Shown here: positions 1 through 63,675 of the stretch, in pieces | Layout: the number at the start of each line of letters is the position of its first letter | Numbering within the stretch: the first letter of the stretch is position 1 | Translations under genes and position numbers: made by a program | Notes under the pieces: generated by a model | The model's database searches: none | What the model was told of the DNA's origin: nothing | Seen by the model: the letters and a program-made list of their open reading frames with translations, nothing else | DNA from: Chara braunii | Lineage: Eukaryota; Plantae; Charophyceae | NCBI GenBank assembly: GCA_003427395.1 | Contig: BFEA01000005.1 | Coordinates: 1,747,823-1,811,497, forward strand | Direction: 5' to 3' | DNA: 63,675 bases

Positions 1-3000
1 ACGGGTTCTCAATGACGAGGCGCCAGATATGGAGTCCCAGACGGCAACACTTACTCACGAGGGGGTACCGCTTATTATCATTGATTGAGGTTCTCTCTTT
101 TCAGTCACTATGATGTATTACGACAATATTATTTATCAGTGACTGCAGCCCTCCGATGGTTGCTCCCTGCATATTTTGTGTACTACTCTTCAGTCTTGTA
201 TCTCTGGTCGTGCTCTTGCAGAGTCTGGTTTCTGGTCTTCTCATTCTGTCAATGTCAATTGCTTTATGATGTATGTATGTTATTTTCCTTCTTATGACAC
301 ACAGGCTACACTCAAGGCAGTTTGAAGCACTCCTGGATGATAGGGACTCCGGTGACCTTGAGTCTAACCTTTATACGGGGTCAGGTGCAGGCGATAAACC
401 CGAACGCCTCACTCTAAGCCGTGTCGCCGCTGGCAGGAGGGATAACCCTGACTACTCGGCTGTATGACTAAGTGTGGCAAAGACTGCCTCTGAATACACC
501 TCTATTTATATACCTATCAAAATCCTGCGTAAGAGCCTGCCAGTCCTCCAACCCACTGAGCTCGGTCCGTGGAAGGATATCTAACCAGACCCTTGAAGCA
601 GTGGGGGCGCGACAGCGGGCCCTAACCGAGACCTTTGAAGGCACTCTCGCCCTCCTCAGAAAATCTTTCGCAATCAAATACACATACGTATATTTGTATA
701 CGTAATATCCACTCAGCTCTTTCTGCAGTCTACTACAGAAAGGCTAGGTCTCCATCTTGGTCCTCCATAGCCTGGCTGATCGGACCAGGACTACGGCCTA
801 CCGCATTGTTATTTCAGCGGCAGTACCCTCGTTGGTTGCGCAACGATAGGTCTTCTCCTGATAAACATTCAATCAGGATTTTCCAAAAACCTCAACCTTC
901 ACTATCCCACGGGGTAATTTCCCTCGGGCGGGCAACTCCCCTTGAACTCTTACTCCGCGGTCCCGTAGCCAGGTTGCGCCGGCTAGCAGCCATCCACTGG
1001 GGTTACGCCCGAGAGGTGCTAATCTTTACCGCTTAGCTTGATATTCCTGTAATATGTACCAGAATTAGCACAAGTGGTTAGACGGAGCGTCGCAAAACTA
1101 ATCACGGGCCCACTGCGAGATTAGGCAGGGGTCTGAAGACATTTACCAGCTCTCCCATAAAAGGCATGACATCCTTCGCACAATCACAAACAAAATCACC
1201 TGCTAGGTCCACGAGGTCGTGACCCTTGACTTGATCAAAGCCAGCAGCCACCCATCTTGAGACATTTTTCGCCCTGCACTCTTTTGCGACTTTCTCAAAT
1301 ATCTCGAGCAAACGTGGCCCCTTTTCGTCAGACTTTATCAACTCTAACACTGCTTACCAGACCCTTAAATCCATCAACCACCTTTCACATGAAGGAGGTC
1401 TCTCTCAATAGGTCTCTCAGCCATCCCTTTCTTCCTAGGATGAGCTATCACACAACCTTTTTTAAAACACCTCTCTTTTTGGGGATGAGTCTTCCGATAA
1501 ATAACATTACCACCTTCCTTAATCTGAAGGGGTCTCAACCATAAAACAACTCAACCATAGAACAACTCAAACTGAGAGGCCTACTTATGGGTCCTCTTCA
1601 CAACTCAACCACGAACCAACTCAACTGAGAGACCTGCTTATGGGCCCTTTTTGCGTTTTAACCATAAAACACCCGGCATAGTAGGTATTTCAGTCTCAAA
1701 GACTCGCAAAAATTCCTTAGGATCCTCACACTTCTGTCACACAACAAACTGCACTACCTCTCCTTATACTTGGCCCTATCACCTGTCCGTAGGCAGATCG
1801 CACGAGTATACCGAAGAGTAGACAACATTCACATTCACACAATCCAATACACATGAGATGTATCCCACACATCTCTCACACAAAACCATTATACATCAGG
1901 ATACAACCACACATGCGAGAGTGATTATGATCGTCATATACAGGGAATAGTCTTACATAAAATCTCAACTCAATATATACATAGGGGTATAATATCCCAA
2001 CTCACCCCAAACAATCATAGTCTTGAATCACATATGTGCACACAGAGTCGAATAATCTCAGCTCAAGTTGGCACCAGTAGTCCAGTATTGCCCAAAAATC
2101 ATAGCCTCCTTAGTCAGAGCTAAACAAGAACAACTCTAAACAGGCGTAATCCGGCTCCTCACATTTGGAGGGATCCAAGTAACCCAAGACCTATCCAAAT
2201 ATCCAACCCAAAACACAAGGTCCATCACGTCTAAATCAATCATAAGCTTACAACAGCCCCGGATCAAAGCGCCGTGCATAATCCTCTCTCATGTCTCACA
2301 CAACCCGTATAGCAAGAGGTTTAACACACTTACTCTCGAGGTCACAGCGCGCTGAAACCATAACTCAGGACCTACTCAATTTAAAGCAGCCTCCTGTATA
2401 CAAACGTACAGACGCTTATCCTTTCCGAACTCAGGGTGGTATGGTTAAAAATAAACTCAGTCCCTAAAACACAGTCAAATCATCTTGTATCGTAAGAAAA
2501 CATCCCTGGACGACGGTATATGTCCCAATGAAGGACAAAGATCACAACCAAATTCAAATCCGCCCTCATAGTAAGATCTCATCCTTACACGACCTCGTGA
2601 GGTGCTCAGGTTTACATTACAGACCATTCCCTCATCTGTTTCTTATCTCCAACGGCCCATATATACACGAGGCTCACTCTCATATTTTACCCAATCTACC
2701 CTTGAGTAGATGCAAAAGCCTGAAAATTTGCTTATCCAATTTAACCTGAGCCCTCTTATGATCTGACATATACACGGAGTGCACTAAATGCTTATATACA
2801 CTTCCTCCAACCCGTTCTGTATATAGTCAAGATCCCGTAAACTAAAACACAGGGTCGGACCCACACAACCAGTTAGCCTTCTACCTCGGCTCCCATGCAC
2901 ACGAATATACACAAGTTCATGAGGGACATACTTCGGCAAAACACAAGGGCATCCTCTATCGCCCTGCTACTGCCCGGACCTCATCCCAATCTACAACCCT

Positions 3001-5270
3001 GTCATTTGGATCGTGGGAGCTTGCATAAGCATCAACGATATTGACCAAGCTCCTCAGTCCTTAGCCATAGGGTACGAATCTTTGGTCCAGATACAGGCCA
3101 TACAACAACTCACACGCGTGCCTTGCATACCTCCCCCTTCTCGCTCCTTCACTACGGCCTCTACCCCAATCTTCCCTTGAGAACCTTCCATCTCGAGCTC
3201 CTTCGACCCCATCACCTGCTTAAGTACACCAAGCGGCGTTAGGGTCGATGCTCGAAGGGAGTTACGCAAATAGATCTAATACAGAATATATCCTACTAAA
3301 TCAAGTCGTTCTCCTCATAAAGGCACATATAAGAATCCATTTAGAACAACGGCATTACCGAAGAGAGTCTCTGAATAAATATCCACCTGAGGTAAAGCAC
3401 AAACACTCACAATAAGTCTCTCAAATCGTAGCTCAGGCATTAACCACTTATGATATCTATTATCAAAGAAGGGCACAATATACATATACCATAGAGGCGG
3501 ATACTCCAAACATGAATCCAAAATGCAATACAACCCATGATAAGTAACATATGCTCATGACAATAATCATAACATAATAACCACAACTTATCGGCAAGGG
3601 TTGTAACTGAAGGGCATGACAAACGTTATACTTAACAACATGAAGCCAACTCAGCTGTCAGTCATATAATAAGATAAACCCCAACAACGTAGGCCATATT
3701 CTATAAGGCAAGAATAAGACTAGCAATGAGTAAATAACATGATACAATTGTTACCCCTCAAACTCTTAAGCGAAGCATTTAGTAAAGAAAGGCGGTGTAA
3801 TCCTTGTAAGATAACATCTTGACTCCTGAGCCCCGCTCTAAAGATCAAGCATCACCGCTTCCCTCTTTGATTCCAGCGCTTGCATCTCATCACCCCTATT
3901 ATGGTCAAGTGGACAACCGCATCCATACTTATCAAGGCAACGAAGAGCGAATTCGCACCCTTACAAATATGGTGACCCTACTTAATGGGAGACGAGTCTA
4001 GGTCGCTACTCCAGATCCGCTCTCACTAAGCAGTAGTTGTTCCACTTGGCCATCATAGTTTCGGTAAGGTAACAAGCCCCTTCCTCTCCTCTCAAATACA
4101 TAATGTAGTTACTCTCCTATCATAGAAAAGTTAACAACACACCACTAATGGACCAGGAATACAATTCCGGCGTGGGTCTCACTACCATCCTTGAAACTGA
4201 TAACTGCTTCCTTAAGCTTCAAAGAGGGAGTAACAATTCAGGAATGCACTTCCACTGAGGACAACCATACACGCTGACTTACTCCCTCGAGGAAGAACCA
4301 CCTTCCCTAGGAGTGAGTCACCCCATTCACCTCTGGTCCCATGCCAGATGTGGGTTTCAGGTAAAATCCATGTCCTCTTTGGGAGACAATCCATATAAGA
4401 ACGATCAACCAGACATCAAACAAAATACAACAAAACACATATATAGCAACAGCCACGTAAGGATCATCCTAAAAACAAATATGTACATATATATATACTT
4501 TAAAACACAAGCTTCTCTTCGGGTTAGCCAAGTTGTTAGCTAGGTAATCACTACTTTTTAATTTTTATCGATAGTAAGCTAGACAATCCTCAGATGGCTC
4601 AACTCATTGTCAATCTCACACCATCGGGGGGCCTAGGTACAACATTCATTGCAATACCAATCGTATCTTAACTCAGACTGATCTAAAGGAAAAACTTTTG
4701 CAACCAAACGTCTCACTTCGCAATCATCAGTCAACCCTTCACCTTGTGTCCCTTATGTATCAGAAACCTCCTCTAAAGCGACACTCTACTGATTAAGGGG
4801 GGGACGCCTCAGCTTAATGTCTTTACATCCCAAAGCAAGCTTATCACCTTTCTCACGTAATAAGTCACTAGCCTCGTAGCTTGGACCGTTATCAACTAAG
4901 CTTGCTTCAGTAGTGGGCATACCCAATAGCGCGGATGCTGCCTTAACTCAACCAAGGCTGCACCAGATATGCGGCGTGTCGCCCGACTATCAAATGATAC
5001 TTCGGATAATCGGGCGCTCACTGAGATCGCTATTATATGCGTCACAGTACGTAAGTGTATAGTCAAACACTTTCTTCCTGAAGTAAACCGTGCGTATGCT
5101 AATAACCACTGCTTCACACTTAGGGCACAGCCTCTAGGGATATCCCCAACGATAATCAAGGCATCACGCAATCGACCATGTACGTCAAAAGAAAACTTCT
5201 TCTTTTGCCTAGTTCTCACTTTCTCTTACCCGGATGTCGTTCCACCAGGGACAACGGTAGGCAGCCGTTA
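1..5270 (-). mobile_element. Long degraded 5' internal/leader region of an LTR retrotransposon, with short ORF remnants of unknown function
   Basis: Lies directly downstream (minus strand) of the PBS at 5271-5288. Contains short broken ORFs (1102-1350, 3315-3533, 4212-4394); no gag or pol motif recognised. Confidence 0.55.
1535..1650. repeat. Short imperfect tandem repeat (CAACTCAACCA.../CTGAGAG(G/A)CCT(A/G)CTTATGGG)
   Basis: Two ~55-bp units plus repeated CAACTCAA sub-units are visible. Confidence 0.7.
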
Positions 5271-5288
5271 TCCCCGGCAACGGCGCCA
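5271..5288 (-). promoter_or_regulatory. Primer-binding site complementary to the tRNA-Asp 3' end
   Basis: Minus strand reads TGGCGCCGTTGCCGGGGA, the PBS known from Athila-type elements, 2 nt after ...CTCGACA. Confidence 0.9.
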
Positions 5289-5290
5289 CC

Positions 5291-7017
5291 TGTCGAGCGC
5301 ATCGGTCCGACACCGCACGTGGCAGCGCGGAACCCTCTCGGTCGCGTCACGCAGGAGTTGGACCAACCTCGACATGAACACGCAAATGGAGCTTCCTTAG
5401 GCCGCTCTGGCCGAGTGCGCCAGCCATACCTCTCGCGAGCCCCTACGACAGGATAGGGTCTCCGTGAGGCAAAACTTACCTTCACCTTACGGGAGTTGTC
5501 ACCTCCCTTCGGTGGGCGTATCCCCTCCGAGCTACCAGTCCACAGTACGAAAGCTGATCAGCTGCAATCGCAGAGGTGGACCAGCCGAGGGCGTTTCTCG
5601 TTCGCTGTAGCATAGGGGGTACGCGCGATAATACGCCTATCGGACCCGCACGCGAACCAGCATCTTGGAGGGCTGAAGTCCCAAGCGTGGTCCGTCGTCG
5701 GTCGGCTAGGACGCATCCCACACACCACGCGCACACCACTTTACGAACACAAAAATAAAACGCACATGCACGCACATACAACACGACACATCACAAACAA
5801 CACAACAACGCTCTTAGTCTCTCGGTAGCCAACCCATAACTTTTCGATGCGAAAGTCAAATAGGCGTCGCGCGCGAGGCTTACTAGTATAAAACTGCTAG
5901 GACGCAGGGTCTACTTATATGGACTAGCAATGCAAACGCACGCAAGCGGTCGCAATGATGGCGTACTATGCAGTACCCATACTCACGCGGTCCTCGTTAA
6001 TCTCGAGAGTCGCGTTCGACACTNAAGTGTCGGCTGACACGCGCCTTGAGGATTAATCTCTCGACGTCGGACAACCGCCATGCGCGGTTGAAGACCACAC
6101 ACCCTTTTCTGCACTCTGTGCAGTGTGGGTGGTACACAGGTCCATACCTGTGGTGGCANTCGTTTTTTACTACCCTGGAGATGAGCCATACTCCAGGCCT
6201 GGGCGGAGGTCAAGGGGTTTGACTTTGACGGCTGCCANGGACTACAACGTCCAACCATACAAACTCCAAAAAACAAAGGATAACAGAGGGTCTTCCTTTT
6301 CTCTCAAGCCATAATCCGGTTAACCCTTACGCATAAATACAGCATGTCTCTCAAATACTCAGNGTACTCGTAAATATATAAGGGTTAATTATATAGGACG
6401 ATCACTTCTCACAGTCACAGTGGGACTCCTCTCAACCACATATGTATGTAATCGCAGGCAATCACATCCAGAGTCCGAACCACAAACGCACCTGCAATCA
6501 CATCAAAGATTCATCCAGAAGTCCGCGCACTACACGGGGTCAACTTCAACCATTCCTTGCACTCACACCCGTCGCTTTAGCCATACAAGCCTCACTCGTG
6601 CAACTCTTAAATAAATACTCAGTACTTTTGTTGGGTGGCCATTCAATAAAGTCCGAGTGAAAACACAACAAAACAGTTCAATCACAAAGCTAAAGCCTTT
6701 AGGTTGAGNGACAGGAGTGAATTGGAGTTGAATCGTAAACCGACGAATCGGCAACCGACCTGTTATCAGCGATAACACAAGATGATCCTCGTAGGATCAA
6801 GCTGAAACTAGTCGAGGTCCTGAATCAAACGATCAAGAGGACCTGTAGCACAAGACATGTCAATCGTCAAGCTAAACCTATAAGCCCGTGGAGAATAATC
6901 CCCATATCACGATCTCACCCAGATCATCCTAATTAACTAAGTCTGAATATACTGTAAGCAGTGCCCAAAGCAAAGGTAGACTCTAGCATAATCTCCCTTA
7001 CACAGGGTGGATCGCCA
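5291..7017 (-). mobile_element. LTR (~1.7 kb) with a PPT upstream and a PBS downstream
   Basis: Minus-strand termini TGGCGA...TCGACA (imperfect inverted repeat). PBS at 5271-5288; purine tract AGGGGGCGA just upstream. Confidence 0.7.
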
Positions 7018-7029
7018 GAATCGCCCCCT
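7018..7029 (-). promoter_or_regulatory. Putative polypurine tract
   Basis: Minus strand AGGGGGCGATTC abuts the TG of the inferred LTR. Confidence 0.55.
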
Positions 7030-7061
7030 GTCAAAATATAATCTATCTCCTTTAAATCAAA

Positions 7062-7340
7062 AAAATTTCGGCAGCGCATCCCGTAGGAAAAGTGTCTTTT
7101 CAGAATCTATATCAGCCCGGATATGAAACCAGAAATAGTCTTTGACTTTCCAAAGTTCAATTTTGTCCAAATCCCTAAATTAGCAAAAATTTGGGTTGCA
7201 CTCCCTTTAAAAAAATGAGACTTTTCAGATTTTTACTAAGTCATCTATAAACTTTAGACAAATTGAACTTTGACAAGTCAAAATTTGACAAACTCCTTGG
7301 ATTTGCAGAAATTTCGGCAGCGCTTCCCGTAGAGAAAGTA
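7062..7340. repeat. Direct repeat AAATTTCGGCAGCGC(A/T)TCCCGTAG (x2) enclosing a ~30-bp inverted repeat
   Basis: Direct copies at ~7063 and ~7309. Inverted arms TTTGACTTTCCAAAGTTCAATTTTGTCCAAA (7141-7171) and TTTAGACAAATTGAACTTTGACAAGTCAAA (7253-7282). Confidence 0.8.
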
Positions 7341-7649
7341 GCTTACCAAGATATTTACAAAGTCAAGTATAATAAAAGATCCCAGAAAATGCGAGAATGA
7401 ATCTAAGAAAAAAACTTAGCTCGGAAAATGCAGGAATTGAATCTAACTCCTATCGCTCTAGCACGTGGCGAGCCTCTAAAGCAACTACCTGTCAAACTGA
7501 AACCCAAACTAAGTAGTAACCTCACTCAGTCACATGCACGTCAAACCACAAAGGTAAGTACTCTCGCTATCCCAAGGTCAATTTAACAAACAATAGTTCA
7601 TAATCTTTCAATGATTTATCCCTTTATACCCTGCTTACATAAGGCGTAA

Positions 7650-8552
7650 AGTCAGACCATCCAATCTTATGGAACATGTGTGACTCAGCCATCAAGTATA
7701 CACGAACAGGTTGCACAACTACTTTTCTCTTCCTTTGGGCACAAGACTAAGCCATTCATCGTAGAAACAATGCTTAGTCGCCCTTAACTATTTAATACCC
7801 AAGTTATATATACCTCTCTGAACTTGGTGTTCAAAAACTGAGCATAGGACTGAGTCATTCATCTTAGAAACAAAGCTCAGTTTGCCCAAAGTTACTTTCA
7901 ATTATATTCTTAGTTATACGCTCTTCAAATTTATGATAAGCTGTAGTCAAACCATCCAATCTTATGGAACCCTTGTCTGACTAACCTGTTCTTAAGTAAG
8001 ATAGTAATAAAATATAGCCAAATTATAACCTTTTGGGTTCCAGCATGTGCGAGGCACTGGGCCAGACCATCCAATCTTATGGAATATGTCTGGTCCTTTG
8101 CCAAGTTCATTCCTCTCTGATGCATCTGTGTGCGGCATGAGTCCAAAGCCATCCAATCTTATGGAACATGCTTTGTCCTCAGCAGAAATTACTCCCTCAG
8201 AATAAACAAACAAAATAGTTGAGCCATTCATCTTAGAAACAATGTTCAACCCCTTTTTCTCAGTAAAAAAAAAGACAGAGTACTCTGAGTTAAACTCGGA
8301 GACTGTTCAGAAACCACCCAGAAATAAACGGCGGCCAGACCATTCATCTTAGAAACAATGTCTGGTCCTCAAAACTCAGGCAATCAATACCCCTCAAAGT
8401 AAGTAGCCAGGTCATTCATCTTAGAAACAATGTCTGACACAACTAAATAAACACAGCGACCAAGTCATTCATCTTAGAAACAATGCTTGGCCCTTCAGAA
8501 AACAAAACAAAACACAGCAGTCAGGCCATTCATCTTAGAAACAATGCCTGAC
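7650..8552. repeat. Array of 11 stem-loops with a conserved core and variable, self-complementary flanks
   Basis: Cores CATTCATCTTAGAAACAAT (7 copies) and CATCCAATCTTATGGAACAT (4 copies), each flanked by a 6-9-bp inverted repeat whose sequence varies between units. Spacers are 19-82 nt. Confidence 0.92.
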
Positions 8553-8949
8553 CCTATAAGACCCATTCAGACACAAGGGAACTCCCTTCATCCCAACCTT
8601 CCCCAGGTGCAATTCCCCTTTTGTTCACAATCTGCCTTCAAGCAATCAGCAAAACTGAAACTGAGATTGCACAAGCATTCTTTTATTTAATCTGGTTCAC
8701 TTCCTGAAAGTCAAACTGAAACTCAAAGTAGGTGGACAAGCAACATACTCAGTCAGATATAGTGACGAATACAAGTAGGGTTTATACTGGGTTTATAGAG
8801 CGAAGCAATGGTTACCTTTCAGTTCCCTGCCTCCAGAACTCCTTCTGAGTTCCGGCAGAGCTCCCGCAATCGGTGGGATGACTCCCCTCAGAGGCTTGCT
8901 GCGGTCCTACAGGTTGTAATCCCGCCTCCCGCCTTCCTCTCAAATCCAA

Positions 8950-10950
8950 CAGACTAGACTTAGAGTAAGAAGGGCAGAAGGAGAAGCTTTGAGACTCTCA
9001 GATCCAAGAGGGGTGCTCTCATACTCACAGGAGAGGGCTTTGTTATCCCGATGCACCTGAGGGCCCCGCAATGGCAGCCAAGGTATACAACAGCTTCGTC
9101 AGAACTGTGGTAAAAACCGCCGAAGTCAACTCTCTGACGACCTTTCAATCTGCAGCAATAACCCCTTCGAAATGCCCAATTATCCCCCTAACTGCCGCAA
9201 CAGCCTGATCAAACGCCGAAGTCAAGCTACCCAAGTTACCCTCTAACGACTCTCTGAATTGCAACGGTAGTCTCCCTTACGCAGCCCCTTTCTTTGTGGT
9301 GCGACCACTCTCCTCTCACTAACCCCTGGTCCCTAAACACGATGCCGCAGCCATATGACCTTCAACCAGCTGCAGTCCGGGCAGCACAGCGGCCTGTAAC
9401 AGGACTCAGCAGCCACTGTAGCAAGCAGCACAGCTGAAAACGAGCAGCAACCGTATGCACGGCCGCAATCGAAAGGTTGGGAGCAGCCTATGACAGTTGA
9501 TTAGCAGCTTACATCGACCCGCGGCATTCGGTTCGCAATACTCAGTCACAACACCTTCCTCAGCTGGCCTAGCAGGTAGAAGTCTTGTGCCCCCGCAGTG
9601 GCAGTTCAATAAGTAACCAGCGAGCATGTCGAACCCCCTTGCCCCGCAGCAGGTGGCAGCCAGCGATCTACTGCAGCAATCACCATGCCCGAGAACAGAG
9701 CGTGATGGGTACAGCCACAATGCCACAACTCATGGCCTACTTCAGTTCGGCCTTTCACACAACTCGGCACCGCAGCTCAGTCTTCAGCCCATCCCACATC
9801 GCTCACTTGGCAGGTAAGTTTGGCCCTCCCTTTTTCCTTTGCAGTCTCCCCTTCACCCTTACCGCCCATCACTCTTCCTCCCCTGCAGCCGACCGTGGTT
9901 GATCCACGGTATACTTCGAGGCAAGTACTTCGTTCATACTCTTCACAGCCTCGCAGGTAGGCCCGCCGATTGCAATTTCGGCCAGGTGAGTCCATCTTTC
10001 CCACTTAAGCACCTCTTACTCCCACCGATCGGCCATGCAAGATCGGAATGACTCCCTCGCAAGCCCATGGAGCTACGCTCCGTTTTCCAATCACGCACGC
10101 AAACGAGGTAGACAACGGCTACCTCCATCTATAGGATGGGGCATAATCGAATGAATCTTCCTCCAGAACGTGGAAAGATACACTCCAACTCCAACTCTCC
10201 CTTCCTCGCAGCACCTACTCCTCCCACGGCTGAAACCAAATGCTAACTTTTAGATCCGACCTTACCGTTGGATTCGCCCGGTTCCAAAGTCTTACTGTAG
10301 AGCTTCTATCCGTCGAAATTGTTCAAGGAACGACCATTTCGACAGTCTTTTGTCTCTTCCTTAGCTCCTTCGCCATAGCTTCACACATGCTTTCTCTCAC
10401 CTAACTCTAAATCTACTAACCCAACTCCAAAACTGACCACAAAATCGGGTTCGCCCGATTCTAAAACCTCAACACCAACTCTTTCCCCGCCCGATTCCAT
10501 CAAGAATCAGGCGGGCTTCACGCTTTCGGTCTCCACTCACTTAAGCCCGAATGCACCTGGCGCGATTTAGCGTCCAGATTCATTCGACTTTCTTTACTAC
10601 CTTGCTGCCCCTACTCTCCCTCACACTTACCCTTACTAACCTCTCCCTATACTTACCTTCTGCTAAAACTAACCCCGGATTCGGATTCGCCCTGCTTCAG
10701 GACCACGAACTCGCATCTTCCCCTGTCTGTTTCCATCGGTAAGTGAGTCAGGCACACATCTTCGACTCTCCGACATAGTTACCTTCACACTACCTCCGCG
10801 CACCTCCTCTACTACTAACCTCTAATCTCACTAACCCTTTACCAAAACTAACTTCATATTCGAAGTCGCCATCCCGCAAAACCTCCGGAACGCCTCCTCC
10901 CTCGCTCTTTCTCATCAAGGGACGGGCGAGCACTCCTCTCTCCCTCGTTG
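8950..10950 (-). pseudogene. Heavily degraded gag-like region with CCHC zinc-knuckle remnants
   Basis: Frameshifted C-x-K-(C)-G-K-M-D-H-L-A-R-N-C at ~9970-10015 and further knuckle-like fragments at ~9045-9080 and ~9160-9200. No pol seen between here and the PPT. Confidence 0.45.
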
Positions 10951-13900
10951 CTCCGCCATTGCCCCCACACACTGGACTTTCTTACTAACACTTTTTCTAT
11001 TGATTCTTTATTAATTCTAACTTCTAAATCGGGGTCGCAATAGGCAAAAACCCCTATCTAACATTTAAAATCACTCGATTTCGTTGGGAATCGAGTAAAC
11101 TATGCAACATTATCTCCGCCACTTCCCTCTTTCCCAACCCCGCCACCTCCTACTCAACTCTCGAATGCACCTGGCGCAGGCCGGCGCCCAGGTTCGTTCG
11201 GCTCCCTTCTCCCTGCTGCGTCCGCCTCTCCGCCTTACCGTGCCAGCGCTCACCGCTCGCTGCCAGCCCCCTCCTTCACTTCTAGCGCTCCACCTCACCC
11301 AGCCCTGCCATACCCCGCATGCACCCGACTCTGTTTTCCGCCCAGGTTCACATTCCTCACTTTGCCCGTTGCCCCCTGCCTGTTTCCTTCCGCCGATGTT
11401 GGCGTCAACATTGGCTCCCAACTGCGCAGCCCGACGGACGGTCGAAATGCCAAGCAAAAGCCCCGGCCGTCGGACCCCCCTCCCGATTTATGCGTATTAC
11501 TCTTACGCAGGGGCCATGCTGATCTTCTCTGCATCGTTCCAATTCTAACAGAAGTCCAGAAGGCCTCGACCTGGGCTGTGGGGTCGATCAGCCCCGGCCC
11601 CCAGTTCCGCCATCTGGGTGCAGACCCAAGTCTGTACTTCAACAGTTCAATGGTGTGCCCACTGAGCAAGGGTCTTGGGTCCCGTACCGCCCGCGGCACT
11701 GCGTCCCAAGGCCAAGCGGGGCACGGCTCTCGCGCAGCCACGAAGACAGTTTGTAATTGCACTTCAGGCAATCCCGCGAATGCAACACACCCCACACGAC
11801 CCTACCGCCGTCTCGCGTCCCAGAAAGGGATGCGACAAAAAAAAAGGACCGAAATTAGTAAAGCAAAGGGAAATAAAGTAAAAATAAAATGAAATAAAGG
11901 TAAGGCCGGGGCACCGCGGCGCCGCTGGCACCTCGCCAGTTCCGCGAATCGGGCCCGCCGCCTCGCTTATTAACAAAACCGAGGGGGATAGCCCAGCGGC
12001 CCTCAACCCCATCGGCTTCCTCCTCAATGCTCCGCTGCTGCTGCTGTGCCGACGCCCGCCAACCTCGACTCCAAAACCTCCGTAGTAGTAGTCCGATGTC
12101 GTAACCTATAGGGCTAAGCCCAAGCCTGAGACTAATATCCGCGGAGTGCCATATAAGACGGTACAGCGCTACGCTCAGGGCCAGGGAAATTGGCCTGAGC
12201 CTCATCTCAGCCTACAACCGCGCGCGCGGCCGCCTAGCGTCTGCGCCGACTTACCAGTTGTACCACGGCCGCCACTCGCGCCACTCCGTGTGCCAAGACC
12301 TACCGTAGTCACACTGTCGCCTTCGTCGCCGCCGTCGAGGTCATCCTTCGTATGCATGCGCAGGTCACCGGTAAACGCACCAATCCGGCCGACGATCATG
12401 CTGGCCACTCGATCATCAACAAATAAAAGGATCACGCACGCCTCAAATCCGCACGCCCACACACTCTTTATTCTAGTCAACCATCAGCCGCATAAACGGC
12501 AGACACTACCGTGACTCGCGCGGTATACTCAAACTTTAAGCCAAACTCATTTTTCTGTCATTTGCAAAAAAACAGGGCGGATACCATTGTAAGGGTATTC
12601 GCGCCGACACCGCTGGGCGGCGAGAAGCGAGGGGTCAACTCATGAGAAGAGGGGCATGAGAAGTGTGAGCATAGAGAGGGAGAAAGAGAGAGAGAGAGAG
12701 AAGGCGGGTGAGAGAGAGAGAGGGAGAGAAAGACTAGCGAAGAAGAGCGAGTGACGTGCAAGCTCCAGGGTAATATTCGTTAACGACTACGTTCTCGGCC
12801 GCTCGGATCGCGGGGGCAGTCTGTCCCACGAGATCGTATACACTCTCTCCAAGGACGAGGTCGCCGACTTCTAAACCTGTGTGATAGTTACGTTCAAGAA
12901 CGAAAGAAGGGAAAGGCTCACGGGTCAGCATTTGTCGACGGAATCTTTGGAAGAGAGATAAGCAATTACAAGGACATGGGTAGGTGCGATGAGGAGAGAA
13001 AGTGAGAGAGAGTACTTGCAGGGGTCAACTGGTCGCCTCCAGAGTGAATGTCGTTTGGTCATCGCAGCCTTTCAGAGTGTGATGACGAGGACTCTGCGTG
13101 AGTGCCTTGTGCTGTCAATGTGTGATTTAGTATGACACCGTGTTATCCATTGTATGCGCGGTGGGTAAGTGTGAAGAGGCCAGCGAAGAGGTGTGTACAC
13201 GAGTGAGTGAGCGGTGCGCATAGGAGAGAGAAGAGAGATTTGCTTGAGGCGCTCCCTCATACTTTTTTTGGTTTGTTGATGTTAACTCACCCATATTGTC
13301 CATGTCATTAGCTTCAGTATATCACCCGTACCTGTCCTCCATTCTTGGGGACATGCGCCACGCGACAACTGACTTTTCGTAGCCCGATCTCCATCGTGGG
13401 TTGAGAAGGTGCTAGTAGAGGACGTCTCCATAACCGAGTCTCAAAGCTAGGTGATGAGAGAGGCTGGCGTGTTCTAAGGAATTGACATTACTAGTGAAGG
13501 GCATGATGGTATGTGTTGGATACAAATGACGGGCTGGACTTGAAAGAAACCAGCCATACGAAAAGGATGACGTAGCCTCCACAATGATTGCGGGATACAG
13601 TGGGCGTTACCTCCCTTCTCCTAGTCGGAACAGGTTCCTTTCTGTACGGAGTGACCGTTGACGTCAGCCTTTCGAGAACGAGCAGGTGATGCAAAGTTCA
13701 AGGCGATGAGCGGCTTCGAGTAATGAGAAAAAACAATCCGTACACGCACGAGCTAGTGACGCGAGATGGGCACTGGAATCACACTTTCTCTGCTGATTAA
13801 ACGACATTAGTTGGGCGTGGGATCACTGTCCCAGGCAGAACTCACGTGTTTCACATAAACGCACAGACCCATATGGGGCAGTCTTTCAATGGAGGAGCCA

Positions 13901-15354
13901 GATACATAGCACTGCATTGATTATGCACGGGGAGGTGTCGAATGATGTTTCGAGCCTTTCAAGTTTTTTTTACGGAGCCAAACTATGGGTTACAACGAGG
14001 CTACCGCCAGTCTGACATAAGAGTAAGCCCGTGAGCCAGATCTCGATCTTGGTTGGGTGTTTGTGGTGAACTATCGGACGAGCAGTTGTAGTGATCCTAT
14101 GCATACTTACCAGTAGACTTGAGTATGGTGGACAGTTGGTAGCAAACTGAGGGAGAGAAGGGTATAAGCGAGTGAGAGTAAGTTTTGAATCTGAAACTGA
14201 AGAGATACTAAGTGAGGTTTAAATTGGCAATTGAGAGCACTCTTCACACGACGTATCGTGTAATAAAAATTGTCAGGACCTAATCGACTCCCTCACCTTG
14301 CGACTGATCAGTTGTCGAGGTGAGGCGTCAAAAGGTTGGCTTTGATAACTTGACATTGTTAGGGCGTCCACAATCGAGTTGGTCGCATAAAAGATCTTCC
14401 TCCACCTTTTCCCTGTTTAATCGTTACGGCTTAACCTCTTGCAGCGAACGACATGAGGGACTGAGAAACTGCAATTTGAGAGGTAACCTTTGGAAGTGGT
14501 TTAACTGCCCTCCATAAAACCGATATGTTGATTAATGGGTAAGCAACAAAAAATCCTTAAGAAGGTTATCTACCCACTGGCTAAGTTTCTCATGGATGAC
14601 TAGTTAACATTTACTGATTCATGAGTTGCGATACTCTGACAAGTCTCTTAGGATCGGACAAGACAGTGCATCGCTTTTCCTTGTAAGACTCTATGACTTG
14701 ATCGGTTGATTGTGAGGCTCAAGTACTCAACTTTCGTTCCCCCTTTTTCTACGCTTGACGAAGTCCCTCAGCCTGCATTCCATTTGTAGACATGAGATGT
14801 TCATGCTTTGTTTGCTAACTAGGGTGTTATCTTGTGGCATTCCCTCCTATGAATGGACGCGAACTATGAATGTTTATCTTGAGTTAAGCCCTGAGTGACA
14901 CAATTCTCCGAAGTGTTGACGTTTGTGTTAATTATGATAAACGTGTGCAATCACAAACTCCTTGTATGGTGGGCTTCCTTTACATGTACACAGGCATAAG
15001 TCCTCAGTGTGTTGGATGACTTCGAGTACTAAGTGAAAAGGGAATCGCTATGGGAGACGTTTGGGAGGCTCCCACCTCTGATCAGCACTCTACCTTGTAT
15101 ACGGATGGCGGCTATGACCAGTAGTGCCCTACGCTGTATACAAGGGTTGCGACCGACGGTTCCTCAAATACAGGGATGCAAAGCCTTTATAGCCCCCTTT
15201 ACTCTTGTGTTTTATTCTATTCTATTACGCGAATGAGGACACTTGTCTGTTGTTCCTAGTATGTTTGCGTGACACCCGGTATTATACTCGAGTGAAGGCA
15301 ACGAGGGGCAGTCGTGAGAGTCATGAGCGAATGACATTCTATGTAGTATAGGAA

Positions 15355-15464
15355 CAACTGTAGGTAATGTCGAGGCTCTAAGTGTTATATACGTAAAATG
15401 GAAGTTCCTCAACTGTAGGTAATGTCGAGGCTCTAAGTGTTATATACGTAAAATTGAAGTTCCT
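15355..15464. repeat. 55-bp tandem duplication
   Basis: CAACTGTAGGTAATGTCGAGG...GAAGTTCCT x2 with 1 mismatch. Confidence 0.95.
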
Positions 15465-16459
15465 CTTTAGCAGACTGTGTGATATGAGTGACGAGCCACG
15501 GACGGTATAACACGCTAAACCAAGACAAAGGTTGCAACGAAAGATGTTTTGTTGTTCTGTACGAGCATGAACGGAGATCGGTAGCTTGTAACATGACTTC
15601 GAATGAGAATGAGGCTTACCATTCTCCTAATCTAGGCGCCATTACTCTTGTCTGTACCTCATGTATTATTTGAACCAAGCTCGCTCACAATATCATCCCA
15701 GGGAGAATTTGTTGCATGCACAGAACTAAGACAGTATATTATCATGGTATAAAGGCCCGCTGATCAGAGATATCCTACATAGCAACCTAGCCAAGAGTTC
15801 GCCCCTCAAACCACTATCGAATTCCTGTTATAGTTCAGCCTATCTGAGCAACCTAAGTGTTACTGATAACAACTGGCCTTACGAAACCTCTATGTAGAAC
15901 ACCCTCAGAACAGAGTATGGCGGTACTTACATGCAGAGTACAGTAGAAAGTATGCAATCTCAGTCGAACTCAAGCAGAGAATTGGCAATAGACTAGGAAA
16001 AAAACAATCTGCCAGAGAATCTAGCAGCAAAGTGGCTGACCAAGAGCTTAGGCATTAACAGACACTTATAACCTCGGTTGTGGATTGTCTGCCACAGTAG
16101 GAGGTCTATTGTGTGTCAGTTTGGGACCGAACGACTGACCTCATGCCTGACAATCCTCTGCACTCTCCTTGTGCCCTGAAGTTCCATAATAGAGGAAGCA
16201 GCCACCCATTTGCTGGAATAAGTTTCGAACTCCACTTCTATTTGCATTTAGCCACAATTTGGGTTGGAATGATGGGGTAACTAAGGTTGGCGCCTGAAAA
16301 TCACTCGATCAGCTTAGAGGAAAAACTAGGTGCGACGGGCTGGGCGGTGAGCCCCTCCAAGAAGCTACACCTTTGTTATACAGAGCGTGCCAGAACCGTT
16401 AATCATTCCTCTGTTCTCCAATCTCTTGGGTTGTCATCCCGAAGGGGACAGGGAAAAAT

Positions 16460-16681
16460 ATGAAGGATGCTGAAGTATTAGTAGTTAAACGCATCATCAA
16501 CCAAAACAAACATGAGGGTTGGGAGGCAAAAGCGATTCGAGGCATGGGACATGGTAAGCCAATTCTGACGAAATGGGCGATTAGTAGGATTGGAGAAAGG
16601 AAATGTACTGGATACGTTTTTCAGTTCCATGATGGTAACGGCAAACTGCACAGCACCGGTTCATCCCTAGAGACGGCGTAG
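16460..16681 (+). CDS. Small LTR-encoded protein (ORF-S), homolog of 50609-50857; likely truncated by a premature stop
   Basis: MKDAEVLVVK..EGW..YVFQFHDGNGKLHSTGSSLET aligns with MKDCEKLVMK..EGW..YVIYFYGTDGKLHNTLSSMET. Confidence 0.75.
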   Translation: MKDAEVLVVKRIINQNKHEGWEAKAIRGMGHGKPILTKWAISRIGERKCTGYVFQFHDGNGKLHSTGSSLETA

Positions 16682-17008
16682 CAGGCCAGGGTCAGGCTTA
16701 AGTGAGTGCAAAGATCCACAAACTTTCTTACCAGCATCCCGGTTAGTAAAACGCCACTAAAAAATCTACAGTTTTCTCAATTCACCATCAAGTGATCAAC
16801 ATTAAGAGATTTATACTTCAACAACTCTTAATCATACGAGTTACCTTAAAGTTTCAGTCAAGATCAATCAGCAATCAGTTACTGCTATTTGACACAGAGG
16901 TCAGTATTAGTCAGATAGTACTTTCACCAAAAGGCACTGAGATTAGTATCAACCGGATTATGTCCTCGTTGGAAGACACAAAACCGGTTTTAGCATCCTA
17001 CTCGACAC

Positions 17009-17241
17009 ATGAGTACAATCCAGTCATTCCCGGTCGACGGTTCAATTTTGACTAGGCTCAACAGGATTGCTTCCAAAATGTCTTCCACTATCGGTATGTT
17101 GGTGTAATTGGTTTCAAGCAAGGAGAACTATTTATCTTTGTAGTTCACACTGAGTTCTCAGAGGGTACCATTCATGATTTAAGAATCTACGTGAAGAAAG
17201 GCAATGAGAAAAGTGATGGCGCCACGTGGATAGTCGCAGCC
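17009..17241 (+). pseudogene. LTR-encoded accessory protein (ORF-X) homolog, frameshifted and truncated
   Basis: MSTIQSFPVDGSILTRLNRIASK / NVFHYRYVGVIGFKQGELFIFVVHTEFSEGTIHDLRIYVKKG..ATWIVAA aligns with 49574-50227. Confidence 0.85.
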
Positions 17242-17559
17242 GACAGCCCCGGCGAAAGAGGGGGTGGCCAGCTCGGAAGGGGACATGTTCCAAGTCAAAA
17301 AAGTCGTGTGTAGAGGGGTCGGTGGGTGGGATGGGGGGTGACGGGGGGGTGACGGGGGGGAGCACGGATCGCCTATGTATCACCCGCGGCCACGGTCGTG
17401 GGGTCCAATGGCCACGGCCACAGATGGCGGCCCCAATTCCGCGACCATGATTTTTACGGATTTTTCTTGGGTGAAATAAAACATTAAAAATATATATCGT
17501 CAAATAGAACTGCCCGGTAAACCGTAGGCAGAGAGGGAGAAGAGGACAACAAACGAGGG

Positions 17560-17921
17560 GTATATATATATATATGGGGTTGTAGGGTTTTTCGAACCCT
17601 ACAACCCCATATTTGTTTTTTCCAAATCGCATTTTCTTGGTTCTAAAAAAAAAAAAATGGAAACTGCAAAAAAAAACAAGGAAAAAAAAAACGAAAAAAA
17701 AATAAATTATTTTTTCTTTTTTTGGGTTGTGTGTGTGTGTGTGTGTGTAAGTTCGTGGGAGAGGGGGGGGGGAGAGACAGGGGAAAATCCCCTTCCACCA
17801 ATCAATCAATCAATCAACCAATCAATAAATCAATCAATCGAAGAAGAAAAAAGTGAAAAAAAGAACATTTTAAAAACGCGGGGAAAAAAAAGTGCTCAAC
17901 AGTAGAGTTGTTTGTGCGCGC

Positions 17922-17952
<31 letters not shown>

Positions 17953-18019
17953 TGTGTGCATGGGGGAGGGGAGGCCACCAATTAATCAATCAATCAATAA
18001 AGTTTTTTTTTTTTTTTTT
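17560..18019. repeat. Low-complexity region with (TG)n, (ATCA)n and homopolymers next to an assembly gap
   Basis: Seen directly; N gap at 18020-18257. Confidence 0.85.
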
Positions 18020-18257
18020 NNNNNNNNNNNNNNNNNNNNNNNNNNNNNNNNNNNNNNNNNNNNNNNNNNNNNNNNNNNNNNNNNNNNNNNNNNNNNNNNN
18101 NNNNNNNNNNNNNNNNNNNNNNNNNNNNNNNNNNNNNNNNNNNNNNNNNNNNNNNNNNNNNNNNNNNNNNNNNNNNNNNNNNNNNNNNNNNNNNNNNNNN
18201 NNNNNNNNNNNNNNNNNNNNNNNNNNNNNNNNNNNNNNNNNNNNNNNNNNNNNNNNN

Positions 18258-19830
18258 TGGCTGCAAAGTCGTGCAGCCGCGACCTTGGCCGCACATGGCC
18301 ACCACCGGGGAAGATTCATAGCAGATCACCCATGGAAGGCCATTCGCTGGAAGCATTGGCACTTGGGTTTGGCAGAGATGGCATATCAAGAAGGCAATCC
18401 ATCACAATGACTGGGGTTGCGATGCAAAGAACGGTGCATGTCGGTGGCAGTGGAAGCTTGTGCTCGCAAAGGACTGTCGTCGGCGATTCGGGAGGTCAAA
18501 GACCTATCACTCCACCGAAAACATTGGTGGTGACAGCTCCACGCGCTGACAAAACACTTGTCCAGCCCGTACAACGTTGGCACGTCGATCCATCAAACAC
18601 CGTCGCTGGGTCATCGGGCAGGGTACTTCCACTTGCTTCCACTGGAAAACGTGGCAACCGAGGCTGTCAACGACGCCTCCAGCTTCAGGGGGGAAAGGTG
18701 AGAAGAGGGGACGCGAGTAGAGGCGGGAAGAAAAGAGGAGACGACGGAGCGTACTCCGCGGGTTGGCGACGACGACAAAGAGCCTCTCACAAAAAGGAAG
18801 AAAGGATCACGACAAGAGAGGGACTTGGACACAAAGTCTAAGCTGGGGAGTGACGGAAAGAATTTATGAGGGACCGGACCTGGTCGCCTCATCGTCGACG
18901 TTATGCACTCTTGTGCAGACTACTACTGCGCAATCGTCAATGGTGACGTTGGCGCCAACACTCTCGCAGGCCTGATCATGCCACCAAACGACGTCCCCCG
19001 CTTCTGAATCGAAGATCCAACGCAGCGCGAACCAACTCTTCGCATGGCGAGGAAGTTGAAGAATGTGGCCATGCATGTGATCCACGGGCGGATCTTCAGG
19101 TCCCCTTCCAGAGCCGACGGTTTCGCCCGCGCGGAGTCGTATGTCTCCGTTTTATTACCCAGCGGATCTGGCGAGAGCAGTGACAGTCCCTGAAGTGGTC
19201 GAGGGTGGTCTCCCCCAACGTCGTTTATCACACGATCGCCCTCAAGATGGACATTCCATTGTGGTTTGTTGGGGCGTATATTGAGGACATGTCAGAGGAC
19301 GATTACATCGCTGCCCTTCAGGAGTCCACGGTCTTGCATTTGGCTTCCTGCTTCGAAGACGCGCTCCCCGGCAGCTATTGGTCTGAGAATGGGATGATGT
19401 CCTAGTCTAGTTTGAACAGAATCGGGGATGCCTTCCGCCTTCTTCTCGCCGCTAACATGTGGATCATACACATGGGTGGTGATAACGCCCATTCTCACTA
19501 CCAGGCGTCGAACTACTCGCAGCTCGTCGCGAAGCCCACGCTGATAACAGCAGGGTCGCAGGCTTTCAACTAGAGCAGGCATATTGTTGACTCCATGAAT
19601 ATTGTTTTGTTTTACCTTGAGAAGCCGCCCATGACGTTGAATATGTTTTCCAACTACATCCCAGAGTGGACGGTGTGTGGAGTAAGCTAAAACTTTATTG
19701 CTGGTTTGGAGGATCTTCACGTGGCGGTTAGGATGGACTGGATGGGGACAGGACCTGTCGTTGACGAAAGGAAGGACAACGGAGAAGATGGCGATAGAGG
19801 GTCGTGAGAGTCGTTGAAGTGGCATTCTTG
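18258..19830 (+). pseudogene. Degraded second ORF of the Harbinger element (expected Myb/SANT partner; N-terminus not visible)
   Basis: GC-rich coding-like fragments (e.g. 19205-19405 VYHTIALKMDIPLWFVGAYIED) convergent with the transposase. The Myb domain itself was not seen. Confidence 0.4.
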
Positions 19831-20492
19831 CACTTCCTCGTCTTGTCTGCATGCGGAGCGGAAGCTCCCCCGGTTGATGGCGCCTCGTCCGTTGTCCTTC
19901 GTCTGCTAAGGAAGGGAGGGGGCGGGGGGGGTGAGCACAGGGAAGGAAGGGGGGGGGGGGGGGGGGGGCGGGGGCGGGGGGGGCGACGTGGGGCATGGGG
20001 CATGGGGCGAGGGGGGAGGTTGAGGCGGAGGGTCAATACGTGTCACAGGCCCTGGAACTGGTCCACGCACCTTGAAAATAGCCAAAAGGGGAGAATGTGA
20101 CTTCTAGGCGTTAGGGTCAAAAGGGGAGAATATGACTTCCAGGGGGTTGGGGTGCTGGGGCCGGGGGTGGTGGAGNGGACGGAAGGGGGGAAGCCATTCT
20201 GAGAATGGCACCTTTTCTTTTTTAAATAAAAACAACATCCATATGTGCGATTGCATCTTCGGCGCATCAACTGTCTTTTCATGTTCCTCTCACCCGTATC
20301 CGTGCTTGTGATCTGCGTATGATTCTCGAGAGTCCGTCGTCCAGTCATTGCATGGGTTTATAATGTTTTCATGGACAAATTGTGAATTACCTGTGTGATA
20401 TTCAGTGCAACCTTCGCCCACAACATTTTTTTTTTTTTTTACCCACGAACACAACCGAGTTCAATCACTCGAGTTTTTTATTGCAATATGCG

Positions 20493-20494
<2 letters not shown>

Positions 20495-20530
<36 letters not shown>

Positions 20531-20695
20531 CCGATTGACCGATGGATTGATTGAATGATTGATCGATTGATTGATTGATTGTCTAATTGATCGATTGAAT
20601 GATTGATTGATTGATCGATCAATCGATGGATTGATTAATTGATTTATTGATCGATTGATCGATTGACAGATTGATTGATCGATTGATCAATTGAT
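20495..20695. repeat. Degenerate (GATT)n microsatellite
   Basis: Seen directly. Confidence 0.95.
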
Positions 20696-21162
20696 GGGTT
20701 CTTTGTTTTCATGCATGAATATGTTCATGACGTGGTCGACTGCGCTGCGGAGCTGCGGATGAGGGGGAAACAAAAAACAAATTTAACAAAACAATGGTAA
20801 AAATTGTTTGTAACTGAACCCGTCGATGTGATTCTGATGACTCTGCTGACTACAGAAGGACGGCAAAAAAAAAACGTTGGACAGGTTCAAAACAAAGAAT
20901 AAAGGCAATTGCGACGTCCTTATAAAATCGATGATGTAGCACCCTCCATCGTTCTAAACATGTTCAACAAGAAAAGAAAACTAACAACAAGAAAATGACA
21001 AAATAAAAATAAAAAAATTGCATGGAGCCGGCCAGTGACGTTCCCTCACCCCCACCTTCCTCCCCCCCTCCCCCACCGCCGGCGAATCCCGAACATCATC
21101 ATGGTCGTCCTCCGCAACAAAGCAATGACCAAGGTAGGGCCGTGGAGAGTCGTCAATAACGT

Positions 21163-22436
21163 TCACTCATGTTTCATGCGCTCCACAAGTGCTTCGTGTA
21201 AGCCCAGCACCCGGGGCCGATTGAAGTTCTCCGCAATGGGGTGGGGTGGGTGATCCATCCCCAAGTCCACTCGCCAGCGCACACCATTTGCATCCACCTC
21301 CCACAACAAGTTGTCATCGAAGTTGATGTCGACATCCAGGAGGATATTGTGCAGAATGCACATGGCTTGTAATTGCTATGGGAGAGTATCCATATCCGTT
21401 TTTTTTGTTTTTTTTTGTGGAGGAAAAACCTCCACATCCCTTTCAGCCTTCCGAAAGCTCTCTCCACCGCTCCTCTGGCGACCTTTTGCCTGTTGTCAAA
21501 CCTCTCCTCATCGACGATTTGATCAGTCCCTTCAAAAGGTAACACGATCCACTCCATGGGAGGATAGTCGTTATCGCCAAGGATGTACCCGTGTGTCTGC
21601 ACCCCGAACAGCCGGAGCACAGCACAACCACGGAAAAGATCCCCCTCTTCAGCGCACTTCTACAGACTGGACAGTTGAAGCACTCGGATATCGTGACAAC
21701 TCTCGGGATAGCCGATGAAAATGCCTGTCACACGCAAGTCCAAGTCCACAAACACCTACGCAACCATCGAAAAACGATGCTTCCGGTTGAAGTAGTTCTC
21801 GGGCGGCATGTTCTTTGAATTGTCCACATAGATGTGCGTGCAGTCTATGCAGCCATAACATTTGGAGACACCTATCGCCTCGAACACACGTAGAACGACG
21901 AGTCGTCGCAACCTAGAAGGGCAAACGATCTTCTCCCAATACACCCTCAAAAGCGCCCTCGTCACATCCTCCATTGAAATCAATCCTGATGCGCGACCTA
22001 TGTCGAATGACAACGTGCTGCTCTCATACGTCTCCCCGCTTGCCCAACGAAAAACACATATGTGATGATGTGATCGGGCATCAAAGGGTCCCTGTAGAAT
22101 GCGCTGCAGATGAGGGGACAACGCCTCGACCATCTCCAGGAACACTCTACAGGACATACGCAGCTTGTCCTTATTGTCGCCCTACGCCATGTCGTCCATC
22201 TTCCGGAGATCATCCCATGTCCCGCCCGTCCTTCTCCTCATCCACCATCTCGGAGTCACCCGCAGGATCGCACCCGATGCCATTGAGCAATAAAATTGCA
22301 CAATCAATTCCGATAATGACACACAACTGGGCGCCTTCATCACTTGTTGCATGAGCTCCCTTTGCCTGCGAATGGACTGTCTCATCTTCGGGCGAGTTGT
22401 CGTTCTCTCAATGTGATAATGAATGGCGACAGTCAC
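21163..22436 (-). pseudogene. PIF/Harbinger (DDE_Tnp_4 / HARBI1-like) transposase, frameshifted
   Basis: Motifs RWASGETY, GCIDCTHI, YFNRK, YILGDNDYP, R..VERAFGRLKGMWR and CILHN spread over several frames. Confidence 0.92.
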
Positions 22437-23394
22437 ACAACTGAAACCAACTCATTTCTCTCCAAAGTCATTAATGCATTCCCAACGACCCGCACCTCTC
22501 CCTCCACGTTCATGACGTGGAATGCCCAAATGTCCAGGACCCTTTCGCTCGCTGGCACCCTCTTTCCCTTGTCTCCACGTCAGCGGAGATGGCGGCAACA
22601 CTCTCCACGCTTCACGGAATCTCACACTTCATGGAACCATGACGTGCATAGTCAACTATGGCGGGCCACAAGATTGTCACGGACGACCTGAAGACGAAGG
22701 TGGAACCCGTTGGCGACGTCACGATTATCGTTGGCGCTACGCCGACGTACGTTCCAATGCCCCCTATTAAGCCATGCCCGCAAGTACTCCTCTGCACTCT
22801 AGCCTCTGGCGTTGCCTCATCACAACAAAGGTTTCAAATTTCAAAATTTTAACCGGGATGTTCGCGCCAATTTTTTTTCCCCAGCCCGGTAGCTTGATAT
22901 GGGCCTCCCTGTCGCCGCCACTAGACCATGCCGACGACACATGGACATCCCAGCACCACGGCGGACATCTACCCCCGCGGCCTCATGTATGCGTATGAAA
23001 TTGGTCGTCGGTGGCCTCCAAGGGTTTTACTTGGGACCCATCGAATTAGGATGCGGTGTAACGACGACGCCGAAAACATAAATTTTTTTCAAGGCCTTCA
23101 TCCTAATTCCTAACGATTTTCCAAGGAGGGTCTAACGAGGCCTCAAGTCTAAAAAACACATACAGATGTAGATTAATTGTTGATCTCTCAAAGAAAGATA
23201 TAAGAGAAACTAGTTAAGCGCCCTCGGTGCGGGCAGTGTGGGCCATGCCCGCAAAAATAAGAAATGTTGTAGACAACCAGACACGGACCATTCGCATAAA
23301 CTGAGATAAACTTAAAAAAAAAAAAAAAAAAAAACGAATCACATACTAATCAAGAATAATCAAAAATGGCTACAAAGTCTGAGTTTAATTCACG

Positions 23395-23645
23395 AATTAA
23401 AAAAAAAGAAAAAAAGAAGAAAAAAAAGAAAAAAAAGAGAAGAAAAAAAGCGAGGAGAGACCTAGACAGACAAAGAGAAAGAGAAAGAAAGAAAAAGATA
23501 GAGAGAGAAAGAGAGAGAGAGAGAGAGAAAGAGAGAAATTGAGAAATATATAAAGAAAGAGACAGAAAGATAGAAATTGATAAATATATAAAGGGAGAGA
23601 GAGAGAGAGAGGAGAAACAAAAGAGCAAAGAATAAAGGAAGACGA
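23395..23645. repeat. (GA)n / A-rich low-complexity tract
   Basis: Seen directly. Confidence 0.9.
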
Positions 23646-23965
23646 ACACGAGTATACAAAGACAAAAAGTTTGATATGAAGATTTTTCGTTCCGTTACAA
23701 TAAGAAAGTGGTCGCAGTATGATCAAAGCACAATTATCGCGTAGTGGAATCAACGTCGACTTAAAAAAACGCAATAATATTACATCAAAATTATTCAAGT
23801 CATTTTTTTTTTTTTTCTCTCTCTCTCTCTCTCTTCTCATATCTCTTGTAGGGGCAATCACGTAACCGAAACTAAAGATAATTATCTAAAAATTTGTCAT
23901 TAAGGCAAGGGTTGGACGACCGCCCAATGAACATCTCTCTCTACCTATATCTCTCATAAGACAAA

Positions 23966-24814
23966 TCAACTTCCTTTGCTGGAACGATACTCTTGCATCA
24001 CCTCACGAACAAAAACTCGTTGCAACATTTTGTGACGATACTCCTCGAAAGTTTCAAATCGACCATTTCCTTGTCGATTGTAATCAAGATGAATTACAAT
24101 ATCCACACACCTCGAAGTGTTTATGCTGGTATTCAATTCCTCTATTATTTCCACAATATCTTGAATCTTGTGAGAACTATCAAGATGACCCATGTGTGCA
24201 AGTGTCTTTTTGGGACCAATAGATTCAAGAGAGTCATATATGACAATATTAAAATTAGAAGAACTTAGTCGTCCCAAGGGTCCTGTATAGACATGAGTAT
24301 GTTTTGTTGATGGTGTAACAGCAGACACAACACAACTGACATGACACGGAGTAGCCATAGCCGCCGACAAAGCAGAAACAATAACAAAGGTAGTAACAAT
24401 CGTCGTTGACATTTGTTGAAAATTTGGAGGAGATGTTGTTTGAAGGAGGAATCTAAGACCGAAGAGGAATGAGGAGCGGAAGAAGAAACCACGAGAGGAA
24501 TCCTTTTGAGAAGGTTCTGTATCCGTGCATATCGTTGAAAGGGCTGAGAAATTGTCCCTTCTGTCAAACAATGTGGCAAATGAATTGTAAATGGTAATCT
24601 CCTCATTAGAGAGCGCAATGAACTCATCGTTCAAAAGCATTTGCAATATAGAAGAAGCCTCAAAATTCAACGCATTCAACGGGTCTAAAGAAAGAGGGGA
24701 TCGTCGTTCCGACCACGTATCAGTGCATTTGTTTCTTTTCCATTCGATAAAGTTTTCCCATTTTCGTCCATCTTTGACGATTGTGACACTTTTGACAAAC
24801 ATTTTAAAAAGCAC
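23966..24814 (-). CDS. Ulp1/C48 peptidase-like ORF carried by the Helitron, probably inactive
   Basis: Ordered motifs LSNEEITIY, FFFRSSFLFGL, CHVSCVV, IVIYDSL and RQGNG resemble WLNDEVINFY, FFNTFF, HW.L.V, YDSL and QQ.NG. The catalytic DCG is absent. Confidence 0.5.
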   Translation of the reverse strand: MLFKMFVKSVTIVKDGRKWENFIEWKRNKCTDTWSERRSPLSLDPLNALNFEASSILQMLLNDEFIALSNEEITIYNSFATLFDRRDNFSALSTICTDTEPSQKDSSRGFFFRSSFLFGLRFLLQTTSPPNFQQMSTTIVTTFVIVSALSAAMATPCHVSCVVSAVTPSTKHTHVYTGPLGRLSSSNFNIVIYDSLESIGPKKTLAHMGHLDSSHKIQDIVEIIEELNTSINTSRCVDIVIHLDYNRQGNGRFETFEEYRHKMLQRVFVREVMQEYRSSKGS

Positions 24815-24819
24815 CTAAG

Positions 24820-25623
24820 TCAATACATTTTGCATGTCAACCTTCTTCGCATCTTCAAACCATCTAGCAATGTAAGTGCGCGGATTCGGAGTGCGGACTC
24901 TGGGTGCATCGTTATCATCGGACACCACAACAACCCCCGAAGGATTTTGTGTGGCACAAGCATCTCTTTCTCGTCCACTGCATTGAGATTGCGAACACGG
25001 ATCACGAACACATGCACGTCCAATGACCCGTTCACAAAACGGAAGAGATGCAAGTCCATCTGGGTTCCCGTTTCAACAACAACACGTTGTCGTCCTGCCC
25101 GATTATCAGCCAAGGTGGGCTCCAACACTTAGGGGCAACCCAAAAGATTAATTTTCGCACCACGTCTCTTTCTTCTCTTGAATGTAGATTCAACACAGTC
25201 TTCATTCGAATCACCCGTAACGTTATCATCCTCGTCATCGGGAAATGAAAGGATATTAGGTCTACCCGACAGACCTCTACGCGAATCATCCTCATCAGCA
25301 CGACAATTGTCACCACCCCCCTCCACAAACATGTTTTCAGCAACATCAAGGGTATTCCCTTGCGAACATGCACATTCAACTTCGTCAAAAACAACATGAT
25401 CGTCTTGAGCATGTTCACTTCCAAGATTGACCGATTTCTCATCATTTACACTTTTTTTTTCTCTCTCCGAATGTTCGGCTCCAACTTTTGACGTAACATT
25501 CGGATCATCTCGAGTGGTATTGCTGGTTCCCATTGCTTTCCTCTTAGCATGAGTATCATATTTATGGTCCATTAGAGAATTGCCTACGAAGAAAGAAAAT
25601 GACAAAATTAATCGGAATGTCAA
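24820..25623 (-). pseudogene. Acidic/basic low-complexity ORF fragments, possibly the N-terminal part of the Ulp1-like gene
   Basis: Abutting minus-strand ORFs 25129-25623 and 24820-25128 lie directly upstream of 23966-24814. Confidence 0.3.
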
Positions 25624-25699
25624 GGCTCAAAAAAAATTTTTTTTGAACAACTCATCCCAAAAGTTCATGATATACAATATTCTTTGTCAAAAAAAAGAA

Positions 25700-27074
25700 T
25701 ATCAGGCAACACAACACGGATGTTGTTGGGATGACCAACACACGACAAAGCAACATACAGTTGGTCATGCACAAAAACCGGCTTGCGCAGCCAAACCCCC
25801 ACACGTGATACAGTTTGTCCTGCGACTTGTTAATCGTACTGCAAAAGCAAGATGGACAAGAAATTACCTCCTACACCATTTGAACCCAGTGGTCTCACCA
25901 TCGCTTGTCAGATCAATCTTGGGGATCAATGTTGTCTTACTTGTGCGCATTATTGTCACTTCCAACAAATCATCATTAACAATTTTTTTTTAAATTAACC
26001 TTGTACCTTGGCAAAGTCTTTACTTCGGCAACAAATTTCGCAAAAGCATTACGAGCGCACAAATTTTCAAACATAGCTTGTAATGTGGAAGGTTTAATTC
26101 ATTGAAAGAGTTTAAAAAATCTCTCTCTCAATCTCGTGTCCGGTACCATCCGAATCGGGATAATCAATGTTGAAAAGCTCACGCACCTTCCCAGGAAAAT
26201 CGTCAAGAACGCGGTTGTTAAAAGAACCGACATCGTTATTAGTAGGGCATAAAATTAATCGAGGCGAGAAATACTCGGATCCCCCACGTGGTTGAACACA
26301 TCGTCAAACGTCCATGAAATCAACTCATCAATCGGTGTATCTGTACAAATCTCACGTGGCAATCTGACTGCACCTGATTTATTCGGAACATCACGAGGAT
26401 GGTCACCATTCCCAACACTCATCAAAAAGTGGGCACAGATTCGTGTCATTTCATCATCGCCTAAGTTTAAGATTCACATATTTTCGGTCAATTGGTAAAC
26501 CTTAAAAAGTTTCCACAAAAGAGACATTTTGATTGACGCATCAATTTGTTCTGCTCGAGATCCGTGTTTCGCAACGGGCAAAACCTGTCTAAAATGTCTA
26601 CAAGAAGTATAACTTTCCCATCAAACGGCTCATCATTATTACAGAGGTCCCGAGGCGTAATGTCAAGAGTTTCCAAGAGAAACTTGTAACTCATCGGGGC
26701 CTCGTCCCAAACAATCAAATCGGCACGACGGACAAGTTTTGCAAGATCACTTTGTTTCGGAATTGAGAAGGGACGTGTGTTATCAGGTTTCAAAGGTGTC
26801 CGAAATCGTGAGTGAAACGTTTAACTCCCTGTCAAAAGAGTCGTCGCTATGCCACTCGATGCCACGGCCAGTCCAATAGAAGAACGATACTTGATGCCCG
26901 CCAAAATCGTTTCAACACAAAAAGTATTTCCTGTTTCGGTCGGTGCATCGACAAAAACACCCAACTGCCTTTTTTCTTGCACAGCCCGAACAACTCTTTC
27001 CACCAACACTCGTTGGCATGGTCAAAGACGTCGAAAATTTGAGTCATATCTACGTTGCATTTGATTTGGATCAT
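25700..27074 (-). pseudogene. Helitron Pif1-family helicase domain, frameshifted
   Basis: Degenerate Walker A FVDAPTETGNTF, AVASSGIATTLL, LIVWDEAPM, PFDGKVIL, and C-terminal PVFVHDQLYVALS. Confidence 0.9.
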
Positions 27075-29580
27075 TCGACAACTCGTCGTTTAAAATCGAC
27101 GACACCGTTCTGTTTTGATAATGTTTCGTTATGTTCTCAGCAATTATTTCCCCGTCGGGTATTGGATAATAAAGGCAAAACTGACAGATGTTTTTTTCAG
27201 GCTCTTACAAAATACGGTTACGATGATATAAGACTAACTATTGCAAAATGTTCAGAGGAACCATTTCATTGTTCGTGCGATACTAAAAATTGTCACACAT
27301 CTTATTTCAATGTCGTTCAAAGAAACGGACCAAATCGTTCACTGGACCATATGCGAGAATCATAGCAATTACTTTACAAACTTCTTAAGGCATATAATGT
27401 CCTGCCGCTATCTCGATGCATCGATCGCATGCATGGTCGGTTTGCAAAAGGTCCAATCGAACGCACAAGGATCAGAAATAATCTCATTCGACTCCGTGCA
27501 CCGTACGAATTTCGGAAAAAGAGCGCACCTCACGAGAATGTGCATGGTTTAGCAACACACGCAGATAGAATCATTCCCCTTATGTGATCCTCACATGATG
27601 CAACCGAAAGATTTTTTTCGAAGGGACCACTGTGAAGATCACACTTTCTTTGATTCCACTTCTTATATTTGTTGTCCCACACGAGTATTAACGATCTCTA
27701 CATATAGAGGAAACTCCTGTTTAGGAACATGTCCGTTTAAAGAGTTGTGTTTCATCCACGCCGTCAATTTCGTTTTCGGGGACCCATGTGAAACAACGTC
27801 ATGCTCAGTGTCAAGTTCGAATTGCATTTTTTACACGTTTTCGATGTGCACAGACAATCTTTCGACCATGGGCGACTATTATTGCACTAGGTCGAACTCA
27901 AATAGATGCTAGCATGCTTCGCATGCACCTACAACACGCACAGCTTGATACGATTTGACTTCATCGATGAGCACATTACTATTTTGTTTGCAAACCATAG
28001 CACAATCACGCCCTTTGTATACGTACTTATACACGTACGTGCACGCCTTGATGTTAGCACAATATTCAACATTCAAGTGACAATTAAACCTCATCAGCAA
28101 GTATGGGTTATACGAGACCACACGACGATTATATTAAATGATATTATTTTGAACAGTCGTAAAACCACTGTCACTTGGTTCCTTTCTCCTATACGAAGGG
28201 TACGTTTGTTCGTCTTTGAATGAAGTATTTTGGCAACCCTTTTGTCAATTCTTTGTCCCCCGTGCACGAAGCCTGACGTTTCTCCGCACCACAAATCGCG
28301 TGCAACATGAATTTGACAACCCTTTCTCTCAATTCCCCTTCCGGAGGAATCTCGACACACACCACATTGTCAACAACATCCGCATCGCGAAGTTTATCAT
28401 CCGGATACAAGATAACTAACATATGTGCGTGTGATAGACCTCTTTTTTTAAACTCCATAACATACAACATTTCATTCACCCTACCAAAGATCCGTTTGTT
28501 TTTTATCTCATCGATGAGTTGTGCAAGATAACCTTTTAACACTCTCGCGAGAAGATTCGGTCTGTCGTTAGAACATTGACCTGGCAACAGTGCTTGTTTG
28601 ATATCCGACCAGTTAGTGTTGCACGTCATAGTGATGAAAAGATCCAGTTTTCCGTATCGCTCACGATTGTCATGTTGTCGTGATATCTTTCACTCATTTA
28701 TCGGGGCACCCCAGTGAACGTTAACGGTAAAACCACATTTGTCCCAACACCGTCACCACGTTGATTTTGTTCCATGGCATCTCGTAGATCCTGATAATAC
28801 TCCGACCAGAAATCTTTCTGATGGAATCTCACCTATTTTAAGCGAAGGGATTCGACCTTAACGTACGCCATATCACAAAAGTAGTGGAAAAGATGTGCTA
28901 CATAACGGAGGCAAGGTCTTTCACCATCGCGTTCGTGAAGGTGAAATGCATAGTACTTCTCGGCACTGAGTCCCGACGGCCATCGAGCTTCCAAGGCACG
29001 CCAAGCAGACCAACTATCAATTTCCTCCGGGAAAAGCAAAACAAACCTCAAGCAATCATGCGTTCGGAAACATTCTGGAATCACAATTGTTTGTCACCCA
29101 CCCGAAAGAGGAGCACGCAAATGAATCTCGAGCTCACGAGGAAGAAGGTCATCCGCCATGAGAACGCACACCTCCTGCAGACCTGTGGGACGGTTGTAAC
29201 GCCTTGCATGTTCCTCCGCGGCATGACATCTGGATTTATGACCAACTTCCTCCCGTTTAACGCTTCCGGCGGAAGGTCAGCAATCGTCATAAAGTCTCTC
29301 ACGTAATTGTTACAACGTTCTAGCAATTCGTGGAACCTTCTCAATATCTGTCTAATTCGCTCCAGTTCGGCATTAGACATATCCGTAGGTAAATTAAAAA
29401 AATATACTCTTTGATGAATCGCATCATCCAAATGTTGACCATCGTGCAAGTAAAGTTGCGCAAACATAGGACATTCCTCTTCCTCCACAGCGAATGCAAC
29501 AACACAATGATAAATTGGACCCTGAATCCAAAATTGACCCTAGAATTATGAGCATCATCGCTCCGTTGCTTTAATCGCAA
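27075..29580 (-). pseudogene. Helitron Rep (HUH endonuclease) region, frameshifted
   Basis: FAQLY, TCNTNWSDI..DRPNLLAR, EFKKRGLSHAHML, VSYNPYLLMRFNCHLNVEYC..YVYKYVYKG. Confidence 0.92.
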
Positions 29581-30049
29581 GGATGCGAGGGATAAAATAT
29601 TATTGATTATCCCCTTATTGTTTTGAACAAATCAATCGTCGAAAGTTTGAGACATCCAAATGGAAAGAATCTCATGCTTCTGGACCCGGCCAGCTGGTTA
29701 TCCCCTCATTGTTTTGAACAAATTGATTATCCCCTCATTGTTTTGAACAAATCGATCGTCTTTTAAAGGGAAAAAAAAAAGAAAAAAGGCTCCCATCCTG
29801 CGCCTAGACCCGGTCAGCTGGTTAGCCTTGTGGACCCAGGATTCAGACCCAGCCTCGGGCTGTCCCCTACATGCTATGTGCCTGGTCCCGTGTGCTCAAC
29901 CTTCCATGAACCTGTCTCCCTCGCTTACTCCCACCCTCTGTCCCCGACCTGACCCCAAGCTTGTATCCCGGACCTTGTCTCCCTGACCTGGGTTTGCTTG
30001 CCTCCCTGCTAAGCCCCATGATCACGCTAATGATGAGGCCCAGGCAAAC

Positions 30050-30445
30050 ACCTATCTGTCTGCCTATCTGTGTGTTTGTCTGCCTATCTGCCTGTCTGGC
30101 TGTCTGCCTGTCTTCCTAAGTTTGCCCGTCTGCTTGTTTGTGTGCCTATCAGCATGGTTGTCTCCCTGCCTGCCTGCACACCTGTGTGTTTGTCTTCCTG
30201 AGTCTGCCTGTCTGTTTAACCTGGCAGATGGGAAGACAAGAAGACATGCAGACAGATAGACGTGAAGACAAACAAACAGACAAGCAGACAAACATACAAA
30301 CAGATAGATAAACAGACGGACATACGGACAATTTGTATGTCCGTCTGTCTGTCTTTGCGTCTACCTGTCTTCTTGTCTGTCTACCTGTCTGCATGCCTGT
30401 TTTCGTGCCTCCCTATACATATGTATGTGTGTCTTTTTGCCTGTC
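30050..30445. repeat. Degenerate (TGTC/GACA)n microsatellite that switches strand twice
   Basis: TGTC-type ~30050-30215, GACA-type ~30222-30330, TGTC-type ~30333-30445. Confidence 0.85.
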
Positions 30446-31443
30446 TGTTAGGCCTGGACCAAGCACCCAGGATTTAAGGTCAGTCAGACCCTATGTATGG
30501 GCCCAGGTCTAGGTGTAAAAAAAACAAAAACAAAAACAAAACAGCAAGAAAAAGGCTTCGGGCCTACTCTGGGCCTATGCCTAGGTCGAGGTCTGGGCTT
30601 TGAGAACAGGCCCGTGGCGTCGACCTTACTAAACCTGATAAGAGAGAGTGAGAGAGAGTTGGCGAACGGGGCACTATCTGCATCATCGCCACATCAGCAT
30701 CGCCAGATCACCATACTGCTACACGCCACGTTAGTGCGGACAATGATTGGTCATGTCAGTGTCGCAACTCGTGCGTGGACAACGATTGGCCACGTAAGCG
30801 CGGACAGAGAGAGAAACAAAGAGAGAGAGAGATGGATAGATGGATAGAGAGAGAAAGGGAATGAGAGAGAGAGAGTAGTCTTCTTCTTCTTCTTCTTCTT
30901 CTTCCTCCAGCGCGAGCACGTGCGCACACACGGAGAGCGCGAGTGCTCGTGCACGCGCGCTGTCGCACTTTTTCCAGTCGGGCCTCTTCAAGCGACCAGA
31001 AAGCCAACAAGCTGTCACGCAGGATTTTGTATGTCGATTTTAATAAATAAAATAAAATAAATTAAATAATGTCAATCCCTTCCTGTTGTGTGGGTCCGGC
31101 TTCGAGCGAGACCCTTCAATTATGGTTTTCGCCGGTCCCCCGTCTTAGGAATCTTTTATTTTGATTCGGAACAACAAAGAATTATATGATAGTCATAAAA
31201 TCTTGGTGTGTCATGCATGCATCAATTTTGCCGATTTTCTACTTTTGAGAACCGTGACAGAATCATCAAAGAATGCAAGCATCAAGCAAACGACAATGCA
31301 AGAAGTCGGACTGACTGACTCGAGCAAAGACAAGGTCAAGTGAGGGAAGAATGAGAACTCATAATAATCTCAGAAAGTATACATGTAAGGAGCATGGCCA
31401 ACACCAGTCAAAAGTCCTCATTCGTCCCTCGAAATCCTCACAC

Positions 31444-31992
31444 TCAATCTCTCATTTTGTTGTCTGTTGTCTGGACTCCCTGCCATGTCTTGGTACTCTC
31501 TGAGGTTGTGGTCTCTGTATGTAGAGCCATCTGAAGCCTACGAGCTCCGAGCACTTCCATCAAAGTCTCATGATATAAAAATCAACCATGGCACAAAACT
31601 CCTCCTATAATGTAGGGAACTACGGTTGACAGAAGATCCCTTGTCTGAGATGTGGGAACTCGGAAGGCTCGGTCACAGCTGCTGGCGAAATGTACCTCTT
31701 TGCCAGATCTACCAGGTCATCCCAATTAGAGCCATCTGTGAGAGTAAAAGAAACTGGAGGCTTTGGGTAATCAGTGTAGAGCTTGGGTCCGAAGCTACGG
31801 ATTAGCTTCACTCCGTTCTCATCTAGCTCTTTCTCTCTTTCTTTAAGGTACCTGGTTGCTGCAATCCAAACTGAATCGAAGTGCTCATGGGTTTCTTCAA
31901 GGTACCTGGTTGCTGCACTTCAGCTTGAGTGCGATCTGGTTGAGATTCGTCAAGACTGACCCGTGAACTGAAAATGATTGAACTGCACTCAC
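31444..31992 (-). pseudogene. ORF-X copy in the 3' LTR, with an internal deletion and frameshifts
   Basis: Colinear with 49574-50227 (e.g. SFGPKLYTDYPKPPVSFTLTDGSNW); lacks the segment equivalent to ~50032-50159. Confidence 0.85.
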
Positions 31993-34900
31993 GGGTTGAG
32001 GTAGAAGTAAGGACTGGTCTGTGCTTTCTGGCAAAAGTACAATCTAAATAATGTCAAACTTTGTGCTGGATAGGAACATTCGAGTGCTTGTTCAGTTCAA
32101 ACTGAGATTGAATATTTGCTGAGATGACCGGTTACCGAGTACTGATTGAAACTGACTGCTGCTAAAATTGTTAACTGAGAACTGAATGCTGTTGAGATTG
32201 CTGATTGAAAACTTTCTTTCACACCTGGTACCTGAGTGTTGCTGCGTGACTCCCACCAAGTCGGTTTATCCTAATAATATTGCACCAGACCTTATTAAAT
32301 ATTTCTCTCTTTCCTCCCTTACTATTAATTATTGATGGTCACTCGTGCTTGATTAATAGTTTCCATGGAAGAAAGCGTGCTGTGCAGTTTTCAATCGGTT
32401 CCATAGAAATAAATAACATATTCGATGAATGCTTGCCCCCTCCCTAACTCTAGCGCCTGGCTTCTCATTGCCTTCACATAGTGTTGAGCATTTTCGGTCG
32501 CATCCTCTTCCTAACCTTCCATTCTGTCTTTACAAGCCCCACACTTCATGACCAGTTTCTCACAGTCCTTCATAATCCCCCCCCCTCCTTTTTTTCCTAG
32601 CTTTCTACGCCTTAGCTTGATGAGGCATAGTGAGGAGAGGCAGTAGTTGTGCCGATTACCACTTGGGGATGCAGTGTGGAGCTTATCTCACTTGGTTTGT
32701 GCAAAATGGTATGACGGCAGCCGGTCTACTAGTGACACAGAGGTGGTCCATTCTCAGGTCACTCCTAACTGTCCGCGCACCGCATTGTTGCTCCCGGCAG
32801 GGCCTTCCGTTCACGCTCGAGGTCAGGTTCCAACCGGAGTAGCTATGACGAAGTAGGTGACAAGTTCAAACCCTTTTGTATTTCTGTTATATCTGGGAGA
32901 TTCTGACCGTTACTTCATTTCTACTCTGATTGAGACACTGCCCATCTCGGTTCGGCGGAAACCCGAACCCACTGTCTTCTAGGTGACGGCTTGCAACGAG
33001 CCCTTCTGAGAACTTCAAAGTGCCTTAATCGTCCTTTCACCGAATATACACGATCGAAATACTCCTCGCCCAAAGCGGGGGTTTTATGCCTAGGCTGCTC
33101 TATAGCAGTTCGAATACTAAGAGAGAGATATTTCATGCAGAATGTCTTCCAATTTGTATGCGTTGCCTTGAGTCGTGTGCCTAGCCACTACCTTACTGAG
33201 TCGGCCTTCGACTCTAAGTTGATCTCATATGAGGAATGATCACTCCCGATCATGAAGAACACTAAGATTCAGCTTATCAAAAACAGGTTGGGAAGGGCGC
33301 TCATACTCAAAGCCATAGTCTTCAAGAATACTTTAATTAGTGTTCAAAAAAAAAATTGCTACAAAATTAGGGAAGTTGACAACTTCGTATAAATGGCCTT
33401 TACCACTATTAAGCTTGATCATTTAGCTGGCTATATAGTTTGTCTCCGAGTGATGAGGAAGTTTTGTGAAACTGGACAGAAGAGGACCAACATGTCTCAT
33501 ACTCTTGTCTCAATCTCCGCCAACACTCGAAGCGTTAATTTCTTATACTAATCACCATCAAGTAGGAACTTAACCATTAAATAAGCAATTATTCACAACA
33601 GTTTTGTCTTTCCCCTATAACTCATGACATAAACTCAGCATCCACGAATGATTGATTCCCATTGTAAGCCCGGAGCCTACTTAGCACGACGAATTAGGTT
33701 GACTGTTCTATCCAATGGACTGCGTGCACATTCACGAACTTACGTGACAGCTCTCGGACGAGTCCTTTATATTGGCGTAGGCCTTTGCACGATCACACTC
33801 ATGAGGGTACCACTAATTATCATAGTCGCCTGGGTATTCAGACGTTAGAGTGATCACTCATGCGTACAAGTTATCACCTACAAACCCTCGCGGTCTTCCG
33901 CCCGAATACCTGCGAGCCCGTTCTGCCGCACATTCGTGCAATCATGCAGACACACACCGACTCGTAGAGTCGATGCCAAACTTTCAGCCACAGGTTTTTC
34001 ACCAGCCCTCCAAAGAGGGAAAATTGATACTCTGTCAACTATTGTGATCTCAACCCTCTTCGTTTCGTTCACGCACACGACATTCACACGATGAAACACT
34101 CAACGAAGGTCTCTTGCGAACTAGTGATGATGATGCGCCCCTCCAATAGAAACAAGAGTAAGGAAGACTAGACTCAGTGGAAAAATTGCGAGTATTCCTT
34201 ATGGCTCGCAGTAAGACCATCACTTTACGCGATGAACCAGGCAAATCAATTTACATGAATGTCCCGAATTTGAAAGGAATCAATTTCGTCAGCCCTCAGC
34301 ACTAATGAGGTTTTATACAACGGATTGCTCACACAACATACACCGATGATACAGGTAGCGATTAACACAATTTTAAGAACATCCCATTTTCAACTCGCTC
34401 TGTTGGTCTTAATATATCGTTAGGCCCCATTCTCACAGTGATCATGCGCTGAGCGTTTCAACGACTAACCCCTTCTGCCAGTCGTGCCCAGCCAGTTTAC
34501 TCGCCTCCCCTACCGAAACAAGTTCTACGGACAAAGATGCTAAAGAATGCAGAATGCGACTCGATCGCATGGATCAGTGACGTCATCAAGAGAGCATGAC
34601 CCGTCAAGTTACCTAGCACTCATTCCTTATAAGTTATTCCCCTCTTTTCCTCACTATCTCATCGTTAGAGCGGGTTCAAGATGGATGAGCATAACATCAA
34701 AGAAACAATTGGCAACGCAGCGGAGGAGGTCGGACAACAGAGAACGTCAGAGCGTGTCTTTCTCTTGCTCATCTGTCGAGAGTTACCGTCTCCCTACCCA
34801 TTTAACATGTTGCACGCTAAGACTCCTCACTTCATTAGTCATTATACAGGTTATCCATCTTCCCATTTCAGTCCAGAGCGACTCAAGTAGCAAGTTCAGG

Positions 34901-35761
34901 GATACAAGTAGCAATCTACAAAAAACATCATTAGCTCTGCTCACACAATCGCTTACCACGCTTCTATCAGCCTACTCTTACTTCGTATCGTTGTACTCGA
35001 TGGACAATAGTGCTCCTTCTGATCACAAGTTGGCTGCACGAGATCCGTAAAACAGGGAAAACTCCCCGCCTGTTCACTCGAAGAGGCAATAATGGTCAAA
35101 GCGAGCCCTTACACGAGCATTCGTGCCCTGAATATAAAAGCGTATGATAGGTGATGACCGCAAACATTGTCTAGGACGTCAGCAAGGCCAAACTAGAGCC
35201 AGTTATCGCGTCTCTTCCTCGCTCCTTATCGAACTGATTAGTCTCCCTAGTCTCTCTGCCATGTGCACCTCGACCAATGAAGGGAGTAACACCATGTCCC
35301 GTTAGCCACTTACTGCCACTTACTGACTAGCTGGGACACACGATCAGGCCTTCCCTACTCAAGGAAGAGAGTCGAGCGTTAGCTGACGGCGATGCAATGG
35401 AACCCCTCGGCACGCGGCACCAGTCCGATGTGTGAGGGCAACAAGTAATGAGGAGAGTCCCGTTCTCTCTCCTGTGCCCGATCCCCTTATCTCTCTCTCT
35501 CCCCCGTTCACTCGGTCGTCTTTCCACATTCACAACAACTAGCCACTCGCCAGTCCAGTCCCGCACGACTACAAGGAACTCTAGAAGAGATTCATCCCCT
35601 GACCAAACCCATATTGAAGACATTGTGCTTAGCCAGAGAAGACGTGTACACATTCAAATTCTCGCCATGACTAGAGGAGTCAAGAGTGGGGATCTCCCTC
35701 CCGAGACACCCACTTCACAGTCCCGCTTGAGGCCGTAATGGTATGTCTGCCTATCGCCTCA

Positions 35762-36025
35762 AGCTGGCCTCTGGGCCTTCTTCCACTAGTCATGCCTGCG
35801 CGTGACTTCCCCCTCGTAACTGCCTTAACACACTTTGACCTTCTCTCTCGTCTAGCGGCTCCAGTCTCTTCGCCGTCTGGAGTTGGGCTCTGGGCCTTCT
35901 TCCACTAGTCCTGCATGCGCGTGACTTCCCCCTCGTAACTGCCTTAACGCGCTTTGACCTTCTCTCTCGTCTTGCGGCTCCAGTGTCTTCGCCGTCTCGA
36001 GTTGGCCTCTGGGCCACTTTCCACT
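35762..36025. repeat. ~120-bp tandem repeat (2+ copies) in the LTR
   Basis: CTCTGGGCC(T/A)(T/C)(C/T)TTCCACT recurs at ~35769, ~35888 and ~36007. Confidence 0.9.
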
Positions 36026-36629
36026 GGTTCCACGGGCGGGAGATCCTGTCGCCACTGGTCCAGTCCATGCCACGACTGGGTCTCGGCATTCAGGTCACTT
36101 TCGTCACTCTCCGCTTCGGTGTCCCGATCCAGATATTGCTGCTCCCGTTCTAGCGTATCAGTCGAGGTCTCTGCCTCCAGGTAAGAAATTGTCACTTTCA
36201 CTTCGTCTGACACCAACGCGGTAGGACAACGATACAAACCCAAGCCCAGATCTATAACTCAATACTCGACTCTTTTTCCCCTTTTTCTTCTTTTTACATC
36301 TTCCTCCTTCCAACAGTGACTGTCGCCACCAAGCCTACCACGTAACCCAACCACAAGAGTCCAGCGCGCGGTTGAGAAGGTCGCACGGGTTATCGCTACC
36401 ACGTCTCTGCACCTGGTCCGGATCAAGACCATCAGGACCCGACAATCACTTCAACTACGAGCAGGCCATAAACTATCAAACGGTAGCCGCAGTTCAAACG
36501 GTAGCCGTCGGCCCCGGGAAATAGCATAGACTGAAGCGAAAACCGATTTTGACGAATCGAGTGAAAAGGAAAGTTAAATAATAACAACAATAATAATTAT
36601 AAAGCCGAGAGGGAAAGGGGGTTATAACA

Positions 36630-36649
36630 TCATTACTACCCCGAACTAA
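36630..36649 (-). promoter_or_regulatory. Putative polypurine tract
   Basis: TTTAGTTCGGGGTAGTAATGA immediately before TGTTATAAC; equivalent site at 53758-53777. Confidence 0.5.
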
Positions 36650-38127
36650 AACAGGAACTCAGGCCATCACATAGATTCGGTGTTTAGTTTTTCTTTTCTT
36701 TTTCCACATTTTCTTTCCCCTCGCTTCTCCTTTTCTTGGTTCCTTTCATTTTGACAGCGATATCCGTTCCATGCACCTAACCCATAACCTGGCCAAGGGC
36801 ACCCGACGCGCAGTAGAAAGGACCGCGTCGGTCCCTCCACCTTCGCGTCCCAGGGCGAGCCCGACGGCTACCACGGCCACAGGCCGGTAGTGCTCTGCTG
36901 TACAGCAGGGCGCCGAGCTTGCGTGGACCAAAGGAAAGTCATGAGGCACACCCCCCCCCCCTTTTTGCTGAGGCAGGCACCAACAGGACCACTCCACGTC
37001 AAGGTACAGCCCGAGTACTAGGGATCGTAGAGGTTCGGGAACATGCGTACAGGCCACGACGTCGGAGCAAGAGTCCGATACCAAGCAGGGACTTGGTACG
37101 CAGAGGAGGGCCGGGACACATCACCCTCCAACATGACACCAAACCCCCACCCAGTGTCCCCGCTGTGTCAAAACACAAGCACAACCAATATAAAATAGTA
37201 CAGGCCGGCATTCATTTTCATTCTGGCCTACTGTGTAGTTCGTACGACGGGTTTCGCACCTGTCAGCTTCTCATATTCTCGCAGCACTTGCATTCTCGCT
37301 TTCTTCTTTTTATTGCTTGCTACTTTTTTTTTTTCTTTTTTTTTTTTTCAAACTTTACGCAGCCATCTTTTTCTCTTTTCTTTTGCGGTTCGCCCTTTTC
37401 GTTTTCCTAACCCATCCAGCCTGTGTGTATCCTCTCTATCATTTTAGTAGTCGCCGCCTCGCGCAAGAAGTGAGTATAGCTCGGAGGAGGAGGAAGAAGA
37501 AAGGCGGGGCTATGGTACCTACTCTAAACTTTATCTGCGACATCCCCCTTCTAGCTGGTCTGAGAGGACTCCATCTCCAAACAAGATGGAGTATTATCAG
37601 AAGAAGTTCGAGGCGCGGTACGGCGCGCCAACCACTTCTTCCCCTCCTTACTCACCCAGAGTTCCCACTACCCCTGTAGCGAGTAGGGTTTTAATGCCGG
37701 GTACCTCACCTCCTAATCCCTTTGCAGTCTCTTCCTCTTCTCATCCCAATAACTGCACTCTTTGTCGTATCTTCTTCCTTCTCGTCTTACTTTAGGTTGA
37801 CTTCATGACTGTCTTCTACATTCTGTATAAGCTTGATTTCCTCTCGAGTTTCTGAATTGATTTCTCTCAAGTCTTTTGCTTATATCACACTTTACAGCAT
37901 CCCTAGCTTAAGAGTTTGAATACATTAAGGCCGAGGATGTAGGCTCCTCGTGAACCATGCCGCTTGTCGGCCACCAAATAATTTTTTAAGAAGAATTTTT
38001 CATTTGTTGTTGGTTTGGCTTACCGCTAAACTCTTTCAGCAAAGAAGGTTACCTTGTACCTTGTTCTAACAGTTGTGTCGGGGATGTTATCCAAGTAACG
38101 ATGACACTCACTTTGTCTGTCATGTTG

Positions 38128-38310
38128 GGGATAGAGTATACCAAACCCTCTTTTTCGTTCTCCGGCCTGAGTGAGACGTCTCCTCAATTTCTCAAGCATC
38201 TGAAGGGGATACCAAACCCCGTTCTTTTCTCTGGTCTGCGTGAGGCATTTCCTCAACTTCTCAGACAGGAAACGTATACCAAACACTTTTCACTTTTCTC
38301 TGGTCTGGGA
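38128..38310. repeat. Three ~70-bp units, each with an ATACCAAA-loop hairpin
   Basis: ATACCAAAC at ~38139, ~38209 and ~38276. The equivalent in copy 2 includes the perfect stem GGAAAAGGG-ATACCAAA-CCCTTTTCC (~55460). Confidence 0.8.
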
Positions 38311-38530
38311 ACTTCAAGTGAACCTGCATAACAACAAGTTCCATAGACAACAGATCGCAGCCCCAGCAAACAGACCGTCTGACAACCGGCAGTCAGGCAC
38401 TAGCAAATTAAAATAAAACCGATAAATAAAATAATAAATAATAAAATAATAAAGTAATAAAATAATAAGTTTCTTCACACCCAAGAGTTAATGATTGCCC
38501 TGTTTTTGGCCCATCAGTGGCCAGGAATGA

Positions 38531-39333
38531 CAGACCTCCCGTCAGTCTGACATACCTTATTCAGCCCACCTAAGGCCAGGACCAGTCGTTTGTCTTGACG
38601 GCCGCTTCGACCTGCCTCCAGGTCAGGACCAGCATACCCACTACTCGAGTATGGTAGCCCTTTGGCACTCTCGCCAGGACACCCAGACTATAGCGGGTCT
38701 GGTCACCCTATGAAAGTAGACCTCCCGTCAGTCATACTGTCCCGTACCCGGATTTGATCACTGCGGTCGGGGACCGACTCACCCACCAGTTTTTGGCCTA
38801 GGGTGCTGGCTGCCCCGTCCAGACTTTTGAATGTGGGACCCGGTCTAACCAGAGTTCCAGGCTCTGACGATCCTCAGTGGATTGCATCCTCTGACTGCGG
38901 TAGGGTTCCAGCTGACCCCTTTCGACCTCACAGGCCAGACCCTTGGAGGCTTAGTCTCAGTCGACTACGGAATTCGACACTCGCGTCGGGGACCTGCTGA
39001 CCCTACTTGATTGCAACCTATTGCGGTAAGGCTCTGGCTAGCCCCGATAATCAATGCATCTTTAGGTTAGAGAAGAAAATCCCTGGCGCATACAATCAGG
39101 CAAGCATGTCATAACCCACAAGCAGACTGCCCATGCCCCAAATAACAGGACAAACATTTCCTCAAGAGACGTCACTTCAGTCTCAAGAGGCACTGAACAG
39201 AAACATGATAACCAGCATCAAGCCCTTACATGAGACCTCCCTTCAGTCTCAAGAAGAATGCTTAGTGCTGGTGCCAAAGAGGTCCCTTCCCTCAGTTGGG
39301 AATTTCTTTTCTAAGAGACGTCCCGTCAGTCCC
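38531..39333. repeat. Five dispersed GAC-[STCMCKTCA]-GTC hairpins in the 3' UTR
   Basis: At 38531, 38716, 39166, 39231 and 39315; counterparts at ~55716-56520. Confidence 0.8.
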
Positions 39334-39906
39334 AATGAAATACTGAAATGCTGATTTCAGAGAGGTCCCTTTTCTCATTTGAGTGAAGATAGGCAACTTA
39401 GTCAAGAAACAAGAAGTCCCTCTACTGACAACTCTCAGTCAAGTAAAGTTGAACTTCTTTATGATTGTCCTCATCTGAATTTCTTGGATTGCCAACTTAG
39501 TCAGAGACACGAGGCTCTTTTGCTGACAACTCTCGATCAGACATAAATGAATTTTTTTATGCCCATCATGCTTTTCTCTTTATCATAAAGATAATACTGA
39601 TTACATCTTTTGATGTGCCACAACCATGAGTCTCTCGAATCTTGTCACTGCATCAATGCTCATCGCAACTTTATCTCACAGTTACTCCCCACTCTCAGGG
39701 ACTTGACACTTATGGATCGATTGTAGCACCGAATCAAAGATATAGTTTCATTAACTTTGTTGCTTGCTGAAACAAAAAATTAACTGATATGCCAAAAATT
39801 TAAAAGCTGAATTGACAATGCAAGAACGATCAAAGTCTGTTGAAAACCGAGTCTTGCTGCCTCATTGTCTTATTGTACTCTCTCTCAGTTCTCAGGAACT
39901 GTTCTC

Positions 39907-41130
39907 TTAATGAGATGGTTGTCCTTTTTTTCCTCTCTTTGAGGTCACTGTAGGGATCAGATCAGGATCTCTGAAGATGAACTTACGAAGTCTTGACCCT
40001 GATACCATGTCGTGAACCCTGGATCCATCAATCTCTGAAATCTCATAGACTTTGCCTTCTGCTTCTCCTGTGATTCTGTAAGGACTAAGTCATCTGGGCT
40101 GCAATCGTTTAGTCCATTGAGTCTCAAGAGAACTATCGAACAGAAGAACAACGTCACCAACTTTCAATTTTTTTTTTTTAATATATCTTTTTTTGTTCCA
40201 TTTTTCTTGATCTGATAGTCTGCTGGATGACATTGTCTCTGCAGCATCCATCACTGCTTGATCAACCTCAGATATTTATCTCATTCTGATCTGGAGGAGG
40301 TCTTAAATAGAATAGTCTCTGTCACTCTCTTGACTTGACCATGTTTTGACTATGTTCTCAATTAGCAAGATAGCATACCGACCATACCACAGAGTACATG
40401 GAGCATAACCACTAGTCCTCTTGACAGTGATGTTGTCAGCATATACAGCAGCTCTTAGTATTTTTGGCCAGTTACTAAGATTTACTTCATACCACTTGGC
40501 CAATGAGTCTTTCAGAGTTTTGAAAGCCCTCTCAACAGGTGCGTTTGCTTGAGGATGATAGGTATTCGGATATCGAATTCTGACACCCAACCTTAGAGTG
40601 GTCCTTCTTACAATCTCATTTGTGAACTCTAATCCTCTGTCTGAGACAAACTCTCTGATGAAAGGATACCTTAGATAGACATCCTCTATCCAGTCAGCTA
40701 CCTGCTCGGCTGTCTTCCTCCTCAGAGTCTTTGCCTCAACATAGTTAGAAACATTCTCTTTCATGTTCAATATGTACCTCATCCCTCCCTTGCCTAGTGA
40801 CATGGTGATAACGTCCAAATGAACTTTGCTGCTTGATTATACCAAAATAGTAGGGAATAAAGACTCAATCATGCTCGTAGGAGATGTTTTCTGACATAAC
40901 AAACATGACTTACAAAACCTGTAGATTATTTATCTCATGTCAGGCCAGAAGTAAAGTTTAACTGTCTTAGAGTAGGTTGCTTCAGCAGCTCTATGGTCAC
41001 CTGTAACCCCCTTGTGTAGAACAGCAATTATCTCCGGTTATCTTTCCTTGCCACAAACCACTCTTAGTGGAGGCAGTCCTCCCTTGCCATCCACAAAGAG
41101 GTGACCTCTCTTTAGCATGAGTTTTTTCCT
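39907..41130 (-). pseudogene. pol: Integrase (HHCC, DDE core, GPY/F), copy 1
   Basis: FVSDRGLEFTN, YHPQANAPVER and a C-terminal tail matching WLGPY of copy 2; contains stops and frameshifts. Confidence 0.92.
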
Positions 41131-41423
41131 TAGATTTTTACTATAATATTCCTTCAAGTGTTCTTTCTCCATTTTCTTCCCAATTTCTTGGTAAACTTCA
41201 TCGTACTTTTCAAAGATAAATGATATCTTTTTTTTTTTTTCTCACCTTCGTCTTCATTCTTTGAGCCTGAATTTTCCCCTATCTCATGGACTGCGACGAC
41301 CGCTGCATTGATCTTTGCATGCCAGTCATTCTGTTCTTCCTCATCTTCTTTCCCGAGAATTGATTCATAGACATAGGCATCAGGGATTTCTCCCCACCTG
41401 TCTCTTTCTTTAGGCCATAAACC

Positions 41424-43117
41424 TTACTTATATGAGCTTGGCACTTCATAATCTTCATCATCTTTCTCATCCAGAAAATTATCAACATAAGAAGATTCTT
41501 CAATAGTTCCTTCAATATCTTCTTCTTCTTCATCTTTCCTCCATTCGATTCGACTTAGGGCATCCGCTCTGTTCTTCTCAGTTGGAATATTTTCCAAGAC
41601 AAAATCAAATGTCAAAATGAAGGCTATCCATCTGCTTACTTTTGGATCTACTTGTTGGTGCTTCTTAATTGCACCAATCACAACAGATGCATCAGTTCTC
41701 AGAATGCATCTCCTTCCAAGGACATAGTGTCTGAAGCACCTGAGACAGTGGATAATGGCCAGTAACTCTTTCCTGAACTTGGTGTAGCCTCTTTCTGTGG
41801 AGTTGAGAGTCCATCTCTCAAATCTCAAGGGTCTTTCTCTACCATTTTCATCTTTCTGTATGAGTACACCCCCAAGAGCTTCTTGTCCTCTATGTGCCTC
41901 AATGATGAAGGGTCTACCCTCTTCATCGTAAGAGTAAGGCATTCCCAACACCACACCTCCATCTTTTAAAATTTCTTGTAGAGTTTCTGCAGCAGTCTGT
42001 TTTTTCTCAGTCCAAGATAAATCAGCCCATTGTCTCACCATTTCCCTCAGTGGTTCTGCAAGAGTAGCAAAATGAGGTATGAAAATCCTCCAGAACCCAC
42101 AGACATCAAAAAAGTTTCTGACATCTGTCACCCGCTTGAGGGGCAGAGGCCAGTTCAAAATTTTGTCTATCTTTTGGGGTCAAGGCTCCTACCCTTGGAG
42201 AAACATCTGACGCCCAAAATGGTGACCTCAACTTGGAAGAGAAGCGACTTTGGCCCACTGACAGTCATATTATATTTCTGAAGTCTCTCTAGGACCAGCT
42301 TTACACCTTCAGCATGCTCCCAGACAAACTTCCTAACGTCATCCCCAACCAAACTTTTGTCTCTTACCATAGGTCATTTTACACGATTATCATTAATATA
42401 CGGACTGGTTATCTCAGGTGAGATATCCTGCATGACTTTGATCATATCCTTTTAAACCACTGCCACACCATTAGTCCAACCTTAGGACACCACGCACATT
42501 TGAATGAGACCTCTTTGCGTGACAGTTATTGGTCGACTAGTAAGATCAATGAGAAACTGATCATAGCCAGAATACAAATAAATTAAAGAATAGATGCATC
42601 GGCCATCAAAGGATTCAGAAAGGAGATCAGCATTAGGGAGGCTACTTGCATCACATACCGTTACTGAGTTGAGCTTTTGGAGATTCTGTATCCATCTCAA
42701 TCCACCCCCTGGTTTCCAAAAGCAAAACCAGTGGTTAGCATACGGTCCATCAGCAGGTTCAACAACATTGGAGACCATCTTTTTGTCAAGATATTTTATC
42801 ACTTCTGCTTCTTCTTTCAGGGCATACTTGGTTGGTCTATCATTCCATGGGATGTGATCAACTGTCCAGATTTTGCCATCTTAATCATATCCACATCCAA
42901 TCGCCCTCTTTCTTCATCATTAAAAGATAATGCACCAGAGAACTCTTGATACACCTTGAAGATATATTGTTTCTCTACAGGCAAGATAAATTGATCAGAA
43001 CCTATCTTCATCGTGTCAAACCTTTCTCTGGTGACTCTATTCTCAAATTTCACAGATTTCCTTAATGCCTTAATAATTCTTCTCTCTTTTTCCAATGTCT
43101 CGTCATAATCTTTTTCT
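41424..43117 (-). pseudogene. pol: Reverse transcriptase and RNase H, copy 1
   Basis: KPGGGLRWIQNLQKLN, YSGYDQF, YIND (mutated YIDD), LGGVLIQ, KELLAI, KNRADALSR. Confidence 0.95.
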
Positions 43118-43125
43118 ATTAAGAC

Positions 43126-44076
43126 CAGTGTTGTCACGCGGGGATCCCCGGGGCCCAAGCCGGGGTGGGGGTTTCACCCCCACAACCCCGCCGCGAGGAT
43201 CCCCGACCCCCGTCCCCTCCAAATCAACCCCGCACGTGCCCCNNNNNNNNNNNNNNNNNNNNNNNNNNNNNNNNNNNNNNNNNNNNNNNNNNNNNNNNNN
43301 NNNNNNNNNNNNNNNNNNNNNNNNNNNNNNNNNNNNNNNNNNNNNNNNNNNNNNNNNNNNNNNNNNNNNNNNNNNNNNNNNNNNNNNNNNNNNNNNNNNN
43401 NNNNNNNNNNNNNNNNNNNNNNNNNNNNNNNNNNNNNNNNNNNNNNNNNNNNNNNNNNNNNNNNNNNNNNNNNNNNNNNNNNNNNNNNNNNNNNNNNNNN
43501 NNNNNNNNNNNNNNNNNNNNNNNNNNNNNNNNNNNNNNNNNNNNNNNNNNNNNNNNNNNNNNNNNNNNNNNNNNNNNNNNNNNNNNNNNNNNNNNNNNNN
43601 NNNNNNNNNNNNNNNNNNNNNNNNNNNNNNNNNNNNNNNNNNNNNNNNNNNNNNNNNNNNNNNNNNNNNNNNNNNNNNNNNNNNNNNNNNNNNNNNNNNN
43701 NNNNNNNNNNNNNNNNNNNNNNNNNNNNNNNNNNNNNNNNNNNNNNNNNNNNNNNNNNNNNNNNNNNNNNNNNNNNNNNNNAGCCATCCCCGGCCCCGCA
43801 CCCCGCTCAGCCCCGCCCCGGCCCCGCGCCCAGGGTGACCCCGGGCTCACCAGGGGTGGGTGTAGCCCCGGGGGGGGCCCGAGGTGGGCCCAAAACTGCA
43901 TTTTTGCAGTTTGGCCTAGGGGGTGCAGGATACCGTTGCGCACCTCCCCGTTTTTTTTTGTTTTTTTTTTTTTGTGGGGGAGGGGGGTCCGGAGCCTGGG
44001 TCAGGGGTGCCCACCCCCGGACCCCCGGACCCCCGGACCCCCGCCGGGGCCCTGGGGCCAGGGCTCGACAACCCTG
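43126..44076. mobile_element. hAT-type DNA transposon insertion (interior is mostly gap)
   Basis: 8-bp TSD ATTAAGAC (43118-43125 and 44077-44084); TIRs CAGTGTTGTC / GACAACCCTG; empty site in copy 2 at 59881-59888. Confidence 0.9.
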
Positions 44077-44501
44077 ATTAAGACTGCCACTGGGTTCTTC
44101 TTCAACCCCTTGGGCTTATTTTTTTTTTTTGACCGAGTGGCTATTTTTCTAAAAAATGATGAGTTGATGCAAACTTTAATTCCATTTTTCCACCTTTGGC
44201 AGTCTCAACAGCCTTCTTAAAGGCATCAATCTGCCCATCCTCATCTTTGAGTCTTCCAAGGGTCTTTACAATCTTTGAAATCTGATTGATATCAACTGAG
44301 ACCTCCTCCTTAAGTTCCTGTTTATCTTTTCCCATTAATCTTTCTTGCCCTCTCACCGGACTTTTCCCTTCTAATTGAGTTGACTGATATCTTGTGTTTG
44401 TGATGGTAAGGCGGACAGACCACGAAAGTCTGCTCTTGTGCAGTTTTCGAGTCTTGCAGACTGATCAAGGATGACTCTTCATGACTGAAGAACTGGACAA
44501 C

Positions 44502-44951
44502 CTACATCCTGTGTAAGAACGGAGTGCCCAGAATACAGTCATGATCCAAGTCTGGTATCACAAATCTCAATAACTCGACTGACATCATCCCGACTTCATT
44601 ACGCAGATGGTCAATAAATCCTGCCAAGCAGAGTTCTCCAGCAATATTGCTTAGCGTTTGCATCGCAGGTCTATCAATAGTCAGTCCACAAGCCTCCATT
44701 GCCTTTTGAGAGATAAGTATCATCTCCGCCCAGGAATCCACTAAGGCTCGAATTTTCACTTGATTAATATAGATCGTCGAATAACTATAACCCATGGTTG
44801 CGAATCTCATCTTATATCGACGCAAGGTCTTGTTAACTTGACTAGGAAAGACTGATCCCAAATAATTAACCTCCATTTTTTTCTTCTCAATTAACTTCTT
44901 CAATTCCTCTCTCAACTTAGGTGTTAATGTCATTGCCTCCTTGAAGGGCAA
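44502..44951 (-). pseudogene. pol: Retroviral-type aspartic protease, copy 1
   Basis: ALVDSWAEMILIS (DSG mutated) ... ILGTPFL. Confidence 0.9.
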
Positions 44952-45313
44952 TGTTACCTCTGTTTCTTCGATTATCTTCGTAATTACATCAGTATTTACA
45001 GTTTCATCTTTTAGTTCATTTTAGAGTAAAATTTTATCTTCTTCCCTTGTTCACTTCTCTTGGGTGAAGGTCCCGGTTCTCGATCATTAAGGATTTCAAT
45101 CAGCGCTTCCTCAGTCTTTCTTCTTTTCTTTTCCTCTATCATTTGAAGGGTTAAATGTGCATGAACATTCCTCATTTCCCCAATCACTTTGTCAGGTTCC
45201 ATAACGAGTTCTGGGGGTAATTCACCCTCAAATGACATCATGTTAGCCGAACAAACAGACTCGCTAGGAGAAAATACTACCAACTCAGAGGAAATCTGAG
45301 TAGCAGAATTCTC

Positions 45314-46460
45314 TCATAACGAAAGGCCGCCAGGAATGATCTCATCAGTCATGTCCTCCACTAAAGAGAGAGACCGTAGAGGAAACTCAATCAAGGCAAG
45401 TGAATCATCAGACTCTTGTATAAGTCCCTTAGGCAGTTCACCTACGAAAGTATGTACATTCACCTTAGCCTTTCTTTTTTTATTTTTCTTCATCTTTTCA
45501 TCATGCTTAAGGGCAAGAAGTCGCATACCTCCAGGATGTCTAGGATTTAATTTGTTCCATGAACTGTCACAAACATGACCCTTTGCATCCATTTTTGTCA
45601 CCCCACTCTTCACATCCTCTTCCAAAGGCTTACAGCAAGTGGTTGTGTGACCTCCTTTACCACAATAATAGCAGACAAATTTCTTCTTAAGTCGTTCGTC
45701 GTACTTTCTTCTCTCTCTGTTCCCTTTTTCACCATTTCCTCCATTCTTTTTAGATCTAGAAGAATCACTTCTTTTACCATAGTCATCATCATCATCACCG
45801 TCCTCATCATCATCACTTTCAACCATTTTCTTCTCTTTCTCATCCACAACATGATTGACAGACATGTAGTTCGTCATAAGTCTTTGGATAATATTTTTTA
45901 CATTCAGATTGTTTCCTCTGCATAAACCATTCTCTGTCTCCGAGTCCTTAGCCAACGTACTGATGTGATCCGTGACCACTTCTTTTGAGAGACCGTAGGC
46001 AAGGTTCTGAAAATTGCAACAATTTCATCCCATCTTAGAGGGTAATTTTGAGCCTGATGGAAGGCTGTCTGCCTTTCAGTGTTAGTGAAATTAGTAAGAA
46101 ATATATGGCATCTCTGGGCTTCATCCAAATATAGGATTCTCCTTGCTGTTCGGATAAAAGTTTGGAGAAAAACATTGAAAGTGTCATACTTAGCTCTTCT
46201 GATGTTGAGTAAATCCTTGGTTGTAGTTGGAATTGAGTCTTTCTCAAATTCTCTTTTCATTCTTTCCTTGATTTCTTCCCATGTAGTGACCCCTTCCATC
46301 AATTCTTGAACAGCCAACCTCGAGTCAGTGTCACAGTAAGATAAAAGGTGCTTAAGCCGTTGCTTGTTTGTCCAGCCATAACGAAGCCCAAACAATTCAT
46401 ATTCATGTAAAAAATAATTTACTTGAGACCCTCTGAAGCATGAAATTCTCTCATCTGACC
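45314..46460 (-). pseudogene. gag: Gag (capsid-like region plus zinc knuckle), copy 1, frameshifted
   Basis: CYYCGKGGHTTTCC knuckle; a frameshift near 45970 relative to the open copy 2. Confidence 0.88.
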
Positions 46461-46546
46461 TCTTTGTTCTTGCAATATCTGACCCTCCTTTTATAGTATC
46501 AACCCTCTATACCAGTTCCCGTATAACACCTACCAGAGTCTCTTCA

Positions 46547-47218
46547 TTAGTTCCCGCAGAAGAACTCGGTCTCCCTCGTCCTTCCATCTTGACCATAGAA
46601 TCTCCCTGATACTTTCTTCTCTCTCTCTGTCATTTTTGTCCTCCCTTTTCTTATTTTTGAATCTCTCACTCTTCTCGCAAGGGATAGAGGTTCATTCCTC
46701 TCTTCTCTTGTCTGCTCTACCCCTTCAGAATTTTGTGCATAGAGCGTATTGGCAATAATAGGCTGGGTAGTAATCAATGACAATGAAATCCTTCTCGGTC
46801 TTCCAATATAATCTTCAATCAGCTCTCTTTCATCATCTCTACTCAATCTTCTATTATACCCTCTCACAGTACCCCGAATCATAAAGTATCGTGTCAAGTC
46901 TATGATCTCATAATCAAATTGCATTGCTTACAGACTGTTGCTGATTCTTCTTGCAAGAGAAACTCGTTCCCTAGAGGAGTGATACGATGCTCCTTCAGTA
47001 GCTCCCACTTTCTCCACCCTCAGTAAATAGCTAGTCTCAGTCTGGTCAATGACGACTCACACGGCAAAATCTCTCATCTGATCAAAGAAGGGTTGCAAGA
47101 ACTCAAGCTCATCCAAGGTACAGAGGTTTCTGTCACAGATCCGAAGAGTCTCTTCAACCTTGACTATCCTTCCTTCCAGCACTACCCCAAACGTTAGCTG
47201 TTCAGCCAAGTTGGGCAT
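46547..47218 (-). pseudogene. ORF upstream of gag (accessory ORF or Gag N-terminal extension) with in-frame stops
   Basis: MPNLAEQLTFGVVLEGRIVKVEE... continues through two stops into ORF 46547-46924. Confidence 0.5.
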
Positions 47219-47934
47219 TGTTAACCATCATAATCAACAACTGAAAGATAGATCTTAGGCTGGACAAATTCAGGTATTTCGAACCTATGTTCAAAGGTAG
47301 TCAAAATAAATGATTTTATCATCACAATAGAGTTTTTTCCTCTTGCTCTACCAACCTCCGTAGTAGCCTCTAATAGAGGCATCCAATCTCATCTCTCTTC
47401 AAATCCATCAACAACTGAGAACTCATGGAGCCTCTCACATTCTCTTACTCTCACTCTCCATGTATCTTTTCTCCTTAACTTTTCTAGCCACTCTTTTGTT
47501 CGCTCAAGACTGATATACGCCCCTTTGAGACACTCCAAGTAGTCAGCTTCCTCCTTTAGACTTATAAAGTTGATGATTTCCACTAAGAATTTGATTTTCT
47601 GGCTGTGCTACCACACTTCGCACCTACCGGCAGAGGGGAAGGAGCCTAAATCGACGGACCCTTATAAATCAGCAAAACAAGGTGCTCGAATTTTATACAG
47701 AGGAGTAAACTCTCACGTCCAGACTGTCTGAGTTCAGAAATTGACCACAGGAATGTGAAACGTTATTTGTCATTTACCACAAGTCTCATGCCTCAGGATT
47801 ACAAAAGGATTATCATACCCTGTCACCTCATAAAGTTTACCCCTCACAGTAGTTATCCTTGCTACTTAGAGTATTCTTCTTGGACTCTCTTCACTTTCCA
47901 TACAAAATTTATCATAGCAGATCAATTGTCTCTC

Positions 47935-48790
47935 GACGAGTTGATATAAGGTAAGAGAGGGGATGGGAGTCCCTCAAAGACAGTAAATCGAGTAGATCCA
48001 ATGAAACATTTATTCTCCATCTCAAATCTTTCTTTCTCTTTCAGTATAACCTCTTCATCAAATCCCCATCATCTCCCTTACACTGCCTCAGTACTCCTTT
48101 CTTTTGGGACATAAATTCTCACATCATACGTGTCCATGTCAATACAGTAGAATGTCTGTATGTAGAGTCGTTCCTGTTCCCATCCGCTTTCGACCATTTC
48201 ATACTTGACGACCTCATATGAGAACATTTCTTTCTTACTTAAAGCATTCAACGATCTTATGAGTCTTTCAACATTTTCATTGCTCGGACCCGAACCTCTG
48301 CCAAATTTTGACCTTCGCTGTTCAGTTTCCTCTGCTGAGATTTCCTTCGTTCCCATGGCAATACATCTATTTTTGCCAATCCAGTACCATGTTGATGATT
48401 GGTAACCGGTTGCTCCCGTCAAAATAGTTGTCAGGAATATGAGGAATAGAAATTGCCTCATACGTTACTGACATTAAGCCCCATTCCACTCTCTTCCTCT
48501 GCTTGATTAACTCTGTCTTCTCATCACAAAAAGATTGGGTCGCAATTCCCCACAACCAGTTAAAGGCCTCACCATCATCACAGTCTCCCATCTTGACATA
48601 AGGACGGATATCATATAAATCTCCCTCCAACACGCTGATGGCCGAATTGCCAGAACGGTAGATCCAGCAATGCTCATACTGATAGGGGAATATTCCTTTA
48701 GTAGTTACTTTTGAGAGCTCTTTTAATGCATCAGTAGTTAATATTTTTGATGAAGTCTCTGAGCTTCTGACTCTTTCTTTCCCTTCTTAG
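47935..48790 (-). pseudogene. Leader ORF with two tandem ORF-X-like domains
   Basis: LSKVTTKGIFPYQY..DLYDIRPYVKMG..WGIAT..EKTEL and LNALSKKEMFSYEVV..TYDVRIYVPK..WGF..EKE..LPSPLLPY. Confidence 0.7.
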
Positions 48791-49068
48791 TGTTTTAAGG
48801 ACATCATAGGCTCATGAGGCATACCTAAGATCAAGTCTGGTTTTCTCCAATCAGTAATATCAATCTCCTTCTCCAATCCAGTGTGGTACCTCACACAAGG
48901 AAATATAGGATTCAAATAGTAACTTGGTTTGTCAAGAGAATAATGTCTCAAAGAAGATTGCAAAATCGATCTGGAAAACTCAGAAATTGTTAACAGTTCT
49001 CAAGGTCTAATTAAAGCTCAAAGCTGTTTGTTGACCCAGGCTCTTTCCGACCACGAAAAATTTTCATG

Positions 49069-49086
49069 TCCCCGACAACGGCGCCA
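49069..49086 (-). promoter_or_regulatory. tRNA-Asp primer-binding site
   Basis: TGGCGCCGTTGTCGGGGA (1 mismatch to the 5271 copy), 4 nt after the LTR end ...GTGTGACA. Confidence 0.92.
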
Positions 49087-49573
49087 TTTTTGTCACACTT
49101 TTTTCAGTCGGGCCTCTTCAAGCGACTAGAAAGCCAACAAGCTGTCTCGCAGGATTTTGTATATCGATTGCAATAAATAAAATAAAATAAATTAAATAAT
49201 GCAAATCCCTTCCTATTGTGTGCGTCCGGCTTCGAGTGCGACCCTTCAATTGCGGTCTTCGCCGGTCCCCGGTCTTAGGAATCTTTTACTTTGATTCGGA
49301 ACAGCAAACAATTATATCATAGTCATAAAATCCTAGTGTGTCATCCATGCATCAATTTTGTCGATTTTCTACTTTTGAGAACTGTGACAGAATCATCAAA
49401 AAATGCAAGCATCAAGCAAACGACAATGCAAGAAGCAGGATTGACGGACTCGAGCAAAGACAAGGTCAAGTGAGGGAAGAATAAGAACTCATAATAATCT
49501 CAGAAAGTACACATGTAAGGAGCATGGCTAGCACCAGTCAAAAGTCCTCACTCGTCCTTCGAAATCCTCACAC

Positions 49574-50227
49574 TCAATTTCTCATTTTGTTGTCTGTTGC
49601 CTGGACTTTCTGCCATGTCTTGGTACTCTCCGAGGTTGTGGTCTCTGTATGTAGAGCCACCTGAAGCCCGCGAGCTCCGAGCACTTCCATCCAAGTCCCA
49701 TTATACGAAACACAAAACTCCTTCCACAGTGTAGGGAGATACGGTTGAGAGAAGATCCCTCGTCTGAGATATGGGAACTCGGAAGCCTCGGTCATAGACT
49801 CGTAGTCGATTGCTGCTGGCGAAATATACCTCTTTGCCAGATCCACCAGGTCACCCCAATTAGAGTTATCTGTGAGAGTAAAGGGAACTGGAGGCTTTGG
49901 GTAATCAGTGTAGAGATTGGGTCCGAAGCTACGGTTTAGCTTCACTCCGTTCTCATCTAGCTCTTTCTCCCTTTCTTCAAGGTACCTGGTTGCTGCAATC
50001 CAGACTGAAGCGATGTGCTCATGGGTTTCTTTCCCCTTTCTCACGTAGAGTCTTAGGTCGTGAATGATACCACCCGCAAACTTGGTAAGGACAACATAGA
50101 TTGTCATGTCACCTTGCCTGAAGCCAGTAGCACTGACATATTGGTATTGGAAGGCATCCTTGAGTGCGATCTGGTTGAGATTGGTCAAGACTGACCCGTG
50201 AACTGAAAATGATTGAACTGCACTCAT
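49574..50227 (-). CDS. LTR-encoded accessory protein ORF-X (217 aa, unknown function)
   Basis: Open ATG-to-stop frame; protein-level conservation with 17009-17241 and with the leader domains. Confidence 0.8.
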   Translation of the reverse strand: MSAVQSFSVHGSVLTNLNQIALKDAFQYQYVSATGFRQGDMTIYVVLTKFAGGIIHDLRLYVRKGKETHEHIASVWIAATRYLEEREKELDENGVKLNRSFGPNLYTDYPKPPVPFTLTDNSNWGDLVDLAKRYISPAAIDYESMTEASEFPYLRRGIFSQPYLPTLWKEFCVSYNGTWMEVLGARGLQVALHTETTTSESTKTWQKVQATDNKMRN

Positions 50228-50518
50228 GGGATGAGGTGGAAGTTATGACTGGTTTGTGCCTTCTGGCAAAAGTACCATCTAAATAATGTCAAACTTTGTG
50301 CTGGATAGCAACAGTCGAGTGCTTGTTCAGTTCAGACTAAGATTGAACGTTTGCTGAGATGACCGGTTACCGAGTACTGATTGAAACTGACTGTTGCTGA
50401 AATTGTTAACTGAGAACTGAATGCTGTTGAGATTGCTGATTGAGAACTTTCTTTCACACCTGGTCCCTGAGTGTTGCTGTGTGACTCCCACCAAGTCGGT
50501 TCATCCTAATAATATGGC

Positions 50519-50562
50519 CAGGGTTGTAAGGCGGGCCCCGGGGTCGGGGCTCGACAACCCTT
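50519..50562. mobile_element. 44-bp minimal hAT derivative
   Basis: TIR CAGGGTTGT / ACAACCCT; 8-bp TSD AATATGGC / AATATTGC; absent from the other LTR (~32276); same GGGCTCGACAACCCT end as 43126-44076. Confidence 0.85.
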
Positions 50563-50608
50563 AATATTGCACCAGACCTTAAATATTCCTCTCTTTCCTC
50601 CCTTACTA

Positions 50609-50857
50609 TTAATTATTGATGGCCACTCGTGCTTGATTAATAGTTTCCATGGAAGAAAGCGTGTTGTGCAGTTTTCCATCGGTTCCATAGAAATAAATAA
50701 CATATTCGATGAATGTTTGCCCCCTCACCAACTCTAGCGCCTTACGTCTCATTGCCTTCACATAGTGCTGGGCATTTTTCATCGCATCCTCTTTCCAACC
50801 TTCCATTATGTCTTTACAAGCCCCGCACTTCATCACCAGTTTCTCACAGTCCTTCAT
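50609..50857 (-). CDS. Small LTR-encoded protein ORF-S (82 aa, unknown function)
   Basis: ATG-initiated ORF; divergent homolog at 16460-16681; stop-containing copy at ~32325-32573. Confidence 0.7.
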   Translation of the reverse strand: MKDCEKLVMKCGACKDIMEGWKEDAMKNAQHYVKAMRRKALELVRGQTFIEYVIYFYGTDGKLHNTLSSMETINQARVAINN

Positions 50858-53800
50858 AATTCTCTCCCCTCATTTTTTTCCCAGCTTCCTATGCCTTAGC
50901 TTGATGAGGCATAGTGAGGCGAGACAGTAGTTGTGTCGATTAGCACTTGGGGATGCAGTGTGGAAATTTTCTCACTTGGTTTGTGAAAAACGGTATGACG
51001 GCAGCCGGTCTACTAGTGACACAGGGGTGCTTCATTCTCAGGTCACGCCTAACTGTCCGGGCACTTCATTGTTTCTCCCGGCAGGGCCTTCCGTTCAGGC
51101 TCGAGGTCAGGTTCCAACCGGAGTAGCTATGAGGAAGTAGATGACGAGTTCAAACCCTTTTGTATTCCTATAATATCTGGGAGATTCTGACCGTTATTGG
51201 ATTTCTGCTCTGATCGAGACACTTCCCATCTCGGTTTGACGGAAACCCGAACCTACTCTCTTCTGAGTGACGGTTTGCAACGAGCCCTTCTAAGAATTTC
51301 AAAATGCCTTAATCGTCCTTTCATCGAATATACACGATCAAAATACTCCTCGCCCAAAGTGAGGGTTTTATGCCTAGGCTGCTCTACAACAGTTCGAATA
51401 CTAAGAGAGAGATATTATATGCAGAATGTCTTCCAATTTGTATGTGTTGCCTTGAGTCGTCTGCCTAGCCACTACCTCACTTAGTCAGCCTTCGCCTCTA
51501 AGTTGATCTCATATAGGGAATGATCACTCCCGATTATGAAGCACACTAAGACTCAGCTTATCAAAAAACAGGTTGGGAAGGACGCTCATACTCAAAGCCA
51601 TAGTCTTCAAGTGTACTTCATATAGTGCTCGAAAAAAATCTGGTCTAAAATCCGGGAAGCTGATGACTTCGTATAAAGGGCCTTTATCACCATTAAGCTT
51701 GACCATTTAGCTGGCTGTATAGTTTGTCTCCGAGTGATGAGGGAGTTGTGAAACAGGACAGAAGAGGACCAACATATCTCATATTCTTGTCTCAATCTCC
51801 GCCAACATCCGAAGCGCTAATTTCTTATACTAATCACCATCAAGTAGGAACTTAACCATTAAATAAGCAATTATTCTCAACAGTTTTTTCTTTCCCCTAT
51901 AACTCATCACATAAACTCAGCATCCACGAGTGATTGATTCCCATTACTTAGCACGACGAGGTTGAATGTTCTATCCAATGGACTACGTGCACATTCACGA
52001 ACTTACGTGACAGCTCTCGGACGAGTCCTTTATATTGGCGTAGGTCTTTGCACGATCACACTCATGAGGGTACCACTAATTATCATAGTCGCCTGGGTAT
52101 TCACACGTTAGAGTGATCACTCATGCGTACAAGTTATCACCTACAAGCCCTCGCGGTCTTCTGCTAGAATACCTGCGAGCCCGTTCTGCCGCACATTCGT
52201 GCAATCATGCGGACACACACCGACTCGTAGGGTCGATGCCAAACTTTCAGCCACAGGTTTTTCACCAGCCCTCCAAAGAGGGGAAATTGATACTCTATCA
52301 ACTACTGTGATCTCGACCCTCTTCGTTGCGTTCACACGCATAGTATTCACAAGATTAAACACTCAACGAAGGTCTCTTGCGAACTAGTGATTATGATGCG
52401 CCCCTCCAGTAGAAACAAGAGTAAGGAAGACTAGACTCAATGAAAAAATTGCGAGTATTCCTTATGGCTCGCAGTAAGACCATCACCTTACTCGATGAAC
52501 CAGGCAAATAAATTTACAAGAATATCCCGAATTTGAAAGGAATCAATTTCGTCAGCCCTCAGCACTAATGAGGTTTTATACAACGGATTGCTCACACAAC
52601 ATGCACCGCTGATACAGGTAGCGATTAACACAATTTCATGAACATCCCATTTTCGACTCGCTCTGTTGATCTTAATATATCATTAGGCCCCGTTCTCACA
52701 ATGATCATGCGCCGAGCGTTTCAACGGCTAACCCCTTCTGCGAGCCGTGCCCAGCTAGTTTACTCGTCTCCCCTATCGAAACAAGTTTCACGGACACAGA
52801 CGCCAAAGAATCAGAATGCGACTCGATCGCATAGATGAGTGACGTCATCAAGAGAGCATGACCCGTCTAGTTACCTAGCACTCATTCCCTAATACTTGTT
52901 CCCCTTTTTTCCTCACTCTCTCATCGTTAGGGCGGGCTCAAGATGGATGAGCACAACATCAAAGGAACAATTCGTAAACGTAGCGGAGGAGGTCGGACAA
53001 CAGAGAACGTTAAAGCGTGCCTTTCTCCCACTCATCTGTCGAGAGTTACCAACAACCAAGATCGCCTCCCTACCCATTTAACATACTGCACTCTAAGACT
53101 CCTCACTTCATTAGCCATTATACATGTTATCCATCTTCCCATTTCAGTCCAGAGCGACTCAAGTACCAAGTTCAGGGGTACAAGTAGCAATCTGCAAGGG
53201 TCTCGGGATTCAGGTCATTTTCGTCACTCGCCGCTTCGGTGTCCCGATCCAGATGTCGCTGCTCCTGTTCTACCATATCAATCGAGGTCTCTGCCTCCAG
53301 CTAAGAAACTGACAAACTGTCACTTTCACTTCGTCCGACACCAAGGCGCTAACACAACGATACAAACCCAAGCCCAGATCCATAACTCACTACTCGACCA
53401 TTTTTCCCCTTTTCTTGTTTTTACATCTTCCTCCTTCCAACACTGATCGTCGCCACTAAGCCTACCACGTAACCCAGCCACAAGAGTCCAGCGCGCGGTT
53501 GAGAAGGTCGCATGGGTTATCGCTGCCACGTCTCTGCACCTGGTCCGGATCAAGACCATCAGGACCCGACAATCACTTCAACTACGAGCAGGCCATAGAC
53601 TATCAAACGGCAGCCGCGATTCAAAAATTGAGCCGTTGGCCCCGCGAAATAGCGTAGACCGAAGTGAAAACCGATTCTGACGAATTGAGTGAAAAGGAAA
53701 GTTAAATAATAACAACAATAATAATTATAAAGTCGAGAGGGAAAAGGGGTTATAACATCATTACTACCTTGAACTAAAACAGGAACTCAGGCCATCGCAT

Positions 53801-56800
53801 AGATTCGGCGTTTAATTTTTCTTTTTTTTTTTCATATTTTCTTTCCCTTCGCTTCTCCTTTTCTTGGTTCCTTTCATTTTGACAGCGATATCCGTCCCAT
53901 GCACCTAACCCATAACCTGGCCAAGGGCACCCGGCGCGCAGTAGAAAGGACCACGCTAGTCTCTCCCCCTTCGCGTCCCAGGGCGAGCCCGACGGCTACC
54001 ACGGCCACAAGCCGATAGTGCTCGGCTGTATAGCAGGGTGCCGAGCCCGCATGGACCAAGGGTAAGTCTTGTGGCGCAACCCCCCCTTTTTGTTGAGGCA
54101 GGCACCAACAGGATGGGTCCACGTCAAGGTACAGCCTGGGTAACCCCCCCTTTTTGCTGAGGCAGGCACCAACAAGATGGGTCCACGTCAAGCTACAACC
54201 CGGATACTAGGGATAGTAGAGGTTCAGGAACATGCCTACACGCCGCGACGTGGGAGCAAGAGGCCGATACCAAGCAGGGACTTGGTACGCAGAAGAGGGC
54301 TGGGACACCGCACCCGCCGACATGATACCAAACCCCCGCCCAGCGTCCCCGCTGGGTCAAAACGCAAGCACAAACAGTATAAAATAGTACACGCCGACAG
54401 ATTCATCTTCATTGTGGCCTACTGTGTAGTTCGTACGACGGGTTTTGCACCAAAGCTGCTTCTCATATTCTCGCAGCACTTGCATTCTCGCTTTCTTCTT
54501 TTCATTGCTTGCTGCTTTTCCTTTTTTTTTTTTTTTTTTCAAGCTTTACACAACTATGTTTTTCTCTTTTCTTTAACGGTTCGCCCTTTTCGTTTTCCTA
54601 ACTCATCCAGCTGCTGTGTATCCTCTCTATCATTTTAGTAGCCGCCACCTCGCGCAAGACGTGAGTATAGCTCGGAGGAGGAGGAAGAAGAAGGGCGGCG
54701 CTGTGGTACATACTCTAAACTTTATCTGTGATATCCCCCTTCTAGTTGGTCTGAGAGGACTCAATCTCCAAACAAGATGGAGTATTATTAGAAGAAGTTC
54801 GAGGCGCGGTACGACGCGCCAACCACTTCGTCCCCTCCTTACTCACCTAGAGTTCCCACTACCCCTGTAGCGAGTAGGGTTTCAGTGTCCGTTACCTCAC
54901 CTCCTAATCCCTGTGCAGTCTCTTCCTCTTCTCATCCCAATAACTGCACTCTTTGTTGTATCTGCTTCCTTCTCGTCTTACTTCAAGTTGGGTTCATGAC
55001 TGTCTTCTACATTCTGTATAAGCATGATTTCCTCTCGAATTTCTGAATTGATTCCTCTAAGGTCTTTTGCTTATATCACACTTTACAGCATTCCTGGCTT
55101 AAGAGTATGAATACATTAAGGACGGGGATGTAGGTTCCTCGTGAACCAGGCCGCTTGTCGGCCACCAAATAAATTTTTAAGAAGAATCTTTCATCTCTTG
55201 TTGGCTTGGCTTACACGCTGAACTCTTTCAGCAACGAAGGTTACCTTGTACCTTGTTCTAACAGTTGTGCCGGGGATGTTATCCAAGTAACGATGACACT
55301 CACTCTGTTTGCCATGCCGGGGATAGAGTATACCAAACCCTCTTTTCCGTTCTCCGACCTGAGTGAGACGGCTCCTCAACTTCTCAAGCAACTGAAAGGG
55401 ATACCAAACCCCGTTCTTTTCTCTGGTCTGAGTGAGGCGTTTCCTCAACTTCTCACACAGGAAAAGGGATACCAAACCCTTTTCCCTTTTTTCTGGTCTG
55501 GGAACTTCAAGTGAACCTACATAACAACAAGTTTCACAGACAACAGATCGCAGCCCCAGCAAGCAGACCCTCTGACAACCAGCAGTCAAGCAGTAGCAAA
55601 TTAAAATAAAACCGATAAATAAAATGATAAATAATAAAATAATAAAATAATAAGTTTCTTCACACCCAAGAGTTATTGATTGCCCTGTTTTTGGCCCACG
55701 ACTGGCCAGGAATGACAGACCTCCCGTCAGTCTGACATACCTTATTCAGCCCACCTCAGGCCAGGACCAGTCAGACCATTTGTCTTGACGGCCCCTTCGA
55801 CCTGCCTCCAGGTCAGGACCAGCATACCCAGTACTCGAGTATGGTAGCCCTTTGGCACTCTCGCCAGGACACCCAGACTATAGCGGGTCTGATCACCCTA
55901 TGACAGTATACCTCCCGTCTGTCAAACTGTCCCGTATTCGAATTTGACCACTGCGGTCGGGACCGACTCACCCACCAGTTTTTGGCCTAGGGTGATGGCT
56001 GCCCCGTACAGTCTTTTGAACGTGGGACCCGGTCTAACCACAGTTCCAGGCTCTGACGAACCTCACTGGATTGCATCCTTTGACTGCGGTAGGGTTCCAA
56101 CTGACCCCTTTCGACCTCACAGGCCAGACCCCCGGAGGCTTACCCTCAGTCGACTACGGAATTCGACACTCGTGTCGAGGACCTGCTGATCCCACCAGAT
56201 TGCAACCTACTGCGGTAAGGCTCTGGCTAGCCCCGATAATCAATGCATCTTTAGGTAAGAGAAAAAAATCCCTGGCGCATACAATCAGGCAAACATGTCA
56301 TAACCCACAAGCAAACTGCCCATGCCCCAAATAACAGGACAAACATTTCATCAAGAGACATCACTTCAGTCTCAAGAGGCATTGAACAGAAACATAATAA
56401 CCAGCATCAAACCCTTACAGGAGACCTCCCTTCAGTTTCAATAAGAATGCTTAGTGCTGGTCCCAGAGAGGTCCCTTCCCTCAGTTGGGAATTTCTTTTC
56501 TAAAAGACGTCCCGTCAGTCCCAATGAAATACTGAAATGCTGATCTCAGAGAGGTCCCTTTTCTCATCTGAGTGAAGATAGGCAACTTAGTCAAGAAATA
56601 CGAAGTCCCTCTACTGACAACTCTCCGTCAAGTAAAGTTGAACTTCTTTATGCCTGTCCTCATCTGAATTTCTTAGATTGACAACTTAGCCAGAGACACG
56701 AGGCTCTTCTGCTCACAACTCTCGATCAGACATAATTGAACTTCTTTATGCCCATCATGTTTTTCGCTTTATCATAAAGATAATACTTATTACATCTTTT

Positions 56801-57095
56801 GATGTGCCACAACCATGAGTCTCTCAAATCTTGCGACTGCGTCAATGCTTATCGCAACTGTATCTCACAGTTACTCCCCACTCTTTGGGACTTGACACTC
56901 ATGGATCGACTGTAGCACCGCATCAAAGGTATAGTTTCATTAACTTTGTTGCTTGCTGAAACAAAAAATTAACTTATATGCCAAAAAATTAAAAGTTGAA
57001 TTGACAATGCAAGAAGGATCAAAGTCTGCTGAAAACCGAGTCTTGCTGCCTCACTGTCTTATTGTACTCTCTCTCAGTTCTCTGAAACTGTTCTC

Positions 57096-60000
57096 TTACT
57101 GGGATAATTGACCTTTCTTTCCTCTTTTTGAGGTCACTGTAGGGATCAGATCAGGGTCTCTGAAGATGAACTTACGAAATCTTGACCCTGATACCATGTC
57201 GTGAACCCTAGATCCATCAATCTCTGAAATTTCATAGACTTTGCCTTCTGCTTCCCCTGTGATTCTGTAAGGACCAAGCCATCTAGGCTCCAATCGTTTA
57301 GTTCATTGAGTCTCAAGAGAACTATCGAACAGAAGAACGTCGTCACCAACTTTCAATTTCTCTTTTCTTATATATCTTTTTTTGTTCCATCTCTCTTGAT
57401 CTGATAGTTTGTTGGATGTCATTCTCTCTGCAGCATCCATCACTGGTTGATCAACCTTTGATATTTATCTCATTCTGATATGGAGGAGCTCTTAAATAGA
57501 ATAGTCTCTGTCACTCTCTTGACTTGACCATGTTTTGACTATTTTCTCAATTGACAATGTAGCATACCGAGTATACCAAAGAGTAAATGGAGCATAATCA
57601 GTAGTCCTCTTGACAGTGATGTTGTCAGCATATACAACAGCGATTAGTATTTTTGGCCACTTACTGAGATTTCCTTCACACCATTTGGCCAATGAGTCTT
57701 TCAGAGTTCTGTGACCCCTCTCAACAGGTGCGTTTGCTTGAGGATGATAGGTAGATACATATCGAATTCTGACACCCAACCTGAGAGTGGTCCTCCTTAC
57801 AATCGCATTTATGAACTCTGATCTTCTGTCTGAGACAAACTCTCTAATGAAAGGATACCTGAGATATACTTCCTCTATCCAGTCAGCCACCTGCTCGGAT
57901 GTCTTCCTCATCAGAGCCTTTGCCTACACATAACCAGAAACATTATCTCTCATGTTCAATATGTACCTCATCCCTCCCCCCTCGTGTAGAGCAGCAATTA
58001 TCTCCGGGTATCTTTCTTTGGCACAAACCACTGTTAGTGGAGACAGTCCTCCCTTGCCATCCACAAAGACATGACCTCTCTTTAGCCTGAGCTTTTTCCT
58101 TAGATTCTTACAATAATATTCCTTTAACTGTTCTTTCTCTATTTTCTTCCCAATCTCTTGGTAAACTTCATCATACTCTTAAAAGATAAATGATATCTCC
58201 TTTAACTGTTCTTTCTCCATTTTCTTCCCAATCTCTTGGTAAACTTCATCATACTCTTAAAAGATAAATGATATCTCTCCTTCTTTCTTCACACCTTCTT
58301 CTTCATTCTTTGAGCTTGAACTTTCCCCTATCTCAGGGACTGCGACGACCGCTGCATTGATCTTTACCTACCAGTCATTATGTTCTTCTTTTTTTTCCCG
58401 AGAATTGCTTCATAGACACAGGTATCAGGGATTTCTCCCCAGCCGTCTCTTTCTTTAGGCCATAAACTCCACTTATAAAAGTTTGGCACTTCATAATCTT
58501 CATCATCTTTCTTATCCTGAAAATTATCAACATGTGGACATTGGTCAGTAACTCTTTTCATAACAAGGTGTAGTCCTGCTGTCAAATCTCATGGGTCTTT
58601 CTCTACCATTTTCATCTTTCTGTATGAGTACACCCCCAAGAGTTACTGATCCTCCATCTGCCTCAATGATGAAGGGTCTACCCTCTTCATCGTCATAGTA
58701 GGGCACTCCCAACACTACACCTCCATCTTTTAATTTTTCTTGTAGAGTTTCTGTAGCAGTCTGTTTTTTCTCAATCCAAGATAAGTCAGCCTCTTGTCTC
58801 ACCATTTCCCTAAGTGGTTCTGCAAGAGTACCAAAATGAGGTATGAAAATCCTCCAGAACCCATAGACACCAAAAAAACTCCTGACATCCGTCACCCGCT
58901 TGAGGGGCAGAGACCAGTTCAAAAATTTGTCTATCTTCTTGGGGTCGGGGCTCCTACCATTGGAGAAACATCTGAAGCCCAAAATGGTGACCTCGGCTTG
59001 GAAAGGAAGCGACTTTGACCCACTGGCAGTCAAATTATATTTCTGAAGTCTCTCTAGGACCAGCTTTACACCTTCAGCATGCTCCCAGACAAACTTTCTG
59101 ACACCATCCCCAACCAAAGTTTCGTCTCTTACCATAGGTCCTTTCAGAGGATTATCATCAATATAGGGACTGGTTATCTCAGGTGAGATATCCTGCATGA
59201 CTTTGATCATATCCCTTTGAACCACTGCCACACCATTAGTTCAACCTTGGGGCACCACGCACATCTGAATGAGGCCTCTTGGAGTGGCAGTTATTGGTCG
59301 GCTAGTGGGATCAATGGAAAACTGATCATAGCCAGAATACAAATCAATTAAAGAATAAATACATCGACCAGCAAAGGATTCAGAAAGGAGATCAGCATTA
59401 GGGAGACTACCTGCATCACGTACCGTTACTGAATTGAGCTTCTGGAGATTTTGTATCCATCTCAATCCACCCCCTGGTTTCCAAAAGCAAAACCAGTGGT
59501 TAGCATAAGGTCCATCAGCAGGTTCAGCAACATTGAAGACAATCTTTTTGTGAAGATACTTTACCACTTCTGCTTCTTCTTTCAGGGCATACTTGGTTGG
59601 TCTATCCTTCCATGGGAGGTGATCAACTGTCCAGATTTTGCCATCTTAATCGTATCCACATTCAATCGCCCTCTTTCTTCATCATTAAAAGAGAATGCAC
59701 CAGAGAACTCTTGACACACCTTGAAGATATATTCCTTCTCTTTAGGCAAGATAAATTGATCAGAACCTATCTTCATCGTCTCAAACCTTTCTCTGGTGAC
59801 TCTATTCCCAAATTTCGCAGATTCCCTTAATGCCTTAATAATTCTTCTATCTTTTTCGAGTGTCTCGTCATAATCATTCTATTAAGACTGCCACTGGGTT
59901 CTTCTTCACCCCCTTGGGCTTATATTTTTTTTTTGACTAAGTGGCTATTTTTCTAAAAAATGATGAGTTGATGCAAACTTTAATTCCATTTTTCCACCTT

Positions 60001-60771
60001 TGGCAGTCTCAAGAGCCTTCTTAAAGGCATCAATCTGTCCATCCTCATCTTAGAGTCTTCCAAGGGCCTTTACCATCTTTGAAATGTGATTGATCTCAAC
60101 TGGAACCTCCTCCTTAAGTTCCTGTTTATCTTTTCTCTTGATCTTTCTTGCCCTCTCAGCGGACTTTTCCCTTCTAATTGAGGTGACTGATATTTTGTGC
60201 TTGTGATGGTAAGCCGGGCAGACCACGAAAGTCTGCTCTTGTGCAGTTTCCGGGTCTTGCGGACTGATCTATAATGACTCTTCATGACTAAAGAACTGGA
60301 TAGCGTACATCCTGTGTAAGAACGGAGTGCCCAAAATACAGTCATGATCCAAGTCTTGTATCACAAATCCCAATAACTCGACTGACATCATCCCGACTTT
60401 CATAGACAGATGGTCAATAAATCCTGCTACGATGAGTTCTCCAGCAATATTGCTTAGCGTTTGGATCGCAGGCCTATCAATAGTCAGTCCACAAGCCTCC
60501 ATTGCCTTTTGAGAGATAAGTATCATCTCCGCCCCAGAATCCACCAAGGCTCAAATTTTCACTTGATACAGATCGTGAAATAACCATAACTCATGGTTGC
60601 GAATCTCATCTTACATCTAGGCAAGGTCCTCTTAACTTGACTAAGAAAGACTGCTCCCAAATAATCAACCTCCGTTTTTTTCTTCTCAATTAACTTCTTC
60701 AATTCCTCTCTCAACTTAGGTGTTAATATCATTGGTTCCTTGAAGGGCAATGTTACCTCTGTTTCTTCCAT
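57096..60771 (-). pseudogene. pol: pol (PR-RT-partial RH-partial IN), copy 2
   Basis: VDSGAE, DLYSGYDQF, PQG, YIDD, YHPQANAPVERGH, WLGPY. Deletions remove the RH C-terminus (~58575) and most of the IN zinc finger (~57975); 78-bp duplication at 58121-58276. Confidence 0.93.
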
Positions 60772-61083
60772 TATCTTAGTAATTACATCAGTAATTACAG
60801 TTTCATCCTTTAGTTCACTTTTGAGTACAATTTTATTTTCCTCCTTTGTTCACTTCTCTTGGGTGAACGTCCCGGTTTTCGATCATCAAGGATTTCAATC
60901 AGCGCTTCCTCAGTCTTTCTTCTTTTCTTTGCCTCTATCATTTGAGGGGTTAAATGTGCATGAACATTCCTCACTTCCCCAATCACCATGTCAGGTTCCA
61001 TAACGAGTTTTGGGGGTAATTCACCCTCAAATGACATCATGTTAGTCGAACAAACATATTCGCTAGGAGAAAATACTACCAAC

Positions 61084-62190
61084 TCAGAGAAAATCTGAGT
61101 AGCAGAATTCTCTCCTAAAGAAAGGCCGCCAGGCAAGTGAATCATCAGACTCTTGTATAAGTCCCTTAGGCAGTTCACCTACGAAAGTATGTACATTCAC
61201 CTTAGCCTTTCTTTTTTTATTTTTCTTCATCTTTTCATCATGCTTAAGGGCAAGAAGTCGCATACCTCCAGGATGTCTAGGATTTAATTTGTTCCATGAA
61301 CTGTCACAAACATGACCCTTTGCATCCATTTTTGTCACCCCACTCTTCACATCCTCTTCCAAAGGCATACAGCAAGTGGTTGTGTGACCTCCTTCACCAC
61401 AATAATAGCAGACAAATTTCTTCTTAAGTCGCTCGTCGTACTTTCTTCTCTCTCTGTTCCCTTTTTCACCATTTCCTCCATTCTTTTTAGATCTTGAAGA
61501 ATCACCTCTTTTACCATAGTCATCATCATCATCACCGTCCTCATCATCATCACTTTCAACCATTTTCTTCTCTTTCTCATCCACAACATGATTAACAGAC
61601 ATGTAGTTCGTCATAAGTCTTTGGATAATAGTTTTTACATTCAGATTGTTTCCTCTGCATAAACCATTCTCTGTCTCCGAGTCCTTAGCCAACGTACTGA
61701 TGTGATCCAGTGACCACTTCTTTTGAGAGACCGTAGGCAAGGTTATAAAAATTGCAACAATTTCATCCCATCTGAGAGGGTAATTTTTAGCCTGATGGAA
61801 GACTGTCTGCCTTTCAGTGTTAGTGAAATTAGTAAAAAATATATGGCATCTCTGGGCTTCATCCAAATATAGGATTCTCCTTGTTGTTCGGATAAAAGTT
61901 TGGAGAAAAACATTGAAAGTGTCATACTTAGCTCTTCTGATGTTGAGTAAATCCTTGACTGTAGTTGGAACTGAGTCTTTCTCAAATTCTCTTTTCATTG
62001 TTTCCTTGATCTCTTCCCATGTAGTGACCACTTCCATTAATTCTGGAACAGCCAACCTCGAGTCAGTGTCACAGTAAAATAAAAGGTGTTTAAGCCGTTG
62101 CTTGTTTGTCCAGCCATAACGAAGCCTAAACAATTCATATTCATGTAAGAAATAATTTACTTTAGACCCTCTGAAGCATAGAAATCTCTC
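61084..62190 (-). pseudogene. gag: Gag, copy 2
   Basis: 349-aa open stretch with CYYCGEGGHTTTCC; a deletion at ~61132 shifts the downstream frame. Confidence 0.88.
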
Positions 62191-62582
62191 ATCTGACCTC
62201 TTTGTTCTTGCAATATCTGACCCTCCTTTTATAGTATCAACCCTCTATACCAGTTCCCGTATAACACCTACCAAAGTCTCTTCATTTAGTTCCCGCAGAA
62301 GAACTCGGTCTCCCTCGTCCTGCCATCTTGACCATAGACTCTCCCTGATACTATCTTCTCTCTCTCTGTCACTTTTATCCTCCTTTTCTTATTTTTCAAT
62401 CTCTCACTCTTCTCTCAAGGGATAAAGTTTTATTTCTCTTTTCTCTTGTCTGCTCTACCCCTTGAGAATTTTGTACATAGAGCGTATAAGCAATAATAAG
62501 TTGGGTAGTTATCGATGGCAATGCAATCCTTCTCAGTCTTCCAATATAATCTTCAATCAGCTCTCTTTCATCAATTATTGCT

Positions 62583-62675
62583 AAAATCTCGTTTTGTACC
62601 AGTACTAAAATCCCGTTTCATACCAGCATTAATAAAATTGTTGGAAAATCCCGTTTTGTACCAACATTAATAAAA
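62583..62675. repeat. Three copies of AAAATC(T/C)CGTTT..TACCA at the gypsy/Penelope junction
   Basis: Seen at ~62583, ~62606 and ~62645. Confidence 0.85.
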
Positions 62676-62680
62676 AGAAG

Positions 62681-63675
62681 GTGGAATACTGTCTTCGTGA
62701 ATGGATTGTGGGGAATATCCAATCGGCCCCGCTAGCTGACCTGTATACAAGGAAAGCTCGAGCTGTCTGCCGTATAGCCAAATCAGCTGGATACATCCTA
62801 CATAATCAAAAGCTTTTCGCACAACGCAGCACCTTTGAGTGTGTGTGTGAAAACTTCGACTTACCCAAAATTAATGGGCACGTCGCGGTCAAGATAAGCG
62901 AAGTCGACGGGATAAACCCATTCCTATTTAATGCAAAAAACATCTCGATCCCCGAAACCACTGCATCACGTGATGTATTGAATCGGGCCTGTAATGAAGC
63001 CCTTAATCTGATTCGAAAAAACGGGGAGGCTACTGGCCAGTTACAGATACCCCTTGAAGTTGTTGCAAGGAAAGGGGAAACAGTGCCGCCAGGATGTGTC
63101 ATGAGCGAGTATGTACTCGGGGTAAAGCAAACATTTGCGGGGTTGGTGATGGGTCCGCTGAATCGCAATACTACAGAGACGTGCATTGAGTGCCAGAAGA
63201 GTTACGAAAAGGGACTCAATGTAATGTTTTCGGAGAACGGAAACTACCATAAGGAATAATCTACAAAAAAGTACAATGTTACGGGAAATCCGCACGGAAT
63301 ACAATCAAATGGGGTTGGAAAAAGTGGCTCGATGGGACCGACATGGGGAACTACAACACGAATATATCATGGTCATAGAAAATGATAAAGAGAAAAAAAG
63401 ACTGATTGTTCCTTCCTATCAAAGTCATTTTTGTGCAGCATCTTGGGTCCTATCCTTAGCCCTCAACTCATTGATAAAAAAGACCAAAGTTCCTCATTTT
63501 AATCTCAGAACGATGGGTGACCTTCGACATGAGATAACTAAAGTCAACGAGAAGAAATGGTCTTTTATCTAAATGTGGGGTAATAGCCCGTACTTATGAC
63601 ATTAAGGAAATGTTTACTCAACTTCCCCATGAGACAATTGATCTGGCTGTAAAATGGATAATTGATGTATTCCTG
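62681..63675 (+). pseudogene. Penelope-like retroelement reverse transcriptase fragment (runs off the window)
   Basis: GLVMGPLNRN (DK/DR motif region), KKRLIVP (RPIV-like) and YDIKEMFTQLPH (PLE/TERT-type motif A); broken by stops and frameshifts. Confidence 0.7.

Follow-up and report, generated by a model that had tools for sequence, protein, structure and literature searches.

An Array of Eleven Fixed-Loop Hairpins Under Structural Selection in a Likely LTR-Type Element of Chara braunii

An array of 11 hairpin units is present at positions 7650–8552 of the 63,675-nt stretch of Chara braunii DNA that was analysed in full (hereafter the window). The array is real and structure-selected, and it is a structure-conserved member of the repeat arrays of retrotransposons. 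All 11 units share one orientation, start (at the CA) at 7658, 7753, 7856, 7953, 8068, 8150, 8225, 8341, 8413, 8466, and 8527, and are spaced 53–116 bp start to start. Each consists of an outer stem of 6–8 bp and an inner stem of 2–4 bp, with a fixed core of 19–22 nt, and an asymmetric bulge as well as an internal loop is kept in 11 of 11 units. Neither core matching nor a covariance model finds a unit elsewhere in the window. The model, which was built from the 11 units as the first-pass annotation had proposed, separates them (39–55 bits, by construction) from the next window site at 16 bits.

Two core types occur, type A (TTC-ATCTTA-GAA), with seven matches against 0.08 expected window-wide, and type B (TCCA-ATCTTA-TGGA), with four matches against 0.06. 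Type A cores are near-identical, with two differences in 7 × 19 (133) positions. The type B units are unit 1 (7650–7685; stem AGTCAGAC/GTGTGACT with one G-G mismatch), unit 4 (7945–7982; 3′ internal-loop strand longer), unit 5 (8060–8095; same stem as unit 8), and unit 6 (8144–8175). The type A units are unit 2 (7745–7779; loop variant ATCGTA, perfect 8-bp stem), unit 3 (7849–7881; ACAAA variant), unit 7 (8218–8250), unit 8 (8333–8367), unit 9 (8406–8438; the weakest stem, Watson-Crick at 4 of 7 positions), unit 10 (8459–8491), and unit 11 (8520–8552; perfect 7-bp stem). No strand is assigned to the units. The eleven-hairpin array with a near-invariant loop described in the first-pass annotation was thus confirmed, with the core types it stated. 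The outer stems it listed are complementary, but the list left out unit 9 and the G-G mismatch of unit 1, and the co-variation it saw in the inner stem amounts to a single switch between the two core types.

The spacers (18–81 nt) are G-poor, have no matches to the rest of the window, and are unrelated in sequence, with 2 of 45 pairs alike at p<0.02, in agreement with the drift reported for them originally. The array originated through tandem duplication, and the segments 8322–8438 and 8445–8552 still match at 73%; Tandem Repeats Finder does not detect the array. A MITE at each unit, an origin that the original annotation had named as one that would refute it, was rejected, as no unit (0/11) is flanked by a direct repeat of at least 3 nt and per-unit target-site duplications are absent.

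The stems stay paired while their sequence drifts, which supports selection on structure. The 77 cells of the outer 7-bp stems comprise 65 Watson-Crick pairs, 7 G-T, 3 A-C, and 2 other combinations. Arms joined with their own partners give these 65 Watson-Crick pairs versus 42.3 ± 5.1 with partners permuted, a count equalled in 1 of 200,000 permutations. Both-sided change is found in 7 of 8 stem columns, the covariation score was reached by 0 of 500 shuffles, and pairing is 90% in the true register versus 23–39% in slid registers. Because decay can mimic compensation, and because the permutation, shuffle, and slid-register controls ignore unit relatedness, we simulated neutral duplication trees in 18,000 runs under three models, including transitions only and deamination bias. 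Stem positions 2–7 have kept 57 of 66 Watson-Crick pairs despite 52% arm difference, whereas the 11,971 neutral runs with comparable arm difference have means of 20–33 and a maximum of 50. As none of these matched runs reaches 57 pairs (0/11,971), plain decay was rejected as the source of the covariation, and the earlier claim that the structure appears to be under selection, rather than a product of mere tandem duplication, is supported.

The simulation covered plain duplication and decay, and template switching could yield compensatory changes without selection. The array could in that case be a neutral tandem repeat in which template switching, at replication or at reverse transcription, preserves arm complementarity and gene conversion homogenises the cores. 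Such an origin would suit the visible duplication, the stem shared by units 5 and 8 on different core types (a sign of inter-unit exchange), and the commonness of tandem arrays in such regions (PMC11963269, in its available part). However, template switching should also remove the asymmetric bulge and the internal loop, both of which persist in all 11 units, and the cores are nearly invariant yet the spacers unrelated. With plain decay also excluded, we consider a neutral repeat quite unlikely.

Both strands of the array fold more stably than shuffled sequences (z −6.2 and −5.8), with similar consensus energies (−9.2 and −9.0). As RNA, the fold energy per unit averages −10 to −13 kcal/mol, while as DNA the units fold weakly, at about −5 kcal/mol. 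The latter value argues against action at the DNA level, either as hairpins in single-stranded replication DNA or as palindromic sites in a long-LTR promoter similar to that of Sireviruses. Mismatches are symmetric between the strands, and past the last unit there is a TATA-like sequence (7623–7628, minus strand) with an LTR-end/PBS-like junction ~600 nt further, both of which are in line with a DNA element. Double-stranded sites, however, require fixed sequence rather than co-varying arms, a second copy of such an LTR is absent from the window, and Sirevirus palindromes, as described in the available text of PMC4728375, conserve arms over centre. We therefore regard a DNA-level role as very unlikely.

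Folding energies thus favour neither strand. The lean of G-U pairs toward the plus strand noted in the first-pass annotation is 7:3 (p=0.17), and three of the seven plus-strand G-U pairs are closing pairs, whose invariant G has an invariant C as an alternative partner. This alternative register, with a one-base bulge, is also 90% paired and has G-U pairs at 4:3. Since the lean falls to 4:3 in an equally good register, it is too fragile to serve as strand evidence. Type A units have two competing pairing registers. On the plus strand, the motif ACAAU*AU occurs in 6 of 7 type A units and 0 of 4 type B units; on the minus strand, the unit has what we take to be a resemblance to a TAR-type bulge and hexaloop. 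In its G-richness the minus strand resembles the sense strand of the neighbouring Ty3 element; this and a PBS-like junction (below) slightly favour it as the sense strand of the array's own element, although plus-strand RNA predominates in one run (X7, below). Alternatively, the element could have a Retand-like layout on the plus strand, in which the adjacent broken frame would be an antisense accessory gene and 12588 the start of a 3′ LTR.

The host element is likely of the LTR type, a class that we assign from LTR/PBS-like junctions and from the neighbouring elements. Its description as an LTR-element 3′ region is plausible from these junctions, but gag, RT, and integrase domains and a second LTR were not found. 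No Pfam family was detected in the scanned frames (minus strand, 700–6000 and 8560–12600; plus strand, 1–6000 and 6710–12600; X at stops), and a non-autonomous or decayed element would be compatible with the missing gag and pol domains. A direct LTR pair was not found in 1–18000, where the region is nested and old, and LTR-like ends occur only singly, at 12588, 7031, and 5291. One LTR-end and PBS-like junction (TTACA A TGGTATCC) is located at 12570–12600 on the minus strand, although it can alternatively be read as a purine tract and LTR start on the plus strand. Directly after TTACA, at 12586, TGGTATCC presumably represents a 7-nt likeness to a Met-type primer-binding site. We take 5270–5288 to be a full Asp-type primer-binding site, which probably belongs to a nested element. 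A tRNA scan returned no hits.

On one side, the array is bordered by a conserved non-coding high-copy flank (6710–7640; no strand assigned) that contains perfect 7-bp hairpins at 6761–6777 and 6783–6799, a ~246-bp duplication (7030–7093 / 7277–7339), and a decayed minus-strand LTR-end/PBS-like junction near 7015–7035. Clusters of short perfect hairpins are found at 6740–6845 and 6017–6197, and the block 6710–6836 is among the deepest of the family in the sequencing runs. On the other side, one or more broken reading frames (8816–10184, minus strand) have no Pfam or database relative, in searches whose sensitivity is low since the frame is broken; within them, 8820–9120 occurs at high copy number and is transcribed from the minus strand. 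Protein searches with the upstream frames likewise found no relative. For an antisense ORF of the TRP28 type (PF04195), there is no Pfam match on either strand, again with sensitivity lowered by the broken frame.

Several other features were observed further along this side. A 44-nt block at 10141–10184, within an otherwise low-copy stretch, is deeply covered on both strands by DNA and RNA runs alike, and its flanks vary. A degenerate ~200-bp repeat in about four copies, with TACTAAC motifs, occupies 10390–11240 and includes a 7-bp hairpin capped by TTCG (10443–10460, plus strand). At 16460–17208 (plus strand) there is a broken frame without a Pfam match, related to an unnamed frame of the Ty3 elements, close to their 3′ end (50027–50857, minus strand).

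Ty3/gypsy gag, protease, RT, RNase H, and integrase domains are found at 40–46 kb and 57–62 kb of the window. An 18.4-kb Ty3/gypsy element (30961–49390, minus strand) has LTRs of ~300 bp (30961–31260 and 49091–49390; 91% alike), one frame before gag, and 9 kb of sequence past integrase, and presumably carries an Asp-type PBS. A second Ty3/gypsy copy (49391–62573, minus strand) follows in tandem, with one LTR common to both. Past pol, at 38532–39331 and 55719–56520, is the Ty3/gypsy element's own five-copy hairpin motif, with GAC/GTC stems and a 9-nt loop, which folds better on the element's sense strand; other short repeat families are also present. A single hairpin ~180 nt past the integrase frame (40079–40119, plus strand) weakly resembles the array unit (16 bits, E 0.075). 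The window also contains a DDE_Tnp_4 transposase fragment (21177–21659, minus strand) and a Helitron helicase-like fragment (28192–28689, minus strand).

The array region belongs to a dispersed high-copy family. We compared reads and contigs over 6710–10500 (3.8 kb), on which 37,244 contigs of DNA run X1 were placed; the contig identical to the present copy has a depth of 11. Array bins in X1 sum to 12,600–35,800 and flanks to >100,000 (sums, not copy numbers). Joints in X1 at 7645>8519, 7732>8337, 8249>8445, and 8258>8410 omit whole units, so unit number differs between family copies. Over the same 6710–10500 interval, X1 shows 912 unphased differences, of which 40 are listed.

A splice-donor-like site (8808–8820, minus strand; AG|GTAA at 8815) is located 260 nt upstream of the array, and coverage in the poly(A) run X6 ends about here, which identifies it as a putative donor. 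Across 8742–8995, X6 depth is 32–33 in the minus-strand-RNA orientation versus about 1 in the other, falling from 85 reads at 8844 to 4 at 8802 and 0 at 8781, and depth over the array is 0–2.2. The DNA depth of the 7091–7725 flank, in contrast, reaches the level of the exon. These observations suggest that a spliced minus-strand message departs before the array and that the array stays mainly in unspliced RNA. DNA likeness also drops at the donor-like site, so the X6 drop may reflect subfamilies with the exon but without the array. In the index of sequencing runs, the only RNA holder listed is X5, with a small share; past the donor-like site, X5 contigs continue into sequence that matches nothing in the window.

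In run X7, reads extend over the entire region with a profile that resembles that of DNA. Within 7599–8614, X7 has ~2.7 times more plus-RNA reads and X6 ~6 times more of the opposite orientation, at a depth near 1–2 (bin sums; strandedness assumed). Family RNA covers the array and, with library strandedness assumed, both strands are transcribed; most RNA reads are <95% alike and therefore derive from other copies. Transcription of both strands, the covariation, which applies equally, and the location of the array 260 nt behind the site where poly(A) coverage ends are also consistent with some other structured RNA control, which might decide whether the downstream intron is spliced or retained, affect RNA stability, or help the RNA escape silencing, and might act on an antisense RNA. 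However, no spliced joint across the array is present among the 15 listed of 535 joints, and splice control rarely requires 11 copies of a fixed loop. On balance, control of this kind seems unlikely.

The processed small-RNA array suggested in the first-pass annotation, with hairpins as cut sites or precursors, resembles our array in outline, both having fixed repeats and unrelated spacers. It is nevertheless a poor fit and highly improbable. The stems are short (6–8 bp plus 2–4 bp), and the arms vary while the loops are fixed, the reverse of the pattern in microRNA precursors. The G-poor spacers, 18–81 nt long, match nothing else in the window, and there is no Rfam match at gathering level. 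Sites with many molecule starts or ends are also lacking in the long-RNA runs, in which small RNAs are invisible.

Database comparisons did not assign the array to a known family. In Rfam, a search that had been proposed with the original annotation, no family comes near its gathering threshold, the best over the array being SNORD34 (20.4 bits versus 38, E 2.2). Phage records contain no match to the array, and viral contigs contain two single type A core matches, each without an array, and no type B match. A set of 27 metagenome loci with two adjacent cores was rejected as unrelated repeats, none being BLAST-similar to window 1–18000 or reaching more than 15 bits with the covariance model. Hammerhead, K-turn, box C/D, and Pol III promoter candidates were dropped, as required motifs are missing on one strand (judged by eye against their consensus sequences). 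A literature search, its scope short of most subscription journals, found no report of such an array among the papers listed.

The closest parallels are with other repeat arrays and with viral packaging signals. In Retand elements, the stretch from pol to the 3′ LTR often holds tandem arrays of 8–100-bp units that vary in number, have no known function, and lie beside antisense ORFs (PMC11963269; PMC7264820, each in its available part). Our array is similar in its non-coding internal location beside an accessory-type frame, its unit size (53–116 bp, near 8–100 bp), and its copy-variable number. It differs in being conserved as structure, whereas the Retand arrays are sequence repeats from Tandem Repeats Finder for which the available part of PMC11963269 claims no structure; moreover, no RT or TRP28 domain was found in the host element here. 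The packaging signals of STNV, as presented in the available text of PMC5699041, are many AXXA stem-loops with a common loop motif. Loops that stay fixed on free stems, between unrelated spacers, are characteristic of RNA signals read at the loop, as in STNV. Shared features are the many short stem-loops, the common loop motif, the free stems, and plausibly cooperative binding. Unlike those of STNV, the present hairpins are clustered in 0.9 kb, have a fixed core of 19–22 nt, and reside in a retroelement.

Sirevirus LTRs have palindromes in which conservation is higher in the arms than in the centre; these, too, are hairpin units repeated within non-coding sequence of an LTR retrotransposon, and units are gained and lost (PMC4728375, available text). 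They belong to the LTR promoter part of Ty1/copia elements and are GC-rich, and they differ from our array, in which loops are fixed and arms co-vary. Among 16S helix-15 C-loops, the motif ACAAU*AU is the most frequent variant (PMC4551918 Table 12, in the part available), and 6 of 7 type A units match it exactly on the plus strand (compared with available portions of PMC4551918, PMC2952876, and PMC2441787). Unlike the rRNA C-loop, type B units (4/11) lack the required base, and a 7-nt match can arise by chance.

The combination of fixed cores, free but paired stems, unrelated linkers, and variable unit number has the look of a repeated RNA docking site. Our preferred reading, to which we tentatively give slightly less than even probability, is that the hairpins form a multivalent protein-binding array that would mark full-length element RNA for packaging or export. 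Each unit would dock one copy of a protein at its short, bulged helix and its hexaloop; the protein could be Gag, an accessory protein of the element supplied in trans, or a host factor. The outer stem would serve only as scaffold, and avidity would rise with unit number. Because the spliced minus-strand message appears to leave at the upstream donor, the array would be retained mainly in full-length RNA, the form in which a signal for packaging or export would be of use. In barley BARE, a spliced gag message exists beside an unspliced packaged RNA, and a parasitic subfamily is packaged in trans (PMC3735527, in its available part). The multivalent platform first put forward for this locus is thus the best reading of the array, but its partner and its role are conjectural.

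To our knowledge, few signals for packaging or export have been mapped in plant-type LTR elements. Internal non-coding repeat arrays are common in plant LTR retrotransposons, and PMC11963269, in its available part, gives them no known function; the proposed docking role would give such a repeat a testable job. The array also provides an experimental handle, as loop mutants should abolish function and compensatory stem swaps should not, and a compact hairpin–protein pair could serve as an RNA tag. The fixed core and RNA-type structure point to a recognised signal in at least one array of this sort. Retroelements may even have evolved an MS2-like tag, a tandem docking array of tunable copy number, present only in unspliced RNA, by which a gene-poor, high-copy element gathers many copies of one protein so as to win packaging or export, although we find this rather doubtful. 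If it is true, RNA platforms with a loop code per family would form a general class among the little-understood arrays that plant Ty3/gypsy elements carry.

Follow-up and report, generated by a model that had tools for sequence, protein, structure and literature searches.

We found that ORF-X, a 217-codon frame on the minus strand of Chara braunii contig BFEA01000005.1, is best explained as a conserved accessory gene, here in a damaged copy, that belongs to a group of Gypsy retrotransposons, likely from Chara. It lies at 49574-50227 of the 63,675-nt stretch of DNA analysed here, referred to as the window. We are highly confident that ORF-X is one member of a real, element-borne gene family, whose proteins of about 130 residues are carried by Ty3/Gypsy elements. 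Extra ORFs in plant LTR retrotransposons are already known (PMC7264820, PMC11963269, PMC11728184), and what is new here is the protein family, its likely position in the LTR, a paired ORF (ORF-Y) and a tandem array in the leader. A phrase search of the retrotransposon literature for ORFs in LTRs returned no report, most subscription papers and supplements being outside its scope. The Chara literature, searched by title and abstract start with the Chara genome paper outside the scope, contained nothing on such an accessory family.

The window consists of repeat DNA of eukaryotic type and holds two blocks (30961-46835 and 49091-62573) that are 88-96% identical by blastn, and a decayed gag-protease-RT-RNaseH-integrase region is present on the minus strand of each. 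The blocks are two tandem Ty3/Gypsy elements with one common middle LTR. The class is recognized by the domain order of gag, protease, RT, RNase H and integrase, and by an LTR end of CA followed by a primer-binding site. With its large LTR and extra ORFs, and with no Pfam match to a chromodomain, the carrier fits the non-chromoviruses. Its features are:

39920-46506, minus strand: gag-protease-RT-RNaseH-integrase of element 1, decayed, from the domain search
57100-62244, minus strand: gag-pol of element 2, decayed, from the domain search
49091-54078, minus strand: middle LTR common to both tandem Gypsy elements, 3' end CA at 49091 seen directly, start at 54078 deduced from the purine tract, alternative 53425
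49069-49086, minus strand: primer-binding site starting with TGGCGCC, four bases past the LTR end
54079-54091, minus strand: best polypurine-tract candidate, A5G7 then T-TG (in the sister element A5G11 then TG, 36966-36951)
30961-36950, minus strand: 3' LTR of element 1, start deduced, with an insertion of about 1.15 kb at 34922-36077
50516-50578, no strand assigned: insertion of 63 bp, its ends inverted, located between ORF-Y and ORF-X and absent from other copies

The primer-binding site at 49086-49069 is putatively of the tRNA-Asp type. The sister LTR ends at 30961, where it abuts unrelated flank, and its insertion at 34922-36077 (about 1.15 kb) contains a 119-bp tandem repeat. The pol of element 1 is interrupted by another insertion of about 950 bp (43125-44077, partly an N gap) with the same terminal GGGCTCGACAACCCT motif as the 63-bp insertion at 50516-50578, and these two likely represent one small mobile family. 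The tandem elements differ by only 1.4-3.8% between 61091-62090 and 45394-46330, compared with 5.5-11.6% elsewhere, possibly through gene conversion or assembly collapse in gag. Gag and pol have an observed/expected CpG ratio of 0.29-0.36; the accessory ORFs have 0.42-0.76, and the upstream LTR region 0.94. The sequence replacing the leader of element 2 contains a 207-codon open frame (62636-63259, plus strand), which gave no Pfam match and resembles nothing elsewhere in the window. Other remnants in the window are a Helitron helicase (28189-29539, minus strand, E 1e-24), a DDE_Tnp_4 (Harbinger-type) nuclease (21174-22181, minus strand, E 2e-10) and a U6 snRNA match (11465-11570, minus strand; 57.8 bits, over the gathering score) that may be a pseudogene, its ends being diverged and a U-tail lacking.

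The initial annotation described ORF-X as an intact 217-aa ORF. An ATG-to-stop frame of 217 codons is indeed present, but it is not intact, as 11 nt are missing relative to the sister copy. The relevant positions are:

49574-50227, minus strand: ORF-X, 217 codons, family core at residues ~12-135, similarity to outside homologs up to residue ~173
49710-49711, minus strand: site of the 11-nt shortfall against the sister copy, at codon 173, after which the frame differs from those of the sister and CBR_g30998
49582-49710, minus strand: basic stretch of 42 codons, open when read in the sister's frame (11 K+R, 1 D+E, pI 12)

The Chara protein CBR_g30998 is 62% identical to ORF-X over 144 residues and goes on in the sister's frame. 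Since 11 nt are missing and CBR_g30998 follows the sister's frame, ORF-X has likely left its proper frame over its last 44 codons (residues 173-217). The 42 codons at 49710-49582 are likely the family's own C-terminal tail. Between the sisters, dN/dS of the tail is 0.32 in the sister's frame and 0.96 in the ORF-X frame, with both intervals including 1. When 49091-54078 was shuffled 1000 times, an ATG frame of at least 172 aa appeared in 6 of the shuffles.

Five copies in the window had been claimed, and all five exist; however, the count is probably six, because a frameshifted remnant was found at 47745-47356. Damage was found in every window copy of the family. Besides ORF-X, these are:

31444-31992, minus strand: sister ORF-X, with GTG for ATG, about 127 nt swapped for about 26 nt of filler, a 15-nt deletion and stops
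17009-17259, plus strand: ORF-X ortholog of another family, with a 1-nt frameshift near 17078, cut off past 17259
48367-48822, minus strand: leader paralog 1, with a stop (48789-48787) directly after its ATGs
47864-48356, minus strand: leader paralog 2, its ATG 10 nt past the stop of paralog 1, with three internal stops
47356-47745, minus strand: candidate sixth copy, a frameshifted remnant with the D-x-R-x-Y motif followed by the C-terminal half in another frame

The remnant scores 9 bits and is colinear in two frames (E 0.07-0.14 window-wide), and it is likely a sixth member. Leader paralog 2 is 485 nt shorter than the corresponding region of the metagenome locus L002, at 47919/47918, and joins the second ORF of L002 to the end of its third ORF; the shortfall at this point indicates a hybrid of the second and third paralogs of L002. 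A reading of leader paralog 2 as frameshifted was dropped, as the ENA proteins P0005 and P0006 and L002 all keep to its single frame.

To recover the window copies we used a profile made of four outside ENA proteins only, so that their homology is not circular. This profile found all five, with E 2.5e-26 for ORF-X, 5e-12 for the deleted copy in the sister LTR (31992-31444), 9e-8 for the divergent plus-strand ortholog (17009-17259), 5e-24 for leader paralog 1 (48822-48367) and 2e-10 for leader paralog 2 (48356-47864). The deleted copy, the ortholog and the two leader paralogs reported at first are thus all present. Profile-profile comparison between the paralog groups was significant (E 4e-8, 7e-6 and 3e-5), so that the copies do align with one another, while a reversed-translation control with three other family profiles gave best E values of 0.033, 3.9 and 0.95. 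The conserved core is marked by D-x-R-x-Y with an aromatic-x-Y ahead of it, by two tryptophans and by a run of prolines, and the motif proposed earlier holds in outline (F/Y-x-Y, [HY]D[LIV]R-x-Y, W, PxPP, W).

A 12-row profile searched against 1,835,955,588 representatives gave eight matches at E <=0.001. They comprise three Chara braunii gene models, four complete ENA proteins of 121-161 aa from contigs of 0.5-0.7 kb, and one false match; the query already contained P0005, and P0007-9 were new. The false match, P0010, consists of nine short repeat matches in a bacterial protein and was dropped as chance. The three gene models are the sole named homologs of ORF-X, and each fuses the domain to RT pieces. 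Two further ENA members, P0006 and P0011, bring the ENA short proteins to six, and stand-alone complete members measure 121-164 aa. Two of the seven loci from a metagenome scan are real (L001 and L002); the other five (L003-L007; E about 1e-3) were dropped as chance, the three of them that were translated having only a short motif in common. A single-sequence search for proteins of similar length gave none among 135 candidates, and none of eight pattern matches in viral contigs was confirmed.

The ORF-X orthologs are 45-67% identical to ORF-X, and the leader-type and ENA members 16-29%. In the tree, the ORF-X-type and leader-2-type members form separate clades with support of 100/99 each, which makes the LTR-end and leader positions old paralog lineages; leader 1 and P0008 are closer to ORF-X, on long branches. 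L002 has three tandem paralogs spaced 16 and 20 nt apart. One copy of the family domain lies close to the LTR end, and two or three more follow one another in the leader, ahead of gag.

The codon comparisons bear out the earlier statement that conservation is clearer in protein than in DNA. We calculated dN/dS by Nei-Gojobori counts on codons taken from local protein alignments, a procedure that favours low ratios; several dS values are saturated, and the set has no non-coding control. The ratio is 0.11 between ORF-X and L001 (122 codons; pN/pS 0.32, bootstrap 0.24-0.42), 0.20 between ORF-X and the plus-strand copy (66 codons), 0.19 between leader 2 and ORF2 of L002 (150 codons, dS 0.92), 0.25 between leader 1 and L002 (39 codons) and 0.27 between paralogs 2 and 3. 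Judged from these counts, the changes between diverged families (dN/dS about 0.1-0.3) are mostly synonymous, and the ratios are not near 1. In the comparison of the sister elements, ORF-X has dN/dS 0.63 (interval spanning 1), close to gag (0.58) and RT/RH (0.68); copies that have decayed ever since they inserted should look like this.

No known domain could be assigned. Pfam gave nothing at E <=0.001 for ORF-X, the leader paralogs, P0005/6 or the 12 aligned members, with best E values of 0.02-0.09 at chance level. In 94 further stop-to-stop frames of the LTRs, leader and flanks, there was one real Pfam match (DDE_Tnp_4, elsewhere) and one weak one. The PDB searched by sequence gave best E values of 0.06 and 0.64, and the ESM Atlas gave best feature scores of 0.84 and 0.83 with no named family. 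The AlphaFold models of ORF-X 1-172 and P0005, which are 19% identical, have mean pLDDT 65 each and the same predicted core order of helix, three strands (meander), long helix and strand. Foldseek found nothing at E <=0.001 in the PDB and viral sets. VIA-align placed none of 48,161 chains at Z >=5 for either model, which is not proof of a new fold; the best matches, Z 4.8 to Crl (rmsd 3.0, 88 aligned) and Z 4.1 to villin (rmsd 4.8, 82 aligned), are at background level. The predicted core order resembles the alpha-beta-beta-beta-alpha of the dsRBD, with weak Foldseek similarity (E 0.5, TM 0.17) and no Pfam match. The family core is not basic (pI 5.0-8.7). These results, with no Pfam, PDB, Atlas or fold assignment, and the selection between families support the original description of an element-specific accessory protein without a known domain, and no confident match to a known TE or host domain appeared.

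ORF-X is accompanied by a second frame:

50612-50857, minus strand: ORF-Y, 81 codons, 385 nt upstream of ORF-X
32331-32573, minus strand: sister ORF-Y, with two stops
16460-16702, plus strand: ORF-Y ortholog of the plus-strand family, with one stop

A homolog of ORF-Y directly precedes ORF-X in the sister LTR, as does one in the plus-strand copy (37% identical) and another in L001, so that ORF-Y stands ahead of ORF-X in three diverged families. ORF-Y has no Pfam match at E <=0.001, and we rejected it as a paralog of ORF-X (E 0.19). A prediction of the ORF-X/ORF-Y complex, run without use of alignments, scored 0.00, which speaks neither for nor against a complex. In L001, an Ulp1/peptidase C48 ORF (420-1154, plus strand, E 9e-25) is found 1.9 kb upstream of the ORF-Y/ORF-X cassette and separated from it by tandem-like repeats; the window has no Ulp1 counterpart, and this ORF belongs either to a neighbouring transposon or to the L001 element.

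ORF-X had been placed inside a giant LTR, and we consider this location probable. The LTR 3' end at 49091 and the primer-binding site at 49086-49069 are clear, and the ORF-X stop is 483 nt ahead of the LTR end; but the LTR start could only be deduced, because the duplicated block continues through gag-pol. The lists of candidate purine tracts with a TG after them have 12 and 19 entries in the two elements, and those at matching positions in both include 54078/36950 (A5G7-11) and 53425/36298. Starts at 54078 and 53425 would give an LTR of 4.3-5 kb, and non-chromoviruses are known to have LTRs as long as about 5 kb (PMC6317226). No target-site duplication was found by eye at the middle LTR, and inverted LTR ends searched in both elements gave no common start.

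The other reading is that ORF-X is outside the LTR, in a very long pol-to-LTR region, and that a short LTR of about 115 bp begins after the purine run at 49214. We regard it as unlikely. The whole-element duplication indeed does not fix the LTR start, and long pol-to-LTR regions with extra ORFs are common (PMC11963269). The run at 49214 is the sole purine run of at least 9 nt between ORF-X and the LTR end and has TG within 1-2 nt, but it is short (9 nt), and it would leave a tiny LTR on a unit of 16-18 kb, whereas the canonical A5G7-11 tract with TG stands at matching positions 5 kb upstream in both elements. DNA depth over 49140-49407 is ten- to sixty-fold above that of ORF-X, but its peak (49237) is outside the LTR of about 115 bp, and the bin with the LTR end is much lower. 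In the tandem elements the integrase ends 6.9 kb upstream of ORF-X, and the plus-strand copy has no gag-pol within 16 kb upstream, which also speaks against this reading.

In one DNA run, 6284 contigs matched 47800-51800 at >=80% identity, 314 of them at >=99%. The summed DNA depth, which is no copy number, is 1,500-6,500 over ORF-X. It drops to 75-330 along most of 50212-51800 and climbs as high as 92,700 close to the LTR end. Because the depth over ORF-X is far above that of the 1.5 kb upstream, the coding part of ORF-X is common to many diverged copies. The non-coding stretch 49140-49407 near the LTR end has extreme depth, up to 200,000 summed at 49237-49239 and far over its neighbours, and is likely a cis-element common to many families. 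Of two poly(A) runs, one contributed 41 reads (about 6% of that run) and the other 732 (about 12%), and both mate orientations are present in the latter, deeper run; no start or end peaks emerged in these reads on 47800-51800. Reads of related copies cover ORF-X, these related copies are transcribed at a low level, and reads at >=99% identity to the window copy number 0 of 41 and 2 of 732.

As for function, we tentatively favour a regulatory or counter-silencing mechanism, at slightly less than even odds. Acting in trans, the small soluble product would target either a silencing factor of the host or the DNA or RNA of the element itself, so that the element stays expressed. ORF-Y and ORF-X, downstream of the LTR promoter, may be encoded by a short LTR transcript, also from solo LTRs. 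The leader paralogs, 10-20 nt apart, could be read from genomic RNA by leaky scanning or reinitiation; leaky scanning has been reported for bicistronic mRNAs of chlorophyte algae (PMC11291117). The expansion of paralogs and their fast divergence under purifying selection may reflect conflict with host silencing, and it is this fit of small, soluble, fast-diverging yet selected paralogs to host conflict that suggests the counter-silencing role. Accessory ORFs kept in most copies of a family have been argued to be functional, some of them nuclear (PMC7264820). Neither sequence nor fold searches matched a nucleic-acid-binding or anti-silencing protein (best Z 4.8 and 4.1, models at pLDDT 65). The initial annotation had also suggested a partner of 3'-UTR hairpin arrays, which a crude test did not support, as one of 85 non-overlapping 120-nt windows (47001-57200) reached z < -2.5.

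The main rival to the counter-silencing role, which we consider rather less probable, is that the proteins serve the replication cycle, as the accessory factors of retroviruses or pararetroviruses do: they would help to translate the many ORFs that precede gag, to export or package the RNA, or to enter the nucleus. The likely genomic RNA has as many as five small ORFs before gag, those in the leader being 10-20 nt apart, and this arrangement and the basic tail in the sister's frame suit such roles, which have been proposed for plant accessory ORFs (PMC7264820); but three or four paralogs at 16-29% identity are poorly explained by a single housekeeping role, and no fold link to replication-cycle factors was found. 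Much less probable is a gene captured from the host or from a foreign source that hitchhikes without service to the element; it might be a GNAT-like enzyme in decay. GNAT acetyltransferases appear in many weak fold rows (at best Z 4.7 with 99 residues at rmsd 4.6, and Z 3.8 for the other model; Foldseek E 0.07), and L001 has its Ulp1 protease ORF upstream of the ORF-X homolog. However, Z under 5 is background, no family member has a Pfam match to GNAT, no cellular homolog was found among the 1.84 billion representatives, and in the Chara gene models the domain is fused to parts of reverse transcriptase; passive carriage is also hard to reconcile with the purifying selection seen between families and with the repeated duplication.

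Fungal drive genes are typically multi-copy, fast-diverging, small and near LTRs, and the family resembles them in its copy number, divergence and nearness to LTRs. A selfish poison-antidote or drive module, with ORF-Y and ORF-X or pairs of paralogs as its two parts, would also agree with the adjacency of ORF-Y and ORF-X in three diverged families. We nevertheless hold it to be very improbable, because there is no toxin-like domain and no membrane segment, and the leader paralogs occur without ORF-Y.

Genes located in or overlapping the LTR that modulate host or element expression are MMTV sag, lentiviral nef and foamy virus bel, which are in U3 by the polypurine tract; ORF-X differs in being near the LTR 3' end, and its sequence and host are unrelated to theirs. 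A close setting is that of the plant non-chromovirus Gypsy elements, which are large, contain tandem repeats and have LTRs as long as about 5 kb (PMC6317226). Their extra ORFs (Athila ORF1/env-like, Ogre plant mobile domain, Retand TRP28, Grande gene23) are likewise element-borne and family-conserved, few having an assigned function (PMC7264820). The Chara-type family differs from these in having no Pfam or profile similarity, in being on the sense strand, in its lack of a membrane segment and in its length of 120-220 codons, below the 250-codon cut-off of PMC6317226. No Pfam match to Athila ORF1 (PF03078) or the Ogre plant mobile domain (PF10536) was found in the family. No transmembrane segment, the mark of env-like ORFs (Athila, SIRE), was found in any of 10 sequences, whose highest 19-residue hydropathy is 0.58-1.15. 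Nor is it of the antisense Retand TRP28/Grande type, as it is on the gag-pol strand and PF04195 matched none of 12 aligned members. Moreover, the family is found in two places, close to the LTR end and, arrayed in tandem, within the leader, whereas PMC7264820 and PMC6317226 place the plant extra ORFs in the internal region.

The Tekay 5' ORFs of sunflower and grasses are likewise sense, upstream of gag and conserved in most members, and have been proposed to modulate RNA silencing (PMC11728184). They are single, about 400 aa and largely disordered (PMC11728184), whereas the Chara-type family is compact, about 130 aa, multiple and without any search match to them. The likeness to the VANC proteins of VANDAL (Mutator) transposons suggested at first stands as an analogy only: VANC is likewise a transposon-encoded accessory protein with diverged paralogs and may be a functional analog, but we found no sequence or fold link to VANC or the plant mobile domain. 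VANC is MuDR-encoded, dicot-specific and structurally related to MAIN (PMC13547354), while the present family is encoded within a Gypsy LTR retrotransposon and not a VANDAL/MuDR DNA transposon. MAIN/plant-mobile-domain gave no Pfam match and is absent from the fold rows listed (models at pLDDT 65).

The family is compact, conserved and single-domain, and is therefore testable. It explains three Chara gene models named "reverse transcriptase domain" as chimeras that include the family domain, and a 250-codon cut-off misses genes like the ORF-X family. A more far-reaching possibility, which we regard as doubtful, is a cassette of up to five small genes around the LTR end (ORF-Y and ORF-X in the LTR, three leader paralogs), of a fold that fits no solved structure, in which solo LTRs would be stand-alone effector genes and the paralogs an evolving anti-silencing arsenal; if true, a VANC-like system would for the first time be known from an LTR retrotransposon of land plants' algal relatives. 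A gene in the LTR is copied to both ends of the element and survives in solo LTRs, and since it would thus be doubled in each element and kept in solo LTRs, a repeat class supposed to be non-coding could yield protein at many loci.
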